Positions 1 through 64,000 of a stretch of DNA of 64,000 nt are shown piece by piece; positions within the stretch are counted from its first letter, which is position 1, and the number at the start of each line of letters is the position of its first letter. The stretch spans positions 35,470 through 99,469 of IMG/VR virus record IMGVR_UViG_3300045988_147330. One strand, written 5' to 3'. The stretch comes from a virus. Below the pieces are notes generated by a model. The model made no database searches. It was given only the letters and a program-made list of their open reading frames with translations, and was not told the origin of the DNA. The position numbers were made by a program, and so were the translations under genes.

Positions 1-154
1 TCACACATTCAAGTATGAATATTGTCCATTATTCCCTATTGATATAGAAGAACTGGAGAAGTTTGTTACTGACAGGCTTCCTACATTGAAAGGCAAAGAC
101 TTTAGAATTGTATTTTAAAATGAAGAAGATATTAATGAGAAAAGAAATTAAAAT

Positions 155-343
155 ATGAAAAATGTGATTTTATTTGCTAGTTTAATATTAGCACTATCAT
201 CTTGTGATCGTAAATCTTATCATGTGAAGGGTGGTACTGCAATAACCATTGATGGAGATACCATTGAGTTTTATGGTGGAACAATTACTTATCCCTTTGC
301 CGGTCAACGTAGTATTAGTGGAATAGTTATTAAAGGGAAATAA
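155..343 (+). CDS. small putative lipoprotein
   Basis: 62-aa ORF; hydrophobic N-terminus ending in lipobox-like LSSC (MKNVILFASLILALSSC). Confidence 0.5.
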   Translation: MKNVILFASLILALSSCDRKSYHVKGGTAITIDGDTIEFYGGTITYPFAGQRSISGIVIKGK

Positions 344-352
344 TATTGAGAT

Positions 353-568
353 ATGGAAATAAAGAACGTAGGACAACTTAGAAAAATAATTGAGAATCTT
401 TCCGATGATTACGAAATAGAGATGCGTGTTAGACGCAAATTGACGGATGAAGAATTGAAAAATTGCAGATACCCTTACCCTTATGATACAGATTATTTAA
501 CTCTAGAATTTGACGATATAGGCGTTTCTTGCAAAGTATTGTGCTTGGGTGTAACTTCTAATGAATGA
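353..568 (+). CDS. hypothetical protein
   Basis: 71-aa ORF in tightly packed plus-strand gene train. Confidence 0.5.
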   Translation: MEIKNVGQLRKIIENLSDDYEIEMRVRRKLTDEELKNCRYPYPYDTDYLTLEFDDIGVSCKVLCLGVTSNE

Positions 569-798
569 ACGGTATGGAAATAAATAGCGGAATAATAATA
601 GATGGAGTGCTGCATGAAATGATTGAACTGATTGATGCGTCTAGTCTAAATTTCGATTGCAGTAAATGTTCGTTGAATAAAAAATGCAATAAGTGTAAGA
701 TGAGGAATGAATTATATCTGTGTGATGTGATGGGTTGTTTCTTCTTTGTCAATCGTGGTAAAGTAACGGATATTAAAACAGAGGAGGATAAGGAATGA
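565..798 (+). CDS. hypothetical Cys-rich protein
   Basis: 77-aa ORF; 4-nt start/stop overlaps with both neighbours; CSKCSLNKKCNKC cluster. Confidence 0.5.
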   Translation: MNGMEINSGIIIDGVLHEMIELIDASSLNFDCSKCSLNKKCNKCKMRNELYLCDVMGCFFFVNRGKVTDIKTEEDKE

Positions 799-1253
799 AA
801 CAGGTATTATCAATCGAACAGATGAAGCACTTGAAGGAGCTTGGGCTAGATACAAGTGATGCAAGCATGGTATTAATAGCCACGGATGATGATGGTTGCG
901 AATTGTTATGGGAAGATGCTGAAAAAGCAATTAAGCACCATTGGTACAATGTCCATTTTAATCTATATTACGTTGACACTAGTAGTTATGATCATTCCTT
1001 AAAAAAAGAGTGTGGAGTTTTTACCTTGCAGGATATTCTCGGCAAGTTACCGCGACACATAAATGACTTTGGTACAAAATATAAGCTGCACATTGAACCT
1101 ACTTTTGCTGGACCTTGGTGTATAAGTTATCAAATAGGCATATGTGAACCATTTGTTTTTAAATTGTCAGGAAATCTATTGGATGCAGCCTATGATATGC
1201 TGTGCTGGTGTATTGAAAAAGGATATGTTAAAGTTGGAGAGGAGGAAAAGTAA
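795..1253 (+). CDS. hypothetical protein (paralog of 26276..26665)
   Basis: Shares N-terminus MKQVLSIEQMK.L..LG.DTS.ASM and C-terminal L.DAAYDMLCWCI with 26276..26665. Confidence 0.6.
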   Translation: MKQVLSIEQMKHLKELGLDTSDASMVLIATDDDGCELLWEDAEKAIKHHWYNVHFNLYYVDTSSYDHSLKKECGVFTLQDILGKLPRHINDFGTKYKLHIEPTFAGPWCISYQIGICEPFVFKLSGNLLDAAYDMLCWCIEKGYVKVGEEEK

Positions 1254-1568
1254 ATGGATATAGTACCTATTGTAACAAAAGATGATCTTTCTAAAGAACA
1301 GATAGAGTATCTACAAAAACAACAAACAGAATATAAATTGATTAAAAAAGTTAAGAGGAATCCAGGGCATATATTATTCTCTTTTAACGTTAAGACAGGG
1401 GAGATAAAGAGAGCTTCTATTATACATAATGTTTCTATAGGACTGAATGGGCTTCCTATAACTAGGGCTGAAACGGTCATAGAACCTAATTGCTATTATG
1501 AACAAGCCTTAAATGAAAAGAATTTTAGAAAAAAATTGAGGAAATCAGGATTATTAAAAAACGAATAA
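1254..1568 (+). CDS. hypothetical protein
   Basis: 104-aa ORF, AGGAGG-like motif upstream, abuts previous stop. Confidence 0.5.
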   Translation: MDIVPIVTKDDLSKEQIEYLQKQQTEYKLIKKVKRNPGHILFSFNVKTGEIKRASIIHNVSIGLNGLPITRAETVIEPNCYYEQALNEKNFRKKLRKSGLLKNE

Positions 1569-1570
1569 TT

Positions 1571-2026
1571 ATGGGATTTACAACATCGTGCTTTATAAGA
1601 AAGAGTCCATATAAACTTATGAACAGATTAAACGAGTTAGGATATAGATTATTCGGATGTGAACTTAACGAGGACTTGTGTATTTTCACCGAACCTGAAT
1701 ATAGGCTATATAGTGTTGAGTTTTTCAGTAATATTCCACATCCCGACGAAACCGATAGCATTGATTGCGGAACTAATGAGGATCTTTTCCTGGCTTTAGC
1801 TGCATTGAGGGATGATACAAATAAGTTTCAATGGTTTATAGCAGAATCTTCACTTAGTGTTTCTTTTGATGATGCTATTGGTAATGACCATTATTTCGTA
1901 GAACCTAAAGGTAGCTTCTTCTTTTGGGGTATAGAATATCAAAATTCAACAATTATTTTAGGAAATTTCCGTAAAGCCACCGTAGACGAACTGATTGAAT
2001 ATTTTAAAACAAAGGAGGAACAATGA
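1571..2026 (+). CDS. hypothetical protein
   Basis: 151-aa ORF, co-oriented, minimal intergenic gap. Confidence 0.55.
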   Translation: MGFTTSCFIRKSPYKLMNRLNELGYRLFGCELNEDLCIFTEPEYRLYSVEFFSNIPHPDETDSIDCGTNEDLFLALAALRDDTNKFQWFIAESSLSVSFDDAIGNDHYFVEPKGSFFFWGIEYQNSTIILGNFRKATVDELIEYFKTKEEQ

Positions 2027-2277
2027 AAGCAAAGTATTTTAAAAAGATAAGAAGCCAAGTAAAGTGGTATAAGGTATCATATAGAGATAGTTTATTTTTT
2101 AGTTTTAGCGATGAGAAAGAGATATTGGCTAAATCTCCTGAAAATGCTTGTGTCAGATACCATAAACGTACTGGATGTTTTGTTAACAAATATAATCCTA
2201 ACCATATCACACAACATAGCGAATGTCTTTCAAGGTTCAAAGTATGTATAGGTAAGAAAGTAATGTATTTCGATTAA
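2023..2277 (+). CDS. hypothetical protein
   Basis: 84-aa ORF, ATGA overlap with upstream gene, AGGAGG at 2013-2018. Confidence 0.5.
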   Translation: MKAKYFKKIRSQVKWYKVSYRDSLFFSFSDEKEILAKSPENACVRYHKRTGCFVNKYNPNHITQHSECLSRFKVCIGKKVMYFD

Positions 2278-2279
2278 AT

Positions 2280-2438
2280 ATGAAAGCAAGAATAAAAAGA
2301 AAAATACAAAAACGCCCATTTTTATATAATGTAGGACAAGTATTTAAGGCTTGTGATTGGCTTACTAGTATTCAGCGTGGAAATATAGTTTGGCGTAGGT
2401 ATCGTTCATTTGGTACTATTATTAAATCAGAATATTAA
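2280..2438 (+). CDS. hypothetical small protein (52 aa)
   Basis: Hand-translated ORF below track cutoff, fills the gap between 2277 and 2441; starts MKARIK like the next gene. Confidence 0.3.
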   Translation: MKARIKRKIQKRPFLYNVGQVFKACDWLTSIQRGNIVWRRYRSFGTIIKSEY

Positions 2439-2440
2439 AT

Positions 2441-2767
2441 ATGAAAGCAAGAGTAAAATCAACAGGGGTTTTGGTGGATGTAACTCCCCAATTAAACATC
2501 AACTCTCAACATAGCAGAGATTATTTATATGTATGTGATAACATGGTATTCAAGGAATGCGAACTTGATTTTTCAGCTATTGACTGGGAACAGCGTAGAT
2601 ACGAACTGGCTAAATCCGCAATGCAAGGGATTTTAAGTGACAATACAGAAATTGGTTACGCTTGTTCGGAAGCAGATTACAAGAAAGGAGAGAAACATAC
2701 AATACCTATAAGCATTGCTCGGTTTGCAATTGCTTGTGCTGATGCTTTAATTAATGAATTAAAATGA
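2441..2767 (+). CDS. hypothetical protein, IDWEQRRYELAK family (paralog 1 of 3)
   Basis: Shares MKA..K.TG..V.., IDWEQRRYELAK and CADALI..LK with 3692..3970; C-terminal similarity to 44505..44843. Confidence 0.6.
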   Translation: MKARVKSTGVLVDVTPQLNINSQHSRDYLYVCDNMVFKECELDFSAIDWEQRRYELAKSAMQGILSDNTEIGYACSEADYKKGEKHTIPISIARFAIACADALINELK

Positions 2768-3090
2768 TAAAAGTATTAAGAAATAAAACTCCTATCGCTC
2801 GCAAAGAGCATAGATGTGAATTTTGCGGTGAAGTAATACACATTGGAGAAAAATATAACAGACAGACCAATGTTTGTGATGATCGTGTTTATGATTGGGT
2901 TAGTCACTGTGATTGCTCCCAATTAGCCTATGAACTTGATATGTTTGATGATTGTGATGAAGGTCTTGACGGTGATGGGTTTATTGACAACTTGAATCAG
3001 TATGTTTATGACAATCATTATGATGATAAAATATTGGCATTATCACGCTATGAACTTGTAAAGAAGGTATTGGACGAATTTATACATTAG
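2764..3090 (+). CDS. hypothetical Cys/His-rich protein
   Basis: 108-aa ORF, HRCEFCGE...HCDC pattern suggests metal binding; ATGA overlap. Confidence 0.55.
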   Translation: MIKVLRNKTPIARKEHRCEFCGEVIHIGEKYNRQTNVCDDRVYDWVSHCDCSQLAYELDMFDDCDEGLDGDGFIDNLNQYVYDNHYDDKILALSRYELVKKVLDEFIH

Positions 3091-3094
3091 TGCT

Positions 3095-3367
3095 ATGGAT
3101 GATGTAAAATTATCATTAAGACAGATAGAAAAAATGGAACACGCTATAGGGTTTGAGCGTGGTAAAATAAAAAGAAATAGATATAAGGTTTATCGTAACT
3201 GGTATATTGTTAATCATCCTGATGATGATTGGGAAGAGTTGGTGTTTATTGGTTACGCTAATAGAAGATTGTTAGATATAGAAAAACAAATTGTGTACCA
3301 TGTTTCCGAACTTGGAATGAAATATCTAGGTGTGTTATTAGGATGTATAATAACGGAGGAGGAATAA
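3095..3367 (+). CDS. hypothetical protein
   Basis: 90-aa ORF in gene train. Confidence 0.5.
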   Translation: MDDVKLSLRQIEKMEHAIGFERGKIKRNRYKVYRNWYIVNHPDDDWEELVFIGYANRRLLDIEKQIVYHVSELGMKYLGVLLGCIITEEE

Positions 3368-3397
3368 ACAAGATCGTAAACTTATTGGATAATTATT

Positions 3398-3688
3398 ATG
3401 AGTAAATATAGATACAGAGAAGTAAAGAACTATATCCACAACGAACTAAAGTTGACTAAAGAGGATATAAGGGAGATAATGATTCCTATCATTAGAGAGG
3501 AGGTTAAACGAGTTTTCCATAATACTTATGGAAATGATGTTTCTCTGGACAACTGGATTCGATGTATGGTTTCCGATGAAATAAAACGTCAAGGAGGCTA
3601 TAACATGTTATGGACTTTATGTAAGGAGGCAATAAAAACCGAGCTAACTGACAAATATTCAATTGAGGTAAATCTTAAAGAAAAGTAA
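3398..3688 (+). CDS. hypothetical protein
   Basis: 96-aa ORF in gene train. Confidence 0.5.
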   Translation: MSKYRYREVKNYIHNELKLTKEDIREIMIPIIREEVKRVFHNTYGNDVSLDNWIRCMVSDEIKRQGGYNMLWTLCKEAIKTELTDKYSIEVNLKEK

Positions 3689-3691
3689 ATT

Positions 3692-3970
3692 ATGAAAGCA
3701 ACAATAAAGGCAACTGGAGAAATTGTAGAGATTAAGGATTTATATGATGATGGTACTGCATTGGTGGGAAACATGTATATCAAGGTGTCAGAACTTAATT
3801 TCTTTAGTGAAAACATTGATTGGGAACAACGTAGGTACGAATTGGCAAAAGACATTATTAAAGTTGTTATAGCAAACGAGAATGGTATTAATTCTGAGGC
3901 AGTAGCTAAATATTCGCTTAATTGCGCTGATGCCCTAATTAAAAGACTAAAGGAGGAGAATCATGGATAG
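3692..3970 (+). CDS. hypothetical protein, IDWEQRRYELAK family (paralog 2 of 3)
   Basis: Same motifs as 2441..2767. Confidence 0.6.
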   Translation: MKATIKATGEIVEIKDLYDDGTALVGNMYIKVSELNFFSENIDWEQRRYELAKDIIKVVIANENGINSEAVAKYSLNCADALIKRLKEENHG

Positions 3971-4160
3971 TGTACAGACACAAACCTTTTCCATTAGAGG
4001 GGATGGAGGTGGTGAGGCATATATTGACTTTTGCGACGGCCAATTATGTGTTTCAGTTGTCATAGAAGATAAACAGGCAGATTTTCACTTTGACCCTGTT
4101 ACGTTAAAGATGTTTGCCCATGCTTATAAATTACATTGTGAAGAGTGTAAAGGAGAATAA
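3963..4160 (+). CDS. hypothetical protein
   Basis: 65-aa ORF, AGGAGG upstream, overlaps previous stop. Confidence 0.45.
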   Translation: MDSVQTQTFSIRGDGGGEAYIDFCDGQLCVSVVIEDKQADFHFDPVTLKMFAHAYKLHCEECKGE

Positions 4161-4201
4161 TAATGAATGATTTGACATAATAAGATTAAAAAATAAATAA
4201 A

Positions 4202-4420
4202 ATGACAATACGGGATTTAGCGCATTTGTTGCTTACTGCGCAAGATATAAATAGAGAGGTAATGATAGTCAAAGACGGATGCTATAGCGATATCACGAAT
4301 GTTAGATTTGAAAACGGAATTTTTTTGATTAGCGCAAGCGGATATTACAAAGATAGAGTTACCGTAAACACGACTATCGAAGTTAAATCTCCATACAAAG
4401 AAGAACCGAAAATATTTTAG
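4202..4420 (+). CDS. hypothetical protein
   Basis: 72-aa ORF. Confidence 0.45.
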   Translation: MTIRDLAHLLLTAQDINREVMIVKDGCYSDITNVRFENGIFLISASGYYKDRVTVNTTIEVKSPYKEEPKIF

Positions 4421-4423
4421 TGT

Positions 4424-4762
4424 ATGATACAGGAAGAACTTGTAACATTAGAAACTGCTAAACTGCTTAAAGAGAAAGGGTTCAATGAAAGAAAATATCT
4501 CATAGATGTTTCCACTTTGAATCATTGTTATAAATATTTATCTGTTCCTCCGCAATCCATAGCCCAAAAGTGGTTACGTGAAACCAAAAACATTCATATA
4601 TGCGTATATAACTGTGCTTGTGGCTATGGATACGAAATATCTAAAGTTGATGGAACTCATATAACTAGTTATGTTTATGAAGGACCTAATGATGGTGGTG
4701 AATGGGATATTTATGAAGAAGCACTTGAAGCCGGATTACAGGAAGCATTAAAACTTATATGA
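4424..4762 (+). CDS. hypothetical protein
   Basis: 112-aa ORF; N-terminus LETAKLLKEKGF resembles a motif recurrent in phage proteins. Confidence 0.5.
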   Translation: MIQEELVTLETAKLLKEKGFNERKYLIDVSTLNHCYKYLSVPPQSIAQKWLRETKNIHICVYNCACGYGYEISKVDGTHITSYVYEGPNDGGEWDIYEEALEAGLQEALKLI

Positions 4763-4915
4763 TTATGAAGAAGATATTTTTCAACGATAAATTAGGATTA
4801 ACCCAAGCGGTATTGGATGGTCGGAAGACTATGGCGTAGATTTGCTTTGGCATATCGAACAGAAGATAAGATACAATGAATTAAGACCTATGTTGAACGG
4901 AAAAAGATATTGATT

Positions 4916-5344
4916 ATGAAACGTGAAATAAAATTCAGAGGGAAAGAATTTGAAACAGGACAGTGGATAGAAGGATCTTTGACAACATATCCAAGATACT
5001 ACCCAACTATTACACTCGTTGAAAATGCTGAACTTATTCCAAAAAAGAAAACTTGTGTAGTTCTTCCTGAAACAGTAGGACAGTTCACCGGATTATGTGA
5101 CAAGAACGGCAAAGAGATTTACGAGGGGGATATAGTCAAAACAAAAGAATATGGGATTGATATTCCTAATGGAGTTTTTTGTTCCAATGTTGCTGGTTGC
5201 GACAATTTTTCAGTAGATTATATTGATGGTGGGTTTCGTTTGTTAAATAATCAACGTGGATTTTTATTGTGCAAAGATAATCATCTTGAAGTGATAGGTA
5301 ACATATATGATAATCCGGAATTATTGAAAGAAAATAAGCGATGA
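4916..5344 (+). CDS. YopX-family protein
   Basis: IKFRGK...VGQFTGLCDKNGKEIYEGDIV...EVIGNIYDNPELL, classic YopX signature; ATG at 4916 preferred over the TTG at 4910. Confidence 0.8.
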   Translation: MKREIKFRGKEFETGQWIEGSLTTYPRYYPTITLVENAELIPKKKTCVVLPETVGQFTGLCDKNGKEIYEGDIVKTKEYGIDIPNGVFCSNVAGCDNFSVDYIDGGFRLLNNQRGFLLCKDNHLEVIGNIYDNPELLKENKR

Positions 5345-5583
5345 AAACAATTTTATTTATATCTATATGTATTATCGCCCTATTATGGGTTGGAGATCTA
5401 ACAATTACATTTAAGCCGTTTTCCATATCGTTGCCCGGTTGGCATAAGGCTTTAGGTATTATTCTGTTTGTATTTGCAATGGCGGTGTATAACATTGGAG
5501 AATACGCTAAGGGGTACAAGCATGGTTTTGATGATGGGGCAAAGGAATGTATTGAAGCGATTAAGGGAAATGGAAAGAAATGA
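5341..5583 (+). CDS. small membrane protein
   Basis: 80-aa ORF with two hydrophobic segments; ATGA overlap. Confidence 0.5.
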   Translation: MKTILFISICIIALLWVGDLTITFKPFSISLPGWHKALGIILFVFAMAVYNIGEYAKGYKHGFDDGAKECIEAIKGNGKK

Positions 5584-6019
5584 CATTGATTTCCCGTTAC
5601 TCCGTATATTTAATGGAGTAACGGGGCGATATGAACTTCTTATTGACGATGTATCCATAGATGCTTATGGACGTGTAAGAGATAGTAGTGGTTGTGTTGT
5701 AGAATGGTTTACAGGCGTGTTTGACATGAACGGAATACCCTTGTTTGAAAACGACATAATCATGCCTGTAAAGGACGGAATAAGCCAATATAGACGTATC
5801 TGGAGAACGGTAGGTGGATTTATACTAAGCAGGAGCAATGATGTAAAAGGACTGTCCAAATTGGATATGCTTGGTGTAGACTATTTAGTGAACGAACGTG
5901 TTCAGCAATACATATCTGATGGTTGCATAAAGGTGGGTTCTGCAACAATTGATCTTAACTTATTGAAAGGGAGAACGAAAGAAGAAATTATTAGAAACTT
6001 ATCAAGGAGAGTAAGATGA
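5570..6019 (+). CDS. hypothetical protein, weak YopX-like
   Basis: FTGVFDMNGIPLFENDII resembles the YopX core; start moved to ATG 5570 to limit overlap with 5341..5583. Confidence 0.45.
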   Translation: MERNDIDFPLLRIFNGVTGRYELLIDDVSIDAYGRVRDSSGCVVEWFTGVFDMNGIPLFENDIIMPVKDGISQYRRIWRTVGGFILSRSNDVKGLSKLDMLGVDYLVNERVQQYISDGCIKVGSATIDLNLLKGRTKEEIIRNLSRRVR

Positions 6020-6537
6020 AAGACAAAATACTAGAGGAAAGCTTGAACAATTTCTACAGGACGTTTCTTATTTGGGTGATAAGATGTTATCCTATATTGT
6101 TCTGTCTTGCAATACTTGTCCATCAGTGTGAGGTTATACACTCTGTTGGAACAGGGGATATTATTGAGTATTATGATGGTGACACATTGGAGTATATTCA
6201 GTATGCCACTCCATTTTCGGACAAGTACCTTACCATATTCTTTAACGCCAAACTGTTTAATGCAATATTGTTCTATGTGTTGTCAAAGGTATTTTTATTT
6301 TGTATATACCATAGAGTATTTGTCATTGAGATGTTGATATACGCAATATTGGATATTGTATTTAATAATGTGGTGTTTGAGGATGTGAGATGCACTATGT
6401 TTTATTCGTATATATCAATAGGATTTGTAACTGTATGTTTCTTTATTGCATTGTATCTACATCAACGATTCGGAGATAGGAATATAAATAATCATCAATC
6501 TATAACCGATGGTTTTAGAAACTGTTGTAGATTATAA
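6016..6537 (+). CDS. multi-pass membrane protein
   Basis: 173-aa ORF with several long hydrophobic stretches; ATGA overlap. Confidence 0.55.
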   Translation: MKDKILEESLNNFYRTFLIWVIRCYPILFCLAILVHQCEVIHSVGTGDIIEYYDGDTLEYIQYATPFSDKYLTIFFNAKLFNAILFYVLSKVFLFCIYHRVFVIEMLIYAILDIVFNNVVFEDVRCTMFYSYISIGFVTVCFFIALYLHQRFGDRNINNHQSITDGFRNCCRL

Positions 6538-6707
6538 TTTCTGTTTTCCTGTGGGCTGTAATCCTCCCGTATTCTTCATGTTTATCTTGACCTTTATGGG
6601 AGATGCCTTTTTATTTGATGTTACTTTAGGTGATTTAACATTCACCCTAATCACTTTCTTTACCATATATTACTCATTTTAATTGTTTTGCAAAAATAAT
6701 GATTTTT

Positions 6708-6738
6708 TTTGGTATTATAAAAACTTTATGTATCTTTG
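6708..6738 (+). promoter_or_regulatory. Bacteroidota-type promoter (-33 TTTG / -7 TATCTTTG)
   Basis: TTTG 6708-6711 and TAnnTTTG 6731-6738, spaced 19 nt, in a 640-bp non-coding gap. Confidence 0.4.
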
Positions 6739-6744
6739 CGGTGC

Positions 6745-6880
6745 GATAGTTTTTGGACTTTTTTGTTTTATAATGATAGCTGCTACCTAAAATATAAGCA
6801 GAGGTTTCTTCATACATTTTTCATAAGTCTAATGTATAACTGTCGCAAGTTGAAGAGATCTCTGCTTCTTTTTTTTTATT
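6745..6880 (+). ncRNA. candidate small RNA (promoter to intrinsic terminator, no ORF)
   Basis: 17-bp imperfect stem 6796-6812/6851-6867 followed by a T-run at 6868-6880; second inverted repeat aactgtcgca/tgcgacagtt 6838-6847/6883-6892. Confidence 0.3.
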
Positions 6881-7142
6881 TATGCGACAGTTTAATGAAG
6901 AAAACTTAAATGACACAGGTGTTGTTTTAAGTACGGCAAATCCCTCCGAAATGGGTAAGATGTTTTCTTATAATGGAAGGTATTAAGGAACAAATTGACA
7001 CCATTACAAATCGTTATAACAAATGGTTATACTTGTTCCATATTTCAAGTTGCTAAGATAGCTAGAAAAATCAAAATAACAAAAAGGTAACATATTTATA
7101 ATATATTAACACGTGTTTTTTTCTATTGTAATAACAATATAA

Positions 7143-7150
7143 TATATTTG
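7143..7150 (+). promoter_or_regulatory. -7 promoter motif TATATTTG inside repeat copy 1
   Basis: Matches TAnnTTTG; reads into the TnpB-derived segment. Confidence 0.4.
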
Positions 7151-7183
7151 CATTGTCAATAATAGGAGGATATTATAGCGAAT

Positions 7184-7366
7184 ATGCAATTAGTTTATAA
7201 ATTTGACATCAATCATTCTGACAGGCTTTGCGCTATCTGCCGTGTCAATGCCGATGTCAACGGTGCGCTTAATATCGGTAGAAAAGTATTCGGTGATTCT
7301 TTTATGATAACTGATAGCGGGCGTTGGTATCGCCCCGAACGGATTAACGTTCTAAAATGTTTGTGA
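7184..7366 (+). pseudogene. tnpB: TnpB C-terminal remnant (zinc-finger end + RuvC-III NADVNGALNI)
   Basis: 60-aa ORF ..CAICRVNADVNGALNIGRK..; only the last ~30 aa resemble TnpB. Confidence 0.6.
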
Positions 7367-7402
7367 ATACATGTACATTAATACCTTATAAATTCTAAGG
7401 AA

Positions 7403-7948
7403 ATGACTGATTATGTAAATCGTTTGAGCGAAATAAAAAATTTTATTTCGACTGATTTACTGCAAATTATAAAGGGAGGAAATGTATCACAGCAAGGAAC
7501 ATGGGCACATCAAAAAATAGCTCTTAGGGTTGCTCAAAAATTATCCACTGATTTTGCTATTTGGGTAGATGATAAGATCGAAGAGCTTCTTACCACGGGG
7601 AATACTTCTATATCATCAGAACTTCCAAACTTCAACAATCCTGCCGAAGCTGCTAGGGCTTGGGCTGATGAGTATGAAAGGAATCAAGCATTAATCTTGG
7701 AAAACAAGGAAGCAAAGCTACAACTAGAACTAAAGACGGAACAACTAGACGAATCTAAGGAATGGTATAGTATCAAAAGATGGTCAAAGGAAAACGGTGT
7801 CAATTGGAGAAATATTAGCTGGAGAAAGATGAAAGTAATATCTTACGAGCTAGGTTATGAAGTGAAAAAGATTTTTGATGCTAACTATGGACAGGTTAAT
7901 ATATACAATGTAAATGTATTTAAAGCATACTTTAACAAATGTGAATAA
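7403..7948 (+). CDS. KilA-N domain antirepressor-like protein
   Basis: GTWAHQKIALRVAQKLSTDFAIWVDDKIEEL is a KilA-N signature; C-terminal half is antirepressor-like. Confidence 0.7.
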   Translation: MTDYVNRLSEIKNFISTDLLQIIKGGNVSQQGTWAHQKIALRVAQKLSTDFAIWVDDKIEELLTTGNTSISSELPNFNNPAEAARAWADEYERNQALILENKEAKLQLELKTEQLDESKEWYSIKRWSKENGVNWRNISWRKMKVISYELGYEVKKIFDANYGQVNIYNVNVFKAYFNKCE

Positions 7949-7993
7949 ATAGTATATATTTTAAAATATTTGATAGTATGTCATTTTATTAAT

Positions 7994-8001
7994 TATATTT
8001 G
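7994..8001 (+). promoter_or_regulatory. -7 promoter motif TATATTTG
   Basis: TAnnTTTG upstream of 8096 gene; 7-bp GC hairpin gggggaa/ttccccc at 8048-8065 lies in the leader. Confidence 0.35.
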
Positions 8002-8095
8002 CATTGTGTTTAAGTGTAGAAGCTGACACATCTATAACGAAAATTTAGGGGGAAGGCGTTCCCCCGATTTTAGTAACCGTAAAAGTGATAAAACA

Positions 8096-8299
8096 ATGAT
8101 TCTACTAGAAATTTTTCAAAACTGCTTTATTGTAGGGTATGATGGAAAGAAAATACCCTTTGTAAAAGATAATTTCCTGTTTAGTGATACCGGGGAAAGA
8201 TATATCTTGACCAACAAGGAAAACAGTGAACAGGTTAGCCTACCGAAGCAATCGACAATAGTAATTAAACGTAATATTTTTCATGAAGGTATTGATTAG
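8096..8299 (+). CDS. hypothetical protein
   Basis: 67-aa ORF. Confidence 0.45.
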   Translation: MILLEIFQNCFIVGYDGKKIPFVKDNFLFSDTGERYILTNKENSEQVSLPKQSTIVIKRNIFHEGID

Positions 8300-8774
8300 A
8301 AAGGATTCAAGCGACATAAGAAACAGACTTGAACGGTTAGAGTACACCGCTTCCGAAAAATCGTTGGATGGATTTGGTGATGGCATCTTTGTAGACAAGT
8401 CAGATAATACTTTTCACGTGAAATCAGAGTGGGAAGTTATCCGTATGTTTCTTGAAACAGTAGATTGCGGAGATGACGAGAATATGTTTTTTGATTTTGT
8501 AGAAAACGATATAACGTCAATAACGCCAACAATGCTAGGTAAATATAAATCTTTAATAAAAGTTGATAACTTTCCCATCATTAATACATCTAGCATTCAA
8601 GATGTGTTATACCGTGAAGATAGAGAACATAACATCATAGAAGTTATTGTTGTTTCAGTGTATGGGATAAAGTTGAAAAGCATAAAAGATGTGGACTTTT
8701 CAGATCCTAATGTGGATACAATAATAGAGTATATGAAATCGTTGCATAAACAACTAAAAGAATATATCAAATGA
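8283..8774 (+). CDS. hypothetical protein
   Basis: 163-aa ORF. Confidence 0.55.
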   Translation: MKVLIRKDSSDIRNRLERLEYTASEKSLDGFGDGIFVDKSDNTFHVKSEWEVIRMFLETVDCGDDENMFFDFVENDITSITPTMLGKYKSLIKVDNFPIINTSSIQDVLYREDREHNIIEVIVVSVYGIKLKSIKDVDFSDPNVDTIIEYMKSLHKQLKEYIK

Positions 8775-9052
8775 AGTGTAATTTTACGCCAATGGACAAA
8801 TTTTATGAGATATTAGATTATTATGGTTTGTCCTACACAGAGTTAAAAAGTAATCATATTCGTGTATTTTACGGAAACAAGAAGCTGTTTGACTATTTTC
8901 CACTTCGCATGAAGTTATTTGATTACCATGAATGGCATCAGCTTACTTATCCGTTCGTGAAGGGTAAGGCAGATGAATGGGAAATAGAACTTACCATGTT
9001 CATTAGCGGAGTATTGGGAGATGAGATGTTTGAAAAGTTTAAAATATATTAA
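8771..9052 (+). CDS. hypothetical protein
   Basis: 93-aa ORF, ATGA overlap. Confidence 0.5.
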   Translation: MKCNFTPMDKFYEILDYYGLSYTELKSNHIRVFYGNKKLFDYFPLRMKLFDYHEWHQLTYPFVKGKADEWEIELTMFISGVLGDEMFEKFKIY

Positions 9053-9054
9053 TT

Positions 9055-9297
9055 ATGGATAGGAAAGAAAAAGATTTTGTTCCAAAAGCCATAAATTTGT
9101 GTGGCAAACGGAGGATGTTGTCTTCAATTAAAGGATGGGAGATTGTTAAATATAACAATTACTCTAACGGACATGCCAATCCACAAAGTGTCAAGAAGTT
9201 GAGAATAACACTTTCAGGACGTGAAGTAATTGAGTATGTTCTGAACGATGAAGATGATACTATTAAAAAACTTGATAATTATTTTGGTCTTCTATGA
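9055..9297 (+). CDS. hypothetical protein
   Basis: 80-aa ORF. Confidence 0.5.
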   Translation: MDRKEKDFVPKAINLCGKRRMLSSIKGWEIVKYNNYSNGHANPQSVKKLRITLSGREVIEYVLNDEDDTIKKLDNYFGLL

Positions 9298-9539
9298 TGA
9301 TAAAAGTGGATATACCAGAGCCGTTTATAGACGGTGATAATACGATGGTTAACATTACATCTGATTCATTCTGCTATTCTAGCATTGACTCACGGTACGA
9401 AGGGTTTCAGAGTGCGTATAAGGATGGGAATATTAATCAGAAGATACAGGGTAAACTAGAGATTATTGCAGATCAATTCAAAGAACTAATAAAAATCATT
9501 GAGGATAATGGAAAGACATTTGTTAATACAGGAGTGTGA
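9294..9539 (+). CDS. hypothetical protein
   Basis: 81-aa ORF, ATGA overlap. Confidence 0.5.
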   Translation: MMIKVDIPEPFIDGDNTMVNITSDSFCYSSIDSRYEGFQSAYKDGNINQKIQGKLEIIADQFKELIKIIEDNGKTFVNTGV

Positions 9540-9552
9540 GAGAGAAGAGGAA

Positions 9553-10017
9553 ATGAAGAAATTACGCAAGCAGCAGAACGATCTTATCAAGAAAGGTCGT
9601 ATGGTTGAATGTTCTCGCGTAACAGCCAAGATAAAGGAGTTCCAGGAAGCATATATAAAGGCTTATCCTGACGGTAAGTATGTAAGAGGTATGGAGATTA
9701 TCAAAAAGATGTCAGATGATGAAAAAACTGATTGGATGATGTATATTAATGCTATTGCTTTCTGTGCTGATATTATACATTCATCCTCTATTGAGCTTAA
9801 TGAAATGCTAAAGAAGGTACTTCCAGGGTCTAGTCTTCAAATGTTTGAAACACTTGAAAAGGTAGGTACTATGGCAAAGAATCAAATTATGTGGATGGAT
9901 AACAATGTGGATGAGGAATATCAGGACGATTTTGCCAAATATGCTGACGAGATAACCATTATGCTTTTATCATTTGTTAAAAATAAATTTTTGCCGCGAA
10001 AGTCAACTACTTACTAA
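9553..10017 (+). CDS. hypothetical protein
   Basis: ORF 9499..10017 trimmed to ATG 9553 (MKKLRKQ), just after the previous stop. Confidence 0.5.
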   Translation: MKKLRKQQNDLIKKGRMVECSRVTAKIKEFQEAYIKAYPDGKYVRGMEIIKKMSDDEKTDWMMYINAIAFCADIIHSSSIELNEMLKKVLPGSSLQMFETLEKVGTMAKNQIMWMDNNVDEEYQDDFAKYADEITIMLLSFVKNKFLPRKSTTY

Positions 10018-10019
10018 GC

Positions 10020-10182
10020 TAAAGACTTGTAGATGTTGATTAGACTAAGCACTTTGGGTGCTACGTTAGGAGAGAATATATAGTTACCAAGGGGTGCTTG
10101 CTCAAGCCCCTTGCTCTAAGGTTAAAACCTCTCCATAACATTGTCGATGAGTATTTAACGGAGAAATCTGACTTATAGTAAA
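10020..10182 (+). ncRNA. candidate IscB omega-RNA scaffold
   Basis: Non-coding 163 nt directly 5' of iscB with nested helices: agcac/gtgct 10048-10062, ggagag/ctctcc 10069-10134, caagggg/ccccttg 10088-10113. Confidence 0.5.
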
Positions 10183-11427
10183 ATGGTTTATATAATTAAC
10201 AAACAAGGACAAGCACTTATGCCAACTGAAAGGTTTGGTAAAGTGAGAAGGCTATTAAAGAATGGTCTTTCCCACGTTGTGTGCCGTATCCCATTCACAA
10301 TTCAATTAGATTATGACACAACAGATTATACGCAGCCCATAAGTTTGGGTTTAGATGCTGGTAGCAAGCATATCGGCATATCAGCAACAACAAGTGAAAA
10401 GGAATTGTATGCAGCAGATGTGGAACTTAGAAATGACATTGTAGAGAAACTATCTACTCGTAGAGAACAAAGAAGAACTCGTAGGAGTAGGCTTCGTTAT
10501 CGCAAGGCGCGTTTCAATAATAGGGTTTCATCTAAACGCAAGGGTTGGCTAGCACCATCTATTGAAAACAAAATTCAAACTCATTTGACTGTTGTAGAAA
10601 AAATACATAAGTTCCTACCGATAACTAATATCGTAGTTGAAACTGCTTCCTTTGATATACAGAAGATTAAGAATCCAAGTATATCTGGAAGTGAATACCA
10701 ACAAGGAGAACAACTTGATTTCTTTAATGTGCGTGAGTATATTTTGTTTCGTGATGGTTATACTTGCCAACATTGTAAGGGTAAAAGTAAAGATAAGATC
10801 TTGAATGTGCATCACATTGAGAGTAGAAAGACGGGAGGGGATAGCCCAAATAACTTGATTACTCTTTGCGAAACTTGCCACAAGGCATATCATAGAGGTG
10901 AGTTTGAGTTAAATGTAAAACGTGGAAAGTCCTTTAGAGATGCCGCCTTTATGGGAATTATGCGATGGAGTCTCTATGATAGACTAAAGAATATCTATCC
11001 TAATGTAAATATGACTTTTGGTTATATCACGAAAAATACCCGTATCACTAACAATCTTCCTAAAGATCATTATGTTGATGCAAGGTGTATAAGTGGTAAT
11101 CCTGTGGCTAAACCTTTAGGTTATTATTTCTATCAGAAGAAAGTAAGATGCCAAAATAGGCAGATACACAAGGCTAATTTCTTAAAGGGTGGCAGGAAGA
11201 AACTCAATCAAGCACCATTCTTAGTGAAAGGTTTTAGGTTGTTTGACCTGGTTGAATACCAAAAGGATTTGTATTACATATTTGGAAGAAGAAGTAGTGG
11301 TTCCTTTGATATTAGGAAACTTGATGGAACTAAAGTGAATAAAGGTTCTATCAATTGCAAGTATTTGCGATTGATAGACAAAAGAAAAAGTATATTAACT
11401 GAAAAGAGAATGCAAGTAAATTTATGA
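10183..11427 (+). CDS. iscB: IscB-type RNA-guided nuclease (PLMP/RRXRR + split RuvC + HNH)
   Basis: GQALMPT (PLMP); LGLDAGSKHIGIS (RuvC-I); RREQRRTRRSRLRYRKARF (Arg-rich bridge helix); VVETASFD (RuvC-II); CQHC...VHHIESR..NNLITLCETCH (HNH); DHYVDARCI (RuvC-III); 414 aa. Confidence 0.8.
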   Translation: MVYIINKQGQALMPTERFGKVRRLLKNGLSHVVCRIPFTIQLDYDTTDYTQPISLGLDAGSKHIGISATTSEKELYAADVELRNDIVEKLSTRREQRRTRRSRLRYRKARFNNRVSSKRKGWLAPSIENKIQTHLTVVEKIHKFLPITNIVVETASFDIQKIKNPSISGSEYQQGEQLDFFNVREYILFRDGYTCQHCKGKSKDKILNVHHIESRKTGGDSPNNLITLCETCHKAYHRGEFELNVKRGKSFRDAAFMGIMRWSLYDRLKNIYPNVNMTFGYITKNTRITNNLPKDHYVDARCISGNPVAKPLGYYFYQKKVRCQNRQIHKANFLKGGRKKLNQAPFLVKGFRLFDLVEYQKDLYYIFGRRSSGSFDIRKLDGTKVNKGSINCKYLRLIDKRKSILTEKRMQVNL

Positions 11428-11624
11428 CACGAGAGGAAATACATAAAAACGTTCTTACAATAAGAAATTATTATTTCAGTATTCAAAACAAGCTAGATAA
11501 TGGGTATAAAATTTCCGATTTGGATATAGATTCGGAAACGCACAACAAAATGATTGATGATACCATAAAATCAGCCATTGAAGATTATAAAATGATTCTT
11601 GTTTTGGAAAAATACAAATTATAA
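11424..11624 (+). CDS. hypothetical protein
   Basis: 66-aa ORF, ATGA overlap with the iscB stop. Confidence 0.45.
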   Translation: MTREEIHKNVLTIRNYYFSIQNKLDNGYKISDLDIDSETHNKMIDDTIKSAIEDYKMILVLEKYKL

Positions 11625-11628
11625 AATC

Positions 11629-12081
11629 ATGAAAAAGAAAGAAATAGACGAAGGATATATTGTAGGTGACTTTTATATAGTTAAAAGCCCTATCAAAGAT
11701 GGATGGCTTCACGTAGTGAATATAAAAACATCTTGGCAGATAAAGGTGATGATGGGAGCGAACACGGCAAAGTTTCTAAGCCTTCCACAACAGGAGATAT
11801 TTGACAGGATTAACGGAATATACATTCAATCCATGATGTCTTTATACGATTCAGATTATGCCTTGAAAATAGCTAAAGATGCTGTGTCTTATATGTCTGA
11901 AAAGGCAAAAAAGGTGGAGAAGGTGAAAAAGGTGGAGAAGAATGAAAATGAAGATATTGAAAAGGTGAAGAAAGATGAGTTTATGATGAAGATAGCCACA
12001 TCTTCCGATGAAGAAATCATGGACATGATCATAAATGGGGAAATAAAGTACGAATATTTCAAACAAGAACAGGAGGATTAA
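11629..12081 (+). CDS. hypothetical protein (cassette gene X1, paralog of 13601..14047)
   Basis: MKKKEIDEGYIVGDFYI...QQEIFDRINGIYIQSMMSLYDS.YAL shared with 13601..14047; start set at ATG 11629. Confidence 0.65.
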   Translation: MKKKEIDEGYIVGDFYIVKSPIKDGWLHVVNIKTSWQIKVMMGANTAKFLSLPQQEIFDRINGIYIQSMMSLYDSDYALKIAKDAVSYMSEKAKKVEKVKKVEKNENEDIEKVKKDEFMMKIATSSDEEIMDMIINGEIKYEYFKQEQED

Positions 12082-12498
12082 ATGAAAGCATTATTTAAAA
12101 TGGACTTCGATTGCGGAAGAATGGGCAATCTTGAAGGAGTATTTATTGCAGACACAGAAGATGTCGAATACTTAGTGAATAACAAAATCAGTGTTTACTT
12201 CGGTGAAGTACTTGGCAAGCACTCTGAAATATCCGGGTGTGTGGCTGAAAGTGAAATCAAACAAATAACCACTGATGAAAATGTAATCAAGATAGTTGAA
12301 GAATATGGGCTTAACAGTGGGTATAATCCATTTGAATACACTCTTTGTACATCAGAAACGGAAGATATACCAGATAACGGAGTTGATTGGGATGATTGTA
12401 CTGTACAAGAATACATAGACTTTATGAGGAAAGGTATAATACCCCAATATTACGAGAAAGATTATAAAGAATGGCTAAGTAGCCAAAAGGAGGATTAA
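12082..12498 (+). CDS. hypothetical protein (cassette gene Y1)
   Basis: 138-aa ORF, AGGAGG at 12071-12076. Confidence 0.55.
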   Translation: MKALFKMDFDCGRMGNLEGVFIADTEDVEYLVNNKISVYFGEVLGKHSEISGCVAESEIKQITTDENVIKIVEEYGLNSGYNPFEYTLCTSETEDIPDNGVDWDDCTVQEYIDFMRKGIIPQYYEKDYKEWLSSQKED

Positions 12499-12501
12499 AT
12501 C

Positions 12502-12600
12502 ATGCAAGACTATATTTCAGATTGGTTCATTCCTATGGATTTCGGTAATGATATGCCGGACGAAGAACCTAACGGTGAGGATAATTTTAATTTTGAATGA
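12502..12600 (+). CDS. micro-ORF (32 aa), paralog of 14397..14489
   Basis: MQDYISDWFIPMDFGND.PDEEP...DNFN conserved at both loci, each preceded by AGGAGG. Confidence 0.5.
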   Translation: MQDYISDWFIPMDFGNDMPDEEPNGEDNFNFE

Positions 12601-13487
12601 ATATGGAAAAGAAATTTGAGCTAACAGATAACTTTATAATCAATGCTTTTGGAGTGAAGTTATTCCAAATCAAGTGTACAAAGTCTTTCAAATATGCCAA
12701 GGAAGGTGATTTGGGAGGATATGTTGAGAAAGATGAGAACTTAGACCAAGAAAGCAATGCTTGGGTGTCCGGCAATGCTGAGGTGTCCGGCGATGCTTGG
12801 GTGTCCGGCAATGCTGAGGTGTCCGGCGATGCTCGGGTGTACGGCAATGCTCGGGTGTACGGCGATGCTCGGGTGTCCGGCGATGCTGAGGTGTCCGGCG
12901 ATGCTCGGGTGTACGGCAATGCTCGGGTGTACGGCGATGCTCGGGTGTACGGCGATGCTCGGGTGTACGGCAATGCTGAGGTGTCCGGCAATGCTGAGGT
13001 GTACGGCAATGCTGAGGTGTCCGGCAATGCTTGGGTGTCCGGCAATGCTCGGGTGTCCGGCAATGCTTGGGTGTCCGGCAATGCTGAGGTGTCCGGCGAT
13101 GCTCGGGTGTACGGCAATGCTCGGGTGTACGGCAATGCTGAGGTGTCCGGCAATGCTTGGGTGTACGGCGATGCTTGGGTGTACGGCAATGCTCGGGTGT
13201 ACGGCAATGCTGAGGTGTCCGGCAATGCTTGGGTGTCCGGCAATGCTGAGATAGACAACAATAATAAACATTGCGGATTTGACTGTTTCGGTTCTGCCAA
13301 CCGCCACACCCATGCCTACCTGACAAAAGAAAACAAAGTGGAAATAACATGCGGATGCTTCCGTGGGAGTATTGAAGAGTTTGAAAAGAGAGTGGAAGAA
13401 ACCCATTCGGGCACAATCTATGAGAAGCAGTATAAAGCCATCATCGATGTTATTAAAATTAAATTTGGGTTGACTGATTTGATATAG
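12597..13487 (+). CDS. hexapeptide-repeat protein, G[ND]A[EWR]V[SY] x ~27
   Basis: Unique N-terminal domain (FELTDNFIINAFGVKLFQIK...GDLGGYVEKDENL), ~165-aa perfect 6-aa repeat, unique Cys/His-containing C-terminal domain; ATGA overlap with upstream ORF. Confidence 0.7.
   Translation: MNMEKKFELTDNFIINAFGVKLFQIKCTKSFKYAKEGDLGGYVEKDENLDQESNAWVSGNAEVSGDAWVSGNAEVSGDARVYGNARVYGDARVSGDAEVSGDARVYGNARVYGDARVYGDARVYGNAEVSGNAEVYGNAEVSGNAWVSGNARVSGNAWVSGNAEVSGDARVYGNARVYGNAEVSGNAWVYGDAWVYGNARVYGNAEVSGNAWVSGNAEIDNNNKHCGFDCFGSANRHTHAYLTKENKVEITCGCFRGSIEEFEKRVEETHSGTIYEKQYKAIIDVIKIKFGLTDLI
12753..13250 (+). repeat. 18-bp tandem array ggc[a/g]atgct[tgg/gag/cgg]gtgt[c/a]c, ~27.6 units
   Basis: Direct reading; 13 of 18 positions invariant across all units, open in all six frames. 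Confidence 0.95.
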
Positions 13488-13528
13488 ATTCATTTGCTTA
13501 TAAACTTTATGCCTTCCCGGTCTGTGAA

Positions 13529-13600
13529 GATAGGGTGGGTGTTGGTATCGCCCTGAACGGATTAACGTTTTAAAATGTGTGTAAAAATTAACATTAATAC
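13529..13600 (+). repeat. repeat copy 4: right-end part of the TnpB-derived module
   Basis: gatagggtgggtgttggtatcgccctgaacggattaacgttttaaaatgtgtg...acattaatac matches the 3' ends of copies 1-3; ends exactly at ATG 13601. Confidence 0.75.
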
Positions 13601-14047
13601 ATGAAAAAGAAAGAAATAGACGAAGGATATATTGTAGGTGACTTTTATATTCTCAAAGATATAATTAAAGATGGATATATTCACATAATAAATATAAAAA
13701 CCATGTGGCAGATAAAGGTATACATGGGAGAAAATGCAGCAAGTTTCCTTTGTCTTCCACAACAGGAAATATTTGACAGGATCAACGGAATATATATTCA
13801 GTCCATGATGTCTTTATATGATTCAGAATACGCCTTAAACATAGCTAAAAATGCAAAATCATACATGGCTCGTAAAGCTAAGAAGGTTAAAAAATCTGAT
13901 GAGAATGAAGATATAGAAAAGGTGAAAAGAGATCAGTTTATGATGAAAATAGCTTCCTCTTCTGATGAGGAAATTATGGATATGATTGTCAATGGAGAAA
14001 TTAATTATGAATATTTTAAACATGACAAGGAAAAGGAGGATGTATGA
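13601..14047 (+). CDS. hypothetical protein (cassette gene X2)
   Basis: Paralog of 11629..12081 along the full length. Confidence 0.65.
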   Translation: MKKKEIDEGYIVGDFYILKDIIKDGYIHIINIKTMWQIKVYMGENAASFLCLPQQEIFDRINGIYIQSMMSLYDSEYALNIAKNAKSYMARKAKKVKKSDENEDIEKVKRDQFMMKIASSSDEEIMDMIVNGEINYEYFKHDKEKEDV

Positions 14048-14394
14048 GCGAAATGGAAAGACATATCGGTAAGGTAAGAAAAGTTGATTTAGGAAATTAT
14101 ACCATTGAAGAATGGTGCGAGAAAAAATGTAAGTCTATTGGAATAGGTTTAGACGAATGCTATAAATCCTATAAGGAAGCGTTATTAACAGATCCATATC
14201 CATCTATTGTGATTGAAGTTGATGGCACTCTTTGGGAAATCATTGAAGATAATGAAGAAGAAGACACAGAAGATATATCAATCCTTACTCCAAACAATGA
14301 CGGAACTTACAGTTATATAATGCAGTTTTACAATGGAGGAACTTGTTTATCTGAAATGCTTGAAGATGGTATAAAAAATATAAAGGAGGAATGA
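14044..14394 (+). CDS. hypothetical protein (cassette gene Y2, unrelated to Y1)
   Basis: 116-aa ORF, ATGA overlap, AGGAGG at 14034-14039. Confidence 0.55.
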   Translation: MSEMERHIGKVRKVDLGNYTIEEWCEKKCKSIGIGLDECYKSYKEALLTDPYPSIVIEVDGTLWEIIEDNEEEDTEDISILTPNNDGTYSYIMQFYNGGTCLSEMLEDGIKNIKEE

Positions 14395-14396
14395 TT

Positions 14397-14489
14397 ATGC
14401 AAGACTATATTTCAGATTGGTTTATTCCTATGGACTTCGGTAATGACCTGCCGGATGAAGAACCGGACTATGAAGATAATTTTAATTAA
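14397..14489 (+). CDS. micro-ORF (30 aa), paralog of 12502..12600
   Basis: MQDYISDWFIPMDFGNDLPDEEPDYEDNFN. Confidence 0.5.
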   Translation: MQDYISDWFIPMDFGNDLPDEEPDYEDNFN

Positions 14490-14541
14490 GTGTATTTGTT
14501 TACATGCCTGCTTTATTTATTAAGATAGGGCGGGCGAAAAT

Positions 14542-14615
14542 GGGGCGTTTGGCTGGTGTGACTAATGTGATGCGCAGCATTGTAGAGGAGGACAGTTCGA
14601 TTCTGTCACGCCCCT
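14542..14615 (+). ncRNA. tRNA-like element (acceptor stem + T-arm only)
   Basis: GGGGCGT/ACGCCCC 7-bp acceptor, GACAG-TTCGATT-CTGTC T-arm, discriminator T. I could not fold the D and anticodon arms canonically. The internal hairpin aatgt/gcatt has an 8-nt loop. Confidence 0.4.
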
Positions 14616-14662
14616 CATACATGTGATTCACACATCAATAACAGTAAGTAAATAACAAATAA

Positions 14663-15154
14663 ATGAAAAACGATAAATTAATATTGGATGCTTGTTGTGG
14701 TAGTCGTATGTTTTGGTTTGATAAACAAAATCCTAATGTGTTATTTGTTGACAAACGTTCAGAAACACTTACGGCCAAAGATAGGGATAAGATAAGGACT
14801 ATAGAGGTAAAACCTGATATTATCGCAGATTTTACTAATTTACCATTTGAAGATAATTCTTTCTATCAAGTTGTATTTGATCCACCGCACCTGAAAACAC
14901 TTGGAGAAAATTCATGGATGGCAAAAAAATATGGCAAGTTGCCTGATGATTGGAAAAGTATTATTCATGAAGGTTTCAAGGAGTGCATGAGGGTATTAAA
15001 ACCGAATGGTACACTTATCTTCAAATGGAATGAAAGCGAGATAAAAGCATCAGATGTTTTGTCTGTTATTCCTTTCAAACCTCTATTTGGACATACAACT
15101 GGTAGACAAAGTAAGACGATATGGATGTGTTTTATGAAATTATGTGATAAATAA
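14663..15154 (+). CDS. SAM-dependent (probably DNA) methyltransferase
   Basis: ILDACCGSRMFW (motif I-like) and VVFDPPHL (DPPH/DPPY-type motif IV). Confidence 0.6.
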   Translation: MKNDKLILDACCGSRMFWFDKQNPNVLFVDKRSETLTAKDRDKIRTIEVKPDIIADFTNLPFEDNSFYQVVFDPPHLKTLGENSWMAKKYGKLPDDWKSIIHEGFKECMRVLKPNGTLIFKWNESEIKASDVLSVIPFKPLFGHTTGRQSKTIWMCFMKLCDK

Positions 15155-15190
15155 AATATGGAAACAAAAAGAATTTAAACTTTAATTATT

Positions 15191-15745
15191 ATGATGAATT
15201 TTTTTGAATGCAAAATCCGTTACGAAAAGATAATGGAAAATGGTGTAAACAAGAAAGTAACAGAACCCTATTTGGTTGACGCGCTTAGCTTTACTGAGGC
15301 AGAAGCACGTATTATATCTGAAATGACACCGTTTATTAGTGGAGAGTTCACTGTTTCGGACATCAAACGAGCCAACTACAGCGAACTATTCTCATCTGAG
15401 GAAGATGCAGCCGACCGATGGTTTAAGTGCAAGCTGTTCTTCATTACGCTGGACGAAAAGAGCGGAGCGGAGAAAAAGACCTCCACTACTGTACTGGTAC
15501 AGGCTTCCGACCTTCGAGATTCTGTAAAGAAACTTGACGAAGGAATGAAAGGTACAATGGCAGACTACGTGATTGCATCCGTAACCGAAACAGCTATCAT
15601 GGATGTTTATCTATATGAGGAAGATAATAAATCTTTACCAGAGTTTCCTAGTGGAGACAAGACGGAAGCTGTTATAGGTGATAAAAATGTAATTGTAGAC
15701 AAGACAGGGAGTGCAACTATAGTTTCAACAAGTAATATCCAATAA
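15191..15745 (+). CDS. DUF4494-like protein
   Basis: FECKIRYEKIMENGVNKKVTEPYLVDALSFTEAEARIISEMTPFISGEFTVSDIKRANYSELF matches my recollection of the Bacteroidota DUF4494 family. Confidence 0.5.
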   Translation: MMNFFECKIRYEKIMENGVNKKVTEPYLVDALSFTEAEARIISEMTPFISGEFTVSDIKRANYSELFSSEEDAADRWFKCKLFFITLDEKSGAEKKTSTTVLVQASDLRDSVKKLDEGMKGTMADYVIASVTETAIMDVYLYEEDNKSLPEFPSGDKTEAVIGDKNVIVDKTGSATIVSTSNIQ

Positions 15746-15747
15746 TT

Positions 15748-16275
15748 ATGCCTAACGAACAACAAAACCAACTTCTCCATCATTGGAGAACTGGAAGTCA
15801 ATCTGATTATGTAGGAGTAGAAATACTTCCTAACGGTCAGTCTATCATCGCTACAATATCCCATATCGTATGGGATGAGAATGCAAAGGTACAAGGTAGC
15901 AAGAAACCATCATGGATTGCTTACTTTAAAGAAACAAACCTTGTTCCTAAACCTATGCTATTGAACAGTACGAACCGTAAACGCCTCACTAAGCTGGCAC
16001 AAACTGATTATCCTGAAACCATCCGTGATTTCCGTGTTATATTATGCAAGGAACTGACACGTGACCCAAGCGATGGAGGAAAGGTCTACGGATTGCGTAT
16101 AGGGCGTGATGTTCCGCCACCACCACAGAAAGAGAAGATGACAGTCAACTCTGATAAATTCAAGGCTGCATTGGAAGCATTGAAAAGTGGGAAATGCGAC
16201 ATTGGATACATCACGGCAAGCTATGATGTGGACGCTGAAGCTATGAAATTGTTTAACGAATCAGTTAAAAAATAA
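15748..16275 (+). CDS. hypothetical protein
   Basis: 175-aa ORF immediately upstream of the exonuclease. Confidence 0.55.
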   Translation: MPNEQQNQLLHHWRTGSQSDYVGVEILPNGQSIIATISHIVWDENAKVQGSKKPSWIAYFKETNLVPKPMLLNSTNRKRLTKLAQTDYPETIRDFRVILCKELTRDPSDGGKVYGLRIGRDVPPPPQKEKMTVNSDKFKAALEALKSGKCDIGYITASYDVDAEAMKLFNESVKK

Positions 16276-17075
16276 TGGAAGCAGAAGAAAAAGAAAAATT
16301 ATGGCTTATGAAGAGGTGTGGTAAAATCACCTCTTCCGCCATTGGAAAACTTATGGTTTCTGGGAGAAGGGAAATGACACCTTCCGAACTAGAGGTTGCA
16401 AAAAAACAGGGTGTAAAGAGAAAGACAGTTGATGTTCCTTTCGGAGATACAGCTATCTCTTATCTTTATCAGGTTGCAAGGGAGAGAAGGTTAAACAAAC
16501 CATGCCGACATATATCCACTTCTGATATGGAGTGGGGAAAGGATCATGAAAAAGACGCTATAGAATGTTTTAACCATAACACGTTCTCCAGACTAATGTC
16601 CTGTGCGGATGATTTTGACGAAATTGTTTTTGTCGATAATATCTATGATGGATATGGCGATTCTCCCGATGGATATGGATTTGATGTCAATGGTAAATTA
16701 TCTTATATAGCAGAAGTGAAATGCTTTACTTCTGAAAGTAAGATTGAATATTTGAGAGAAGCAACAAAGGAACAGGCGATAGAGGAATACTATTGGCAGC
16801 TAATGTCGCATTTCCTTTCCCATCCCGATGTGGATAAAATGTATTATATCGTATATGACGGCAAGTCAGATGATGATCCGTTTGATTTACGCCCAGTTAA
16901 CGATCCGTCAAGGCTTTTGTATTGGGAACTTGACAGAAGCGATTATAAAGATGATATAGACAGGATGGAGGATAAGTTACAAATGGCTCTAGCTTATCTT
17001 TCACTCAACGAACGTGATGCAAAAAAATACCCAATAAGAAAAGTAAATGACTTTGTTGGTGTTTCAAATACGTAA
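16275..17075 (+). CDS. YqaJ/lambda-exonuclease-like PD-(D/E)XK recombination nuclease
   Basis: GKITSSAIGKLM near the N-terminus; GDSPDGYG...YIAEVKCFTS (D...EVK catalytic pattern). Confidence 0.65.
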   Translation: MEAEEKEKLWLMKRCGKITSSAIGKLMVSGRREMTPSELEVAKKQGVKRKTVDVPFGDTAISYLYQVARERRLNKPCRHISTSDMEWGKDHEKDAIECFNHNTFSRLMSCADDFDEIVFVDNIYDGYGDSPDGYGFDVNGKLSYIAEVKCFTSESKIEYLREATKEQAIEEYYWQLMSHFLSHPDVDKMYYIVYDGKSDDDPFDLRPVNDPSRLLYWELDRSDYKDDIDRMEDKLQMALAYLSLNERDAKKYPIRKVNDFVGVSNT

Positions 17076-17111
17076 CGGGTAATTGCGGAGTTACCACAAA
17101 AAGTTAATAAT

Positions 17112-17897
17112 ATGTCAACAAATATAACATTATCTAAAGAAAGTAGTGAAAGCGAAATTAAGGCGTATTTCAATGAAATATTAAAGCTATCACAATCAGA
17201 TAACGAATTTCCAGTAAATTTTGATGATGTATGGATGCTTGTTTATCAAGACAAGCATAAAGCAGTAAACGAACTTAAAGAAAAGTTTATTGAAAGTGTT
17301 GATTATCAGGCAATCACCCAAAAAGTAAAATGCCAAAATGGAATCGGTTATTCAAGAAGAATTGATTATCATATTACTGTTCCTTGTCTTGAATTTTTTA
17401 TTGCAAGAAAAGTAAGATCAGTATTTGAGGTTTACCGACAAGTATTCCATCATACCGTTAATAAGATTATAGAGAATAAGTCAATTGATAATCAACCAAC
17501 CATATCGGATAAAATGAATGCAGCTACATGGGCGGCAAAGTTCTTGAACTTAAATGATAATTCAAAGTTGATTATCGCAAAACAGATACTTGACCCATTA
17601 AATATATCTCTTCCAGATTATACATCATCGAAAGGGATATTAAAGTCTGCCTCTGAGTTGTTATCTGAAAAAGGAATTAAAATTTCCGCACAGGCATTTA
17701 ACAAGGCAGCTATTGAAAAAGGATACCTATGCGAATTGAGCCGAAATTCTTCACACGGTAAGAAAAAACGATTCAAATCAATCACGGAAAAAGGTCTTTC
17801 TTATGGGGAAAACCAAGTAAGCCCGAATAATCCTAAAGAAACACAACCGTTGTGGTATGAGGATAAGTTTGAAGATTTATTGTCTAAATTGTTATGA
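17112..17897 (+). CDS. antirepressor-like protein (KilAC-type C-terminal domain)
   Basis: FPVNFDDVW N-terminal region and a C-terminal segment typical of phage antirepressors. Confidence 0.45.
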   Translation: MSTNITLSKESSESEIKAYFNEILKLSQSDNEFPVNFDDVWMLVYQDKHKAVNELKEKFIESVDYQAITQKVKCQNGIGYSRRIDYHITVPCLEFFIARKVRSVFEVYRQVFHHTVNKIIENKSIDNQPTISDKMNAATWAAKFLNLNDNSKLIIAKQILDPLNISLPDYTSSKGILKSASELLSEKGIKISAQAFNKAAIEKGYLCELSRNSSHGKKKRFKSITEKGLSYGENQVSPNNPKETQPLWYEDKFEDLLSKLL

Positions 17898-18199
17898 TTA
17901 CATTTATCAAACACAACAAACCTAATCATGGGGACGAAATAATCGTCCCTTATCTTGCTATAGAGAACAATATCAATTTTATTATGCTCAATGGTGGTGT
18001 AGGTGATGTTGAACTTATGGATGGTACAAGGTGTAAGTCCATAGAATGCACTCCTATTAAATTTGACAATGCAGGAGATGATATATATCGTATATATGGC
18101 ATAGGGAAAGAAGCGTGGAAAATGGCATGGCTGAAAAGAGTACATGCCATGAGTGATGAAATTGTAAAACTAAAGTTAGATTTCAATGCCAGCAATTAG
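17894..18199 (+). CDS. hypothetical protein
   Basis: 101-aa ORF, ATGA overlap. Confidence 0.5.
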   Translation: MITFIKHNKPNHGDEIIVPYLAIENNINFIMLNGGVGDVELMDGTRCKSIECTPIKFDNAGDDIYRIYGIGKEAWKMAWLKRVHAMSDEIVKLKLDFNASN

Positions 18200-18569
18200 C
18201 GAATTATGGATAGATTATCCAATATCTTACCGTGACGAAAAAGGAAGGTTCGTCAAAGGTCATAATTATGGATTCAAGAAAGGAAGGAAAGTATCGGATG
18301 AGGAACGTGAAAAGAAAAGAGTTATTATGAAGGAACTCATAAAGAAACGAAAGGAAAACGGTTCTTATCTCGGTCATAGAAACAATAAAAGGGCTGTCAT
18401 TGCGATAGAGGATGGTACGAACAGATTCCTATGCTTTGAAGCCTGTTGTGACTGTGAGAGGAAATTAGGTATGCCACAACGCTCATGCAGTTCTTTCTGT
18501 AAGGGGAAAAACGGGCATAGATGGAGAAACTTTAAATTGTTTTACGAAGATGAATACGGATTACGTTGA
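18186..18569 (+). CDS. hypothetical basic/Cys-rich protein
   Basis: 127-aa ORF; GRFVKGHNYGFKKGRKVSDEEREKK is faintly NUMOD3-like. Confidence 0.45.
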   Translation: MPAISELWIDYPISYRDEKGRFVKGHNYGFKKGRKVSDEEREKKRVIMKELIKKRKENGSYLGHRNNKRAVIAIEDGTNRFLCFEACCDCERKLGMPQRSCSSFCKGKNGHRWRNFKLFYEDEYGLR

Positions 18570-18900
18570 CGAATTTGAAAACTACGACAGGAAGTTAATC
18601 AAACTAAATAGTGACACTGCCATTTTGCTGCACATATTCAAGAAAAAACCGAACCACCACTTCGAGGATTGGATGGTTCTTCAAGACAATGAGGAATACT
18701 TCAAAAAGGAATGTGTTCCTGATTACGAAGATGCCGCCAGGCAGTTTATCAAGCAGTTTGAAGGAGAAGAGTGCATGGCTTTTGTGATTGCATTGAAAAA
18801 CGAACTTGAAAGAATGATACAAGAAGATGAGTACAAACGAAATCAAGCTAAGGGATTACCAGGAGGTGGGGATAACCCGTCTGAGAAATTCCCTGACTAA
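18550..18900 (+). CDS. hypothetical protein
   Basis: 116-aa ORF; 74-nt overlap with the helicase start. Confidence 0.45.
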   Translation: MNTDYVDEFENYDRKLIKLNSDTAILLHIFKKKPNHHFEDWMVLQDNEEYFKKECVPDYEDAARQFIKQFEGEECMAFVIALKNELERMIQEDEYKRNQAKGLPGGGDNPSEKFPD

Positions 18901-21229
18901 TCATAAGCATGTCATATTTTCAGCCTGTGTAAGTTACGGCAAAACGGTCATAATGAGTTTTATGGCTAAAGGTGCTGTTGAAAAGGGGAATAAGGTGCTT
19001 ATCGTATCCCACAGATCTGAACTTATGACACAGACAGGGGGAACGTTGGAAAGAGTTGGCATACAGGCTGAATACATCTCTCCTAAACACAGGAACATAC
19101 CTAAAGGTCTAGTAGTATCCGCAATGGCTCAAACTCTCCGTAGAAGGCTCGAAAAACCCGAATGGGTTGAATGGATTAAGAGTGTAAAATTAGTTCAGAT
19201 TGACGAGTGTTTTCGTGGAGATGTAGAAATATTAACAGATAAAGGATATGTAAGATTTGATTCTTTGCAAGGTAACGAAAGGGTTGCACAATATACAGAT
19301 AATGGCAACATTGAATTTGTAAAGCCATTGCGATTTATAAAACGCTACCATGAAGGAGAAATGTGTAAATTAACACTGTATAGAGGGAAATATGTATATA
19401 TGACTCCTAACCACAATCAGATATATAAAATAAAAGGGAAAGAAGGTATATATTCTGATTGTGTAAAAAATATAAAATTTAATATCCTTAAATATATACC
19501 TATTAATGGGAAAGGATGTGGATATAATGATTTATTAACTGATTTAGAAAGATTATTCATAGCCATACAGGCTGATGGTACATTTCAACATGAATGTATT
19601 GAATACGACAGTTATTCAATAAAACTTACAAGACCTAAAAAAATAAATCATTTTTTAGATATATCTAAAAACATAGAATGCAGGGAAATAAAATGTAATA
19701 GAAAAAACACACGTAGATGGATGTGCAAAATACCAAAAGGAAATGCAAAACTTCTATCTACTCATTTTTCTATAGAAATGGGGTATGACAGGGCTGTTGA
19801 TTTTATAAATGAAGTTGTAAAATGGGATGGGAGCGTTATAAGTGATAATTTATTTTATTATTCTTCTGTTGTGAAAGAAAATGCTGATTTTGTATCATCA
19901 GTAGCGGTTCAAGCTGGATATAGAGCATACATTATTGTTGAAAAGGATAATAGAAAATCCCATTATAAAGATGTGTATAGAGTGTTTATGCACAAAACAA
20001 GTTATATAAATGGGCAAAATATCAAAAAAGAATATGTTGAATATAATGGGTATGTATATTGTGTTGAAGTACCATCCCATAATATAGTTGTGCGTGCGAA
20101 TGAAAGTTTTACATTCATATCAGGTAATTGTCATACCTCTGACGCGGACTTTCTCTTTGAATCCGGTTTGCTTGATGATAAGTATGTAGTAGGTCTTACA
20201 GGAACCCCGATGAGAAGTGGGAACCAAAGGCAGCTTGGTATGAACTATGAAGAGATTGTAGAAACCGCTCAGATACAGGATATGATGGAGCGGGGAAACA
20301 TAACCAAGTTGAGGACGTTTACAGTTGATGCACCCGACTTGTCTAAGGTTAATACCGATTATCGTACAGGTGACTTCGATAGCAGGCAGATGGGGGCGGT
20401 ATTCAATAAGTCTGTACAGTACAAGGGGGTAATTGAAAACTATATGCGCATTTGCCCGATGAAGAAAGCAATTTGTTTTGATGCCACACAGGCAAATGCG
20501 ATAAGAATGTGTTCCGAGTTTAATGAAGCTGGTATTCCTGCAAAATTTCTCATATCAGGCATAGATAAGAACAAGCTAGATGAGTTGGAATTATATGAGA
20601 AATATAAGCATTTTACAGGAAACAGGGAGCAGCTTATTAAGGATTTCCATGACGGTAAATTCACTGTTATATGCAATAGTGGCATATTGTCTACAGGATA
20701 CGATGAAACAAGTATAGAAGTCTGTATATTAAACCGTGCTACTCAATCCGTTCAGTTCTATATTCAAGCAACAGGTAGGGCAATCCGGCTTCATCCTGGT
20801 AAAACGGAAGCATTTCTTCTTGACTTCGGTGGTAACATATCACGGCTTGGTAAGTTTGAGAAAGAACGTAAATGGGCTTTATGGCATAATAAGGGAAAAT
20901 GTGAGGGAATACAAGGGGTAAAAGAATGTAAACAGTGCGGTAAATATATTGCTATAACCGCTTCGGAATGTCCTTTTTGCGGATATGTATATCCAACCGA
21001 GAAAGAAATCAGGATGGCAGAGTTGCAGGAACTAGTAGGAGATTTAAAATTCGAGCAAATGACACCTACGCAATTTTTCCAATATGCGGAACTTAAAGGA
21101 TATAATGTTTATTGGGCGATCCGGCAGTTGTATATCAGAAATACGGAATCTGATTTTCGTAAAGCCATGAAAGAATGCGGATATTCTAGCAAGTTTATAT
21201 GGGGATATATCCAGAGAAACAAAAAATAA
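18827..21229 (+). CDS. SF2 DEAH-box DNA helicase interrupted by an intein
   Basis: LRDYQ; Walker A SYGKT; DE-C[intein]C-H restores DECH; LTGTP; QATGRAIR; C-terminal CxxC...CxxC zinc ribbon. Confidence 0.85.
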   Translation: MSTNEIKLRDYQEVGITRLRNSLTNHKHVIFSACVSYGKTVIMSFMAKGAVEKGNKVLIVSHRSELMTQTGGTLERVGIQAEYISPKHRNIPKGLVVSAMAQTLRRRLEKPEWVEWIKSVKLVQIDECFRGDVEILTDKGYVRFDSLQGNERVAQYTDNGNIEFVKPLRFIKRYHEGEMCKLTLYRGKYVYMTPNHNQIYKIKGKEGIYSDCVKNIKFNILKYIPINGKGCGYNDLLTDLERLFIAIQADGTFQHECIEYDSYSIKLTRPKKINHFLDISKNIECREIKCNRKNTRRWMCKIPKGNAKLLSTHFSIEMGYDRAVDFINEVVKWDGSVISDNLFYYSSVVKENADFVSSVAVQAGYRAYIIVEKDNRKSHYKDVYRVFMHKTSYINGQNIKKEYVEYNGYVYCVEVPSHNIVVRANESFTFISGNCHTSDADFLFESGLLDDKYVVGLTGTPMRSGNQRQLGMNYEEIVETAQIQDMMERGNITKLRTFTVDAPDLSKVNTDYRTGDFDSRQMGAVFNKSVQYKGVIENYMRICPMKKAICFDATQANAIRMCSEFNEAGIPAKFLISGIDKNKLDELELYEKYKHFTGNREQLIKDFHDGKFTVICNSGILSTGYDETSIEVCILNRATQSVQFYIQATGRAIRLHPGKTEAFLLDFGGNISRLGKFEKERKWALWHNKGKCEGIQGVKECKQCGKYIAITASECPFCGYVYPTEKEIRMAELQELVGDLKFEQMTPTQFFQYAELKGYNVYWAIRQLYIRNTESDFRKAMKECGYSSKFIWGYIQRNKK
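19208..20128 (+). mobile_element. intein (307 aa) with LAGLIDADG homing-endonuclease core
   Basis: Starts CFRGDVEILTDKG; block B TPNH; LERLFIAIQADGTF and FINEVVKWDGSV (two LAGLIDADG motifs); ends ...FISGN followed by +1 Cys. Confidence 0.75.
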
Positions 21230-21236
21230 CATTATT

Positions 21237-21244
21237 TACATTTG
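21237..21244 (+). promoter_or_regulatory. -7 promoter motif TACATTTG
   Basis: TAnnTTTG 41 nt upstream of ATG 21285; a second match TACTTTTG lies at 21273-21280. Confidence 0.35.
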
Positions 21245-21284
21245 CAAAATATTTTTGTGAAATAAATATATCTACTTTTGCGTT

Positions 21285-22013
21285 ATGAAAAATAACATTA
21301 ATCCTTGGGAAGTGTTTGATGAGATTGAATGTTCCCATAATCCTGAATATATTGTTTGTGTGTCACATCTTAGACATTACACGAATATTTTTGGCATAGA
21401 CAAAAGGCTTGTAGACTTTCTTGGAATGGAAAAGAATACAATATTAGATATCGAAACATTTTGTTTTGGCGGAATGGATGTTTTCGGAATAAAAGAAGAT
21501 TGTGTATCTGTAATAGAAGATTGTAAAAGACAAAGGGAAGCAAAGAAAGAAGCCTTGGAGAAAAACAGGAAATTGATAGCCATGCTAAAATTGAAACGTG
21601 AAAATATGTGCGGCATAGGTACAAGAAAGGTGAAATTACTGCTTAATAAAAAGATAAAACAAGGAGATTTTACAGCTAAAATTTACCGTGTTGCATTGGA
21701 ATTACAAGATTATAATATAAAGGCTAAAGGTGCTCCGTTTCCTTACTCGGAAAAGATGTATGCAAAGAAAGAAGATTTGATTGATAAACTTATCGAATTA
21801 TACAAAAATATACAACTACCTTTTGGTCGTTCAGAGGATAAAAATAAAAGAGTTTCTTTTATCGTATATTTTGATCTTCCTTTAGGTAATCAAATTAGTT
21901 TTCATTCTACAATAAAAAGAGATATACCTCTATACGGGAAAGAGTGGGATGGATTGGTAAACAGTACATTGGACAAGTTAGAAAAAGAAATAAAACAATA
22001 CTTAAACATTTAA
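21285..22013 (+). CDS. hypothetical protein
   Basis: 242-aa ORF. Confidence 0.6.
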   Translation: MKNNINPWEVFDEIECSHNPEYIVCVSHLRHYTNIFGIDKRLVDFLGMEKNTILDIETFCFGGMDVFGIKEDCVSVIEDCKRQREAKKEALEKNRKLIAMLKLKRENMCGIGTRKVKLLLNKKIKQGDFTAKIYRVALELQDYNIKAKGAPFPYSEKMYAKKEDLIDKLIELYKNIQLPFGRSEDKNKRVSFIVYFDLPLGNQISFHSTIKRDIPLYGKEWDGLVNSTLDKLEKEIKQYLNI

Positions 22014-22015
22014 TC

Positions 22016-22939
22016 ATGGGAAAGAATTTACTTAATAACGATGGTAAAATTGCCTTGTTTCACGAAACGATAAGGCTTGACTTTAATCTGCCTAAATACT
22101 CCGTTATAGAGCAGAAAGATCCTAATCCAAGTGTAATGTCTTATGATTTTCTTAAACAGTACATGGAAAACAATGATAAGGAAGGAGTCGCGGAATTTAA
22201 TCTTACCGTTTCACCGACAATGCTTGATTCTGTAAAAACAAACCAGGAGCACAATCAGGTAAGAACCTCTCTTTTTGACAGAAAACACAAGGAAAGTTCA
22301 TGGTTGAAAAAAGTTAAGGATTATGTAGACGAATACAGAAGATCCAAGTTTGACGTAATACATTTCTTTTCTGAGGTTAAGATACAGACAGAGAACGAGA
22401 TGAAGCAATACAGGGATAGGATAAAAGACTATATACTGATGCTAGGTTATGCTGAAAGGTCCGGTCAATATGCCTTAAAAGAAAAGCTATTCCGAAACAT
22501 GGTGATATGCAAATACGAAAGCATATTGTTTAGCAAAGGATTATACAAGGCTATATCAGAGGAAAATATTATGAAGTTTGCAAAAGGATGCCCGAAAAAT
22601 CTATGCCTTGATTATATTTCTGACTATACTAGAATCATACCGTTTGACATAATTAGGAAAAAGACGGATATAGACAAATATGAAATCTTTGATAATTATG
22701 TTATCCTACACTACGATTTTGATAACAACGGAACAGATTTACCGTCTGACAAGAAAAAAGAAGAGGTGGAAAAAAGAAAAGACCCTATTCTGTTTGGTGT
22801 TATTGCAGGAAGTAACAAACTATACTTTATAGGTGATTGGATTGATGAGTATTGCGATTTGAGGTTCGATGATGTGGTAAAACAATGCACGGACGATTTC
22901 TTGTCAGAAAACATTTCTTTGGATGGTCTTGCAAAATAG
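22016..22939 (+). CDS. hypothetical protein
   Basis: ORF 21944..22939 trimmed to ATG 22016 (MGKNLLN), directly after the previous stop. Confidence 0.6.
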   Translation: MGKNLLNNDGKIALFHETIRLDFNLPKYSVIEQKDPNPSVMSYDFLKQYMENNDKEGVAEFNLTVSPTMLDSVKTNQEHNQVRTSLFDRKHKESSWLKKVKDYVDEYRRSKFDVIHFFSEVKIQTENEMKQYRDRIKDYILMLGYAERSGQYALKEKLFRNMVICKYESILFSKGLYKAISEENIMKFAKGCPKNLCLDYISDYTRIIPFDIIRKKTDIDKYEIFDNYVILHYDFDNNGTDLPSDKKKEEVEKRKDPILFGVIAGSNKLYFIGDWIDEYCDLRFDDVVKQCTDDFLSENISLDGLAK

Positions 22940-23132
22940 CAATACAAAGCCTTGCAGAAACGGAGAGTATTGCTGCTGTCGCTGCAAGCATAGATACACG
23001 GTTATTGTAGATGGTTTGTTTGTTGGATATGTCTGCTATATTCCTTGGTTTGAAAAAAACGTTGCCATGAAGATAAGAAACAGCGGACATGATATGTGTG
23101 AAGGATTTGAGATGGTTGATAACAAACTTTAA
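22923..23132 (+). CDS. hypothetical Cys-rich protein
   Basis: 69-aa ORF. Confidence 0.4.
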   Translation: MVLQNSNTKPCRNGEYCCCRCKHRYTVIVDGLFVGYVCYIPWFEKNVAMKIRNSGHDMCEGFEMVDNKL

Positions 23133-23195
23133 CCTTTTATTCTTCTCACATATCCCATTTCGTGATACCTTTGCCAAATACAATTTTTTTTTATC

Positions 23196-23669
23196 ATGGC
23201 TGAGGAGAAACGATCTGCGGAAGAAAAGAAAATGCAGAAAGATATAGTAGTTAGTTACAGGAACGAGAAAGAAGGTAAAGGATGCAGGGGATTGCTTGTG
23301 GCATTTTTTTCCGAACTTCTTCATCCTGCTGTAAGCGGTAACAAGTCGGCTGAATTTCGTGCCCTTGGAGCCAAGAAAAGTATGCCTGATCTTGCTTATA
23401 TACATGATGGAAAGATATATGGCATAGAGCTTAAGATGCCAGACAGTAATCATGACAGGAATCATATAATAGAACAGGCTGACGTGATGGCTACATACTT
23501 CTTTAGAGGATATTTTGTGTGGTCAAAAGAAATGCTATGGAATATACTTGATTCTATAGAACGTGGTCAACCTATAATGTCAAATACTCTACAAATAAAG
23601 GACTATTGTATGCATAACAGCACTACAAAAGTAAGTTTTGAAAAAATAATTAAAGAGCTGTTTCAATGA
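23196..23669 (+). CDS. hypothetical protein, possibly VRR-NUC-like nuclease
   Basis: MPDLAYIHDGKIYGIELKMPD...Q pattern loosely resembles VRR-NUC (D...ExK). Confidence 0.35.
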   Translation: MAEEKRSAEEKKMQKDIVVSYRNEKEGKGCRGLLVAFFSELLHPAVSGNKSAEFRALGAKKSMPDLAYIHDGKIYGIELKMPDSNHDRNHIIEQADVMATYFFRGYFVWSKEMLWNILDSIERGQPIMSNTLQIKDYCMHNSTTKVSFEKIIKELFQ

Positions 23670-23980
23670 AAGTTATATATAACAAAATTATTCCATTCAA
23701 GGGGTACAAGTGTATAAATTTGTTTGGAGTTCTTTTCGTAAGAAAAGGATGTACGATGAGTGAAAGCGATTACAATCACGAAGCGATTCATACAAAACAA
23801 ATGAAAGAGCTTTTGTATGTTCCGTTTTACATTTTGTATCTTTTGGAATGGCTGTACAGGCTTACACAAAAAGGTAATGCGTATAGAAACATATCGTTTG
23901 AGAAGGAAGCCTATAATAACGAGAACGATATGGATTACATTGATAAAAGAGGACATTTTTCTTGGATTGAATACATTTGA
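23666..23980 (+). CDS. hypothetical protein with HExxH motif
   Basis: 104-aa ORF, NHEAIHTKQ; ATGA overlap. Confidence 0.45.
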   Translation: MKVIYNKIIPFKGYKCINLFGVLFVRKGCTMSESDYNHEAIHTKQMKELLYVPFYILYLLEWLYRLTQKGNAYRNISFEKEAYNNENDMDYIDKRGHFSWIEYI

Positions 23981-25155
23981 ATTTTACATTTATGAATAAG
24001 ATAGTTTTTGATAGAAAAGTTTTATATTCAACGTTAAACTCAGCCAAAGCCTGTCTTTCCGATACAGGCTTGACGATATTGAAATGTTTCCGTTTTAAAT
24101 ATGTAGCATCAGAAAATTCAATAGAGGTTACTTCATACAATAACCTTAATGAGATGCGTTTGATCATTCCAGTTGTTGATTCAGACTGCAATGACGGGCA
24201 GGAGTTTGCAGTAGACGGAATAAGACTTGTAAAGCTGCTCAAAACAGTAAAGGATTCCATTGTTACGGTAAAGATATATGATAAGGATATAATATTCTCT
24301 TACAATGGCAGTGAAGCGTCTTTCTTTGCAGAAGATGTGGAATCTTATCCTGATATTAAAATAGGTAAGCGTGGTACCGGGATAAGGGTCAACGTGAACA
24401 GGAATGATCTGTATAGAGCATTAAAAAGGAACATAGGATTTAATGATATCAGTGACGTTGTGACCAGTCTTAGTGGAGTGGGGATAAATTTTATTTGTTC
24501 CAATAATTGCATTGATATATGTTCGTCCGATAAGATTGTATTTGTAAGAGATGTTATAGAATGTCAGCCGGATATATCAAAGGACTTGTGCATAAATGTA
24601 ATGCCTACTTCGGTAAAGGAAGCGTTATCCTTTCTTGAAATGTTGTCAGAAGAAAATGTAACTGTTTCTGTATCTGATGATGAAAGGGTGATGTCTATAT
24701 CTTATGGGGATTTCGGGTCTGTCTTTAATTGTACTCTGATGGAGGTTAAGTTTGTAAACTACCTGCCATTGGTAAATAATATAAAATCAAACTTTAATTA
24801 CTTTATTAAAGCAAGAACTAGCGACTTGATAGATTCCCTTTCAAGAATAAAGGTAATGTCAGATGTATATAACATATCACATTTTGTTTGCAGGGAGGGA
24901 GATAATAAAATGGATATAACATACACAAATGATGCAGGATATAAAATATCGGAAAATGTCGGAATTGAAGGATATTGTCAAGGGCGTTTTGATTGCAATC
25001 TGAATATTGAAAAGATGATTAACGCATTGAAGGTATTTCCTGGGGATTATGTTACATTGGCATATACCAATCCTGATAATAATGCTCCTATATGTATCAT
25101 TAACGAAGAGGGAGATTATAAATTAATGGGCGTAGTAAACATTTTTAAGAGTTGA
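23977..25155 (+). CDS. DNA polymerase sliding-clamp (beta, DnaN-like) protein
   Basis: 392 aa. The N-terminal pattern (F..KVLYSTLNSAKACLS...ILKCFRF...IEVTSYN...DG.EFAVDGIRLVKLLKTV...FFAEDVESYPDI) parallels DnaN domain I. Confidence 0.5.
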   Translation: MNFTFMNKIVFDRKVLYSTLNSAKACLSDTGLTILKCFRFKYVASENSIEVTSYNNLNEMRLIIPVVDSDCNDGQEFAVDGIRLVKLLKTVKDSIVTVKIYDKDIIFSYNGSEASFFAEDVESYPDIKIGKRGTGIRVNVNRNDLYRALKRNIGFNDISDVVTSLSGVGINFICSNNCIDICSSDKIVFVRDVIECQPDISKDLCINVMPTSVKEALSFLEMLSEENVTVSVSDDERVMSISYGDFGSVFNCTLMEVKFVNYLPLVNNIKSNFNYFIKARTSDLIDSLSRIKVMSDVYNISHFVCREGDNKMDITYTNDAGYKISENVGIEGYCQGRFDCNLNIEKMINALKVFPGDYVTLAYTNPDNNAPICIINEEGDYKLMGVVNIFKS

Positions 25156-25191
25156 TAACTATCGTTTAACCTATCGAATATACCGTTTTAT

Positions 25192-25199
25192 TATTTTTG
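25192..25199 (+). promoter_or_regulatory. -7 promoter motif TATTTTTG
   Basis: TAnnTTTG 20 nt upstream of the integrase ATG. Confidence 0.4.
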
Positions 25200-25218
25200 C
25201 AACAAAAACATATAAGAC

Positions 25219-26298
25219 ATGGAAGATAAAGAAAAAACAATTCAGATTCTCGCTGAAACAATAGATAGGTTAAACAAGACGATAGAATCACAGAACAGGT
25301 TGATTGAGGATTTAAAAAACAGGCTTGAAACAATTCAGAACGAATATAGCCCTTCAATTATGACTGTAGGCGTATTGATAGAAAAGTTGAATAATACAAA
25401 AACAAGAAGCGGAAAGGTAAGATATGAAGCATTATCTAAACATATTATGCCATATCTTACCAATAATAGTTATGATGAATATGATTTTAATGATGTAATT
25501 CCTACTTTTAAGGAAATACCTTCTTTAGAAAGACCTGTTAGTCGTGATATGATAGATGATATGGTAAATGTAATTAAGTCAAAAAGGCGTGTAAGTGAAT
25601 CATCTCAGAAATCATATCTATTAATGCTTAAACGTATATTCTCAGAATCAAAAGATATGAGCGAATACATCAATGATTATATTGTATCACTTAACGTTAA
25701 ATCTCCATCAAATATATCCCTTACAGAAGAAGAAATAGAACTTTTCTGGAATGTAGAACCATTTGATGTTACAGAAGAAATGGTAAAAAAATTATTTCTT
25801 ATTCAATGCTACACAGCTATGAGATATTCTGATATTTTCAGATTGAAGGATTCTATGATGAATAATAATGATAATGTTATTTCATATATATCTAAGAAAA
25901 CTGGGAAAGTTGTAGAAGTACCTGTTCCGTCTAAAATAATTGAAATGATAAAGGAAGTAAGATCATTTGATAAATACAATATAGAATCAACCTTAAAGAC
26001 TACTATGAATGAAATACTTCCAACATTAGGATGTAGGGCTGGTATAAATAATCAGGTGTTTGTAAGAAGAGCTAACGTTCTTATGAAAGGTCCTAAATAT
26101 CAGTTTATAAAAACACATACAGGACGTAGAACTGCTATTACAAGATGGGCTAATATGGGAATACCAGAGGCCGAATTAAAATCTATGGCTGGGCATTCTG
26201 ATATTAGGACCACAAATAGATATATTACTGCAAGTATATCAAATAAAACAAAGAAAATTTTAACAGATGATATATATGAAACAGGTATTGTCGATTGA
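25219..26298 (+). CDS. tyrosine recombinase / phage integrase
   Basis: HTGRRTAITRWANMGIPEAELKSMAGHSDIRTTNRYI (HxxR ... GH ... Y catalytic C-terminus). Confidence 0.9.
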   Translation: MEDKEKTIQILAETIDRLNKTIESQNRLIEDLKNRLETIQNEYSPSIMTVGVLIEKLNNTKTRSGKVRYEALSKHIMPYLTNNSYDEYDFNDVIPTFKEIPSLERPVSRDMIDDMVNVIKSKRRVSESSQKSYLLMLKRIFSESKDMSEYINDYIVSLNVKSPSNISLTEEEIELFWNVEPFDVTEEMVKKLFLIQCYTAMRYSDIFRLKDSMMNNNDNVISYISKKTGKVVEVPVPSKIIEMIKEVRSFDKYNIESTLKTTMNEILPTLGCRAGINNQVFVRRANVLMKGPKYQFIKTHTGRRTAITRWANMGIPEAELKSMAGHSDIRTTNRYITASISNKTKKILTDDIYETGIVD

Positions 26299-26665
26299 AC
26301 AGATGAAGAATTTGGGGGATCTTGGTATAGATACAAGCAATGCAAGTATGACATGGATGTTGTATCCTTATGAAGAAGAAAAACAACCCAAATTAAGTTT
26401 ACGTGAATGGAATACTTTCAAGGAACCATTTAGGATACAACATTGTATCCCTGCATTTACTTTGCTTGACGTTTTAGAATTGTTACCGAAAGAAATAAAA
26501 ACAGGTACAAATAATTATTGGCTTGTAATGTCCCATGATAGCGAAAAATGGTATGTATGCTACTCGGAGTTTGACTACTATAAAGAATTTAGGTCTCATT
26601 CATTAATTGATGCGGCATACGATATGTTGTGTTGGTGTATCATAAATAAATTTATTAAGAAATAA
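26276..26665 (+). CDS. hypothetical protein (paralog of 795..1253)
   Basis: See 795..1253; start set at MKQVLSIEQ. Confidence 0.6.
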   Translation: MKQVLSIEQMKNLGDLGIDTSNASMTWMLYPYEEEKQPKLSLREWNTFKEPFRIQHCIPAFTLLDVLELLPKEIKTGTNNYWLVMSHDSEKWYVCYSEFDYYKEFRSHSLIDAAYDMLCWCIINKFIKK

Positions 26666-26699
26666 TTTTACACATATTATTATCTTAAAACTAGCTAAC

Positions 26700-26875
26700 A
26701 TGCAATTAGTTTATAAATTTGACATCAATCATTCTGACAGGCTTTGCGCTATCTGCCGTGTTACGAACAATCAAAAGTATTCGGTGATTCTTTTATGATA
26801 GCCGATAGTGGGCGTTGGTATCGCCCCGAACGGATTAACGTTCTAAAATGTGTGTGAATACATGTACATTAATAC
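26700..26875 (+). repeat. repeat copy 2: TnpB 3'-end/right-end-like module (no promoter block)
   Basis: Near-identical to 54486-54661 (2 substitutions by eye). Confidence 0.85.
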
Positions 26876-26981
26876 ATGACGGATTAAGCGTTCCAAGAAA
26901 CAATTACCCCAAATGGGATAAGATGATTTTCAGAGATAAAGATAGTTTAATAAAATACTTAACAGAAAGTGAATAAATGGT

Positions 26982-27152
26982 ATGAATGAATTGGAACAAG
27001 ATAAAAGATATGTTTTTGGAGATATGATTATAGTAGCCAGTATTGATGCATATTCTAATCCTATCCTAAAAATTAGCACAGATGCAGGAAATGTGATTGT
27101 AATGCCATCATCCGATAATAAGATTATTGTAAAATCAACTACGGATAAATAA
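26982..27152 (+). CDS. hypothetical small protein (56 aa)
   Basis: Hand-translated ORF below track cutoff; preceded by aacagaaagtga, similar to the upstream motif seen at neighbouring genes. Confidence 0.3.
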   Translation: MNELEQDKRYVFGDMIIVASIDAYSNPILKISTDAGNVIVMPSSDNKIIVKSTTDK

Positions 27153-27162
27153 CAATTAACAA

Positions 27163-27423
27163 ATGAATGATATACTATTCAATAAAATAAAAAGAGCGAA
27201 CAGCAAATATGCTGAATACTTATCAGCTTGCGATAAAGTGGCTAAAGCAGCCCAAAAGCATATAAACTGGAATGATGACGTAAGTTGTGCCTATATGCCT
27301 GGTGATGGTCTTTGTATAGAGATTGAAGGCCATGTTTGCCCAGCTACAAGATTCTTTGAGCTACCTGAGATTATTGGGGATGATATGATTGATGAATATA
27401 CATATCGAACTAATTGCATCTAA
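27163..27423 (+). CDS. hypothetical protein
   Basis: 86-aa ORF. Confidence 0.5.
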   Translation: MNDILFNKIKRANSKYAEYLSACDKVAKAAQKHINWNDDVSCAYMPGDGLCIEIEGHVCPATRFFELPEIIGDDMIDEYTYRTNCI

Positions 27424-27440
27424 TTAAAAACCGAATAAAA

Positions 27441-27788
27441 ATGAAGCAAATAGTGATTGGCGATAAGCCTTTAATGCAAATATCAGAAGAGGATATTTTG
27501 CAGGTTGCAGTAATTCAAGGATGCTGCGCTTGTCTTGACTATTGGAATTATCCAACTTTGACTGAGTATGATAATACCATGTTTAGATATTCAGTATTGT
27601 GTTCATACAAATCTACACGGAAAGAGGATAATCGAGATAGTAGCGAACTTACTTTCTTTTTGGATACCAAAGATTTGTCCTACCACTATCATAGAGAGTG
27701 GTCAACAGAAAAATGGCATGGAGAACGTCTTGGGTTAAATACAATAAAGTTTTTGATTGAAAAGGGCTATGATGTGCCAATTTATTAA
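27441..27788 (+). CDS. hypothetical protein
   Basis: ORF trimmed to MKQIVIGDK after the previous stop. Confidence 0.5.
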   Translation: MKQIVIGDKPLMQISEEDILQVAVIQGCCACLDYWNYPTLTEYDNTMFRYSVLCSYKSTRKEDNRDSSELTFFLDTKDLSYHYHREWSTEKWHGERLGLNTIKFLIEKGYDVPIY

Positions 27789-27825
27789 TTCAAATATAAT
27801 TCAAAACAAATCAGAAAGGAATAAA

Positions 27826-28617
27826 ATGATAATAGCTTGGTTTAGTTGCGGTGTAACATCCGCAGTAGCATGTAAGATAGCATTGAGCTTGTATAACGAT
27901 GTACAACTCTATTATATCGAAACTGGTTCCGGGCATCCAGATAATGTCCGATTTATCTCAGATTGCGAGAGATGGTACGATCAGCCAATCCACACTATCC
28001 GAAGCGACAAATATACTTGTGTTGCTGATGTTTTACGGAAAGGTTATATTAACGGTGCGCATGGTGCTGCTTGTACTCTTGAGCTGAAAAAGAAAGTCCG
28101 TTATAAGTTGGAGAAGGAACTTGGTTCTTGGGATGGTCAAGTTTGGGGCTTCGACTTTGCCCCGAAAGAAATAAACCGCGCCATCCGCTTTAAGCAACAA
28201 TATCCATATACAAAGCCGTTGTTCCCACTTATTGAAAAGCAGATAACCAAGCAAGATGCAATGGGAATGCTTGGGAAAGTCGGCATTGAAATCCCTGCCA
28301 TGTACAAGATGGGCTACAATAACAACAACTGTATCGGTTGTGTGAAAGGTGGCATGGGCTATTGGAATAAGATACGGAAGGATTTTCCGAAAGTGTTTGA
28401 CCAGATGGCTAAGATTGAGCGTGATGTTGGAGCTACCTGCCTAAAGGATAAAGACGGTCGTATCTTCCTTGATGAACTACCAACGTGGCGGGGCGACCCA
28501 GTAGAAGAGATTATACCGGATTGCTCGCTTATCTGCCAAATTGAATTTCAAGAGATTATCGACAGGCAGGTAGCACGAGTTTTGAAAGGAGAAATTAGTA
28601 TTAACGATGTAGTCTGA
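27826..28617 (+). CDS. PP-loop ATP-pyrophosphatase / PAPS-reductase-family protein
   Basis: MIIAWFSCGVTSAVAC (SGGxDS-like PP-loop) at the N-terminus; start set at ATG 27826. Confidence 0.55.
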   Translation: MIIAWFSCGVTSAVACKIALSLYNDVQLYYIETGSGHPDNVRFISDCERWYDQPIHTIRSDKYTCVADVLRKGYINGAHGAACTLELKKKVRYKLEKELGSWDGQVWGFDFAPKEINRAIRFKQQYPYTKPLFPLIEKQITKQDAMGMLGKVGIEIPAMYKMGYNNNNCIGCVKGGMGYWNKIRKDFPKVFDQMAKIERDVGATCLKDKDGRIFLDELPTWRGDPVEEIIPDCSLICQIEFQEIIDRQVARVLKGEISINDVV

Positions 28618-28649
28618 AAAGGCTCAAAACCGAACAGAAAGGAGCTAAT

Positions 28650-28874
28650 ATGTTTGAACCAAAAACAAAAACTATAACCCGTTGGGGGCTTACAATCCGA
28701 GGTACTGATGTGTATTTCCCTAAAAAGGAAACAACTATAAATATTGGAAAATTGACATTAAAGATGAATCCGGAAACTCGAATGTTTGAAGAATATCGGC
28801 TTTGGGATTTAACCTCTGGTGTTCCTCAATTGATAGACGAACAGAGATTTGATAGAACAAGTTTAATTCAATAA
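28650..28874 (+). CDS. hypothetical protein
   Basis: 74-aa ORF with AAGGAG upstream. Confidence 0.5.
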   Translation: MFEPKTKTITRWGLTIRGTDVYFPKKETTINIGKLTLKMNPETRMFEEYRLWDLTSGVPQLIDEQRFDRTSLIQ

Positions 28875-28883
28875 TGAACAAAT

Positions 28884-29090
28884 ATGAATACATTTTACAT
28901 GGTATTTGTGGAAGGGTGTGCTACCCCAGCTTGCAAACATGATAGCTTGGATAGTGCGGAAAAAGAAGCGAAAAGGCTTGCAACTCTTTTAAAAAAGAAA
29001 GCATACGTTTTGTGTACTATAAAATCAGTTGAAGACACTCAATACAAAATTGAGGATTGCAGACCTAGTGGAAGTGATTTACCATTTTAA
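28884..29090 (+). CDS. hypothetical protein
   Basis: 68-aa ORF. Confidence 0.45.
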   Translation: MNTFYMVFVEGCATPACKHDSLDSAEKEAKRLATLLKKKAYVLCTIKSVEDTQYKIEDCRPSGSDLPF

Positions 29091-29101
29091 TTTGAAAAGA
29101 A

Positions 29102-29290
29102 ATGAGTGAAAATAAAAGAACATGCCCAGAATTTAAAAATGAAATGAAATATCCTAAAGTAAAGAAAAAGAAAAAAATTAAAAGAGATTGTCATAACTGT
29201 ACTTTCTTTGCTGCATGCGCAGATAGATATCACAGGAATGCTGTGGATTGCAAAAGGTTTAGATTTTGTTCTATGTGTAAAAGTACATAA
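29102..29290 (+). CDS. hypothetical Cys-rich basic protein
   Basis: 62-aa ORF. Confidence 0.4.
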   Translation: MSENKRTCPEFKNEMKYPKVKKKKKIKRDCHNCTFFAACADRYHRNAVDCKRFRFCSMCKST

Positions 29291-29361
29291 AAATATAAGA
29301 AATGAGTAAAAAAACAATTTATTATCTATTCCTAGTAGCAATGTATATGCTGCTAGGATAG

Positions 29362-29622
29362 ATGGAAAGGAAAGATATGGATAAAGATAAATTTATAAGA
29401 GCAATAGAAATAAACAATAAAATAGAGGAATACAAAGATCATAAGATAACACTTGAAAAATCTAACATAAAATATGGTGGTGGATTGATATTCACATATA
29501 ACCAAATGCACAATGATGTACCATTAAAGGAAGAACTTTTTGGTAAGAATTTCTTTCAGTGCTATCTGTATGCTTTGGATAGTAAAATAAAAGAATTACA
29601 AAAAGAGTTTGACGAATTATAA
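29362..29622 (+). CDS. hypothetical protein
   Basis: 86-aa ORF. Confidence 0.5.
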   Translation: MERKDMDKDKFIRAIEINNKIEEYKDHKITLEKSNIKYGGGLIFTYNQMHNDVPLKEELFGKNFFQCYLYALDSKIKELQKEFDEL

Positions 29623-29677
29623 TAGAACAGAAATGAATTAAATAGCCTTGGACGGGCTTTGTAAAATCCATATTGAT

Positions 29678-30067
29678 ATGAAAAAGTACATTGGAACAAA
29701 ATTAGTTCAAGCCACACCAGCAATTCGCAAGGGTGGAAAAATTTATCTACCTACTGATGCTATTCCAAGAACAATGGAACCAGTAGAAGAAGGTTATAAG
29801 GTGGTGTATGAAGACGGTTATGAAAGCTGGTCCCCTAAAGATGTCTTTGAGAAGGCTTATCACGTGGCTGATACCCCTCTTGACCGTATGTATATCGAAT
29901 ATAATGAGTTGATGGACAAACATAATAAGTTAGTCCTGTTTCTTGGTCGAAAAGATGCTGTTGAAATAGCTGGTGAAGATCAGGTTGCTTTAATGGAAAG
30001 GCAAAAAATACAGATGCACGACTATCTTATTACCTTGAAAGATCGCATTGACTTAATGAAGAAATAA
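29678..30067 (+). CDS. hypothetical protein
   Basis: Track ORF starts at a TTG (29648); ATG 29678 (MKKYIGTK) preferred. The EGYKVVYEDGYESWSPKDVFEKAY motif recurs in phage proteins. Confidence 0.55.
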   Translation: MKKYIGTKLVQATPAIRKGGKIYLPTDAIPRTMEPVEEGYKVVYEDGYESWSPKDVFEKAYHVADTPLDRMYIEYNELMDKHNKLVLFLGRKDAVEIAGEDQVALMERQKIQMHDYLITLKDRIDLMKK

Positions 30068-30132
30068 ATATTGGCCATACGGTGGTTGAATGTCTGCCGT
30101 ATGGCTCAAAACTAGATCAGAAGGAGGTAATT

Positions 30133-30420
30133 ATGGGATCATTTATAGCCCAACAGCCAAACGGCTTATATTGTAGGTTTAGTACAATTGTTGATACAGT
30201 CACGCACTACAATATGACAAAAGATGATTACATAGAAGTATGCAAAGACCGATTAGGAAAAAAACGTGGAGAAGAAGAGGCTAATGATATTTTAAAAAAC
30301 GATCTGCACCCTTTTAACGATGTTCTTGAACGATTCATTCCTAATAATGATTCGGTTGAAGAGTTTAATATCCGCTTGAAAGAAATGGGATATATGGATG
30401 AGTTTAAGTTTAATGGATAA
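30133..30420 (+). CDS. hypothetical protein
   Basis: ATG 30133 with AAGGAGG at 30121-30127 preferred over the GTG at 30082. Confidence 0.5.
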   Translation: MGSFIAQQPNGLYCRFSTIVDTVTHYNMTKDDYIEVCKDRLGKKRGEEEANDILKNDLHPFNDVLERFIPNNDSVEEFNIRLKEMGYMDEFKFNG

Positions 30421-30439
30421 TCCTCAAAACGGAACAAAT

Positions 30440-30673
30440 ATGAATGAAGTTAGAAAGCTATATAACGATGATGGATGCGTTCTTAAAGAGGCGTCTAGCA
30501 ATGACTATGAATCATGGAGTTCAGCAAGAACACTTGGTCCTACGGAAAGAAGGGAAGAATACAGAAACCTATGTTATAATTTTGAATATGAGTGGGGAAC
30601 TAATATCCCTCACTGTGCAAAGAAAGGTGTATGTGATGAGGATTGTGAATACATGAAAAATTTTAAAGGATAA
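30440..30673 (+). CDS. hypothetical Cys-rich protein
   Basis: ORF trimmed to MNEVRKLYN after the previous stop. Confidence 0.45.
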   Translation: MNEVRKLYNDDGCVLKEASSNDYESWSSARTLGPTERREEYRNLCYNFEYEWGTNIPHCAKKGVCDEDCEYMKNFKG

Positions 30674-30676
30674 GAT

Positions 30677-31060
30677 ATGAAACAGACAGTAGAAGAAGCG
30701 GCAAGAGAGCACCAAACGCATTTTGAAATATGTGATGCCGAAGGTACAATAAGTGGATTTATTAATGGAGTGCATAAACAGAGTTATGAATCTTTTATTT
30801 CTGGTGCAGAATGGCAGTCAAAGCAATCCCCTTGGATAAGTGTGAAAGAACGGTTGCCGGAAGAAAACAAAGAATATTTAGTCGTTCTTGACAATAGAGT
30901 GGTATACGTAGCTCAATATAATAAGAATAATAAATCTTGGCTCATATATGGAACTGGATATACTTATAATGTTGTCGCTTATATGCCCATCCCATCTTTC
31001 GATGAAATACTCGAAGCGAACAGGGATGTACTAGAACGGATTAAAGATAAAGGAGATTGA
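30677..31060 (+). CDS. hypothetical protein
   Basis: 127-aa ORF. Confidence 0.55.
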   Translation: MKQTVEEAAREHQTHFEICDAEGTISGFINGVHKQSYESFISGAEWQSKQSPWISVKERLPEENKEYLVVLDNRVVYVAQYNKNNKSWLIYGTGYTYNVVAYMPIPSFDEILEANRDVLERIKDKGD

Positions 31061-31063
31061 GAT

Positions 31064-31210
31064 ATGGATAAGGAAGAATTAACCATTAGCTTAGCGGAAG
31101 CATATAGGGAGATATATCTATTAAAGTTGATTAATATCAAGCTAAGGAAACATGTAGACGAACTTACTGGGTATATTCAAGAATTTTCACCTGTATTTAC
31201 TAAAGAATAA
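31064..31210 (+). CDS. hypothetical small protein (48 aa)
   Basis: Hand-translated; last plus-strand ORF before the terminator. Confidence 0.3.
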   Translation: MDKEELTISLAEAYREIYLLKLINIKLRKHVDELTGYIQEFSPVFTKE

Positions 31211-31265
31211 AAATATGTATAATAATAGATACTTTCATTATTGGAATAAACTAGTAAGACCATAC

Positions 31266-31289
31266 AGATAGGGAGTAAAATCCCTATCT
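31266..31289. terminator. bidirectional terminator hairpin between convergent early and late blocks
   Basis: 9-bp stem agataggga/tccctatct, 6-nt loop, T-rich tail on the plus strand. Confidence 0.6.
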
Positions 31290-31448
31290 TTTCTTTTCAT
31301 ACTTCCTTTTCATTTTTCTTCTTTCCACTCGTGACATACCCATATTTTGCGCAATGCCAAACAGTATTTCTTTTTCTGAATCAGTAAGCATATCATACAC
31401 TTCTTCCTTGCTTTTTCCGCTAATCATAGCCATAAATATCTTTTTCAT
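31284..31448 (-). CDS. hypothetical small basic protein (54 aa)
   Basis: Hand-translated MKKIFMAMISGKSKEEVYDML...RRKMKRKYEKKR; stop lies inside the terminator stem. Confidence 0.35.
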   Translation of the reverse strand: MKKIFMAMISGKSKEEVYDMLTDSEKEILFGIAQNMGMSRVERRKMKRKYEKKR

Positions 31449-31455
31449 AATATGT

Positions 31456-31866
31456 TTATTTTAACTTCTTTTTACAACAATCGCAAATTTCTTCTTTTAT
31501 AGGTTTTGTAAATAAAGCACCTACATACCCTGCAAGGTATCCAGCTTCTTCTGATGAAGGCTTTATGCCGTAATAATCAATTATATGACCAATCATGTGT
31601 TGTTTCTCATGTTCTAGGGTATTCATAAACTCTTCATCAGATGTACTATGACTGATAATCATTACAGTGCACTTATCATTTGAATATGTAACACCATAAT
31701 TATACTTCTCAGTCTTTATCTTATCCGTTATTCTGTTCAATAAATGAAAAGGACAGCCAATATATTCTAACCTGTATATTACTCTTAAGTAAGAGTGTTT
31801 GTCTACAGAATAGAACACATCAACTGTCCAATCATATTCTTCGATGTATAGTCTTTGTCGTACCAT
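31456..31866 (-). CDS. hypothetical protein with HExxH motif
   Basis: LEHEKQHM; start trimmed to MVRQRLY just after the upstream stop. Confidence 0.5.
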   Translation of the reverse strand: MVRQRLYIEEYDWTVDVFYSVDKHSYLRVIYRLEYIGCPFHLLNRITDKIKTEKYNYGVTYSNDKCTVMIISHSTSDEEFMNTLEHEKQHMIGHIIDYYGIKPSSEEAGYLAGYVGALFTKPIKEEICDCCKKKLK

Positions 31867-31871
31867 AACAA

Positions 31872-32279
31872 TTAAATATAATCTTCCCAGGAAAACGGAG
31901 TTCCACAAGCTATACATTTAGCATAATACTCATCTAGAGCACGTGTAGGGCTTCCGTCAACATCATCAAGATAATCTTTCACAAACATACAAGCGTATTG
32001 TTCGTTGACTATAGACGAACCCATATAATCGGCACGTACCATATTCAACACATAAACCTTGTTGTATTCTACATCATTCTTCAATTCAACATTGAATTGT
32101 TTCATCAATGCTTCTACTTGATCCTTGTCATACGGGTGTAACTTGTTTCCGTTTCTATCTTTCATCTTTGAAACGGCATATTCACATAATTTCTTTGAGA
32201 AGTTCCATCCGTGTTCTGCAAGATATTTTTCCATCCCAGAAGGAAGTTTCTCATATACATCTAATCTTGTTCTTTCCAT
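31872..32279 (-). CDS. hypothetical protein
   Basis: 135-aa ORF. Confidence 0.55.
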   Translation of the reverse strand: MERTRLDVYEKLPSGMEKYLAEHGWNFSKKLCEYAVSKMKDRNGNKLHPYDKDQVEALMKQFNVELKNDVEYNKVYVLNMVRADYMGSSIVNEQYACMFVKDYLDDVDGSPTRALDEYYAKCIACGTPFSWEDYI

Positions 32280-32340
32280 AGCTCTTGTTTTTAAAGAAAA
32301 ACAGCCCGTAGTAAACCACTACGGGCTTAAATCAATTGAA

Positions 32341-32580
32341 TTAGCGTCTACGTCTAGCGTAGGGACCAGTACCTTTGACTCCACGTCTTTCTCCGTATTC
32401 ATCATCATCGTCCCAAATGCGCCCATCATCGTCCATTCTTCTACGCATTCCACGTTCACCATAACGGCCATCCATTTCTTCCATAGCGTCACGATAACCT
32501 TCTTTATACGCTTTTTCTAATTCGCGGTCCATATCTTCGCCTTCAAAGCTACGGCCCATTCCATATACTTTCCAACCCAT
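32341..32580 (-). CDS. hypothetical highly charged protein
   Basis: 79-aa ORF rich in D/E/R/G. Confidence 0.45.
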   Translation of the reverse strand: MGWKVYGMGRSFEGEDMDRELEKAYKEGYRDAMEEMDGRYGERGMRRRMDDDGRIWDDDDEYGERRGVKGTGPYARRRR

Positions 32581-32585
32581 AGTTA

Positions 32586-33143
32586 TTATTTTTTATTGTT
32601 GTTGTTGTTATTGTTGTTGTTGTTTGTATGTTGCACATCTGGCAATTTGATACCCGAAGCAGCAAGTTGAGCAAGTATATCCCTTATCTGAGACAATTCA
32701 CCTTTAAGCTCTTTCATTTCCTTATCTTGTTGAGCTTTTTCCGCAAATGCAGGATTTAATGCGGTAAGCATTTCATCACAGCTTTTGATTACTTTTTGAT
32801 GATATTCTACAGATTCTACTACTCGCATACTGCTCACTTTCATAGCTTCTATCTCAGCATTGATAGCATCTTTGCTTTCTGATACAACTACGTTTCCTCC
32901 TACTTGGGAAAAGTCTGCTATGCTAAGATTGGCTGGTAACTTTTGAAAATCAAGAGTATCATCGCCAACTTTTACTTTCACATCCACAACCATTTCATTT
33001 TGTGGAAGAGGATATGATGCATATCCATTTTGATATTTAGGGACAGGATTTGAAACACTTATCACAGTACCCACATCGCATCTTGGGTTTTCCCCTTTAT
33101 GTAATATGAAAAACTGCTGTCCTTGTCGTATTGATTGAAACAT
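32586..33143 (-). CDS. hypothetical protein with C-terminal poly-Asn tail
   Basis: 185-aa ORF ending ...HTNNNNNNNNNNKK. Confidence 0.55.
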   Translation of the reverse strand: MFQSIRQGQQFFILHKGENPRCDVGTVISVSNPVPKYQNGYASYPLPQNEMVVDVKVKVGDDTLDFQKLPANLSIADFSQVGGNVVVSESKDAINAEIEAMKVSSMRVVESVEYHQKVIKSCDEMLTALNPAFAEKAQQDKEMKELKGELSQIRDILAQLAASGIKLPDVQHTNNNNNNNNNNKK

Positions 33144-33164
33144 ACTTATTCTAACTTTTTAATA

Positions 33165-33614
33165 TCATTTTACAGTGCTTCTAGCCTGTGCGGCAGTAGC
33201 AGGTGCAACGATATGATTAACTACTTGAAATATCCCATTACATTTGTCGTAATAGACAAAGTATTTATTGCCTTGTGAAATTTCACTAGACGGAATCTGA
33301 TCTCCCGAACCGTTTACCAAAGGAACCTTGCTTGTGGATGTTGATGTGGTATTTGTCAGTGTGGTAGCCACAGAAACAAGGTAAGCGTCAGATCCGGCAG
33401 CAGGAACATGGTTTACACTCAGAAGTAAGATACCTTGATTAGGTAATCGTCTGAACAGACATGGACTAATACCGTATATAACTTCGGAATTTGTTGTATC
33501 TGTTGTAACAGAAGAAGTTCTTATAAAAGGTATCCCTCCAAAGTCTAGCCTATGTACTCCTCTGAAACGGTTAGCAGTATAGCCAGCCATATAAGGATTA
33601 AAAAAATAACTCAT
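33165..33614 (-). CDS. hypothetical protein
   Basis: 149-aa ORF. Confidence 0.55.
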   Translation of the reverse strand: MSYFFNPYMAGYTANRFRGVHRLDFGGIPFIRTSSVTTDTTNSEVIYGISPCLFRRLPNQGILLLSVNHVPAAGSDAYLVSVATTLTNTTSTSTSKVPLVNGSGDQIPSSEISQGNKYFVYYDKCNGIFQVVNHIVAPATAAQARSTVK

Positions 33615-33641
33615 AACTTTTCCCTTTCTTTAAAATTTTAA

Positions 33642-33649
33642 TATATTTG
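33642..33649 (+). promoter_or_regulatory. -7 promoter motif TATATTTG for the HNH gene
   Basis: TAnnTTTG ~90 nt upstream of ATG 33742. Confidence 0.35.
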
Positions 33650-33741
33650 CATCGGGATAGACAAGAGTTGCAAACTTGTTGATAAGGGTTTTCCGAGCCT
33701 TTCCCATTCTTTAATCTCGGAATCATTTAATTCGGAAATCA

Positions 33742-34401
33742 ATGAATACAAGAAAAAGAGAAATTCCTTCATTAGAAGGAGAAGTATGGAAAGACATAAA
33801 AGGATTTGAATCAATTTATTCAATTTCTAATTTCGGAAGAGTATATTTACATGGACGATATGTTTTTGCAGGAAAAAAAATTGGTAAAAGATGGCAACCA
33901 CCACAATTTATGACACCTCAAGTAAATCAAAGTGGATATTTAAATCTATTTTTACGAGATAATGGAAAAATAGAAAGAAAATATATTCATAGATTAGTAG
34001 CAGAGCATTTTATACCAAATATTTATAATTATCCATGTGTAGACCATAAAGATACAAACACTAAAAACAATCATGTATCAAATCTTAGATTCTGTACACA
34101 TAAAATGAATTCAAACAATCCAAATACTCTAAATAAGATGTCTAAATCTCATAAAAAAAGGGTATTTGAAAAAAGAATGCGTCATTCATCTGTTGTTGGA
34201 ATTAATATTAATGATTATAATGATGTCAGAACATATTTTTCAATGACAGATGCTAAAAATGATGGATTTAATCCAAATGGTATTAGTAAATGTTGTTTGA
34301 AAAGAATAAATCAACATCATGGATTTAAATGGATGTATCTAAATGAATACGAAACCCTTATCAATAAGTCAAAGAACAAATCTTCCAATGCAGAGATTTA
34401 A
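33742..34401 (+). CDS. free-standing HNH homing endonuclease (NUMOD4 + HNH_3)
   Basis: EVWKDIKGFESIYSISNFGRVY (NUMOD4); VDHKDTNTKNNHVSNLRFCTHKMN (HNH). Confidence 0.85.
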   Translation: MNTRKREIPSLEGEVWKDIKGFESIYSISNFGRVYLHGRYVFAGKKIGKRWQPPQFMTPQVNQSGYLNLFLRDNGKIERKYIHRLVAEHFIPNIYNYPCVDHKDTNTKNNHVSNLRFCTHKMNSNNPNTLNKMSKSHKKRVFEKRMRHSSVVGININDYNDVRTYFSMTDAKNDGFNPNGISKCCLKRINQHHGFKWMYLNEYETLINKSKNKSSNAEI

Positions 34402-35280
34402 TTAGCAACCACAACCATTGTTGCATCCATATCCATAAGCATAACCATCATTCAAGCCACCTTGACAACCAAACGGGTTGCAGGTTAAATAGGCTGGAAC
34501 TGGACATGGACGAAGCTGATTAACAAGATTCTGCGTCTGTTGCTGCGTTAAAGCTGACATCTGATAACCTTGTTTTTCATCGCGTAACTGCTGAATTTCA
34601 CGTTGCATTTCACGCATTTCAAGCTGACAGAACTTGTCATTTATAATTTGCGTTTGAGCATCAATCTTTGCCCCCAAGATGTTGAACTGAGTGTTTGCAT
34701 TGCTAGTCAGAGTGTTGGTCTGCTCTACAGTAGCCAATCGGCTATCGCATCCTTGACGTTCGATAGCGGTACGGATATCACAGCAGCAAGAAGCAAGCTG
34801 AGAACCTATAGCTGCGCTATTGGACTGAATTGAATTGATGATCTGTTGAGAAGAAAGACCTACCTGATTACCAACTTGCTGAATCTGTCCTTGAATCTGG
34901 CAGATAGCATTTTGCAACTGTTGAGTAGAGCAACTCAAAGAGCTAGCCAACTGATTGATAGCTGATCCGTTTCCTTGAATAGCATTCATCAACAACTCAC
35001 GTCCTGCATCATTATTCAATTGAGCAGGTATACCATTTGCTCCGTTGCCAAATCCATTTCCGAATCCGTTACCACCCCACAGGAAGAATAGCAGGATAAT
35101 CCAGATCCAATAGCAACCAGCACCACCCCAAGCATCTTGATTTTTGTTTCCATTCATCAAGGCTGCTACAAGATTGGGGTCTAATCCCTTGTTCTGCAAC
35201 AATGCAGGTATCATTGACATAAGTCCTGCACTTTCTCCAGCAGCAGGATTGTCGAACATAAAAATTTTGTCTGAACCCAT
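34402..35280 (-). CDS. single-pass membrane protein, Q/N-rich with Cys-rich tail
   Basis: TM GCYWIWIILLFFLWGG, GFGNGFGNG, long Q/N/S-rich region with CCC, C-terminal CNPFGCQGG..YGCNNGCGC; ATG 35280 preferred over the GTG at 35331. Confidence 0.55.
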   Translation of the reverse strand: MGSDKIFMFDNPAAGESAGLMSMIPALLQNKGLDPNLVAALMNGNKNQDAWGGAGCYWIWIILLFFLWGGNGFGNGFGNGANGIPAQLNNDAGRELLMNAIQGNGSAINQLASSLSCSTQQLQNAICQIQGQIQQVGNQVGLSSQQIINSIQSNSAAIGSQLASCCCDIRTAIERQGCDSRLATVEQTNTLTSNANTQFNILGAKIDAQTQIINDKFCQLEMREMQREIQQLRDEKQGYQMSALTQQQTQNLVNQLRPCPVPAYLTCNPFGCQGGLNDGYAYGYGCNNGCGC

Positions 35281-35372
35281 AATATTGTAATTTAATGTGT
35301 GTGTATTATAACTCCCGTAAAGACTGTGCACTCATCTTTACGAATGTAAATTTACAACATGGATTGCCTAAA

Positions 35373-35380
35373 CAAAAATA
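35373..35380 (-). promoter_or_regulatory. -7 promoter motif TATTTTTG (minus strand)
   Basis: Reverse complement of caaaaata. Confidence 0.3.
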
Positions 35381-35504
35381 AAAATTTCAAAGCGTAACTT
35401 ATTGTGTTTCAGATAGTTTAAACTTGTTAAAGTAAGTTATTTCCTTGTGGAATATTTTTTCTATTTGTATATTAGCGCAATAATTTAAAAAATGAGGATT
35501 TTTT

Positions 35505-35723
35505 ATGAAAGAATTTAAAAGATGGAACAACAAGCCTATAAAGATTACGTATTTAATACCTAGTGGGAATAAATATTCTTATATAAAATTAGGTGATATT
35601 GTAGATCTAACAGATGGTACATATAAAATAACCGCCTTGGATAATGAAGAAAACATTTTCCAGGCGGTTAATATGGATAATAAAGATGATTGTGTGATTA
35701 TGTATGCGTATGAGGTAGTCTAG
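35505..35723 (+). CDS. hypothetical protein
   Basis: 72-aa ORF, opposite orientation to its neighbours. Confidence 0.4.
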   Translation: MKEFKRWNNKPIKITYLIPSGNKYSYIKLGDIVDLTDGTYKITALDNEENIFQAVNMDNKDDCVIMYAYEVV

Positions 35724-36088
35724 TTTTTAGTTTTATATTTTCCTCTTGGCTTTTTTGGACGGACAAGCCCGTTATTCTTGAGAGCATCTAATGAATCTTT
35801 CAAATAAACGGGTTTTGTAATTCCTTGTACCCTTACCGGAGACAATAATGGTGTTACAGGATGAAATTTAGTACCCTTATATGTTATTCGTGCAAATTCA
35901 GTATCACTTATATCAAGATATTTAATAGCATTTTCTCTATCAAAATAGGATGGTATTATGGTAGACTTGTTTATTGCATCTGTTAGAAAATTGAACTGCT
36001 CAGCATTTACATTTGAATTTCCGCTTTTCAATGCTAAAGAAATTCCATCAAGCAGAGATGCTAATATTGTATTGTAATTTGTTCCCAT
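35720..36088 (-). CDS. hypothetical protein with basic C-terminus
   Basis: 122-aa ORF, third gene downstream of the RT. Confidence 0.5.
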   Translation of the reverse strand: MGTNYNTILASLLDGISLALKSGNSNVNAEQFNFLTDAINKSTIIPSYFDRENAIKYLDISDTEFARITYKGTKFHPVTPLLSPVRVQGITKPVYLKDSLDALKNNGLVRPKKPRGKYKTKN

Positions 36089-36093
36089 TGTTA

Positions 36094-36426
36094 TTACTCT
36101 ATAGATGATATATTTGCTGAACCATCAACATAAATGATATCTCCTGGCGTTACCGAGAAGTATTCTACTGTTCCTTGAGGAAGAAGCATTGATGAATTTT
36201 CCAACGCTCTACTTGAACGGGATTTAAATTCTTCTTTATATAGACTAATTCTACATCCTTCCATAGTAGCTATTCTTACAAGATTAGATGTAGCTGTATA
36301 CATATTATCTGCAATATCACTTGCAAGTGATATTCTTGCGGCTACAATACCTTTCAATGCTTCATCTTTTGAAGCGTTTGTTTGAGAAAAATATCCTCCT
36401 ATTTGTTGTCTATCATAGTTCTCCAT
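36094..36426 (-). CDS. hypothetical protein
   Basis: 110-aa ORF overlapping the upstream gene by 14 nt. Confidence 0.5.
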   Translation of the reverse strand: MENYDRQQIGGYFSQTNASKDEALKGIVAARISLASDIADNMYTATSNLVRIATMEGCRISLYKEEFKSRSSRALENSSMLLPQGTVEYFSVTPGDIIYVDGSANISSIE

Positions 36427-36769
36427 AGCCTTTTATAAATGATTTTTTTACACTTTCTGCAAATTCGTTTAATTTTACATAATCTGCGTCTAATTTATTT
36501 AATATACCTTTTCTTAGAGCAGCTTCTTCTTCACCATTAGGAAACTCGTCCTTTATAGCAGCATTTACAGTTTTGTCGTATGATACAGGGTTTTTCACAC
36601 GCTGTACATCAGCTACCCATTTCTTTACAAATTTTCCTTGTACGGGTTCACCAACACTGTCAATATATGGTTCGTCAACCTGTTTTATATTTAAATGTAC
36701 GTTACTGTACCCTGTCCCTAAATCCAAGATGAAGGGAGGTTTTTCGTCAAAAATCAATCCTCTTTCCAT
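36413..36769 (-). CDS. hypothetical protein closely spaced with the RT (3-nt gap)
   Basis: 118-aa ORF; its ATG (36769) lies 3 nt after the RT stop codon (36773-36775). Confidence 0.55.
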   Translation of the reverse strand: MERGLIFDEKPPFILDLGTGYSNVHLNIKQVDEPYIDSVGEPVQGKFVKKWVADVQRVKNPVSYDKTVNAAIKDEFPNGEEEAALRKGILNKLDADYVKLNEFAESVKKSFIKGYGEL

Positions 36770-36772
36770 ATT

Positions 36773-38095
36773 TTAAATATCTAATGTGCCATCAAAATAA
36801 TAACCTCTATTAAATTTTATAACAACATCTTCCAATGGGAGAAGGCTTCTGTCAACTTGTGAAAGAAATATACCTATGGATTCATATCCACCTTTTACAA
36901 AGCATTTTTCTCCTTTAAACAATATTTGCATTCTTACCCATGTGCTATTGTCTTTTTTAGTAGATGGTCTTACATCAAAATCAAGAATATCTATATATTC
37001 GTCAACGAGTTTGTCTATTTTTACATCTTTCCCATCAAACCTTCTTGATACTTTTATTCCTAAATCGCCAATTTTTGTCATGTGGCTATTATTTTTAGTT
37101 AAAATTTTATTAATCAAATTTCTAGAATCACAGTGCATCAACATTCCCATATAACTTGACACGGAGTTTGGATTGTTTCGTTTTAATGCAAAGTTTTTCT
37201 TTATTCTTTTTCTTATTTTAGTATGTCCTGGCATGAAAACAAATCCACCGAAATCTATTCCTTCTGATACAGGAAATATTCTGTAATTTTTCTTCATTTC
37301 CAGTTTCTTTTCATACCAAAGATAATTTCTTATTCTCCATAACCATTCATGCAACTGTTTTTTATCATGGGACAGTATTACCATATCATCAGCAAACCTA
37401 AAATAATGTTTTACTTTAAACTGCTCCTTTATGACGTGATCTAACGATCTCAACACTAAATGGCTTCCTATCTGTGCATCAGGATTTCCAATAGCTAAAC
37501 CCTTGTTGCTGTAATTAAGCGTATTCATAAGCCATAATGCATCCCTATCTTTCAGGTCTTTACTATACGCTTTTTTATAAACACTATGTCTTACAGAAGG
37601 ATAAAACTTCTTAATGTCCATTTTTAAGACATATATTTTCCCGTTTTTGTCCATTTCAAGCAACGTTCGCTTCATCTTCTTTACTAGAGAATGTTTCTTA
37701 ACTTTGCTTGTAATACCTCTTTTGGGCAAACAGTTGTACGAATCAAGTGTAAGACTTTTCGTCCATCTATCCATCATTGGTATCAAAAGACTATGTTGGA
37801 TAATCCTGTCAGGATAAAATGGTAATTTATGTATCTCCCTTGTTTTTCCTGCATCAGTCACTTTCTCCATTATCTCATACTCACTTACTTGGTATGATTT
37901 GTTTTTGAGCATTTGATAAACATTTTGATGGTATTCATCCTTATGTTTCTCATAATCTCTGACTCCCCTATGATTCCTTTTGCCTTTTTTCGCTTTTTTA
38001 GCAGCAGATATTATATTATCCATGCTGCATATTGTTTCAAAAATATTATTTACTCTTTTCATTTTTTCGTGCTTTTTCTTTGTCCGTTGAGCCAA
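36773..38095 (-). CDS. DGR-type reverse transcriptase
   Basis: RT motifs incl. FYPSV, LAIGNPDAQIGSH and catalytic FRFADDMVIL; sits directly 3' of a TR that matches a VR with A-specific mismatches. Confidence 0.9.
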   Translation of the reverse strand: MAQRTKKKHEKMKRVNNIFETICSMDNIISAAKKAKKGKRNHRGVRDYEKHKDEYHQNVYQMLKNKSYQVSEYEIMEKVTDAGKTREIHKLPFYPDRIIQHSLLIPMMDRWTKSLTLDSYNCLPKRGITSKVKKHSLVKKMKRTLLEMDKNGKIYVLKMDIKKFYPSVRHSVYKKAYSKDLKDRDALWLMNTLNYSNKGLAIGNPDAQIGSHLVLRSLDHVIKEQFKVKHYFRFADDMVILSHDKKQLHEWLWRIRNYLWYEKKLEMKKNYRIFPVSEGIDFGGFVFMPGHTKIRKRIKKNFALKRNNPNSVSSYMGMLMHCDSRNLINKILTKNNSHMTKIGDLGIKVSRRFDGKDVKIDKLVDEYIDILDFDVRPSTKKDNSTWVRMQILFKGEKCFVKGGYESIGIFLSQVDRSLLPLEDVVIKFNRGYYFDGTLDI

Positions 38096-38229
38096 AGCTA
38101 ACTAACTTTCCATACACCTACAAATGTGTATGTACTAATAAGTTCCCATTCTCTAATAATGGGATGTCTTGTCATTTTTCGTCTTCCTGACGAGGCTTCT
38201 GTATAGCAGTAATTTTTTTAAGCACGTTA

Positions 38230-38333
38230 GCTGCCACCGATGTTCGTGTTCGCGTTCGTAGGGGCATTGTTCGCATTACCATACCGCAAAGAACAATTGT
38301 CGTTGTTCGACTGACCACCAAAGTAAACACCAC
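38230..38333 (-). repeat. DGR template repeat (TR)
   Basis: 104-bp gapless match to 38512-38615; in the target frame it encodes nine AAC/AAT codons. Confidence 0.9.
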
Positions 38334-38419
38334 CAATCTACAGACCGCCTTTTTTCAACTAACCGCCTTTGACAGACTTATTTCACTTTGCTGACGCATT
38401 TGGTTAGATTTTTATTATG

Positions 38420-38427
38420 CAAACTTA
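38420..38427 (-). promoter_or_regulatory. -7 promoter motif TAAGTTTG upstream of TR-RT (minus strand)
   Basis: Reverse complement of caaactta, ~87 nt 5' of TR. Confidence 0.35.
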
Positions 38428-38465
38428 AACATTATTAATATAATTTGCAAGTTTTGGGATGAGGA

Positions 38466-38484
38466 TTTTTCACTTCGTGAAAAA
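38466..38484 (-). promoter_or_regulatory. hairpin immediately 3' of the target stop codon (candidate DGR target-recognition hairpin or terminator)
   Basis: 8-bp stem tttttcac/gtgaaaaa, 3-nt loop, 27 nt downstream of the VR end. Confidence 0.4.
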
Positions 38485-40416
38485 TTAGGCTTGGGTTATT
38501 GTACAACGGAAGCCGCCACCGATGCTCGTGAACGCGATCGTAGGGGCAATGTACGCATTACCAGACCGCAAAGAACAATAGTCGTAGTCCGACCGACCAC
38601 CAAAGTAAACACCACGTCTTCCAATTTTACCCGAACCTGCACCCCCTGTAAACCAGTTATAATGGCATTCTCCCGTATGAAGTCCACCACCTTGAGTTTT
38701 ACCTATAAGACAGTCTTTAAAATTTTCAAGCTGATATCCTTCGCCTTTGTTCTTAGTACCAATTAAATCATAGATATTTTCAAACCCATACGATTCACCA
38801 GGATTTTTATCGGTTGATACATTGTCAGTAGTCATATTGTTTACCGACTTAGTTTGATATATGTCAATAGATGTGGAATCATGCATAACACAGTCTATTC
38901 CACTATACCACATCCATATATCTCCCCATCCTGCAATTCTTCCCCGTATCAGAGGTTGGGCAAAGCATACTTCAACTTCCCTGTCTGTAACCAACGCAGA
39001 ATCGGGAATGCTCCATCCTGTTACGCTGATTGTGAAAAATTTAACAACAACACCGGACATTTCCCCCTCTGCAAGTCCATTATGACCTTGGAAATTAAAA
39101 TAACGATAAGTGGAACCATCATAGGTGAAATCTGTATTTTGTTCAATATTGTTTTCCTTTGCGTATGACATCGCCAACTGTGCTTCAAACATTTTCAGTT
39201 TAGGACGATAATTATTGATTACTTGATCAAAATTATAAGTAGTTCCTGTTTCAGAAGCCTTGAAGCCAGCTCCATTTATTTTATAATAAACGTATGTCTG
39301 ATTATCATTCTTTTTAAATCTTATTCCTGTCATTTTACCCCAGCTTGAAGCATCAGGCGCAGAATCATTAGATGATATACCTTTTCCACATACAGATTGA
39401 GAATGAACATCTTTCGTTCTAAACTTTATAAACAAAAGGGTACACCACACATCCAAGTCAAATGCAAAAGCATTTGCGTATGGTAAATTAGATGATGTGT
39501 CTGTATTTTTATTTCTTGCATATTGTTCATAGTTAAAGCGTGAAATATTTGTTGTAGGCCATCCACCTGTAGTCATGATGTTTACGCCCAACATTCCTGC
39601 TCCAGTAGTACCCATAATGGTATTATCTCTAATTGATCTCTGTTTGTTATCTTTTATTACTGAATATCCGATACACACAGCAAATGGAGCTACAAAGTCG
39701 GCTGTATCACCGCCATAAGTAAATGGTATATCTCCAACAATCCTTCTTTCATAAGTATCATCAGTTCCTCCATTAATTACCCAAAACGGCTTGGTATTTA
39801 CTAACATAACATCAGTGCCATCGTCTACTACATCAGTGCCATCTATAATAATATTTGAAGGTGTTCCGTCAGCCATTTTAAATAGATTGGTTTGGTCGAA
39901 ATATCCTACGACTTTTCCGTCCTTTACTTTAGCCAGGCGAAATGCATTCAATATAGGATGAGATACCTTAAATTCCTCTTTTCCTATCCATGTCTGATAG
40001 ACAGGATCACTTTGCCCACGAGACATTTCTACACCATATACATTTCCTTGTTGTTGCTTTAATGAATCTAGAAATTGTTTGTCTATATCGGTAAAATCAT
40101 TTGTAGACAATGATTTGCCTTCCACTTTATCCACCTTTTTATCTAAGGCTGTCTTTTGCGGATCAGATACAGGCTTTTCCGCGTCAGATGTATTGTCTAC
40201 TTTAGAAAGTCCAATGTTTTCTTTTGTTATATTGACGTTCCCTTTCCTATATGAACTCTCATTGTTACCTTTTACACCTGTTACCATACCTTCTCTTATC
40301 TGAGATATAGTGACCGACTTGTTCTTCTTCGGTTCATCTGTAACGCATGGTATTATCTCTGTACCCGTAACGGTTTCAACGGGAGTCATTTCCGAAATTT
40401 TAAGATTTTCTTCCAT
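38485..40416 (-). CDS. DGR target: tail fibre / receptor-binding protein with C-terminal variable (CLec-like) region
   Basis: N-terminal fibre motif GNVNITKENIGLSKVDNTSDAEKPVS; C-terminus GVYFGG....C.L..GNA..AP........GGGFRC overlaps VR. Confidence 0.85.
   Translation of the reverse strand: MEENLKISEMTPVETVTGTEIIPCVTDEPKKNKSVTISQIREGMVTGVKGNNESSYRKGNVNITKENIGLSKVDNTSDAEKPVSDPQKTALDKKVDKVEGKSLSTNDFTDIDKQFLDSLKQQQGNVYGVEMSRGQSDPVYQTWIGKEEFKVSHPILNAFRLAKVKDGKVVGYFDQTNLFKMADGTPSNIIIDGTDVVDDGTDVMLVNTKPFWVINGGTDDTYERRIVGDIPFTYGGDTADFVAPFAVCIGYSVIKDNKQRSIRDNTIMGTTGAGMLGVNIMTTGGWPTTNISRFNYEQYARNKNTDTSSNLPYANAFAFDLDVWCTLLFIKFRTKDVHSQSVCGKGISSNDSAPDASSWGKMTGIRFKKNDNQTYVYYKINGAGFKASETGTTYNFDQVINNYRPKLKMFEAQLAMSYAKENNIEQNTDFTYDGSTYRYFNFQGHNGLAEGEMSGVVVKFFTISVTGWSIPDSALVTDREVEVCFAQPLIRGRIAGWGDIWMWYSGIDCVMHDSTSIDIYQTKSVNNMTTDNVSTDKNPGESYGFENIYDLIGTKNKGEGYQLENFKDCLIGKTQGGGLHTGECHYNWFTGGAGSGKIGRRGVYFGGRSDYDYCSLRSGNAYIAPTIAFTSIGGGFRCTITQA
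38512..38615 (-). repeat. DGR variable repeat (VR)
   Basis: 12 mismatches to TR, all at TR plus-strand T = coding-strand A; ends 8 codons before the stop. Confidence 0.9.
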
Positions 40417-40418
40417 TG

Positions 40419-42155
40419 TTAATCCTCTGTTAAAATTAAGTTGTTATTTTCAAGTAATATGTTGTTTCCGTCTTCCATGATTATGATATTATTGATAACT
40501 TCAAGTATTATTCTTGAATTGGCAAATTTCCATTCATTGTTTGAATATGGCATGTATCCATCCTTTGTTACAGATATGGACATGGTACTATTGGCTATCC
40601 CCACTACTTTTACTGTGCCATCAGATAGTGTATTGTACTGTAAACCTTCTATCGTAACCGTTGCATTCTCTATGGGTGCTCCATTCACATCCACTACCGT
40701 TATAGTGACAATGGATTTTGGTATATAATAATCAATTAAATCCTGTTCGGTGAATCCATCGGTTTCCTTTGCCGGAACAGCATCGAATCCTATGGAGTTA
40801 TAGAAAGCTAGTGTTCCAAAATAACCTAAATTATTATATAACGAAAAGAAAGACGGTGTACCTGTTTTTTCACTGTCAGCACTACCATTTACTATTGTTA
40901 TAGTTGTTTTCTTTTCAAGAAGATTATCTGCAATAATAGTTTCATTTAATACTCCATCAATATATGTGCTTCCGTCAACGTTTCTAGCATTATAAGCTAT
41001 TGAGTTAGATTCGGCAAAAATTGAAAAATAACTAGAGGTTACGTTATCATACCCAACTTTTCTTTGGTCGTATAGTTGCTGACCTAACCTAAAATTATTA
41101 CAAGTATAGAACAGCATCTTAACTCCCTGTGACAAATTCTGCACCTGCCCATAATCATCCACTCCATCCGTTACTAGGGCATTTGGGTATTTAGGAATAA
41201 ACTCTATTGTTACATCCATATCTCCGGCATCTCCTGTAACTCCTATAGCATTATATAGTGATTCAGTCCCTTCGGGATAAGACAGAGTAACCTCATGTTC
41301 TCCATTGTCAAATGTGTAGAATCCCCCATTCCTGTTAACTAAGCTAACCTGTCTACCATCTTGTAGCCCTGTAACTTTAAATTTATGAGTAGGCGTAGAA
41401 TTTGACGGTACTATATTTACCATATTATTAGTAGTGGATAGTTTGCTAGTAATATGTATAATCCTATTGTCTGTTACCGTCACAACAGCCCTATCTGGAA
41501 TAATATTCGTACTGGATATATCATATCCTCCCACACCACTCATAGCCGAGAACAGGAAATTATTCAATTTCAATGGTCTGTTGTTTCCACTGAAATCCTG
41601 TAGATAAGGATTGGATTTCAATATCTCGTTGGTAGGTACGGATTGTCTTGTAGGAATTTCCTCTACCACAATATTGCAGTCCGCATCATTCACATTATCA
41701 CCTGCCAAATAAAATCCGGGATATCGTGTTGTCGTACCGCTATTCTTATATTCTGGTATGTCATATTCTCCATCAGATGTTATCTTGGTAGAATAGATAC
41801 CGCTTTCTATCGAAAATCCCTGTGGAAGTCCTGTCACTCTTATCTTAAAAGAGGAAACAGCACTTGACGGGGAACATGAAACTTGCCAAAAGTTTTTGTT
41901 TGCAGACGTAGGTGTATGGGTGATGGTGCACTTGTTTATAGTGCTATCATATTTAATTTTTCCTCCGTCATTTATGAATTGATTTGCATAAGTAACGCCA
42001 GGAATATAAACATCCACAGGCTTTGACATATCGTACCAGAACACCATGTGTTTTGGTATCCATTTTTCTATCACCTTGTTTATATCGGTTTTTCCTGTAC
42101 CTGCCGATTTTACAAGTCCAAGTTTTCCTATGTTAAAAAAACCTATTTTTCTCAT
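40419..42155 (-). CDS. tail/baseplate-associated protein with carboxypeptidase-regulatory-like beta-sandwich
   Basis: 578 aa; TITVVDVNGAPIENATVTIEGLQYNTLSDGTVKV...VTKDGYMPY near the C-terminus; abuts the DGR target gene. Confidence 0.45.
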   Translation of the reverse strand: MRKIGFFNIGKLGLVKSAGTGKTDINKVIEKWIPKHMVFWYDMSKPVDVYIPGVTYANQFINDGGKIKYDSTINKCTITHTPTSANKNFWQVSCSPSSAVSSFKIRVTGLPQGFSIESGIYSTKITSDGEYDIPEYKNSGTTTRYPGFYLAGDNVNDADCNIVVEEIPTRQSVPTNEILKSNPYLQDFSGNNRPLKLNNFLFSAMSGVGGYDISSTNIIPDRAVVTVTDNRIIHITSKLSTTNNMVNIVPSNSTPTHKFKVTGLQDGRQVSLVNRNGGFYTFDNGEHEVTLSYPEGTESLYNAIGVTGDAGDMDVTIEFIPKYPNALVTDGVDDYGQVQNLSQGVKMLFYTCNNFRLGQQLYDQRKVGYDNVTSSYFSIFAESNSIAYNARNVDGSTYIDGVLNETIIADNLLEKKTTITIVNGSADSEKTGTPSFFSLYNNLGYFGTLAFYNSIGFDAVPAKETDGFTEQDLIDYYIPKSIVTITVVDVNGAPIENATVTIEGLQYNTLSDGTVKVVGIANSTMSISVTKDGYMPYSNNEWKFANSRIILEVINNIIIMEDGNNILLENNNLILTED

Positions 42156-42403
42156 TTTTCGTCCATTTTAACCCACTCATCAGATAAAAGCAGCTTCTCA
42201 AACTCTCTTGTGCCAGTGTCGTATGTGTCGTAAGGGAAAGGGTGTTCCGTTCCGTCCTCAGGTAACGTCATAGGCATCACTTCCATAACCTTCTCGGTAT
42301 GGATCATATAATACAGACCGTCTGTCGATCGTCTGAAAACGGACAGATCATCTTCCGAAAACATAATCTCGGAGTCCATTTTGGGAACTATCGAAAATTG
42401 CAT
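42152..42403 (-). CDS. hypothetical protein
   Basis: 83-aa ORF, first gene of the minus-strand unit, ATGA overlap. Confidence 0.5.
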   Translation of the reverse strand: MQFSIVPKMDSEIMFSEDDLSVFRRSTDGLYYMIHTEKVMEVMPMTLPEDGTEHPFPYDTYDTGTREFEKLLLSDEWVKMDEK

Positions 42404-42427
42404 AATTTGTTTTTTTATCTATTATCG

Positions 42428-42435
42428 CAAAGATA
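42428..42435 (-). promoter_or_regulatory. -7 promoter motif TATCTTTG (minus strand)
   Basis: Reverse complement of caaagata, 25 nt upstream of ATG 42403. Confidence 0.4.
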
Positions 42436-42480
42436 GCATAAAATTCGTTAAACAATTTGGTTATGAGCAGTTTTGTGCAG

Positions 42481-42488
42481 TATATTTG
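42481..42488 (+). promoter_or_regulatory. -7 promoter motif TATATTTG (plus strand, divergent)
   Basis: 26 nt upstream of ATG 42514. Confidence 0.4.
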
Positions 42489-42513
42489 CTTAAAAATAAA
42501 AAATATAATATCA

Positions 42514-42882
42514 ATGAATGTATTAAGTTTATGTGATGGTATAGCCTGCGGTAGAATTGCTCTTGAACGAGCAGGGATAAAGGTGAATAAGTATTACGCA
42601 AGCGAGATAAATGAACCGTCTATTAAGGTGGCATTAGACAATTATCCTGATATCATAGAGTTAGGTGATATCAGGAATTGGAAAGAATGGAATATAGAAT
42701 GGAAAGATATTGATCTGTTGATTGGAGGTACACCATGCCAGGATTTCTCCCGACTTGGAAAGGAGAAGCTAAACTTTGATGGTGAACGTTCTGGGCTGTT
42801 CTTTCAATATGTGAACATACTTAATCATATAAAACAGTTTAATCCAAATGTAAAATTTAGGCAAATGCGGCTATGTGTATAA
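42514..42882 (+). pseudogene. 3'-truncated C5 cytosine DNA methyltransferase
   Basis: Motif I LSLCDGIACG and motif IV GGTPCQDFS are present. The ORF ends right after NPNVKF, where motif ENV is expected. No downstream continuation was found. Confidence 0.7.
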
Positions 42883-43116
42883 AGGATTGAAACTTAGCGA
42901 GCGTAGTTGGACTTGTCCGGAATGTGGTACACACCACGACCGGGACTTCAACGCAGCTTGTAATATCAAGAAATTTGGCTTGAAAGCCCTACCCACGGAG
43001 CGAGGGAAAGTCAAGCCTGTGGACTGCCCAACGGTGGATGAACGACCTCGTGTCCTAAAAAGCTGCGGCAGGAAGAAGCAGGAAAAAACTCATGCCTTTA
43101 GGCGTGGGGAGTTCAC
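42860..43116 (+). pseudogene. tnpB: TnpB 3' fragment (second family) with omega-RNA-like tail
   Basis: [36 protein letters not shown] (zinc finger + RuvC-III), then a structured non-coding-looking tail with terminal hairpin catgcc-ttta-ggcgtg ending gagttcac. Confidence 0.7.
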
Positions 43117-43290
43117 ATGATAAAGTTATGGAGCTTACCGAGCATCCATGTGGAAGTAATGCAGACTACAGAAGTATTACTTTTTACTGTGATGACTGCC
43201 CTATAGGGCGTTTTGGGACAAATATGTGTACAAAAGAACAACAATATTCTAAATAATCTTCAAAACCGAACAGAAATGTAATATAAGAAA

Positions 43291-43581
43291 ATGATGGTCA
43301 TATTGAAACTACCTGATTTTATGGTTCCTCGTATGAACTGCATAGGTGACATTTTACCACCTTATGTTTCGGTCGACGCAGAAATCGTTGACGAAATAAA
43401 AGAATTATGGGATAAAGGCATATATACTACTGGATGCTGTTCTGGGCATCCTGACGGTGCATATATAGGGGTAACTGATGATTGCGTGTGCATGATGGAG
43501 ATGTTGGGCTATAAACACCTGTATAATCCTCATGACGGAGACAACCAAAAAACTTTTTTGCCAAAATCAATTAACGAATAA
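43291..43581 (+). CDS. hypothetical protein
   Basis: 96-aa ORF. Confidence 0.5.
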   Translation: MMVILKLPDFMVPRMNCIGDILPPYVSVDAEIVDEIKELWDKGIYTTGCCSGHPDGAYIGVTDDCVCMMEMLGYKHLYNPHDGDNQKTFLPKSINE

Positions 43582-43659
43582 CAAATCAGAAATGAAGAAA
43601 ATAGCAATTTATAAGCATAAGTCATATATTGAACGGATTAAACAGAAAGGAGATTAGAT

Positions 43660-44034
43660 ATGGGTTACAGATGTCCCGGATGTGGAAAGGATTTCGGCTT
43701 TGATAAAGAGGCATTCAATAATCATTTGAATTTTGAATGCGGTGAAGGTGCAGCATTTGCTTATGCTTCTTTATCTCGCATAGAAGCAATGTGCGGAAAT
43801 GTTAAGCAATCAGATAAATGCGCGAAATCAGAAATCCGTAAACCAAAGTCTTATTCCAGCATAAGTCCAAAACACCATTGGGTAAAACAAAACGCTGTGA
43901 GTGATAAAGAAGGCTATGACATTGTAGTTTGTTCTTTATGTGGAATTAAGGCTAAAAGATGTATGAACAATTATAAGTTCGACATGCGTCAATCAATGAG
44001 TAAAATAGAAAATTGTATTAATTATGGAAAGTGA
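43660..44034 (+). CDS. hypothetical zinc-finger protein
   Basis: CPGCGK...C...C and CSLCG patterns; AAGGAG upstream. Confidence 0.5.
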   Translation: MGYRCPGCGKDFGFDKEAFNNHLNFECGEGAAFAYASLSRIEAMCGNVKQSDKCAKSEIRKPKSYSSISPKHHWVKQNAVSDKEGYDIVVCSLCGIKAKRCMNNYKFDMRQSMSKIENCINYGK

Positions 44035-44500
44035 TAACAGGAGGAAATTAGCGATAGCAAACCTTTGTCGTGCATATCTTCATGTACATGGGTTTTTAAC
44101 CGATGTAGATAATAATAAAATTCATTTACGAATAATGCATTGGCAGGATGAAAACGAGGTTGAAATTACAAAAGCCCAATTATATTCCGCTGACTTTACC
44201 TATGACGATAACGCCAAAGAGGAGCTATTAAGAAACGGTGAGAAGTCTAAAAATAAGATGAAAATAGAAGAAGTAAAATTGAAGAGATACTTTCCGAGTG
44301 AAGGTATGGCGCTAAAAATAACCATCCGGATGTATGATTATAGTGAGCACAAATTTGTTGACAGCGTTTCATACACAAAAGAACAAGGGGTTATAATTGA
44401 TGAAAATAGGTTGATATCAGTAAAAGAAGTACCTATGGAAGAGTATAATGATTGGATTAATAATACGCCCGGACTTGCAGTTTCGGCATTTAGTTTTTGA
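44024..44500 (+). CDS. hypothetical protein
   Basis: 158-aa ORF. Confidence 0.5.
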   Translation: MESDNRRKLAIANLCRAYLHVHGFLTDVDNNKIHLRIMHWQDENEVEITKAQLYSADFTYDDNAKEELLRNGEKSKNKMKIEEVKLKRYFPSEGMALKITIRMYDYSEHKFVDSVSYTKEQGVIIDENRLISVKEVPMEEYNDWINNTPGLAVSAFSF

Positions 44501-44504
44501 AACT

Positions 44505-44843
44505 ATGAGAGGAAAATTGAAAACATCGTTTCTTGCGTCAGAAGATATGACTCTTTTAGAAGGAGCGGAAGTGGAAATCGTAGATATTCGCTATGGGTGT
44601 GAAACCTATTATATGTGCAATATACCATCAGGAATCCGTATTCCTATTGAAAGTAATAAAATAGAAATAACTGATTATACACCTTTTGTAGATTGGAATA
44701 CTTTGAGAAGGGAGTACGCATGTAGGGCAATGCAGGGTATTTTAAGAGTTTACTGTACTGTGAATGACCCTGAAAGATATGCACTTGTAGCCAAAGATGC
44801 TGTAAAATACGCAGACGCGTTAATAGATGAACTAAGAAAATAG
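44505..44843 (+). CDS. hypothetical protein, IDWEQRRYELAK-family relative (paralog 3)
   Basis: VDWNTLRREYACRAMQGIL...KYADALIDELRK parallels 2441..2767; start set at ATG 44505. Confidence 0.5.
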   Translation: MRGKLKTSFLASEDMTLLEGAEVEIVDIRYGCETYYMCNIPSGIRIPIESNKIEITDYTPFVDWNTLRREYACRAMQGILRVYCTVNDPERYALVAKDAVKYADALIDELRK

Positions 44844-44869
44844 TCTTTCTACATATTCATTTAGGGAAA

Positions 44870-44912
44870 ATGAAAATTCCCCTTACTAATTGGAAGCAAG
44901 GGGAATTTTCAT
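44870..44912. terminator. bidirectional terminator, 15-bp perfect stem
   Basis: atgaaaattcccctt (44870-44884) / aaggggaattttcat (44898-44912) between convergent genes. Confidence 0.65.
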
Positions 44913-46015
44913 TATAGTTCAGGTCCCATAGATATAAGTAATGTACTATCTTTGTAACTTCCACTATTAAGACTAACCCATATTCTACAACTTCTAGATT
45001 GAATCATATCAGATGAGATAAATATCCTTACCTTTTTATCAACCGAAGAATTAGCAGATACTTGAAAGTTTTCTATATTGACACTTGTTTCGCCTATCGT
45101 CATTGGATCATTAAAATCCTTATTTGTATATCTAGCCAAGCAGACATTGTTTGAAAAACTTATTGAACTACTTTGCCCATTACGTACTCTTACAGTAACT
45201 TCTATATAACCTGTAACAGTCGGCAAAGTACCTCCAAGTATAGATATGCTTACATAAGATCCTACAATTTCTATCTCTGCTTTTTTCATCATAGGAATAG
45301 AATAAGCGCTATGCAGTATATCAGGATCATCCTGGTTTAATATGGCTGTGCTTAAAAAAGGATAAACATCCCATTTACCAGTTGCCATTCCCCATGAGTT
45401 CACTGTTACCATAGCATATCCTGTCCCTATCTTCTTATCAGCAGTAACACGCCTGTACATCTGAGTAGTTTTGCTTTTAACATAAACACCAAAATAACAC
45501 TCTGCTATCTCAGCAAAATCCCCCATGTTTAGGAAATCAGCCTCAGTTCCCTGTGAAGGCATCATTATAGCAGCAGAACATGTAAAGCTACTACTAGTAA
45601 ACTGATTTGTAGCTGTAGCAGGGCACATGAACTTATCTATAGGAGGATCGGCATAGTGATTATAACCATTAAAATCAGTAAGACGATATGGGAAATTACC
45701 GCCTGTTGGTGGGCTATACTCCCACCCATTCATACTACCATCAGCATAATTTTCGGCATCCGTATAACTTGAAATACGTTTTGGCTTCACACCACAATTA
45801 CCATCCCAAGCCTTCCACCATTTTTCTCCATCACTAGGACCAAGGCTTTCATATCTTACAGGCTTGTATCTAGCCCAAGGATTTATCTTCCCATGTGTAT
45901 TTGCGCACGCATATCCTAAATCATACCCAATACCAATAGCACCGATACCAAGCGTAGCATAAACATCATCGCTCAAATTTATTGGAGCAGTTATCTTACC
46001 GTTAGAATGTCCCAT
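44912..46015 (-). CDS. fibre-tip / receptor-binding-like protein (paralog A)
   Basis: N-terminal 45 aa near-identical to 62593..63765 (134 bp, 4 mismatches); shared PYRLTDF.GYN motif; follows the giant fibre gene. Confidence 0.55.
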   Translation of the reverse strand: MGHSNGKITAPINLSDDVYATLGIGAIGIGYDLGYACANTHGKINPWARYKPVRYESLGPSDGEKWWKAWDGNCGVKPKRISSYTDAENYADGSMNGWEYSPPTGGNFPYRLTDFNGYNHYADPPIDKFMCPATATNQFTSSSFTCSAAIMMPSQGTEADFLNMGDFAEIAECYFGVYVKSKTTQMYRRVTADKKIGTGYAMVTVNSWGMATGKWDVYPFLSTAILNQDDPDILHSAYSIPMMKKAEIEIVGSYVSISILGGTLPTVTGYIEVTVRVRNGQSSSISFSNNVCLARYTNKDFNDPMTIGETSVNIENFQVSANSSVDKKVRIFISSDMIQSRSCRIWVSLNSGSYKDSTLLISMGPEL

Positions 46016-46023
46016 AATTTTAT

Positions 46024-49000
46024 TTATTGATTGTAAATACCTAATCTATTTTCCAACTCTCTCACTCTTTTCTTTAATCTTGTAACTTCATCATCCACCT
46101 CTTGTAATCCTTTCCATACTACAGGAATTAATCTTTCATAAGTAACCGTATAATAATCGTGGAATACATCTCTTACCCATTGTTCAAATCCCCCTGCTAT
46201 AAGGTCTTGTGCTATCAAACCAAACTGGTCATAATCATTATTATATACCTCTGAGTTAGCTTTGGCAATATCATTCCAATGATATTTCACAGACCTAAAC
46301 TTATTTATAATATCCATAGCATTGTAATTCTGAATATCTTTCTTTAGTCTGATGTCAGAACCACTAGCCTTGGCTGTTATTTCTGCCTTAGAGTGTATTC
46401 CACCAGCAGGAGATATTTCAACCACATTTTGATTGGCCGTAGCAGTGCCAGTATCAAACGTGAACCAGCTAGTCGCATTCATACCGAACTGACCTCTGAA
46501 AGTTCCTCCACCATTATAAAATGCTATGGAGCTTCCTCCAGAACCACTAGTTCTTACTAACTGAATAGTATCATAGGTGTCAGTCTGAATACGTAATCTT
46601 TTAGAATTATAATTACGTATATAGTTAGCATCAGTCATATACCATCCACCTCCATAGTTTTCATGATACCATCCTGTATTTCCCGTACTTCTGAACCAAT
46701 CAGAGCATCTTATGGAATTAGGCAGTAGCAGGGTAACATTACCTGACCCGTTCACATTCACTCCTGCACTTACCCTGTAGGAATCATGGCTGTTCGTATA
46801 GAACGTTCTTGTTGTTCCCCAATATGATGTGGTGATATTGGCTGTTCCATCAAAAGTAGTACCGTTGATATTACGCGCCGTCTGTAACCTTGAAGCAGTA
46901 GCGGCATTTCCTGTTATGCTTCCATCAAATACAGTGTTACCTACCTCTGTACATCCAGACGGAAGATTATCCATATTTGTACTCTTAGGCTCAAAGACTA
47001 ATGTACCATTTGAACTTCTTGATACTATATCAAATGAACCAGGGTTCCATGCGCCAGATTGGTAGTAAAAATCAATGTAATTATATCCGCTTGTCTGCTT
47101 TGTTATCTTATACCATAGCCTAGCACTTTGACCGTTTACTTGAAACTTTGAGATATATACACTTGTACCATTATCTCCATAAGCATACTGACCTGAAACT
47201 ATATCTACATATAATATTGCTCTATGGTATCTTGTTTTTATATCTATATCAACCCTCAACGTAGAATAACCAGAGCTATTTGCTATTCTGAATAAATAAA
47301 TATAATTATATGGAGCAGTACCACTTGTATATAATGTACGTCTACCTATTATTGATGTAAATGCCGTTTGGTGATAACCATCCAACAAGTCCGCATTTAA
47401 ATTGGTATTCAATGTAGTAGAAGAACATTGGTAAGGCTGTGTGCCTGTACCTACAGTAGACCTGAAATATCCGTCAGTTCTAGTGTTACCTGCAACATGT
47501 AATTTTTCGCCCGGAGAGTTAGTACCGATACCTGCCAATCCTCCACCAGTACACATAATCAGATATTTTCCCGAATGGTGCTGTAGGAACAGATGATGGT
47601 CATATCTGTTTATCTCTCCATTATAGGCAGCATCATAATTACCACTACTGTTTACTCTTCCGATACATATAGAGCTTTCTTTAATACCTCCTGCAACATT
47701 AAGAACTCCTGTTCTAACATTCAACCACATGGCGTTGTTTCCCTGCGCTACACTTCCTCCACTGAATGTGGGATACCAACCTATTCCATACCATGATGCG
47801 AAACGCAAATTTGCATCGGTTGAGGAAGCTACATCAGTGCCACCGTGAATCCAAACGCCCGAATTTTTAGCCACTCTTGTTGACCAACCTATATTGAATC
47901 CTTTGGTATTATTCATAGTCAAATCACCTGTCATAGTATCTCCGGTTACATTGACATATCTTCCGTCAAGGTCGGACAGATGTTGCCCGTCAAGTAAATC
48001 CGCGTTAAGGTTACTTACAACCGTATTGCTTGCCACAATAAACGGAGCAACGCCACTTGCTATGGTAGATTGTAACTGAACATAGCTTATGACCCTGTTT
48101 GAAGCTATGCTGAATAAGTTCTTCAAAGCAGAGCTTGTACAAACACTCTCTACCGAGCCTGATAATACTGTTGTATAAGTCTGGAATAAATGGGCAGCAG
48201 CAATATGTCTTATTCTGTCAGGTCCCGAATTACTTGCGGTTATGGCATCTGTACCATTGCCTATATCGTTCCCTTTGAATAATACCAGCTCACCACTTTC
48301 CGTACCTCCCCAAAGTCTTTCAGCAATGAACGTATGGTTATAACCGCCTGGTCCATCTCCCGTAGTTCCGTAGAAATATATGGTATTGGGAGAAGTGGCG
48401 TTTCCTATCTTCAAGTCACCGCTCATGGTGATACTTCCCACACCTGTCATATCACCGCTTACATTAGCCGTGCCGTTGAAAGGTTGTCCCCAAAGGGTAC
48501 GGGAATTAACAAGAAAATTAGCTGCATTGGAAATTCCTGCCGATAAAGCAGTAAAAACATGTCTTGTTCCCTCAGGTGTTCCTGTAGTACCATTATTTTG
48601 CGTAGTTACATACCCATAAGGATATTGCTCAACTATCTTGACTGCAATATATGGGTCATAGCCACTTTTAGTACATTTCATCCATATTCTCCATATTATA
48701 CCATCATCCGATGTACAGCGTAATTCTGGAAGAGTACTACGTCCGAAGTTAGTAACATAAAAAAGAGTACTTGCTGTATTATCAGTGTTTCTTCGTAATC
48801 TAAGCACTGCACGTCCACTAGATTCATTACCCGTTTCTGTTCTACACAAATCAAATACTACATAAGCACGTAACTGATTCTGTCCGCTAGGAATAACAAA
48901 CCTCAAAAATTCTATATAGTCATATTTATTATACTGTGAAACAAAAGTATCATACACACGGTTCTGATAGTATGCTCCATGTTGACCGTCTAGCAGGTCA

Positions 49001-52000
49001 GCGTTCAAATTACTTACCTGAGTAGTGCTACTAACCGTAAAAGGTGCTGTACCAGTTGCGACAGTTGCCGTAAATTTTGGTGCTACTGTGTTATTGGAAG
49101 TAACCTGTAATGCCAACTTATTGTTATGGTCTACCACACCAAATCCTGCACTATCCGTACCACCGCCTCTAAGATTACCTATATACCAGTATGTATCATA
49201 CCAGTTGAACCTTAATCCATTTCTTATAGCTGTTAACCCTCCGCTATTCTCTTTGATAGTACCATTATTTGTATAGATATTGGTGATATCACAGTTTTCC
49301 AACCCCTTGAATATAATGGAGCCAGTGGTAGATGCGGATGTAAGAGTTCCGGTCATGGTATCACCAGCCTTTTTCACCCATCTGCCATCAAGTACCGAAG
49401 TCGGTATATGACTTGCATCTATGACTTTACTTGAATCAGCCTTAGTAAGTTCAGTCCACATGGCTGTAGCATCAAGTCCTCCCTGTCCAGCCATGTCATA
49501 TATTTTCTTTATCGTATACGCATTAAACGTATTATTGAGGTCGGTATCGGAAAAGGTAGTGCCATCAGTAAGATTGGCAAAACTGTAAACTGTTTTAATA
49601 GCACCACCTTCACTAGATCCTCCTTGCTGTATGCCTTTTGCGGAAATGAAACTTGTCGCGTAAAAGCCTATCGGAGTAGTATTATCCTTTTTGACTACAT
49701 ACACAGCATTGTTAGCGGCATCCCATTTAAGGTAAGCATCCCCTATCTGCACATAATCAGATGCAGCAAATTGCGCAGCAGTTACTTTGCCTGTAAAATT
49801 AGCGGCTACGCCATTAAGATATCCTTGCTTATTTATTTGTATTACTCCATCATCTGACGTATCTCCATTAGGACGGAAATAAATCATTCCATCTCCGAAA
49901 CTAGAGATAACAGTATTACCAGATGAATTTCTGAAAACAGTATTTCCACTATAAGATAGACCTTTTGTGTCATTTATTCTTATGAAATTTGTAAATGTCT
50001 TGTTCCCAGTTATTGCTTGGTCTGTTGCAAGTGTTACAAATTTTTTATCAGCTTGAACCTGTGTATATGCATCAGTAATGCCATATCCCGCCAATGTGGT
50101 AGGATTATCACCAACTGTTACACGTCCATACGTATCAACAGTAACCTTTGTATATGTACCAGCTTTCACTCCTGATGTAGCTAGTGATATTGTGCGATTT
50201 GCAGATAAATTTCCGCCACCTGTAAGTCCTGCTCCTGCACTTATTGTTATAGTCTTATCCGCTTTTAACGCAAGAAGATCGGCTAAATTATCGCTTTCTG
50301 TAAGTCCCTCTAAAAAAGCCTCAAGTTCTTTCCATTTATTGATGATATTATCTGTATCGCTTCCTTCAAGGAAATCATTCAGCTTGTTGCTAAGTTGCGT
50401 TACAGTATTGTTCAATGTTCCCAAATCCTGTTGTTTCGCAAACACTTCGCCAAATACTACTGTAATAGTTTTACCATCCGAACTAAGCGACATATCCGTA
50501 ACAGCGTTACCACTTCCAGATGGGGTGATATTTTTTATTCCACCACCCTCTTTCGCCATTTTCCAGATCTCATTTATCGTATACGCATTAAACGTATTAT
50601 TGAGGTCGGTATCGGAAAAGGTAGTGCCTAAACTAGAATAGCCATATACATTATTTATTAATCCGCTTCCACCGCCACCTCCTCCAGGGGATACGCCTAG
50701 TGCCGATATCCATCCTTTAGTATACAATCCTATTGTCGTACTCCCATCAATATGTTCAAATGTGACAGCCTTATTTGTAGAATCATATACAATTTTTATA
50801 TCTCCTACCTGTAATGAGTTTGTTTTTACATTATTGGATGTTATTGTTCCACTAATATTAGCTGATACGGAATATATATTTTCCCATCTTTTCGTATCAA
50901 GTCCGAGTGTAGATGCGTTATTTACACTCGGAACGATATTTGCTGTAGACAATTGACCAGTAAATATCTTATTTGCCGTAACTGTCTGTTCCGTATCAAT
51001 CGTTACATATTTATTGTCAGGGAGATGGGAGATGTGGATTTTCTTTGTTGCATCGTCCTTTCCCAACTCCTGCCACAGTTTGTCCGCATTCATTCCGCCT
51101 TCCTTGGCTAGTTTCCATATCTCGTTGATAGTATATGCGTTGAATGTGTCAGTAAGTGTATCATTGTTGAATGTCTTGCCTAAATCAGCAAATCCATATA
51201 CTGATTGTATTATTCCTCCTCCGCCTGGACTTCCTCCACCAGATTGTGCTCCCAACGCTGAGATCCATTGGTTTGTATAGAACGCGGACTTGCATCGTAA
51301 AGCCTGTTTTTCTTCATCCCATTCAAACCATCCATTAAATTTTTGGAATGATGCTATAAGGTCATTAAGAAGCTGCTCTGAGAAAATGTTTGTTCCACTT
51401 CCCGTACCGCTTCCTCCTAATGTTACATTTGTCGTATTCTGCGTTGAAACGGTCTGATTTTCTTGTGCAAGACGCTCATAGAACGACAATATTTTTCTTC
51501 TTGCTATGGTACATGAATATGACGGGAACAGATTATCTTTGGAATATTTTATTTCCAACGATTGTATCTGCAACTGCATATCCACAATCTGTCCATTATC
51601 GGAAAAATCAAACACTCCTATTCCATCATCCCTAACCTTTAGCATGTTTCCTTCTATGAAGTTTATGAACAGATTTGGGTGTTCGGCAACAAATCCGCTT
51701 GATATATCCAAAGAAACAGTTCTGTTTTCATGGTCATATCTTGACAAATAATCACGAGATACTTTTTCAAGAGTATTCTCAGCCATTGTCTCATACGATT
51801 TGGGCATGACAATATTAAGAATTACAAATTCAGTTCCCTCAGAAATGGCAGGAGATGAACCGTCTGTATAGAGCGGAAGTTTGGCGTTATCACTGTCTGT
51901 TCTGTAACATGATATCTTGTATCGTGCTCCCTTATTGAACATAGCAACGTCTTCTTCTGTTTCTCCATTCTCACTACTTACTTCTCCATAAAGAGGGATT

Positions 52001-53751
52001 ATCCCGTTTTTGTTTATCTTAAATTCCGTACCAGTATAAGTACCTGTGCGCATACTGAATACAGCATCCGTTACAGAAGCATATTTAAAATAAAATCTGT
52101 CTTGTGAACCATCTTGATTTCCAAAATGTATATTACAGGTCATTTCCTCACTGAAACCAATCTTACAGCTTCCGGCAGGAACATCGGAATCAAACGTAAA
52201 CTCAACACCGATAGAAACTGTCGTATTCTGACCTTTTTCAATATATCCTGTAAGGACTGTCTTATCAAAAGGTATTTCAAGCATATCGGTAGCTCCCTCT
52301 TCTCCAATAACAACCTCTTTTACAGGAGAAGCCTGTCCCAATAAACGGTTTATAACCATACGTAGGTTAATCTTCACCTTTTTCCCTACAGCGTCACTTC
52401 CTACAGGCAATATACTGAAAAGCATTTTTCCTGAGAATGTAGCAGTGACTTTTACAGGCTGGTCATAGTACACTCTTGTGCCATATATGTCAAAACGTTC
52501 AGAATCCTTGTACTTGTCAAACATCGCATGAGGTTTGTATTGGGGATTCACATTGTCGTTTATCTTATCGGAAGAATCTCCATCCTCATATACTTTGTAT
52601 CCAAGGTTGAATCCAGGAGAAGTCATATAGATGAAGAAGCTATCACTATCATCACTCTTTATTGGAGTAGATCCGATAATCTTGTCTATTCGTGTAGATG
52701 CACTCACACCTTTCCCAGCAACCTTTCCGGATTGTGGATCGGGTTCTCCTGCGGATGTATATGTATCCCATTCTGGTAATCCTGATGGATATAGGTCCTC
52801 AAGTTTCTTTCCTCTTATAGACGGGTATACTCCACTGAATGTATTTGATACGGTTTTCCCTCTGACACCATAGTTTTTCAACCCATATTCGCTATCCAAA
52901 TAGTATCTTATATTCCCGGAAGAATCATTAGGGAGCAATATATATGGACAATAACGTGATTCATCAACAGGTTTAGCGTCTTTTTTGTAGTCAGGAGGAA
53001 CATTTCTGCTTCCTCCTTGTGGAATGATACGGGTTATAACAGGTGTGCTTGTATCTACGGAAGAGGAAACCTTTACAGCACCATCGCCATCACCTTGTTT
53101 GAATGTCCAGTCTATAGACGGTCTAGACTTATCTGTTATAGTTATGACCCCACCATTTGCGGTAGTAGAGAAATAGTAGTTCAGATAAAATTTATCATAA
53201 AAGTTTTTCAACCCGTCAAATAAGTTCGTTCCATCAGATATGTCAATCATATCTTCGGTCAAATCACCTTCTGCATCAACATTCAACGTCCATGTACCAA
53301 TGCCTGTATATCCTGCCCCAAGAGATGAATTGTAAGATTCTATATTTGCTTCGATACGTGCGGCAAGCTGCTTTGCATCACCCCAGAACTGGAACAAACC
53401 TCCATGAGTATATCTTGTCTGATTTATCTCTCCACCCGTTCCACTTACTATATCAAGAAATGCAACATTTTGCAGTAAAACTTCCTTTCCGTAAAACAAG
53501 AGAGAATATTTATATTTACCAGCCTCATTAAGATTATCTCCCGATGGAGCTTGATACAGGATGAATGTATTACCGTTATATACAACTGTATCATATTCCG
53601 ATTCGCTCTTGGAATTATATGCCTTGAACTGTATCGGAATAACGGAAACGACCTCACATGTCAATTTCCTTACTTCCTGCAAAGACGAACTGAATGAAAA
53701 ATCAGCACTCTCCGCAATAACCTTATTTCCTCTTTTAATCTGTAAAATCAT
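46024..53751 (-). CDS. giant tail fibre (2575 aa) with C-terminal S74 intramolecular-chaperone peptidase domain
   Basis: C-terminus SDIRLKKDIQ...FGLIAQDL...RLIPVVWKGLQEV + coiled coil (46024-46359); recurring NLNADLLDGQH and TFNAYTINEIWK.AKEGG modules. Confidence 0.85.
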   Translation of the reverse strand: MILQIKRGNKVIAESADFSFSSSLQEVRKLTCEVVSVIPIQFKAYNSKSESEYDTVVYNGNTFILYQAPSGDNLNEAGKYKYSLLFYGKEVLLQNVAFLDIVSGTGGEINQTRYTHGGLFQFWGDAKQLAARIEANIESYNSSLGAGYTGIGTWTLNVDAEGDLTEDMIDISDGTNLFDGLKNFYDKFYLNYYFSTTANGGVITITDKSRPSIDWTFKQGDGDGAVKVSSSVDTSTPVITRIIPQGGSRNVPPDYKKDAKPVDESRYCPYILLPNDSSGNIRYYLDSEYGLKNYGVRGKTVSNTFSGVYPSIRGKKLEDLYPSGLPEWDTYTSAGEPDPQSGKVAGKGVSASTRIDKIIGSTPIKSDDSDSFFIYMTSPGFNLGYKVYEDGDSSDKINDNVNPQYKPHAMFDKYKDSERFDIYGTRVYYDQPVKVTATFSGKMLFSILPVGSDAVGKKVKINLRMVINRLLGQASPVKEVVIGEEGATDMLEIPFDKTVLTGYIEKGQNTTVSIGVEFTFDSDVPAGSCKIGFSEEMTCNIHFGNQDGSQDRFYFKYASVTDAVFSMRTGTYTGTEFKINKNGIIPLYGEVSSENGETEEDVAMFNKGARYKISCYRTDSDNAKLPLYTDGSSPAISEGTEFVILNIVMPKSYETMAENTLEKVSRDYLSRYDHENRTVSLDISSGFVAEHPNLFINFIEGNMLKVRDDGIGVFDFSDNGQIVDMQLQIQSLEIKYSKDNLFPSYSCTIARRKILSFYERLAQENQTVSTQNTTNVTLGGSGTGSGTNIFSEQLLNDLIASFQKFNGWFEWDEEKQALRCKSAFYTNQWISALGAQSGGGSPGGGGIIQSVYGFADLGKTFNNDTLTDTFNAYTINEIWKLAKEGGMNADKLWQELGKDDATKKIHISHLPDNKYVTIDTEQTVTANKIFTGQLSTANIVPSVNNASTLGLDTKRWENIYSVSANISGTITSNNVKTNSLQVGDIKIVYDSTNKAVTFEHIDGSTTIGLYTKGWISALGVSPGGGGGGSGLINNVYGYSSLGTTFSDTDLNNTFNAYTINEIWKMAKEGGGIKNITPSGSGNAVTDMSLSSDGKTITVVFGEVFAKQQDLGTLNNTVTQLSNKLNDFLEGSDTDNIINKWKELEAFLEGLTESDNLADLLALKADKTITISAGAGLTGGGNLSANRTISLATSGVKAGTYTKVTVDTYGRVTVGDNPTTLAGYGITDAYTQVQADKKFVTLATDQAITGNKTFTNFIRINDTKGLSYSGNTVFRNSSGNTVISSFGDGMIYFRPNGDTSDDGVIQINKQGYLNGVAANFTGKVTAAQFAASDYVQIGDAYLKWDAANNAVYVVKKDNTTPIGFYATSFISAKGIQQGGSSEGGAIKTVYSFANLTDGTTFSDTDLNNTFNAYTIKKIYDMAGQGGLDATAMWTELTKADSSKVIDASHIPTSVLDGRWVKKAGDTMTGTLTSASTTGSIIFKGLENCDITNIYTNNGTIKENSGGLTAIRNGLRFNWYDTYWYIGNLRGGGTDSAGFGVVDHNNKLALQVTSNNTVAPKFTATVATGTAPFTVSSTTQVSNLNADLLDGQHGAYYQNRVYDTFVSQYNKYDYIEFLRFVIPSGQNQLRAYVVFDLCRTETGNESSGRAVLRLRRNTDNTASTLFYVTNFGRSTLPELRCTSDDGIIWRIWMKCTKSGYDPYIAVKIVEQYPYGYVTTQNNGTTGTPEGTRHVFTALSAGISNAANFLVNSRTLWGQPFNGTANVSGDMTGVGSITMSGDLKIGNATSPNTIYFYGTTGDGPGGYNHTFIAERLWGGTESGELVLFKGNDIGNGTDAITASNSGPDRIRHIAAAHLFQTYTTVLSGSVESVCTSSALKNLFSIASNRVISYVQLQSTIASGVAPFIVASNTVVSNLNADLLDGQHLSDLDGRYVNVTGDTMTGDLTMNNTKGFNIGWSTRVAKNSGVWIHGGTDVASSTDANLRFASWYGIGWYPTFSGGSVAQGNNAMWLNVRTGVLNVAGGIKESSICIGRVNSSGNYDAAYNGEINRYDHHLFLQHHSGKYLIMCTGGGLAGIGTNSPGEKLHVAGNTRTDGYFRSTVGTGTQPYQCSSTTLNTNLNADLLDGYHQTAFTSIIGRRTLYTSGTAPYNYIYLFRIANSSGYSTLRVDIDIKTRYHRAILYVDIVSGQYAYGDNGTSVYISKFQVNGQSARLWYKITKQTSGYNYIDFYYQSGAWNPGSFDIVSRSSNGTLVFEPKSTNMDNLPSGCTEVGNTVFDGSITGNAATASRLQTARNINGTTFDGTANITTSYWGTTRTFYTNSHDSYRVSAGVNVNGSGNVTLLLPNSIRCSDWFRSTGNTGWYHENYGGGWYMTDANYIRNYNSKRLRIQTDTYDTIQLVRTSGSGGSSIAFYNGGGTFRGQFGMNATSWFTFDTGTATANQNVVEISPAGGIHSKAEITAKASGSDIRLKKDIQNYNAMDIINKFRSVKYHWNDIAKANSEVYNNDYDQFGLIAQDLIAGGFEQWVRDVFHDYYTVTYERLIPVVWKGLQEVDDEVTRLKKRVRELENRLGIYNQ

Positions 53752-53757
53752 TGGACT

Positions 53758-54258
53758 TTAAATCGTTGGTTGATCAATACTGAATTTTAATGAAAATGTA
53801 TAAGCAGACACAAGTTTATCTGGATTTTGTATATCCTGAACATCTTGATAGCTTAATTTAGCTCCTGTTTCAAAACCCGTACATCTTATCACTTGCTTTG
53901 CCGATTCTCCCCATATTTCATTCCAAATAGAAAAGGATGATGTTCCATATGGCATACCAACAGATTCAGGTATGACATTGGTTATATATGAATAAAATGA
54001 GCGTATATTTGTCTTTACTGTATTAACATCACCCATAGCGGCAAATTTAATACTTCCTTCTGTAGGCTGATATACGGGTGTGACAGGCTCATATACCTTT
54101 TGTCCGTTCTTGTCATACCAATTTTCGACATACGCTTCTTTCTTTGTAGGTAAGTCCCATAAGCCTTTGCTTTCAAGTATATACAGCTTGTATGTAGCAT
54201 ATAAATCTTTTGCTGCATCACTTCCTTTCTTGATAAAATATTTAGCTATAGCCATCAT
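53758..54258 (-). CDS. tail protein (hypothetical), immediately upstream of the fibre gene
   Basis: Start set at ATGATG (MMAIAKYF) at 54258; the track's longer N-terminus (to 54306) runs into the repeat element. Confidence 0.55.
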   Translation of the reverse strand: MMAIAKYFIKKGSDAAKDLYATYKLYILESKGLWDLPTKKEAYVENWYDKNGQKVYEPVTPVYQPTEGSIKFAAMGDVNTVKTNIRSFYSYITNVIPESVGMPYGTSSFSIWNEIWGESAKQVIRCTGFETGAKLSYQDVQDIQNPDKLVSAYTFSLKFSIDQPTI

Positions 54259-54278
54259 TGTACTTTTAATTATTGCAA

Positions 54279-54664
54279 AAGGTATTAAGGAACAAATTGA
54301 CACCATTACAAATCGTTATAACAAATGGTTATACTTGTTCCATATTTCAAGTTGCTAAGATAGCTAGAAAAATCAAAATAACAAAAAGGTAACATATTTA
54401 TAATATATTAACACGTGTTTTTTTCTATTGTAATAACAATATAATATATTTGCATTGTCAATAATAGGAGGATATTATAGCGAATATGCAATTAGTTTAT
54501 AAATTTGACATCAATCATTCTGACAGGCTTTGCGCTATCTGCCGTGTTACGAACAATCAAAAGTATTCGGTGATTCTTTTATGATAGCCGATAGTGGGCG
54601 TTGGTATCGCCCTGAACGGATTAACGTTCTAAAATGTTTGTGAATACATGTACATTAATACCTT
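54279..54664 (+). repeat. repeat copy 3: promoter block + TnpB 3'-end/right-end-like module
   Basis: See copy 1; contains -7 motif TATATTTG at 54445-54452. Confidence 0.85.
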
Positions 54665-54735
54665 GCAAAAATAGCAAAAATAGTTTTACCAAACATCGAA
54701 CTTTAAAATTAATTTAGTATGTTTGCATAAAAATT

Positions 54736-54807
54736 GGTGCTTTGGATGAGCGGTTTAGTCAACAGTCTGCAAAACTGATAACGGCGGTTCGATTCCGCCA
54801 AGCACCT
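54736..54807 (+). tRNA. tRNA-Cys (anticodon GCA)
   Basis: Hand fold: acceptor GGTGCTT/AAGCACC, T-arm GGCGG-TTCGATT-CCGCC, anticodon loop CT-GCA-AA, discriminator U; no encoded CCA. Confidence 0.85.
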
Positions 54808-54850
54808 CTTGTTCTTGTATTTCAAATTTTTGTTTTTTTGTTCATAATAA

Positions 54851-54890
54851 ACGCCCTATCAACTGTGAAGTTAGTAGGGCGTATTTTTTT
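54851..54890. terminator. intrinsic terminator after tRNA-Cys, also abutting the TMP stop
   Basis: 8-bp stem acgcccta/tagggcgt followed by attttttt. Confidence 0.6.
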
Positions 54891-57800
54891 AGTCTACAAT
54901 AACTTTTATCGCATTTCCTCCTGACCTTGGAGCGATAGAAACTACACTTAACAATGCTGCCTTTATTGCCATAGTAGCAGCAAGTTGTTGCGTTAATATA
55001 CTCAATTGTGCTTGTTGTATAGCTGTTATATTAACACCTCCTGTTCCTGCCGAACCACCATTCAATGATACAAGCTGACGTAATAAATCGCTTTGTACAA
55101 TCATCTCATATCTCATTCCATTAATATATCCTAGTGCCTGATTAAATGTATTTTCATCTACCCCAGCAATAGCGTTAGATAAGCCTTCTGCATTTTCTTT
55201 TGTTTCAGTAAGCATCCCTCCCAACGCATTATTTATTTCGTTAACAACGCCACTCGCTTCCGCAAATGATGATTCTAACGAACCTAAAATAATACCTAGG
55301 TTTTTAACTTCTTCTTCGTCAAGTTTATTGTCAGCAAACATGCCTCCTTTCCCATCTGTACCAAACAGTGTAGTTTCTACCTGTTTTAAGGCTTTTTCTA
55401 TATATTGTTGCTGAATCCAGCTTTTAACTACATCCCTCATTACATCAGCCACGGTGTCTTTATACGCTTTCGCTGCATCTTCTCCGTTAAGCCATGCGTC
55501 AACTAAGGCATCTCCAAACTGACTAGCCCAGCTTTTCAAGTCAATACTGTACAAATCCTTGGCTAATTCTTCTGTAAAATATCTTATTTGATACTCTATT
55601 TCCTTTATAGACTGTTTATATTCTTCAACTTTTTCCCTGTCTGATTTCTTCTTGTCTTCTTCGGCAGATAAAATATCTTTCTGGATTTGCAATTGTTCTT
55701 TTAAATTTGATACTTGTTGAGATGTGACTTCATCCAGCCTCTCAGGATCAATAAGATGATCAAATTCCTTTTCAAGCATATTGTATATGTTTGTCAACTT
55801 CTTTGATTCAAATTCCAAATCTTCAATATGCTTTTGTAATCTTTTGTCATGTTGCCTGTTAAACGTTGCGATAACGTCAAGTGGCATTGATATAGCTGAT
55901 CCTATAGCACCTGCAAAATCACCACTTTTAAATGAATCCCACGATTTTTTCACGCCTTCATTCATAACGCCCATAGCCTCTGAAAACTGATTCATTTCAC
56001 GCATAAACCCACTTTCCGTATCTTTACCCATAGAATCCATCAAGTTAGAAACAGATGATATCACTTGCTGCATTGCTTTTATCGCATTATATATATTGGT
56101 TATGATGAAGTCGATAAGATTTACTGTCTGCAAAGCGTTTTGTGCAGCAGCCATCATTCCCTTACCAGTCTTAACAGATTCTTGTCCACTCTTATATCTT
56201 GATTCGGCTTCTGACTTGGCACTTAACGCAGCATTGGCAGCTTCTTCATCACCATTTTTCATTGCTTCTTGATATGCGTTAGAAGCCTTTTCAATATCAG
56301 CCATAGCCTGTTTCATATCATTCATACCTGCCATCATCGTCGACTTTCCAGCATCATATCTCTTGTTGTATAGACCTTCAATACCATCTTTCATGTATGT
56401 TTGCAAATCAGACTCGTTGTTCTTCATCATCTTCTCTATCTGCTTATCCACACGTTCAAGTTCTTTCATGTACTCTCTTGCGCTGATAGCACCCGATCTG
56501 AATGCACTATTAAGCATTTCCCTTACTTTGTCAGCAACAGTATTCGCAGCTTCCATAGACATAGCTTCCACCGCACCGAAGAAGTTTTGATAGTCGGTAG
56601 TCAACTTAAACAAATCCATCTCTTCGCTTTTCTGCAATGCGGAAGACAAGGATGTATTACCCATTCCTTCTGCGGTTGCAATCTTTTTACGATACTTTTC
56701 TCTGATAATATCTACCTGAGTATAATAATCTCCATATTCAGCCAAATCATTAGCATATTGTCTAGCCATTTCTCCAAAATATCCTTTCCATGCGTCAATC
56801 ATACCTTGGATAACTTGTTTCTGTTCATCACCTATATTCTTATTTCCTTTAATAGCCTCCTGTACCTGATTGATGTACTGGTTCATTGAGGTGAATGAAG
56901 ATGTATCGGGCACGACAGAAACGCCAAGATCAAGATTCATTCCTGCCAATGCGGATTGCAGATTGTTGTATATACCTGCTGCAAAACTTTCAGCCATAGT
57001 AGATGTGTCACCACTAAACTGAACTGCAAGGTCTAATGCGAGATCAGTATTGCCTGTTATTCCAAGTATATCCTGGAAGAAGTCATACTTGTTCCTATAA
57101 CGATCAAATTCATCAGTTATCCTTTTCATCACTTTCTTAGCGGCATCAACATATATTTCAGAAGACAATTCTGATGCTTTTCTTGCATTTTTAACAGCAT
57201 CCTGAGGGACACGTTTTTCCAACTCCTTTGCTGCCTTATTGTAGTTGTCAATAATAGCTTGTTTATCATAGACAATATCTACCCCAAGTTTTAATGCTTG
57301 TGGACCATATATAGCATCAATTTGTTTTTTTGCTTCCTCTTTACCTATATTGACACTTAAATCCTTAAATTTAGAATAAGCTGATTCAAGCAAGGATAAT
57401 CTATTTTTCCACAAGTCAGCAAGAGGATCACGCCCTTTAGATTTTTTTTGCTTTTCTAATTCTAAATTAAACTGTTTGGCGGTTCCTGTAGCTTTTGACA
57501 TTGCTTCATTAGCGGCATTAATCTCATATACCGTCTGTTGCACTTGCTCGGCTTCATCTGGACTTACAATACCTGATATTTTATATTCATCGCCAAGTTT
57601 CTTGACCTTTCCTTGACTGACATACATATCAATGGTCTTCTGTAAATTATCAATAGAACTTTTAGCATCTTTATATTCTTGCTTAACCGCTTTAAAGTAA
57701 TCCTCCATAGATTTTACATCAGCAGCCTTTATCGCAATAGTCCATTTATGTCCTGTAATTTCATCAAGAGATTTTTTCCATCCAGTCAAACCTTCCTGTG

Positions 57801-60800
57801 CTTCTTTATCGTCAAGTTCTATTTCAACAGCATATTTTTTGTCAATAAATTCATTAAACAATTTTTTAGCATTCTCCCCAAGTTCGCTAGTTGTGGCAAA
57901 ATTTTCAGACTGAATCCTTATAAAGTCCTTTTGAGCCTCATTTAATTTATTTACATCAATACCAACAAATACTTTTTTCAATTCTTTATCAAGACTGTTT
58001 GCAAAAACATTAAATGATTTTTCAAGTTCTTTAGTTTCGCCCATTATACCTACTTTCAGTTTGTCATATTCCTTCAACAATTCCTCACTGTCAAAATGGG
58101 TTTTGTTCTTGAATATTTCAAATGTTCGCGCATCCCCTGACGTTTCAGCCAAAGAACGTATCTTCTCGACAATAGTAGCTGCCGAAGCTCCTTTATTTAT
58201 AAGTTCGGTAAGTTCGTTTCTCCATTCCTTAGTACCCTTACCCATGTTTATAATCTCTTTGGATGCCTGTACTATCTGCCCACGGAACTCTTCTATATTC
58301 TTTCCTGATGAAGTTAGTTTTACGGCTGATTCTTCATAATCTTTAAGCAAATCAGAGAATGAATCACCAAACACACCTGTAGATGTTGCCTTGTCCGCCT
58401 TGAACAATATATCCGCATTTTCGGCAGCACGTTTATATGTTTGTTCTAGTTCTGCTGTTGAATTTTGAAGATATTCCACACGCGATTTTTGATCATCTAT
58501 CTTCTTGCTGTTCTGTATGATATACTGACCAATATTACCATATTTAGATAATATGCCATTCAATGTTTCCTCATACAACTGCAACTGCTTCGTATCAAGT
58601 GTCTGAATATTCTCAGGGGTGAGTTTATCGAAGTTTATCTTATCAAGGTCTTTTTGCAAGTCACTATATGACTCACGGAAAGATTTTGCACTATCTTTTA
58701 TCTTCTGATTAAACTCTTCCGATCTTGCTGACATCACATGAAACGCTTCCGCTACAAGCCCTGCAACGGTAAGTATAGTCATTAAAGGATTAGCCTTTAT
58801 TGTAAGCCATAAGGTTTTAAGTGAATTTGTCAATCCGAAAGTGGCAAGTTTAATTCTATTCATCCACATCGTTGTTCTTGTCATAGACAATACTCTTGCA
58901 GCTTCCGCACCTGTCAATTTAAGTTCGGTTACAAGAAGGTGACGTTCCGCTTGAGTCAACATGTTTGTTGCAAGTATACGCTTTGCCATTTCAGCAGACA
59001 TTTTCCCTGAATTTACAGCAGCAGCTATTTCTACAGCAGATAATTGTGTGGATGTGGCTATTTTCCATTTCTCGGCCGTAGTAAGTGTTCTATACATAGC
59101 AGCCTGTTTAAGTAAATTTGCCTCACGTAATTTTTCTGCCTTAAGGGTATTAGTTGTTGCAACAACTTCTTTTCCAAGCATTGCTATTCTAGCCAACTGT
59201 AATGCTTTCAATGCAGCATATCCGACAGCAACTCCCTCTATTGCTTTTGCGAAATATCTCCAATTAGTCATTGCATCAGTTATGCTTCCTACAATTCCTT
59301 TCAGAACAGAATCATTTGCCTCACCTATATCATTCATCATAACCTTGTATGCATCTGCAAGGTTGCTGACCATACCTTTCAATGAAGCGGCCTGTATCTC
59401 CTGCATTTTATAAAACATACCTCCGTCCTCTGTCATTGTAGTAAACATTTCCTTGATATACTCAAAAGGAACTTGACGGGTAGAAATGGCGTTGAACACA
59501 TCATCAGTTGTCTGGGCTACACCCCTTACTTCTTCAAGTTTTTTTCTCAATGCGTCCAATGCCGGAATACCTGCTTCTGTAAGTTGTCGTAATTCCTGTC
59601 CTCTTAATACACCTGCACTTCTTATCTGACCATAGGCAAGAATAATACGTCCCATGTCTACCCCAAGACCTGCGGAAACATCTGCAAGGCTCTTCATCGT
59701 GCCATACAGTTCATTTACAGGAATTTGGAATGCAGCAAGCTGTTTAGTGTAACTAACAAGTTCACCAAACTGGAAAGGAGATATTACAGCAAGTCCCTTA
59801 ATCTGATTGAATATTTGGTCAGCCCGCCTTGCATCTTGTATGATAGCACGTAATGAAACTTGTTGCAACTCAAACTCACCCCTAATATTAACAAGCTCCT
59901 GGAACATATCTCTGAAAAAGTAAAACCCTGCGTAAGTCTTCAAAGTGTTCACGAACTCACGCATCATGCGGCTTTGCTTTGTCAATTCTTCTGTAAATTC
60001 TTTAGAGCTTGCAGCATTTTTCTGATTGGTTTGCTGCATCTTCACTCCATAGGCTGTCGCTTCATTGACAAATTTGTTATGCTCCTGTATCTTTCTGTTA
60101 AGAAGAGTAAGGGTGCGGTTATAGTTCGCATCAGTCGTATTAAGAGCATTCCGTCTGTTAGTCAATTCAGAAATAAGATTATTAGCCTGATTGATAGATG
60201 TTGGATTGATATTAAGCAATTCATTAGTTGACGTTTGTTTCAAAGACGATTGCAATTTTTCCAATCTACCTTGTAATCTTTGAATAAGAGTATCAGCCTT
60301 TGTTACTTGACTGCTATTCAAAGGGATTTCAACCTTAAATTTAGTCAACAGTTCTAGACGTTTCTGTATGGCTGCTATCTTCCTATTCAAGTCTTCTGCA
60401 CTCCCTTCCGGCATACCAAGTGCAAGACCTGACTGACCTGACAAAAATTGAAGATATCTCTGATTGGCTTGCTGCATTCTTCTGTTTGCTTGTTCTTGTT
60501 TTGCAGCCTGTCTATCCATTTCTTTTGTCCTTGCAATCTCCATCTCATATTGCTGACGTAGAAGATTAAGCTCCCTTTCATCAGTAATAGACAATTTAGG
60601 CGCACTATTTGCTGTAAGGGAATATGCAGTTTTCAGTCTATTCAGTTCAGATACAAGATCGTTTATTGCTTTCTTTTGACTTTCAAGATTTGCTTTTCTT
60701 GTAGACATACCTTTATCTCCACCTGCATTACCAAGGTTACGGTAAGTCTTTTCTAATCTGTCATACTCCCTTGTAGCTTCAACTATTTTATTTGATAAAT

Positions 60801-61065
60801 TTTCGATCTGGACAAGCATGTCCATTTTCTTATTTGATTTACCATTTCCTACTTTAGATGCGCTTTCATTTGCATTCTTTATTTTTTCAGCTACTTCTGA
60901 CAATTGTTTGTTAATCTTACCAATATCAGTCAATACAGGCTTGAAGGACATTTCCTGATTGAAAGTGTCCTGTAACTTCTTCTGTATGTCTTTTATCTGT
61001 TTGTCAAGACCTGAATCATCTAGTCCTATCTTGAATTTTAATGCTCCTAAATCAATATCAGCCAT
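54889..61065 (-). CDS. tail tape measure protein (2058 aa)
   Basis: Very long, mostly helical/coiled-coil protein; core GQIRSAGVLRGQELRQLTEAGIPALDAL resembles the TMP core region; hydrophobic segments mid-protein. Confidence 0.8.
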   Translation of the reverse strand: MADIDLGALKFKIGLDDSGLDKQIKDIQKKLQDTFNQEMSFKPVLTDIGKINKQLSEVAEKIKNANESASKVGNGKSNKKMDMLVQIENLSNKIVEATREYDRLEKTYRNLGNAGGDKGMSTRKANLESQKKAINDLVSELNRLKTAYSLTANSAPKLSITDERELNLLRQQYEMEIARTKEMDRQAAKQEQANRRMQQANQRYLQFLSGQSGLALGMPEGSAEDLNRKIAAIQKRLELLTKFKVEIPLNSSQVTKADTLIQRLQGRLEKLQSSLKQTSTNELLNINPTSINQANNLISELTNRRNALNTTDANYNRTLTLLNRKIQEHNKFVNEATAYGVKMQQTNQKNAASSKEFTEELTKQSRMMREFVNTLKTYAGFYFFRDMFQELVNIRGEFELQQVSLRAIIQDARRADQIFNQIKGLAVISPFQFGELVSYTKQLAAFQIPVNELYGTMKSLADVSAGLGVDMGRIILAYGQIRSAGVLRGQELRQLTEAGIPALDALRKKLEEVRGVAQTTDDVFNAISTRQVPFEYIKEMFTTMTEDGGMFYKMQEIQAASLKGMVSNLADAYKVMMNDIGEANDSVLKGIVGSITDAMTNWRYFAKAIEGVAVGYAALKALQLARIAMLGKEVVATTNTLKAEKLREANLLKQAAMYRTLTTAEKWKIATSTQLSAVEIAAAVNSGKMSAEMAKRILATNMLTQAERHLLVTELKLTGAEAARVLSMTRTTMWMNRIKLATFGLTNSLKTLWLTIKANPLMTILTVAGLVAEAFHVMSARSEEFNQKIKDSAKSFRESYSDLQKDLDKINFDKLTPENIQTLDTKQLQLYEETLNGILSKYGNIGQYIIQNSKKIDDQKSRVEYLQNSTAELEQTYKRAAENADILFKADKATSTGVFGDSFSDLLKDYEESAVKLTSSGKNIEEFRGQIVQASKEIINMGKGTKEWRNELTELINKGASAATIVEKIRSLAETSGDARTFEIFKNKTHFDSEELLKEYDKLKVGIMGETKELEKSFNVFANSLDKELKKVFVGIDVNKLNEAQKDFIRIQSENFATTSELGENAKKLFNEFIDKKYAVEIELDDKEAQEGLTGWKKSLDEITGHKWTIAIKAADVKSMEDYFKAVKQEYKDAKSSIDNLQKTIDMYVSQGKVKKLGDEYKISGIVSPDEAEQVQQTVYEINAANEAMSKATGTAKQFNLELEKQKKSKGRDPLADLWKNRLSLLESAYSKFKDLSVNIGKEEAKKQIDAIYGPQALKLGVDIVYDKQAIIDNYNKAAKELEKRVPQDAVKNARKASELSSEIYVDAAKKVMKRITDEFDRYRNKYDFFQDILGITGNTDLALDLAVQFSGDTSTMAESFAAGIYNNLQSALAGMNLDLGVSVVPDTSSFTSMNQYINQVQEAIKGNKNIGDEQKQVIQGMIDAWKGYFGEMARQYANDLAEYGDYYTQVDIIREKYRKKIATAEGMGNTSLSSALQKSEEMDLFKLTTDYQNFFGAVEAMSMEAANTVADKVREMLNSAFRSGAISAREYMKELERVDKQIEKMMKNNESDLQTYMKDGIEGLYNKRYDAGKSTMMAGMNDMKQAMADIEKASNAYQEAMKNGDEEAANAALSAKSEAESRYKSGQESVKTGKGMMAAAQNALQTVNLIDFIITNIYNAIKAMQQVISSVSNLMDSMGKDTESGFMREMNQFSEAMGVMNEGVKKSWDSFKSGDFAGAIGSAISMPLDVIATFNRQHDKRLQKHIEDLEFESKKLTNIYNMLEKEFDHLIDPERLDEVTSQQVSNLKEQLQIQKDILSAEEDKKKSDREKVEEYKQSIKEIEYQIRYFTEELAKDLYSIDLKSWASQFGDALVDAWLNGEDAAKAYKDTVADVMRDVVKSWIQQQYIEKALKQVETTLFGTDGKGGMFADNKLDEEEVKNLGIILGSLESSFAEASGVVNEINNALGGMLTETKENAEGLSNAIAGVDENTFNQALGYINGMRYEMIVQSDLLRQLVSLNGGSAGTGGVNITAIQQAQLSILTQQLAATMAIKAALLSVVSIAPRSGGNAIKVIVD

Positions 61066-61086
61066 ACTAATAAACTTTAATTATGG

Positions 61087-61094
61087 CAAAAATA
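61087..61094 (-). promoter_or_regulatory. -7 promoter motif TATTTTTG (minus strand) for the TMP gene
   Basis: Reverse complement of caaaaata, ~21 nt upstream of ATG 61065. Confidence 0.35.
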
Positions 61095-61187
61095 ACAAAA
61101 AATAAGCATAATTATATGATTGATAACAAGTAAAAATATATTAGTATTTTTTAACATATTTAAAATAGTAAATAAAGCCAATTATAC

Positions 61188-61195
61188 TATCTTTG
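61188..61195 (+). promoter_or_regulatory. -7 promoter motif TATCTTTG (plus strand, divergent)
   Basis: 21 nt upstream of ATG 61217. Confidence 0.4.
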
Positions 61196-61216
61196 CATTG
61201 ACTAATTTTTATAACT

Positions 61217-61558
61217 ATGGCTGTAGAAGAAAACAAAGTAACGCTAGTAGGCGTAAATAGTGCTAGTGTCATGTTCAGTAATGATGCTAATGCTGAAAAA
61301 CAGTATAAAGTAAAAGCAAATGTAAACGTATCAGATGGCACTAACATCAATTCATTTGATGGCGGAGAAGTGAAATCTCTTGAGTCGGAAAATATGTTAG
61401 CGACTTTTTATTTCAATCAGGGGGGAGGTATAAATATAAACTACAATGACCACCCGGAACTGGATACCCAGATCGCTATAATTACCATTATCAACTCCTT
61501 TGTTACCGATGTAAAAAGCTACATCAATCAAAAAGGAATATCAACAATTTCGTTTTAA
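61217..61558 (+). CDS. hypothetical protein
   Basis: 113-aa ORF. Confidence 0.5.
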   Translation: MAVEENKVTLVGVNSASVMFSNDANAEKQYKVKANVNVSDGTNINSFDGGEVKSLESENMLATFYFNQGGGININYNDHPELDTQIAIITIINSFVTDVKSYINQKGISTISF

Positions 61559-61569
61559 AAGAAGAATAT

Positions 61570-62100
61570 ATGACAAATCAAGAAATGTTTTTAAAGAGAT
61601 TAACTCTCTTGAATATCCCTCTATCATTAGGAGATAAGGAACTTCCATCAGATTTGAAAGCAAAGATTATGCTTATGCGTGTATCTTACGACAAAGGTGT
61701 AAAATCATTTGAGGATGATATGCAACAACTTGTTAAAGAAATAAAGAAGGAAGGATACGATGAGCGCGCCCAGAATATCAACCGCATGAAGGAAATTGAT
61801 GGAAAGGAAGACGCGACAAAAGAGGAAAAGAAAGAAGCGGATGAAATCAGAAAAACAGAAGAGGATTTCAACAAGGAAACAGAAGAACTTAACAAAGCAT
61901 ACTCTGAGGCATACCAGCAAAAATTACAGGAAGATTCAGAAATGAAACCGAAATATCTTTCTTTTGAAGGATTTACTCACATTATTGATCTTATCGGTAC
62001 TAACGGAACGATTGAAGTAAAATGGAACACCCCTGAACCGTTGAATATACCGAAAGAAGAGTTTATATCTCTTATAGCAACAAACTTGATGGATGAATAA
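61570..62100 (+). CDS. hypothetical protein with acidic/lysine-rich coiled-coil centre
   Basis: 176-aa ORF. Confidence 0.55.
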   Translation: MTNQEMFLKRLTLLNIPLSLGDKELPSDLKAKIMLMRVSYDKGVKSFEDDMQQLVKEIKKEGYDERAQNINRMKEIDGKEDATKEEKKEADEIRKTEEDFNKETEELNKAYSEAYQQKLQEDSEMKPKYLSFEGFTHIIDLIGTNGTIEVKWNTPEPLNIPKEEFISLIATNLMDE

Positions 62101-62127
62101 GCCGTTTTCTATATTGCTATTTTTTTT

Positions 62128-62577
62128 TTGTTACTGTCGTGTTCTTGCTCACGCAAGCTACTTTCCTCTTCGACAAATACAACTATAGTAGACCACAACA
62201 CGACAGTGACAGAAAGAATAGTATGGCAATCAAAAATAATCACCCTTCCTGTAGAGCATACACAACAAGTAACGTTTGAAGACAGTTCACATCTTGAAAC
62301 ATCATTAGCCATATCAGACGCTAGAATAATGGCAGATGGTAGACTTTTTCATAGTTTAAAGAACAAGACGAACTTTTTACAAGACAGTATTCCATCTTTG
62401 GAAAAAGAAACGGTGGTAACAAAAGATTCGATAATAACCGTAGAAAAAATTGTAGAAGTAGAAGTAGAGGTGGAAAAGGAATTGTCAAAATGGCAAAAAA
62501 TACTGATAAGTCTTGGATACATAGGTATCGGTTTCATATTGTTTTCAGGTTACAAAATAGTCCGAAAGTTCGTGTAA
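62128..62577 (+). CDS. hypothetical C-terminally membrane-anchored protein (start uncertain)
   Basis: Track ORF begins at a TTG; first ATG is at 62329; C-terminal TM ILISLGYIGIGFILFSGY. Confidence 0.4.
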   Translation: MLLSCSCSRKLLSSSTNTTIVDHNTTVTERIVWQSKIITLPVEHTQQVTFEDSSHLETSLAISDARIMADGRLFHSLKNKTNFLQDSIPSLEKETVVTKDSIITVEKIVEVEVEVEKELSKWQKILISLGYIGIGFILFSGYKIVRKFV

Positions 62578-62587
62578 CTTTCGGACT
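62560..62587. terminator. bidirectional terminator
   Basis: 11-bp stem gtccgaaagtt/aactttcggac, then ttgttttt; lies between convergent genes. Confidence 0.6.
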
Positions 62588-62592
62588 TGTTT

Positions 62593-63765
62593 TTATCTAT
62601 CGACTGAACTTGGCGTTGGACCACTATCCTTTTTCATTCTAAGAATAACAGGATTTGTAATGTTATGATAATACCCATCCGTATGCTTATACACGATATT
62701 TGTAGTAACAAGCAATACACTTTCGCTAGCATTTGTCATTTTTGGTATCTGAGATCTGTCGCATCCATAGTTCATGGTACTACTTCCTCCAGCATTTATG
62801 CTCCAATTGGCAAGGTTTACACCTCTTTTAAGTGGAACATAAGAATAATACTCCTTGTTTGTGCCGGGCCAACGGAATTGAACAAATACATTATCATTAC
62901 TGATCGTATAACTGCTTCCGTTACTTATATTAAGAGTATTCCATAAAAGATTTTGATTATTAAGATTCAATATTCTAGATCCACTTCCACCATAATATAA
63001 GGACATAGCATAGCTAGATCCATTATCTGTAAAGGAAACATTAGGCCACATGGATATAGTAATACCTGTATTTGATGTTATTTTCAAAGAACCTCTCTCC
63101 ATTCCACTAGGAAAAAAACCTTTATAAGTACCATTTTTTTCTATATCCAAAACTAAAGAATAATCTCCAGCACCTAGAGAAGTTGTTAAATTAAGATATG
63201 GAATCGTGAATTTAAGAGATTGCTTATCAACAGGAATTGTAGTCTGATAATACTTACCTGTACCACTTTTAGAAGTAATAAAAAGCCTTATTTTATATCC
63301 GCTTAACAAGGAATCTCTTAAATCATAACACGTGATAAGGCTTGTATCATCTATGAGATATATGTCCAAATTACTCTTATCATTAAATATATCTCTAGTT
63401 ATATTGTAATTTTTAAGACCTAAACCCGTTTGAGCATTTTGGTTGTATCCATCAAAATCTGTAAGACGATATGGAGCACTACTACCACCATTAGGAGCGG
63501 AATAAGAAAAAATACCATAATCATGATTTCCTCCTTCTGTAAAGCTCAAACCATAAGATACTGACCTAAATTGTTCATCTGTCATTATCCCTAAATTAGA
63601 ATGCCTTACAGGCTTTTTTTTACTCCATTTGTTTATCTTCCCATGTGTATTTGCGCACGCATATCCCAAATCATACCCAATACCAATAGCACCGATACCA
63701 AGCGTAGCGTAAACATCATCGCCCAAATTTATCGGAGCAGTTATCTTACCGTTAGAATGTCCCAT
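62593..63765 (-). CDS. fibre-tip / receptor-binding-like protein (paralog B)
   Basis: See 44912..46015; divergent C-terminal ~260 aa. Confidence 0.55.
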   Translation of the reverse strand: MGHSNGKITAPINLGDDVYATLGIGAIGIGYDLGYACANTHGKINKWSKKKPVRHSNLGIMTDEQFRSVSYGLSFTEGGNHDYGIFSYSAPNGGSSAPYRLTDFDGYNQNAQTGLGLKNYNITRDIFNDKSNLDIYLIDDTSLITCYDLRDSLLSGYKIRLFITSKSGTGKYYQTTIPVDKQSLKFTIPYLNLTTSLGAGDYSLVLDIEKNGTYKGFFPSGMERGSLKITSNTGITISMWPNVSFTDNGSSYAMSLYYGGSGSRILNLNNQNLLWNTLNISNGSSYTISNDNVFVQFRWPGTNKEYYSYVPLKRGVNLANWSINAGGSSTMNYGCDRSQIPKMTNASESVLLVTTNIVYKHTDGYYHNITNPVILRMKKDSGPTPSSVDR

Positions 63766-63768
63766 AGG

Positions 63769-63966
63769 CTAAACCTCCACATATTTGTTGCAGACGATAT
63801 TACCACCTATGGTTAAGTCACCTGTTACATGAACATCTCCATCAACAATGACAGCCTGTGATAAATCAAATTTTTTTGGTATGTCACTACCATCCAGGGC
63901 TATTATCTCATAAAGCCCCTCTGTCGGGCTAAAGCCCCTCTGTCGGGCTAAAGCCCCTCTGTCGGG
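63769..63966 (-). pseudogene. start-less 3' gene fragment (..VIVDGDVHVTGDLTIGGNIVCNKYVEV*) running out of the tandem array
   Basis: Hand translation: open for 65 codons up to an in-frame TAG inside the 19-bp array, with no ATG/GTG/TTG start; stop is 3 nt before the next ATG. Confidence 0.4.
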
Positions 63967-64000
63967 CTAAAGCCCCTCTGTCGGGCTAAAGCCCCTCTGT
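63912..64000. repeat. 19-bp tandem repeat aaagcccctctgtcgggct, at least 4.7 copies (cut by window end)
   Basis: Direct reading; each unit junction forms the palindrome gggct-aa-agccc; stop codons in every frame on both strands per 57 bp. Confidence 0.95.

Follow-up and report, generated by a model that had tools for sequence, protein, structure and literature searches.

The window, by which we mean the whole stretch of 64,000 nucleotides that was analysed, carries an iscB open reading frame (ORF) encoding 414 amino acids at 10183..11427; this and the other features of the locus lie on the plus strand. The ORF is preceded directly by an omega-RNA scaffold (10002..10159), and the pair is set between an upstream phage ORF (9499..10017) and a downstream phage ORF of 66 amino acids (11424..11624). 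An earlier reading, made from the sequence alone (the sequence-only reading), had placed the locus in a phage, in agreement with the tape measure, capsid and portal genes that we find in or adjoining the window; the carrier is a ~99-kb Bacteroidales-type siphophage from the gut. A crAss-like phage, suggested by the giant ORFs, was rejected because these encode a tape measure protein and a tail fibre, the latter bearing an endosialidase chaperone domain. When the region was compared with deposited phages by Megablast, the only matches were two short unrelated ones.

An intact IscB and a shortened omega-RNA

The ORF matches the NCBIfam guided_IscB equivalog at 367.9 bits (cutoff 175), and the Cas9d model gives 20.7 bits only (cutoff 375). 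The N-terminal PLMP domain and split RuvC are supported by a Pfam RRXRR match over residues 2-175 (212 bits), and a Pfam HNH match at 195-238 (E 8.5e-11) confirms an HNH insertion between RuvC-II and RuvC-III. An insertion at that point is what separates IscB from IsrB. The individual motifs are GQALMPT (9-15), LGLDAGS (55-61), an arginine-rich bridge helix, RREQRRTRRSRLRYRKARF (RREQRR...KARF, 93-111), and VVETASFD (151-158) in the N-terminal half, followed by CQHC (195-198), VHHIESR (209-215), NNLITLCETCH (223-233) and DHYVDARCI (295-303); the compact protein has no REC lobe. The closest solved structures are OgeuIscB-type chains (E ~1e-52), and the predicted catalytic set of D58, E153, H210/H211 and H296/D299 aligns with the OgeuIscB catalytic residues. 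In an alignment of 20 family sequences, H210/H211, N224 and H233 do not vary.

Residues 338-414, the putative TAM-reading domain at the C terminus, are conserved throughout the family, and they are the part of the protein that finds no counterpart among solved structures: a PDB sequence search with the C-terminal 111 residues alone gave no match, and the alignment of the family profile to PDB entries ends at about residue 337, leaving 338-414 unmatched. An AlphaFold2 model, built on a shallow alignment of 17 sequences that are 93-96% identical, has a pLDDT of 34. Measured against phage-borne relatives, the dN/dS of iscB is 0.06-0.15, which indicates that the protein is under strong purifying selection. 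The sequence-only reading had described an intact IscB with all hallmark motifs and proposed a search with RRXRR and IscB profiles as a check. Both profiles match, the RuvC segments are present, so that this is not a plain HNH endonuclease, and the motif positions and the OgeuIscB alignment confirm the description. By these sequence comparisons, 10183..11427 is a genuine, intact IscB, for which RNA-guided, TAM-dependent cleavage is predicted.

The omega-RNA directly 5' of iscB, also anticipated in that reading, is identified by the HEARO covariance model (Rfam RF02033; 79.1 bits, E 1.5e-15), the match covering the full model from position 1 to 211. The score falls slightly under the Rfam gathering score of 83, and for full-length omega-RNA relatives within the element family the range is 97-162 bits. 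Alignment with these relatives shows that the RNA is shortened, a 46-nt hairpin and the second P1 hairpin being absent. It retains the long-range helix, central hairpin, small hairpin and closing helix of HEARO, each of which covaries in relatives; compensatory changes are seen in 36 of the 50 consensus pairs in an alignment of 22 relatives, and the core that the window RNA retains is the covarying part. Three nested helices that had been picked out by eye (agcac/gtgct, ggagag/ctctcc and caagggg/ccccttg) are consensus HEARO helices, each with compensatory changes. The RNA had been assigned to the gap at 10020-10182; it is real, but its 5' start is at 10002, within the final codons of the upstream ORF, rather than at 10020. 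Neither a second element copy nor a solo omega-RNA was found elsewhere in the window. Judged from its shortened form and its score below gathering, the RNA might have reduced activity.

A young insertion at a stop/start junction

Comparison of filled and empty alleles delimits a mobile element of 1422 bp at 10002..11423, composed of the omega-RNA scaffold and of an iscB coding sequence that brings no stop codon of its own. In related phages (L003 and nine other loci) position 10001 of the window is joined straight to 11424, so that ...GCCGCGAAA abuts ATGACACGAG, and there is no target-site duplication. The same limits emerge from element copies at different sites, among which shared homology begins at GTCAAC/ATCAAC and stops at ...AAATTT. 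The empty site was found in 86 IMG/VR contigs of the lineage and the filled site in none of them (0/86); a search for the filled junction found none in IMG/VR and none in JGI metagenomes. Because it is so rare, the insertion in the window appears to be young.

The flanking genes accommodate the element with little change. In empty alleles the upstream ORF ends CGA AAA TGA; in the window it reads CGA AAG TCA ACT ACT TAC TAA, the insertion having replaced its TGA stop, and the four codons gained (STTY) are the first bases of the omega-RNA, translated. At the other end the downstream ORF is intact despite the insertion, and both its start codon and the IscB stop codon (TGA, 11425..11427, outside the element) are supplied by the flank, which makes a seamless junction. 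We conclude that 10002..11423 is a discrete ISC/IS200-IS605-type element that has recently landed between two phage genes. The sequence-only reading had noted correctly the ATGA stop/start overlap (11424..11427) and had taken it, together with the absence of TnpA, as a sign that iscB is embedded in the phage operon rather than recently inserted. The precise empty site in related phages overturns that view: the two flanking genes already met in this ATGA before the insertion, and the overlap doubles as the TAM.

The TAM itself (11424..11428) reads ATGAC here, its first three bases being the downstream ATG; the consensus is ATGAA. ATGA opens 18 of the 20 distinct right flanks compared, its background frequency being 0.73% of positions (P ~6e-37), and the window copy is the sole one of the 20 sites with a C at TAM position 5. 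On the opposite strand the consensus reads TTCAT, the published TAM of ISGst5 IscB, and single-base TAM changes abolished cleavage by Geobacillus IscB (PMC10055086); by analogy, the off-consensus ATGAC might reduce activity.

In characterised systems the IscB guide is encoded immediately 5' of the scaffold, outside the transposon end (PMC10055086). The corresponding flank in the window is AATTTTTGCCGCGAAA (9986..10001), at the 3' end of the upstream phage ORF and outside the element, the guide length of 16 nt being assumed by analogy with characterised IscBs. This predicted guide occurs once in the window. A search with these 16 nt, as the sequence-only reading had suggested, returned empty sites followed by ATGA with 16/16 matches in five IMG/VR contigs and with one mismatch in five more; IMGVR_UViG_3300045988_131346 is an example of an empty phage that matches perfectly. 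Since the predicted guide is the 5' flank, its target would be the vacant allele of the phage itself. Of the 86 natural empty alleles, 76 carry 2-5 mismatches to the guide at TAM-proximal positions, and on this comparison mismatches so placed and so frequent might reduce activity.

Phages of the same lineage carry the element at other positions, mostly directly 5' of ATGA(A), with at least 20 distinct right flanks and up to three copies on one 92-kb contig; IMG/VR contains ~290 copies in all. At two further sites, where the element is likewise present or absent, exact empty junctions number 23 and 72. The element thus shows presence/absence polymorphism, with the target rebuilt in the empty allele, as homing endonuclease genes do. 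Multi-copy relatives in bacteria have the same ends and also stop before ATGAA. Some copies (L037 and L043) are broken, and the short-RNA form without a far-end hairpin recurs with intact ORFs at four other loci (L010, L012, L028 and L048). Because the position of the element varies between genomes, the guide is a different one at each site and no target is conserved.

Element ends and the search for TnpA

Subterminal hairpins at both ends are a feature of the element family. In the window copy, the P1 hairpin is kept at the omega-RNA end and the other end has none: a 46-nt deletion, with its junction at 11416..11417, has removed the hairpin block (CCCAYAAAC-loop-GTTTRTGGG) that related copies keep about 20 nt from the element end. 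This was established by alignment of 3' ends and by single-stranded DNA folds of the ends of the window copy and of two relatives (L061 and L005).

The sequence-only reading had reported no TnpA in the window, which holds for Pfam searches of 85 ORFs and for a tblastn search in which an IS608 TnpA served purely as the probe. TnpA was likewise not found within 10 kb beyond either window end or within 4 kb of 80 viral element copies; among bacterial loci, 3 of 80 have a TnpA within 6 kb. Related IscB loci that carry a TnpA include L123, L096 and L109. One phage of the lineage (L183) carries an IS605 with both TnpA and TnpB, its tblastn match being checked with Pfam (Y1_Tnp, 2e-40), but the ends of this IS605 are unrelated to those of the element and its flanking motif is also different. 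As for TnpB in the window, a full-length protein was rejected, as the candidate ORF (21944..22939, 'transposase' in PHROGs) has no Pfam match; a Cas12f1-like TNB match is an 81-aa remnant (42875..43117).

Probable RNA-guided homing and its alternatives

We consider it the best explanation, with a probability of roughly 0.7, that the locus is a non-autonomous ISC-type element, recently inserted at an ATGA junction, that engages in RNA-guided homing, most likely as a selfish element passing between co-infecting phages. Read-through from the upstream phage gene would yield an omega-RNA whose 5' guide derives from the last ~16 nt of that gene (9986..10001). No terminator-like site was found between the upstream genes and iscB, and a promoter scan found sites no more often than in shuffled sequence, with models that exclude Bacteroidetes promoters. 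The IscB-omega-RNA complex would recognise a match to the guide only where ATGA directly adjoins it, that is, in the empty allele of related phages; the carrier genome would be protected because the element puts 1.4 kb between the guide match and the TAM. In a mixed infection, a break repaired from the element-bearing genome would copy the element in, and a break left unrepaired would cost the competitor its genome. Moves to new ATGA sites would be the work of a Y1 TnpA acting in trans. As the far-end hairpin, where TnpA usually binds, has been lost, this copy may now rely on homing and recombination alone. Of the functions that the sequence-only reading had offered, homing and inter-phage competition are the best supported; host or plasmid targeting gains no support, the guide being the element's own flank.

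A further step, which we put forward tentatively and think unlikely, is that the hairpin-less form is a cassette freed from dependence on TnpA, an RNA-guided counterpart of the free-standing homing endonuclease genes of phages. Were this true, such cassettes would spread among gut phages by cutting co-infecting empty alleles and being copied in by recombination, they would reach new ATGA start-codon junctions through recombination or mismatch-tolerant cleavage, and neighbouring accessory genes and the element's own guide would be shuffled in the process.

The strongest competitor, unlikely in our estimate, is an ordinary insertion sequence moved by a Y1 TnpA in trans, with IscB confined to restorative homing between sister genomes and no spread between phages. 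This is the established mechanism of ISGst elements (PMC10055086), and the canonical end architecture and TAM of the relatives, the many insertion sites with precise ends at each, and the Y1 TnpA of L183 all fit it. Yet the window copy lacks the subterminal hairpin at what would be the TnpA 'left end', no TnpA is found in the window or 10 kb beyond, and the L183 IS605 differs in ends and flanking motif. Filled and empty alleles in separate phage genomes, at three sites, moreover imply targets beyond sister copies. Hairpin-less copies occupy many sites, and, on the evidence of their ends, a model built on TnpA does not explain how they spread.

Decay offers another reading of the shortened ends, in which a stranded copy nears inactivation as its RNA and ends erode. 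An omega-RNA without two hairpins and under the gathering threshold, the far-end deletion and the off-consensus TAM are what one would expect of such a relic. We nevertheless hold it to be improbable: the ORF is intact with every catalytic residue present, its dN/dS is low, the RNA has kept its covarying core, the insertion is rare and hence young, and the same short-RNA, hairpin-less form accompanies intact ORFs at the four other loci. Most improbable is a domesticated, fixed gene of the early operon with a dedicated guide against hosts, plasmids or rival phages, since, for all its operon co-orientation, seamless translational junctions, strong purifying selection and very many near-identical copies among gut viral contigs, none of the 86 lineage genomes is filled at this site, position and guide vary from site to site with no shared guide or conserved non-self target, some copies are broken, and the ends and TAM are of the transposable-element type.

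The element that we favour as an RNA-guided homing element is of a known kind, IscB elements and their TAM logic being familiar from bacteria. In ISGst5 of Geobacillus stearothermophilus (Meers et al., PMC10055086), as in the window, one end of the transposon is made up of the omega-RNA scaffold, with the guide (predicted in the window) encoded directly outside it; the TAM is TTCAT (ATGAA on the iscB strand in the window family) and target duplication is absent; guide production needs co-oriented upstream read-through, as we propose here, and the nuclease is directed at the rejoined empty site, as we predict here. The window element differs in residing in a phage rather than a bacterial chromosome, in lacking a far-end hairpin and any cognate TnpA that we could find, in a scaffold ~50 nt shorter, and in an iscB that reaches the element end and is terminated by a stop codon lying in the TAM. 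OgeuIscB (PDB 7utn, 7xht and 8csz) has the same domain order (PLMP, RuvC-I, bridge helix, RuvC-II, HNH, RuvC-III) and likewise a HEARO-class omega-RNA, but is 496 aa long to the 414 of the window protein, whose C-terminal ~75 residues could not be matched by sequence to the TAM-interacting domain of OgeuIscB. The OgeuIscB TAM, as given in PMC12660989, is NWRRNA, unlike the ATGA(A) of the window family.

The free-standing homing genes of the T4 Seg/Mob type (PMC13565253) likewise place a nuclease gene between conserved phage genes, are present or absent among close relatives, and are expected to cut the empty allele in co-infection. In the window element, by contrast, the target would be set by an RNA guide and TAM rather than by the protein, the insertion itself would discriminate self from non-self, and there are discrete transposon ends. 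Homing between co-infecting phages or plasmids has been discussed as 'non-restorative homing' (PMC13565253). Between co-infecting phages it has so far been proposed on paper, and this locus offers a natural system for a direct test: the lineage comprises abundant gut phages in which several sites occur both filled and empty, and for the window copy we can give the precise sequences of the predicted guide, the TAM and the natural targets. Because the ATGAA TAM coincides with stop/start overlaps, the element fits between translationally coupled phage genes and damages neither, a possible reason why phage genomes, tightly packed as they are, retain such elements. The compact protein and naturally shortened guide RNA could be of interest for genome editing; neither is unprecedented.

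The papers that we found offer no analysis of the ends, TAM, empty sites or guide targets of deposited phage IscB loci. Homologues at 29-56% identity occur in Clostridium phage c-st, Staphylococcus Silviavirus, Ralstonia phages and cyanophages, and HEARO has been annotated in Silviavirus genomes (PMC13346280). The deposited phage IscB records are mostly labelled just 'HNH endonuclease' or 'hypothetical protein'.

The IscB protein and its omega-RNA

The IscB-omega-RNA pair in the window is real and intact. The iscB ORF (10183..11427, + strand; 414 aa) carries every IscB motif recognized in the sequence-only reading, in the order and at the positions described there, and family matches place it firmly: 212 bits to Pfam RRXRR together with an HNH match, and 367.9 bits to the NCBIfam equivalog 'RNA-guided endonuclease IscB' (cutoff 175). 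The closest solved structures are of the OgeuIscB type (E about 1e-52 with a single-sequence query and about 1e-66 with a family-profile query), with which the catalytic residues of RuvC and HNH align (D58, E153, H210/H211, H296, and D299). The C-terminal ~75 residues are conserved across the family, and no sequence-based link connects them to the known TAM-interacting domain, a point that weighs against activity. The exact protein occurs on contigs of about 99 kb and has 286 close relatives in IMG/VR; among phage-borne copies dN/dS is 0.06-0.15, indicative of strong purifying selection. Bacterial relatives, the majority of them Firmicutes, reach no more than 72% identity, the exception being one contig binned with an Odoribacter MAG, which is the only close match in a bacterial genome. 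Most homologues in deposited phage genomes bear the label 'HNH endonuclease' or 'hypothetical protein'.

An omega-RNA does lie 5' of iscB, as had been proposed, although it starts not in the intergenic gap at 10020 but at 10002, overlapping the final codons of the ORF upstream. The scaffold (10002..10159, + strand) matches Rfam HEARO over the full model length with 79.1 bits (E 1.5e-15; curated threshold 83 bits), and the three helices seen earlier upstream of iscB are consensus HEARO helices. When the window RNA was aligned with 21 related RNAs taken from viral and bacterial loci, compensatory changes on both sides preserved pairing in 36 of the 50 consensus pairs. The window RNA retains this covarying core, and its score reaches only 79 bits, compared with 97-162 bits for full-length relatives, because a 46-nt hairpin and the second P1 hairpin are missing. 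The same short architecture also accompanies intact ORFs elsewhere (L010, L012, L028, and L048). HEARO has previously been annotated in Staphylococcus phages (PMC13346280). In four retrieved loci (L026, L027, L036, and L045), an inverted 87-nt fragment 79% identical to part of the scaffold (10039..10125) lies about 2.3 kb downstream of iscB on the opposite strand and may be a solo omega-RNA remnant.

Empty alleles, element ends, and the TAM

We interpret the locus as a non-autonomous element of the ISC type that inserted recently, and not as a domesticated operon gene. Ten retrieved loci belong to the window's phage lineage, each with the IscB cassette at other positions, and at the window-equivalent position all ten read AAATTTTTGCCGCGAAA followed immediately by ATGACACGAG, so that window base 10001 is joined directly to 11424 in the empty allele. 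This empty-versus-filled comparison delimits a mobile element of 1422 bp (10002..11423, + strand) that lacks a target-site duplication and whose left boundary coincides with position 1 of the HEARO model. As read from the two alleles, the insertion is seamless for the neighbouring genes. Without the element, the upstream gene finishes with CGA AAA TGA, its TGA overlapping the start codon (ATG) of its downstream neighbour. In the window, the upstream gene is read for four extra codons into the RNA (…K STTY, then stop), iscB lacks a stop codon and borrows the TGA of the flank, and the downstream ATG is preserved. The empty junction was found in 86 contigs by an IMG/VR pattern scan, whereas the filled junction was found neither in that scan nor in JGI metagenomes. 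These counts contradict the earlier picture of an operon-embedded gene and indicate that the insertion is rare and presumably recent.

Among the retrieved copies there are 20 distinct right-hand flanks, 18 of which start with ATGA, far beyond chance given that ATGA occupies 0.73% of window positions (P about 6e-37). The fifth base is mostly A, the ATGAC of the window site having the sole C, which likewise weighs against activity, and left-hand flanks have no common motif. Multi-copy bacterial relatives (Tissierella, Ohessyouella, and others) likewise start with GTCAA and end immediately before ATGAA. Read on the opposite strand this motif is TTCAT, identical to the reported TAM of the IscB element ISGst5, which the window element also resembles in organization: one transposon end consists of the scaffold, the guide-coding sequence sits immediately beyond that end, and transcription must come in from an upstream co-oriented gene (PMC10055086). 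No terminator-like site lies between the upstream genes and iscB.

At 14 of the 20 sites the ATG of the TAM starts an ORF 53 aa or longer, compared with about 5% of ATGA occurrences window-wide, and surviving insertions are thus concentrated at gene starts, which may reflect either target preference or selection in a compact genome. At three pairs of bacterial loci (L123/L137, L094/L103, and L131/L132) ATGAA apparently opens a downstream frame (MK..., first ~10 codons); if so, gene-start insertion may be general to this IscB family, beyond phages. Some hairpin-less tails (L253-L305) precede non-ATGA sequence, for example ATTGCTAGCTTG in four loci and also ATAGATCTTGAA, and at several otherwise identical flanks ATAA replaces ATGA, suggesting a TAM that mutated after insertion or a tolerated variant.

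Predicted guide and possible homing

By IscB architecture, the guide is predicted to be the ~16 nt preceding the scaffold (9986..10001, + strand; AATTTTTGCCGCGAAA). Its only occurrence in the window runs into the scaffold instead of a TAM; the 16-mer followed by ATGA, a perfect target, is present in five IMG/VR contigs. ATGACA is present in all 86 empty alleles, and the guide matches 16/16 in five of them, with one mismatch in five, two in 11, and three to five in 70. Two further insertion sites of the lineage are likewise polymorphic, exact empty junctions numbering 23 at one and 72 at the other. The natural population thus contains both carriers and, by prediction, cleavable non-carriers, a precondition for homing between co-infecting phages, which a 2026 review discusses as 'non-restorative homing' (PMC13565253). 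Most probably the nuclease is directed by its RNA to cut the unoccupied allele of related phages; such cutting would serve the element's own retention and spread, with harm to competitors incidental. The locus makes phage-to-phage RNA-guided homing concretely testable. The same phage carries a free-standing ORF of the classical protein-guided homing-endonuclease type (HNH_3 and NUMOD4; 33742..34401).

Hairpin loss and the phage background

The locus joins a known class of IscB elements, and part of its value lies in a hairpin-less derivative whose spread calls for explanation. Copies of the 418-aa type retain a hairpin of the form CCCAYAAAC-loop-GTTTRTGGG, some 20 nt in from the far end, the expected binding place of a Y1 transposase. 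In the window type, a 46-nt deletion takes out this hairpin and fuses the ORF to the element's last 7 bases, and the resulting tail adjoins at least 12 different ATGA-type flanks and is present three times in one 92-kb contig. The absence of TnpA noted earlier holds: no Y1 TnpA was found among the 85 window ORFs or by tblastn probes, within 10 kb beyond either window end, or within 4 kb of 80 viral copies, and among 80 bacterial loci just 3 have such a gene in the vicinity. Element bodies are mosaic, that of the window being nearest the hairpin-bearing L005 (94%) and its tail being of the L010 type, and certain copies have one flank in common and the other different; together these point to frequent recombination between copies. 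The deletion may spread by gene conversion or may arise repeatedly and independently, or mobility may have ceased to depend on TnpA. One phage of the lineage (L183, IMGVR_UViG_3300029996_000118), on a contig shared with the IscB locus L023, carries an IS605 (1..1540) that encodes TnpA (Pfam Y1_Tnp, 2e-40) and, in divergent orientation, a TnpB-like ORF (MLRAYKYRIYPT...), inserted at window-equivalent ~18644 upstream of the helicase gene; its ends are apparently unrelated to those of the IscB element.

Judged by its genes, the window comes from a siphovirus-type phage with distant kinship to Bacteroides LoVEphage-like phages: its products include a tape measure protein (54889..61065) as well as a tail fibre bearing an endosialidase chaperone domain, and capsid and portal genes lie just outside. 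The helicase ORF (18827..21229), with weak Pfam intein-splicing-domain matches and a ribonucleotide-reductase-like PHROG stretch, may contain an intein. A reverse transcriptase (PHROG 1423, 1.6e-79) and an adjoining tail-fibre-like ORF (36773..38095 and 38485..40416, - strand) may form a diversity-generating retroelement. The interval 42457..43117 apparently contains the remains of a TnpB element that disrupted a methylase gene: a C5 cytosine DNA methylase ORF (42457..42882) that breaks off about 100 positions into its 324-position model, an 81-aa ORF (42875..43117) with only the C-terminal part of the TnpB zinc-ribbon (TNB) domain, and a RAGATH-18-like RNA (43016..43084; 31 bits, below gathering, E 0.003). 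At 12597..13487, 18-nt periodic repeats make up the gene of a YdcK-type beta-solenoid repeat protein, with open frames in several registers on both strands, and its repeat number varies between otherwise identical contigs (L001 and the window). It is flanked by paralogous ORFs (11599..12081 and 13601..14047; 78% nucleotide identity), and in L250 an IscB copy lies immediately before the equivalent of the second.

Follow-up and report, generated by a model that had tools for sequence, protein, structure and literature searches.

The question that this locus raises is whether two near-identical repeats and a reverse transcriptase (RT) gene, lying beside a putative tail-fibre gene in a window of 64,000 nucleotides (the whole stretch of DNA analysed), form a working diversity-generating retroelement (DGR), and, if so, what is diversified and by which components. 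The carrier is an uncultivated gut phage of roughly 95 kb, which probably infects a member of the Bacteroidota. The initial annotation had read the minus strand as a target gene ending in a variable repeat (VR), a template repeat (TR) and an RT gene, an order that we confirm, and we have very little doubt that the locus is a complete, Avd-less target-TR-RT DGR within the tail module. The target gene and its repeats are as follows.

38485-40416, minus strand: target gene, encoding a 643-aa tail-fibre or receptor-binding protein (from its open reading frame, PHROG and fold matches)
38506-38615, minus strand: VR, 110 nt, coding for residues ~601-637 and matching the TR without gaps
38523-38606, minus strand: mutagenised tract of the VR, repeat columns 9-92 (from per-column variability in 57+18 related VRs)
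38506-38522, minus strand: IMH-like 3' end of the VR, TCGGTGGCGGCTTCCGT, G+C-rich, coding for ...GGGFR, with three never-varying differences from the TR
38224-38333, minus strand: TR, 110 nt with 28 adenines, non-coding

Re-alignment of 38230-38333 with 38512-38615 recovered the gapless 104-nt pairing first reported, with the same 12 mismatches at the same positions, each an A of the TR on the coding (minus) strand, and with 12 of the 26 TR adenines in these 104 nt differing in the VR. The peptide readings of both repeats were also reproduced, as were the nine AAC/AAT codons of the TR, which in the target frame closes with an in-frame TAA inside IMH*. The pairing therefore stands, but the true repeat is 6 nt longer, at 110 nt, and over this length 14 of 14 mismatches fall at TR adenines (the extra two at 38228 and 38227). 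The hypergeometric probability that all mismatches would lie on A by chance is 5.6e-9 for the 12 of the 104-nt alignment and 2.2e-10 for the 14 of the full 110 nt.

At columns 101, 105 and 106 every TR has A, and 75 related VRs have a fixed G, T and T/C, respectively. The mismatches at 38232, 38228 and 38227, constant across these VRs, are fixed IMH versus IMH* differences rather than mutagenesis, so that the initial annotation was right about adenine but not about the origin of the mismatch at 38232. The window thus carries 11 substitutions among the 25 TR adenines of the mutable tract, or 44%, against a family mean of 54%; in published DGRs ~50% of adenines are mutated (bioRxiv 10.1101/2024.11.15.621889). 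The contrast between CGGCTTCC in the VR and CAGCT(T/A)AC in the TR is seen again in the majority of distant lineages, the first of the three differences being absent in L090-092. In related VRs the three 3' adenines of the TR, including those of the in-frame TAA, never reach the VR, and a transfer boundary lies within the 3' end of the repeat.

Related phages show the same behaviour. Across 60 related contigs, 1008 of 1066 TR/VR mismatches are at TR adenines, with few non-A mismatches in any one locus, and 15 distinct TRs face 56 distinct VRs, the TR being conserved and the VR not. Adenine specificity, which the initial annotation had made its key test, is hence without exception in the window and extends to its relatives, and VR heterogeneity is confined as that annotation had envisaged: variability in the 57+18 related VRs is restricted to TR-A columns 9-92, and among 63 target proteins of 96-98% identity the hypervariable residues are 604-632 only. 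The window VR differs from that of its closest relative at 18 positions, all in TR-A columns. Where TRs carry non-adenine polymorphisms (columns 59, 60, 70 and 79), the VRs of the same genomes are split by the same alleles. VRs in this family are hypervariable and track their TRs, and, judged from these relatives, the element is active in the lineage of the window phage.

The RT gene comprises two parts.

37076-38062, minus strand: RT core, residues 1 to ~329 (Pfam RVT_1; phrog_1423, E 4e-78; bRT 8ub7, E 2.5e-22)
36773-37075, minus strand: C-terminal domain of ~100 aa, residues ~330-429, beta-rich with one helix, pI 5.4

The frame first assigned to the RT (36773-38095) is correct, but its TTG start is replaced by the ATG at 38062 (MKRVNN...), as in homologues, giving 429 aa. 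The catalytic motifs DIKKF (motif A, D149) and FADD (223-226) are intact. Motif 4 reads IGNPDAQ instead of the IGxxxSQ found in 108 of 120 homologues; AQ is present in all 57 family RTs that carry motif 4, and the VRs of that family are hypervariable. The DGR class proposed for this RT, as opposed to a retron or group II RT, is borne out by the Bordetella bRT being its best match both by sequence (8ub7, E 2.5e-22; group II RT, 3e-6; chains deposited as retron-type RT, 2e-5) and by structure (Foldseek, TM 0.86). It might be argued that the repeats are products of a duplication followed by ordinary divergence or by gene conversion, next to an RT of a retron, group II intron or defence system, and weak sub-threshold NCBIfam matches to group II, retron and DRT models do exist, as any RT gives. 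We see next to no chance of this: the adenine-only pattern (P about 2e-10) recurs independently in 60 loci, Rfam finds neither group II intron nor retron RNA and assigns the TR-RT spacer to no family, and TR and RT are gained and lost jointly among relatives. Together, the A-only mismatches, the DGR-RT matches and this co-loss effectively refute the idea.

The non-coding sequences around the TR contain the following elements.

38465-38485, minus strand: hairpin from the target stop codon, ATTTTTCAC-GAA-GTGAAAAAT (DNA fold -6.2 kcal/mol, z = -4.4)
38420-38450, minus strand: promoter-like element 5' of the TR (TTG, 20 nt, TAAGTTTG), spotted in the sequence
38339-38350, minus strand: 5' strand of a long-range duplex, AGGC-GG-TCTGTA, just 5' of the TR, pairing with 38194-38203
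38063-38223, minus strand: TR-RT spacer, a structured non-coding RNA that parallels the Sp region of Bordetella (from covariation and MFE z), opening after the TR with an A-rich linker
38194-38203, minus strand: 3' strand of the enclosing duplex, TACAGAAGCC
38180-38192, minus strand: hairpin 1
between hairpins 1 and 2, minus strand: conserved A-rich single strand, GAAAAAUGACAAGACA
38144-38164, minus strand: hairpin 2
about 38098-38142, minus strand: helix enclosing hairpin 3
38084-38093, minus strand: GGCUCAACGG, the last of the spacer elements

The spacer is a covarying structured RNA. Its MFE z is -3.2, RNAalifold over 12 lineages yields 25 pairs with compensatory changes in 19, and 95% of alignment cells are paired, a share that none of 500 shuffles attains (73% paired in these), slid controls giving no more than 45%. 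A covariance model matches 38078-38200 of the window, as well as loci on which it was not trained, at 54-113 bits. All 13 lineages examined have an equivalent of the TR-enclosing duplex, built from no fewer than 8 different helix sequences; a template-primer duplex gave no consistent candidate across lineages. The hairpin at the target stop codon has a nearly invariant stem and a variable loop across relatives, is also present in relatives without the TR-RT cassette, and is possibly a target-site hairpin or cruciform, or else a terminator. The element at 38420-38450 is nearly invariant in 37 distinct family sequences and likewise retained in cassette-less relatives; we liken it to the Bacteroidota-type promoter consensus and take it to be, presumably, a promoter.

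From these features we propose a mechanism in which transcription from this promoter, at a presumed start 5' of the TR, would yield an RNA spanning the TR and spacer and probably also the RT gene. Pairing of the TR-flanking sequences would hold the TR as a closed loop, and the spacer hairpins and A-rich strand would bind the RT, which would copy the TR into cDNA from a putative priming site with misincorporation opposite adenines. The cDNA would then replace the VR (38523-38606) as far as the boundary in the G+C-rich IMH, re-randomising ~16 of the codons for residues 604-632 at the predicted fibre tip, and so may alter receptor specificity.

Although structurally intact, the element could be silent now, the VR then preserving past mutagenesis unchanged and the DGR being a fossil nearing loss. 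In L001, the closest relative, whose target is 97% identical, the RT is lost by deletion and VR sequence has replaced part of the TR, but an A-specific VR/TR pattern persists, and 18 related loci carry a diversified-looking VR with no TR detected, the TR-RT cassette being absent in the 16 whose sequence covers the downstream region. With the cassette thus missing or decayed in some syntenic relatives, the element appears to be dispensable and often decaying. Activity is also reported to differ widely among Bacteroides DGRs (bioRxiv 10.1101/2024.11.15.621889). We nevertheless regard present silence as unlikely, if deserving of some weight, given that the RT of the window is full length with its catalytic motifs, that the TR, IMH, flanking duplex and spacer RNA agree with the consensus of the active family, and that across many samples nearly identical targets have different VRs, from which it follows that the lineage diversified very recently.

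What is diversified appears to be a tail fibre, as first suggested. Residues 1-122 of the target are predicted to be disordered and include a tail-fibre motif, while residues 123-643 form a folded body with the VR at its C-terminus (AlphaFold model, pLDDT 79.7). In the PDB, its fold is matched best by TaqVP and Mtd, two DGR variable proteins of CLec fold (Foldseek E 3.8e-3, TM 0.26-0.41), which is consistent, if weakly, with the CLec-like C-terminus previously proposed. There remains a slim chance that the target is another virion or a non-virion protein whose diversification serves something besides host range, since its sequence has no match in Pfam or PDB and its PHROG tail-fibre matches are limited to a short N-terminal stretch (residues 42-136). 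However, its best match in BFVD is a 'Receptor binding complex' protein with 71% identity, followed by crAss-like tail-fibre and tail-collar-fibre proteins (E about 1e-20), and among these fold matches at least two phages, cr7_1 and cr55_1, encode DGR-type RTs. Moreover, the same minus-strand block encodes a tape-measure-like protein of 2058 aa as well as a protein of 2575 aa that has a tail-fibre PHROG segment, and a homologue in phage csAssE-Sib is annotated as a putative tail fibre. We infer from this that the target functions in receptor binding.

Avd, a basic protein, is the usual helper of DGRs, and there is no avd gene at the DGR of the window. The RT extension has no relatives in Pfam, NCBIfam or PDB. 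Long-RT homologues share it at identities as low as 36%, and it matches a standalone 96-aa ORF following the RT of Pedobacter arcticus (hhalign probability 99.4%, E 5e-21); homology to the separate gene is also found by BLASTP (2e-12). In most related Bacteroidota DGRs the separate gene sits directly 3' of the RT: in loci L170-L249 it is separate in 62, fused in 10 and absent in 6, with 2 loci ending too early, and in a more distant clade neither gene nor domain occurs in 65 assessable loci. By sequence homology, the extension corresponds to a small accessory gene, here present as a copy fused to the RT. This domain probably does a job done by Avd in the Bordetella system, although actual equivalence with Avd is a guess because its pI of 5.4 makes it acidic to neutral, unlike Avd.

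The DGR class is well known, and the features of this example are the lack of Avd, the uncharacterised domain fused to the RT and the adjoining conserved structured RNA. With the prototype of Bordetella phage BPP-1 (mtd-avd-TR-brt) it has in common adenine-specific TR-to-VR transfer into a tail-fibre C-terminal tip, IMH/IMH* asymmetry at the 3' end, a hairpin 3' of the VR, an RT whose closest solved homologue is bRT, and a TR-enclosing long-range duplex that we liken to the Bordetella cPRT Stop. It differs in having no avd and, in the interval from the TR end to the duplex strand that holds the Avd-binding stem-loop in Bordetella, no stem-loop; in an RT that is only about 23% identical to bRT and has an extra domain of roughly 100 aa and AQ, not SQ, in motif 4; and in a 643-aa target whose body resembles TaqVP and departs from the Mtd architecture. 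Among solved structures, the target is best matched by the DGR variable protein of Thermus aquaticus, TaqVP (PDB 5VF4; Foldseek probability 0.96), but at about 10% sequence identity, a TM of only 0.26-0.41 and with no sequence-level match; TaqVP was also reported as the closest resemblance of Bacteroides prophage DGR variable proteins (bioRxiv 10.1101/2024.11.15.621889).

The architecture resembles A1 / lineage 3 of Wu et al. 2018, with the same target-VR(IMH)-TR(IMH*)-RT order without avd, carriage by Bacteroidota and their phages, tail-fibre targets and frequent incomplete cassettes among relatives (PMC5758913, PMC7290462), although lineage-3 membership is indirect and both RT and target are divergent from the references. 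The target-TR-RT arrangement has been described in crAssphage LMMB (PMC7290462), and an RT extension, without a motif, in about 20% of RTs, no accessory gene being listed for A1 (PMC5758913, PMC7290462). The target fold is shared with crAss-like tail fibres and the RT shares 34-39% identity with DGR RTs of crAss-like phages, but the window phage is not crAss-like, having a tape-measure protein and about 95 kb. The DGR of phage csAssE-Sib, from human gut like the window phage (GenBank OR575929, with annotated VR/IMH/TR/IMH*), has the same cassette and a long RT of 465 aa, which aligns end to end with that of the window, C-terminal domain included, at 28% identity; the targets are homologous over residues 230-642 (27% identity). 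Its genome (151 kb) is, however, only distantly related, and its spacer is shorter, at 92 nt, and is not matched by the RNA model at an E cut-off of 0.01.

One further gene accompanies the target.

36413-36769, minus strand: o118, a small acidic protein, conserved partner of the target gene

Family searches with o118 gave no match. It adjoins the target in relatives without TR-RT, and in other lineages a homologue separates target and TR (E 3e-14), whereas in L164 one follows the RT (58% identity); o118 is probably outside the DGR machinery.

The locus is a real, intact diversity-generating retroelement (DGR), laid out on the minus strand in the order target ORF, 172-nt gap, template repeat (TR), 161-nt spacer and reverse transcriptase (RT).

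Features of the DGR locus (window coordinates, strand)
38485-40416 (-): target ORF, 643 aa, likely a tail fibre or receptor-binding protein
38506-38615 (-): variable repeat (VR), 110 nt, codons for residues ~601-637 of the target
38224-38333 (-): TR, 110 nt, non-coding, with an in-frame stop
38063-38223 (-): spacer, from the TR to the RT start
36773-38062 (-): RT, 429 aa
36413-36769 (-): o118, a small acidic protein

The TR/VR pair was the single direct repeat reported by the repeat finder, and no second VR was found elsewhere within the 64-kb window. Over the full 110 nt, mismatches between TR and VR fall at TR adenines in 14 of 14 cases (hypergeometric P = 2.2e-10). The initial annotation had described 12 mismatches over 104 nt, and re-alignment gave the same count at the same positions, all at coding-strand adenines of the TR (12 of its 26 adenines in that interval; hypergeometric P = 5.6e-9). 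Its peptides and the nine AAC/AAT codons of the TR were also read correctly; the 104-nt interval stands, but the repeat extends 6 nt beyond it.

The locus and its relatives form a well-sampled natural series that takes in active diversification, an exact transfer boundary and a cassette that has been lost or has decayed repeatedly. Related viral contigs, up to 98 kb in length, number at least 117, and the best 80 were examined using an A-masked scan for repeats, a seed-based finder being prone to miss heavily diversified VRs. Both repeats were present in 60 of these 80 relatives, where 1008 of 1066 TR/VR mismatches lie at TR adenines, and the number of distinct sequences in the same loci is 15 for the TR and 56 for the VR. 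By column (position in the 110-nt repeat), VR variation is found in TR-adenine columns only, within columns 9-92. Non-adenine mismatches between TR and VR are few in each of the 60 loci, and where the TRs are polymorphic at non-adenine positions (columns 59, 60, 70 and 79) the VRs split into the same alleles; the direction of information flow is therefore TR to VR. A protein database provided 62 further targets with 96-98% identity, and when all 63 were aligned, highly polymorphic sites (as many as 16 residues each) occurred solely at residues 604-632, at codons containing TR adenines. Between the window and its closest relative there are 18 VR differences, 18 of 18 in TR-adenine columns. The heterogeneity anticipated for the VR is thus seen at TR adenines only, in contigs and in the 63 proteins, although this is a comparison between samples and not within one population. 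The fraction of mutable adenines that have changed is 44% in the window, with a mean of 54% across the family of related phage contigs carrying the DGR, and published DGRs have ~50% of adenines changed (bioRxiv 10.1101/2024.11.15.621889).

At the 3' end of the repeats, the last variable VR column is 92, and columns 101, 105 and 106 (window 38232, 38228 and 38227) are A in every TR and fixed as G, T and T/C, respectively, in 75/75 VRs. Two of these three fixed TR adenines make up an in-frame TAA. Since the column-101 difference is fixed in all 75 VRs, one of the 12 mismatches first attributed to mutagenesis (38232) is instead a difference between the 3' ends of VR and TR, known as IMH and IMH*; in DGRs the contrast between these two sets which way transfer runs and its 3' boundary. 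The contrast between CGGCTTCC in the VR and CAGCT(T/A)AC in the TR is common to most distant lineages (37-57% RT identity to the window). From the target stop codon onward there is a conserved hairpin (z = -4.4, folded as DNA), which is retained in cassette-less relatives too.

The initial annotation had called the target a tail fibre, and we consider it likely that it is a tail fibre or receptor-binding protein. PHROG tail-fibre families match a short N-terminal motif. Of the viral models, a 'Receptor binding complex' protein with 71% identity comes closest, followed by crAss-like phage tail-fibre proteins (E ~1e-20), and DGR-type RTs occur in at least two of those crAss-like phages, cr7_1 and cr55_1. 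Genes upstream of the target, also on the minus strand, encode proteins of 578 aa, 2575 aa (with a tail-fibre segment) and 2058 aa (tape-measure-like). A sequence search of the PDB, with the whole protein and with a profile of its C-terminal domain, gave no significant match. The AlphaFold model of the target is confident over residues 123-643, and its five best PDB fold matches are DGR variable proteins of the CLec fold (TaqVP and Mtd), with an E value of 3.8e-3 and a probability of 0.96 for TaqVP (5VF4) and TM scores of just 0.1-0.4 across the five. The C-terminal pattern ...RRGVYFGG...CSLR...GGGFRC resembles that of CLec-type VRs. A CLec fold for the target is probable on this modelling, if weakly tested.

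Homologues of the RT begin at the ATG at 38062 (MKRVNN...), so that of the ORF first annotated at 38095-36773 the reading frame holds and the upstream start does not. Its catalytic motifs, DIKKF and FADD, are present and intact. The protein matches RVT_1 in Pfam and phrog_1423 in PHROGs (E 4e-78), and the AlphaFold model (pLDDT 93) superimposes in Foldseek on the Bordetella DGR RT with a TM of 0.86 (E 5e-20). In a sequence search of the PDB the Bordetella enzyme (8ub7, E 2.5e-22) is ahead of a group II RT (E 3e-6) and of chains deposited as retron-type RT (E 2e-5), and Rfam detects no retron or group II intron RNA in the window; assignment to either of these classes was rejected. As had been proposed, the RT is one of the DGR RTs, judged by its best sequence and predicted-structure matches. 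The canonical motif 4 of DGR RTs is [ILV]GxxxSQ. The window RT departs from this with IGNPDAQ, where Ser is replaced by Ala; SQ is found in 108/120 homologues. However, AQ is present in 57/57 family RTs carrying motif 4 and their VRs are hypervariable, so the substitution is tolerated and does not disqualify the RT.

Neither the 172 nt separating VR from TR nor the 161 nt separating TR from RT contains an ORF, and the flanking small ORFs searched gave no family match to Avd, the usual DGR helper protein, which is found in ~74% of DGRs and is not universal. As o118, o110 and o122 have zero matches in Pfam, NCBIfam and PHROGs, there is no hidden Avd among them. The gene for o118 lies directly after the RT and is retained in relatives without TR and RT, and in other lineages the target and TR have its homologue between them; we therefore regard o118 as belonging with the target gene, and probably not with the DGR. 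The 105-111-aa ORF found between target and TR in those lineages was considered as an Avd substitute and discarded, being this same acidic o118 homologue, which is kept in DGR-less phages. Approximately a quarter of DGRs are without Avd and must work differently (Wu et al., 2018; PMC5758913), and our literature search found no account of an Avd-independent mechanism, and none later than that study.

As such the DGR is ordinary: elements of its kind are frequent on the tail fibres of gut phages, and the architecture has already been catalogued. It has the target-TR-RT order on one strand of Architecture A1, with no avd, HRDC, MSL or CH1 gene (Wu et al., 2018; PMC5758913). The same architecture is found in crAssphage LMMB, whose RT was placed in Wu lineage 3 by its authors (PMC7290462) and is 34% identical to that of the window, and it is annotated in phage csAssE-Sib, for which a literature search found no paper. 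The LMMB match, and the nearly exclusive Bacteroidota origin of cellular RT homologues, point only indirectly to lineage 3, to which the window RT may belong.

The RT does, however, carry a C-terminal extension of ~100 aa (residues ~330-429), which is beta-rich, has a pI of 5.4 and is conserved in homologues down to 36% identity. In short-RT relatives from Bacteroidota genomes there is instead a separate ORF of 96-100 aa, starting at or overlapping the RT stop, whose product shows homology with the extension (hhalign probability 99.4%, E 5e-21; BLASTP 2e-12). An HMM of the extension was used to survey loci from two groups of relatives.

Occurrence of the RT C-terminal domain in related loci
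Bacteroidota genome loci (L170-L249, n=80): separate gene 62, fused to the RT 10, not found 6, locus ends early 2
More distant short-RT clade (L093-L162, n=70): separate gene 0, fused to the RT 0, not found 65, locus ends early 5

The extension has no relative in Pfam, NCBIfam or the PDB (the last searched by profile), and the sole match of its standalone forms is phrog_19665, of unknown function. C-terminal extensions, unexplained, occur on ~20% of DGR RTs, target-TR-RT architecture is listed without accessory genes, and the CH1 gene encodes 160-169 aa (Wu et al., 2018; PMC5758913), a length that does not fit the ~100 aa of the extension, and CH1 was rejected as its identity.

Structured RNA is the second component shared among these elements. 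The non-coding DNA flanking the TR is nearly unchanged across 37 distinct family sequences, and the 161-nt spacer folds with z = -3.2 relative to shuffles. A-specific TR/VR pairs occur in every one of the long-RT lineages compared (37-58% RT identity to the window), and an alignment of the spacer from 12 lineages has 25 consensus pairs, 19 of them with compensatory changes. Standard pairs make up 95% of cells, compared to 73% in shuffles (observed value reached in 0/500) and at most 45% in slid controls. The immediate 5' side of the TR pairs with the part of the spacer immediately 5' of hairpin 1 in 13/13 lineages. This duplex, which encloses the TR, is built from at least 8 different helix sequences with flanks GGY...GVCC and is followed by hairpin 1 and then by GAAAAAUGACARACAAG. 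A covariance model of this RNA recognises examples on which it was not trained, in assemblies of Phocaeicola, Prevotellaceae, Bacteroides and Prevotella (54-113 bits), its weak matches are nearly always immediately 5' of an RT start, and no Rfam family matches the spacer RNA.

In Bordetella, an Avd-binding stem-loop lies directly 3' of the TR (bioRxiv 10.1101/2023.10.23.563531), and it has no counterpart here: from the TR end to the duplex strand the window has only an A-rich linker of ~20 nt with no predicted helix. The Bordetella cPRT Stop is mirrored by the TR-enclosing duplex, short stem-loop and A-rich strand, and the conservation survey of that study was restricted to Avd-containing DGRs (bioRxiv 10.1101/2023.10.23.563531). 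A candidate template-primer duplex pairs TR GGCAGC with spacer ACUGCU, 2 nt before the duplex strand, and was folded so in the window, L002 and L082; in L164 the motif is present by eye and the fold preferred another pairing. Folding of whole segments gave long spurious pairings; only restricted segments were informative, and in the other lineages these gave no consistent template-primer duplex.

We tentatively suggest, while stopping a little short of favouring the idea, that the RT extension may be an undescribed accessory factor that replaces Avd in lineage-3-type DGRs and that, with the spacer RNA, it may constitute a minimal DGR of one protein and one RNA. If true, this would give a concrete answer as to how mutagenic retrohoming proceeds without Avd. 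The fused domain and structured RNA make Avd-independent retrohoming testable, and a compact single-ORF DGR could serve engineered targeted mutagenesis.

The phage from which the window derives is large and tailed and has an integrase-like gene. At the DNA level nothing closely related turned up among GenBank phages, where the only match covers 48 nt. Scanning a genome collection with the target gave no prophage copy that would identify the host directly, and cluster names indicated no host. The host is probably a member of the Bacteroidota, because cellular homologues of the RT are nearly all from Bacteroidota and the promoter-like motif 5' of the TR is of Bacteroidota type; Bacteroides and Phocaeicola are candidates.

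The cassette is lost or decayed in several relatives. Sixteen relatives are syntenic but without TR and RT. Some of them carry, between the promoter-like element and o118, an insert of 771 nt with a gene for a NUMOD4-HNH-AP2 homing endonuclease (L015:7030-7800; same site in L044-L046, L052, L062, L065 and L072), and in others only 182 nt precede o118; the site appears to be a hotspot for mobile cassettes. L041:7070-7330 has an insertion of ~250 nt with inverted-repeat flanks (GGCATTAATG...CATTAATGCC), which splits the promoter-like element, duplicates ATTAAT and may be a miniature mobile element. In the closest relative (L001:7083-7540) the DGR has decayed, leaving RT residues 369-429 alone, and the upstream duplex strand has lost a few nucleotides in a small deletion. 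Its TR differs from that of the window at four columns (77, 83, 90 and 101), all adenines and each now the base of its own VR, which suggests that the 3' part of the TR was turned into VR sequence, by VR-to-TR conversion or by homing into the TR. In short-RT Bacteroidota DGR loci (L194, L205, L219, L181, L220, L187 and L227, at ~1900-2790 in each) two tandem small ORFs of 125-176 aa, sharing ...KY(F/Y)PWF...G(V/S)GFS...VGSRL(C/V)F..., lie upstream of the RT and are probably paired small targets, of another type than the window's tail fibre.

Several other genes in the window were noted.

Further features of the window (coordinates, strand)
42457-43120 (+): C-5 cytosine DNA methylase ORF that ends a third of the way into the Pfam domain (1-102 of 324), and directly after it an 81-aa ORF whose zinc-ribbon (TNB) domain is TnpB/Cas12f-like; looks like a TnpB-family remnant disrupting the methylase gene
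33742-34401 (+): HNH homing-endonuclease gene (NUMOD4 and HNH_3), on the strand opposite to the neighbouring structural genes
10183-11427 (+): second HNH homing-endonuclease gene, matching phrog_119
34402-35331 (-): 309-aa protein rich in Gly, Gln, Asn and Cys, C-terminal ...GYGCNNGCGC, matching phrog_16490 (function unknown; E 6e-57) and 79-94% conserved among the relatives having it
12597-13487 (+): stretch of highest G+C in the window (0.41), with overlapping ORFs on both strands; the plus-strand ORF (296 aa) encodes a YdcK-type beta-solenoid / bactofilin-repeat protein
54736-54808 (+): tRNA-Cys (GCA), between a 182-aa ORF (53758-54306, -) and the 2058-aa tape-measure-like ORF, on the strand opposite to these minus-strand genes
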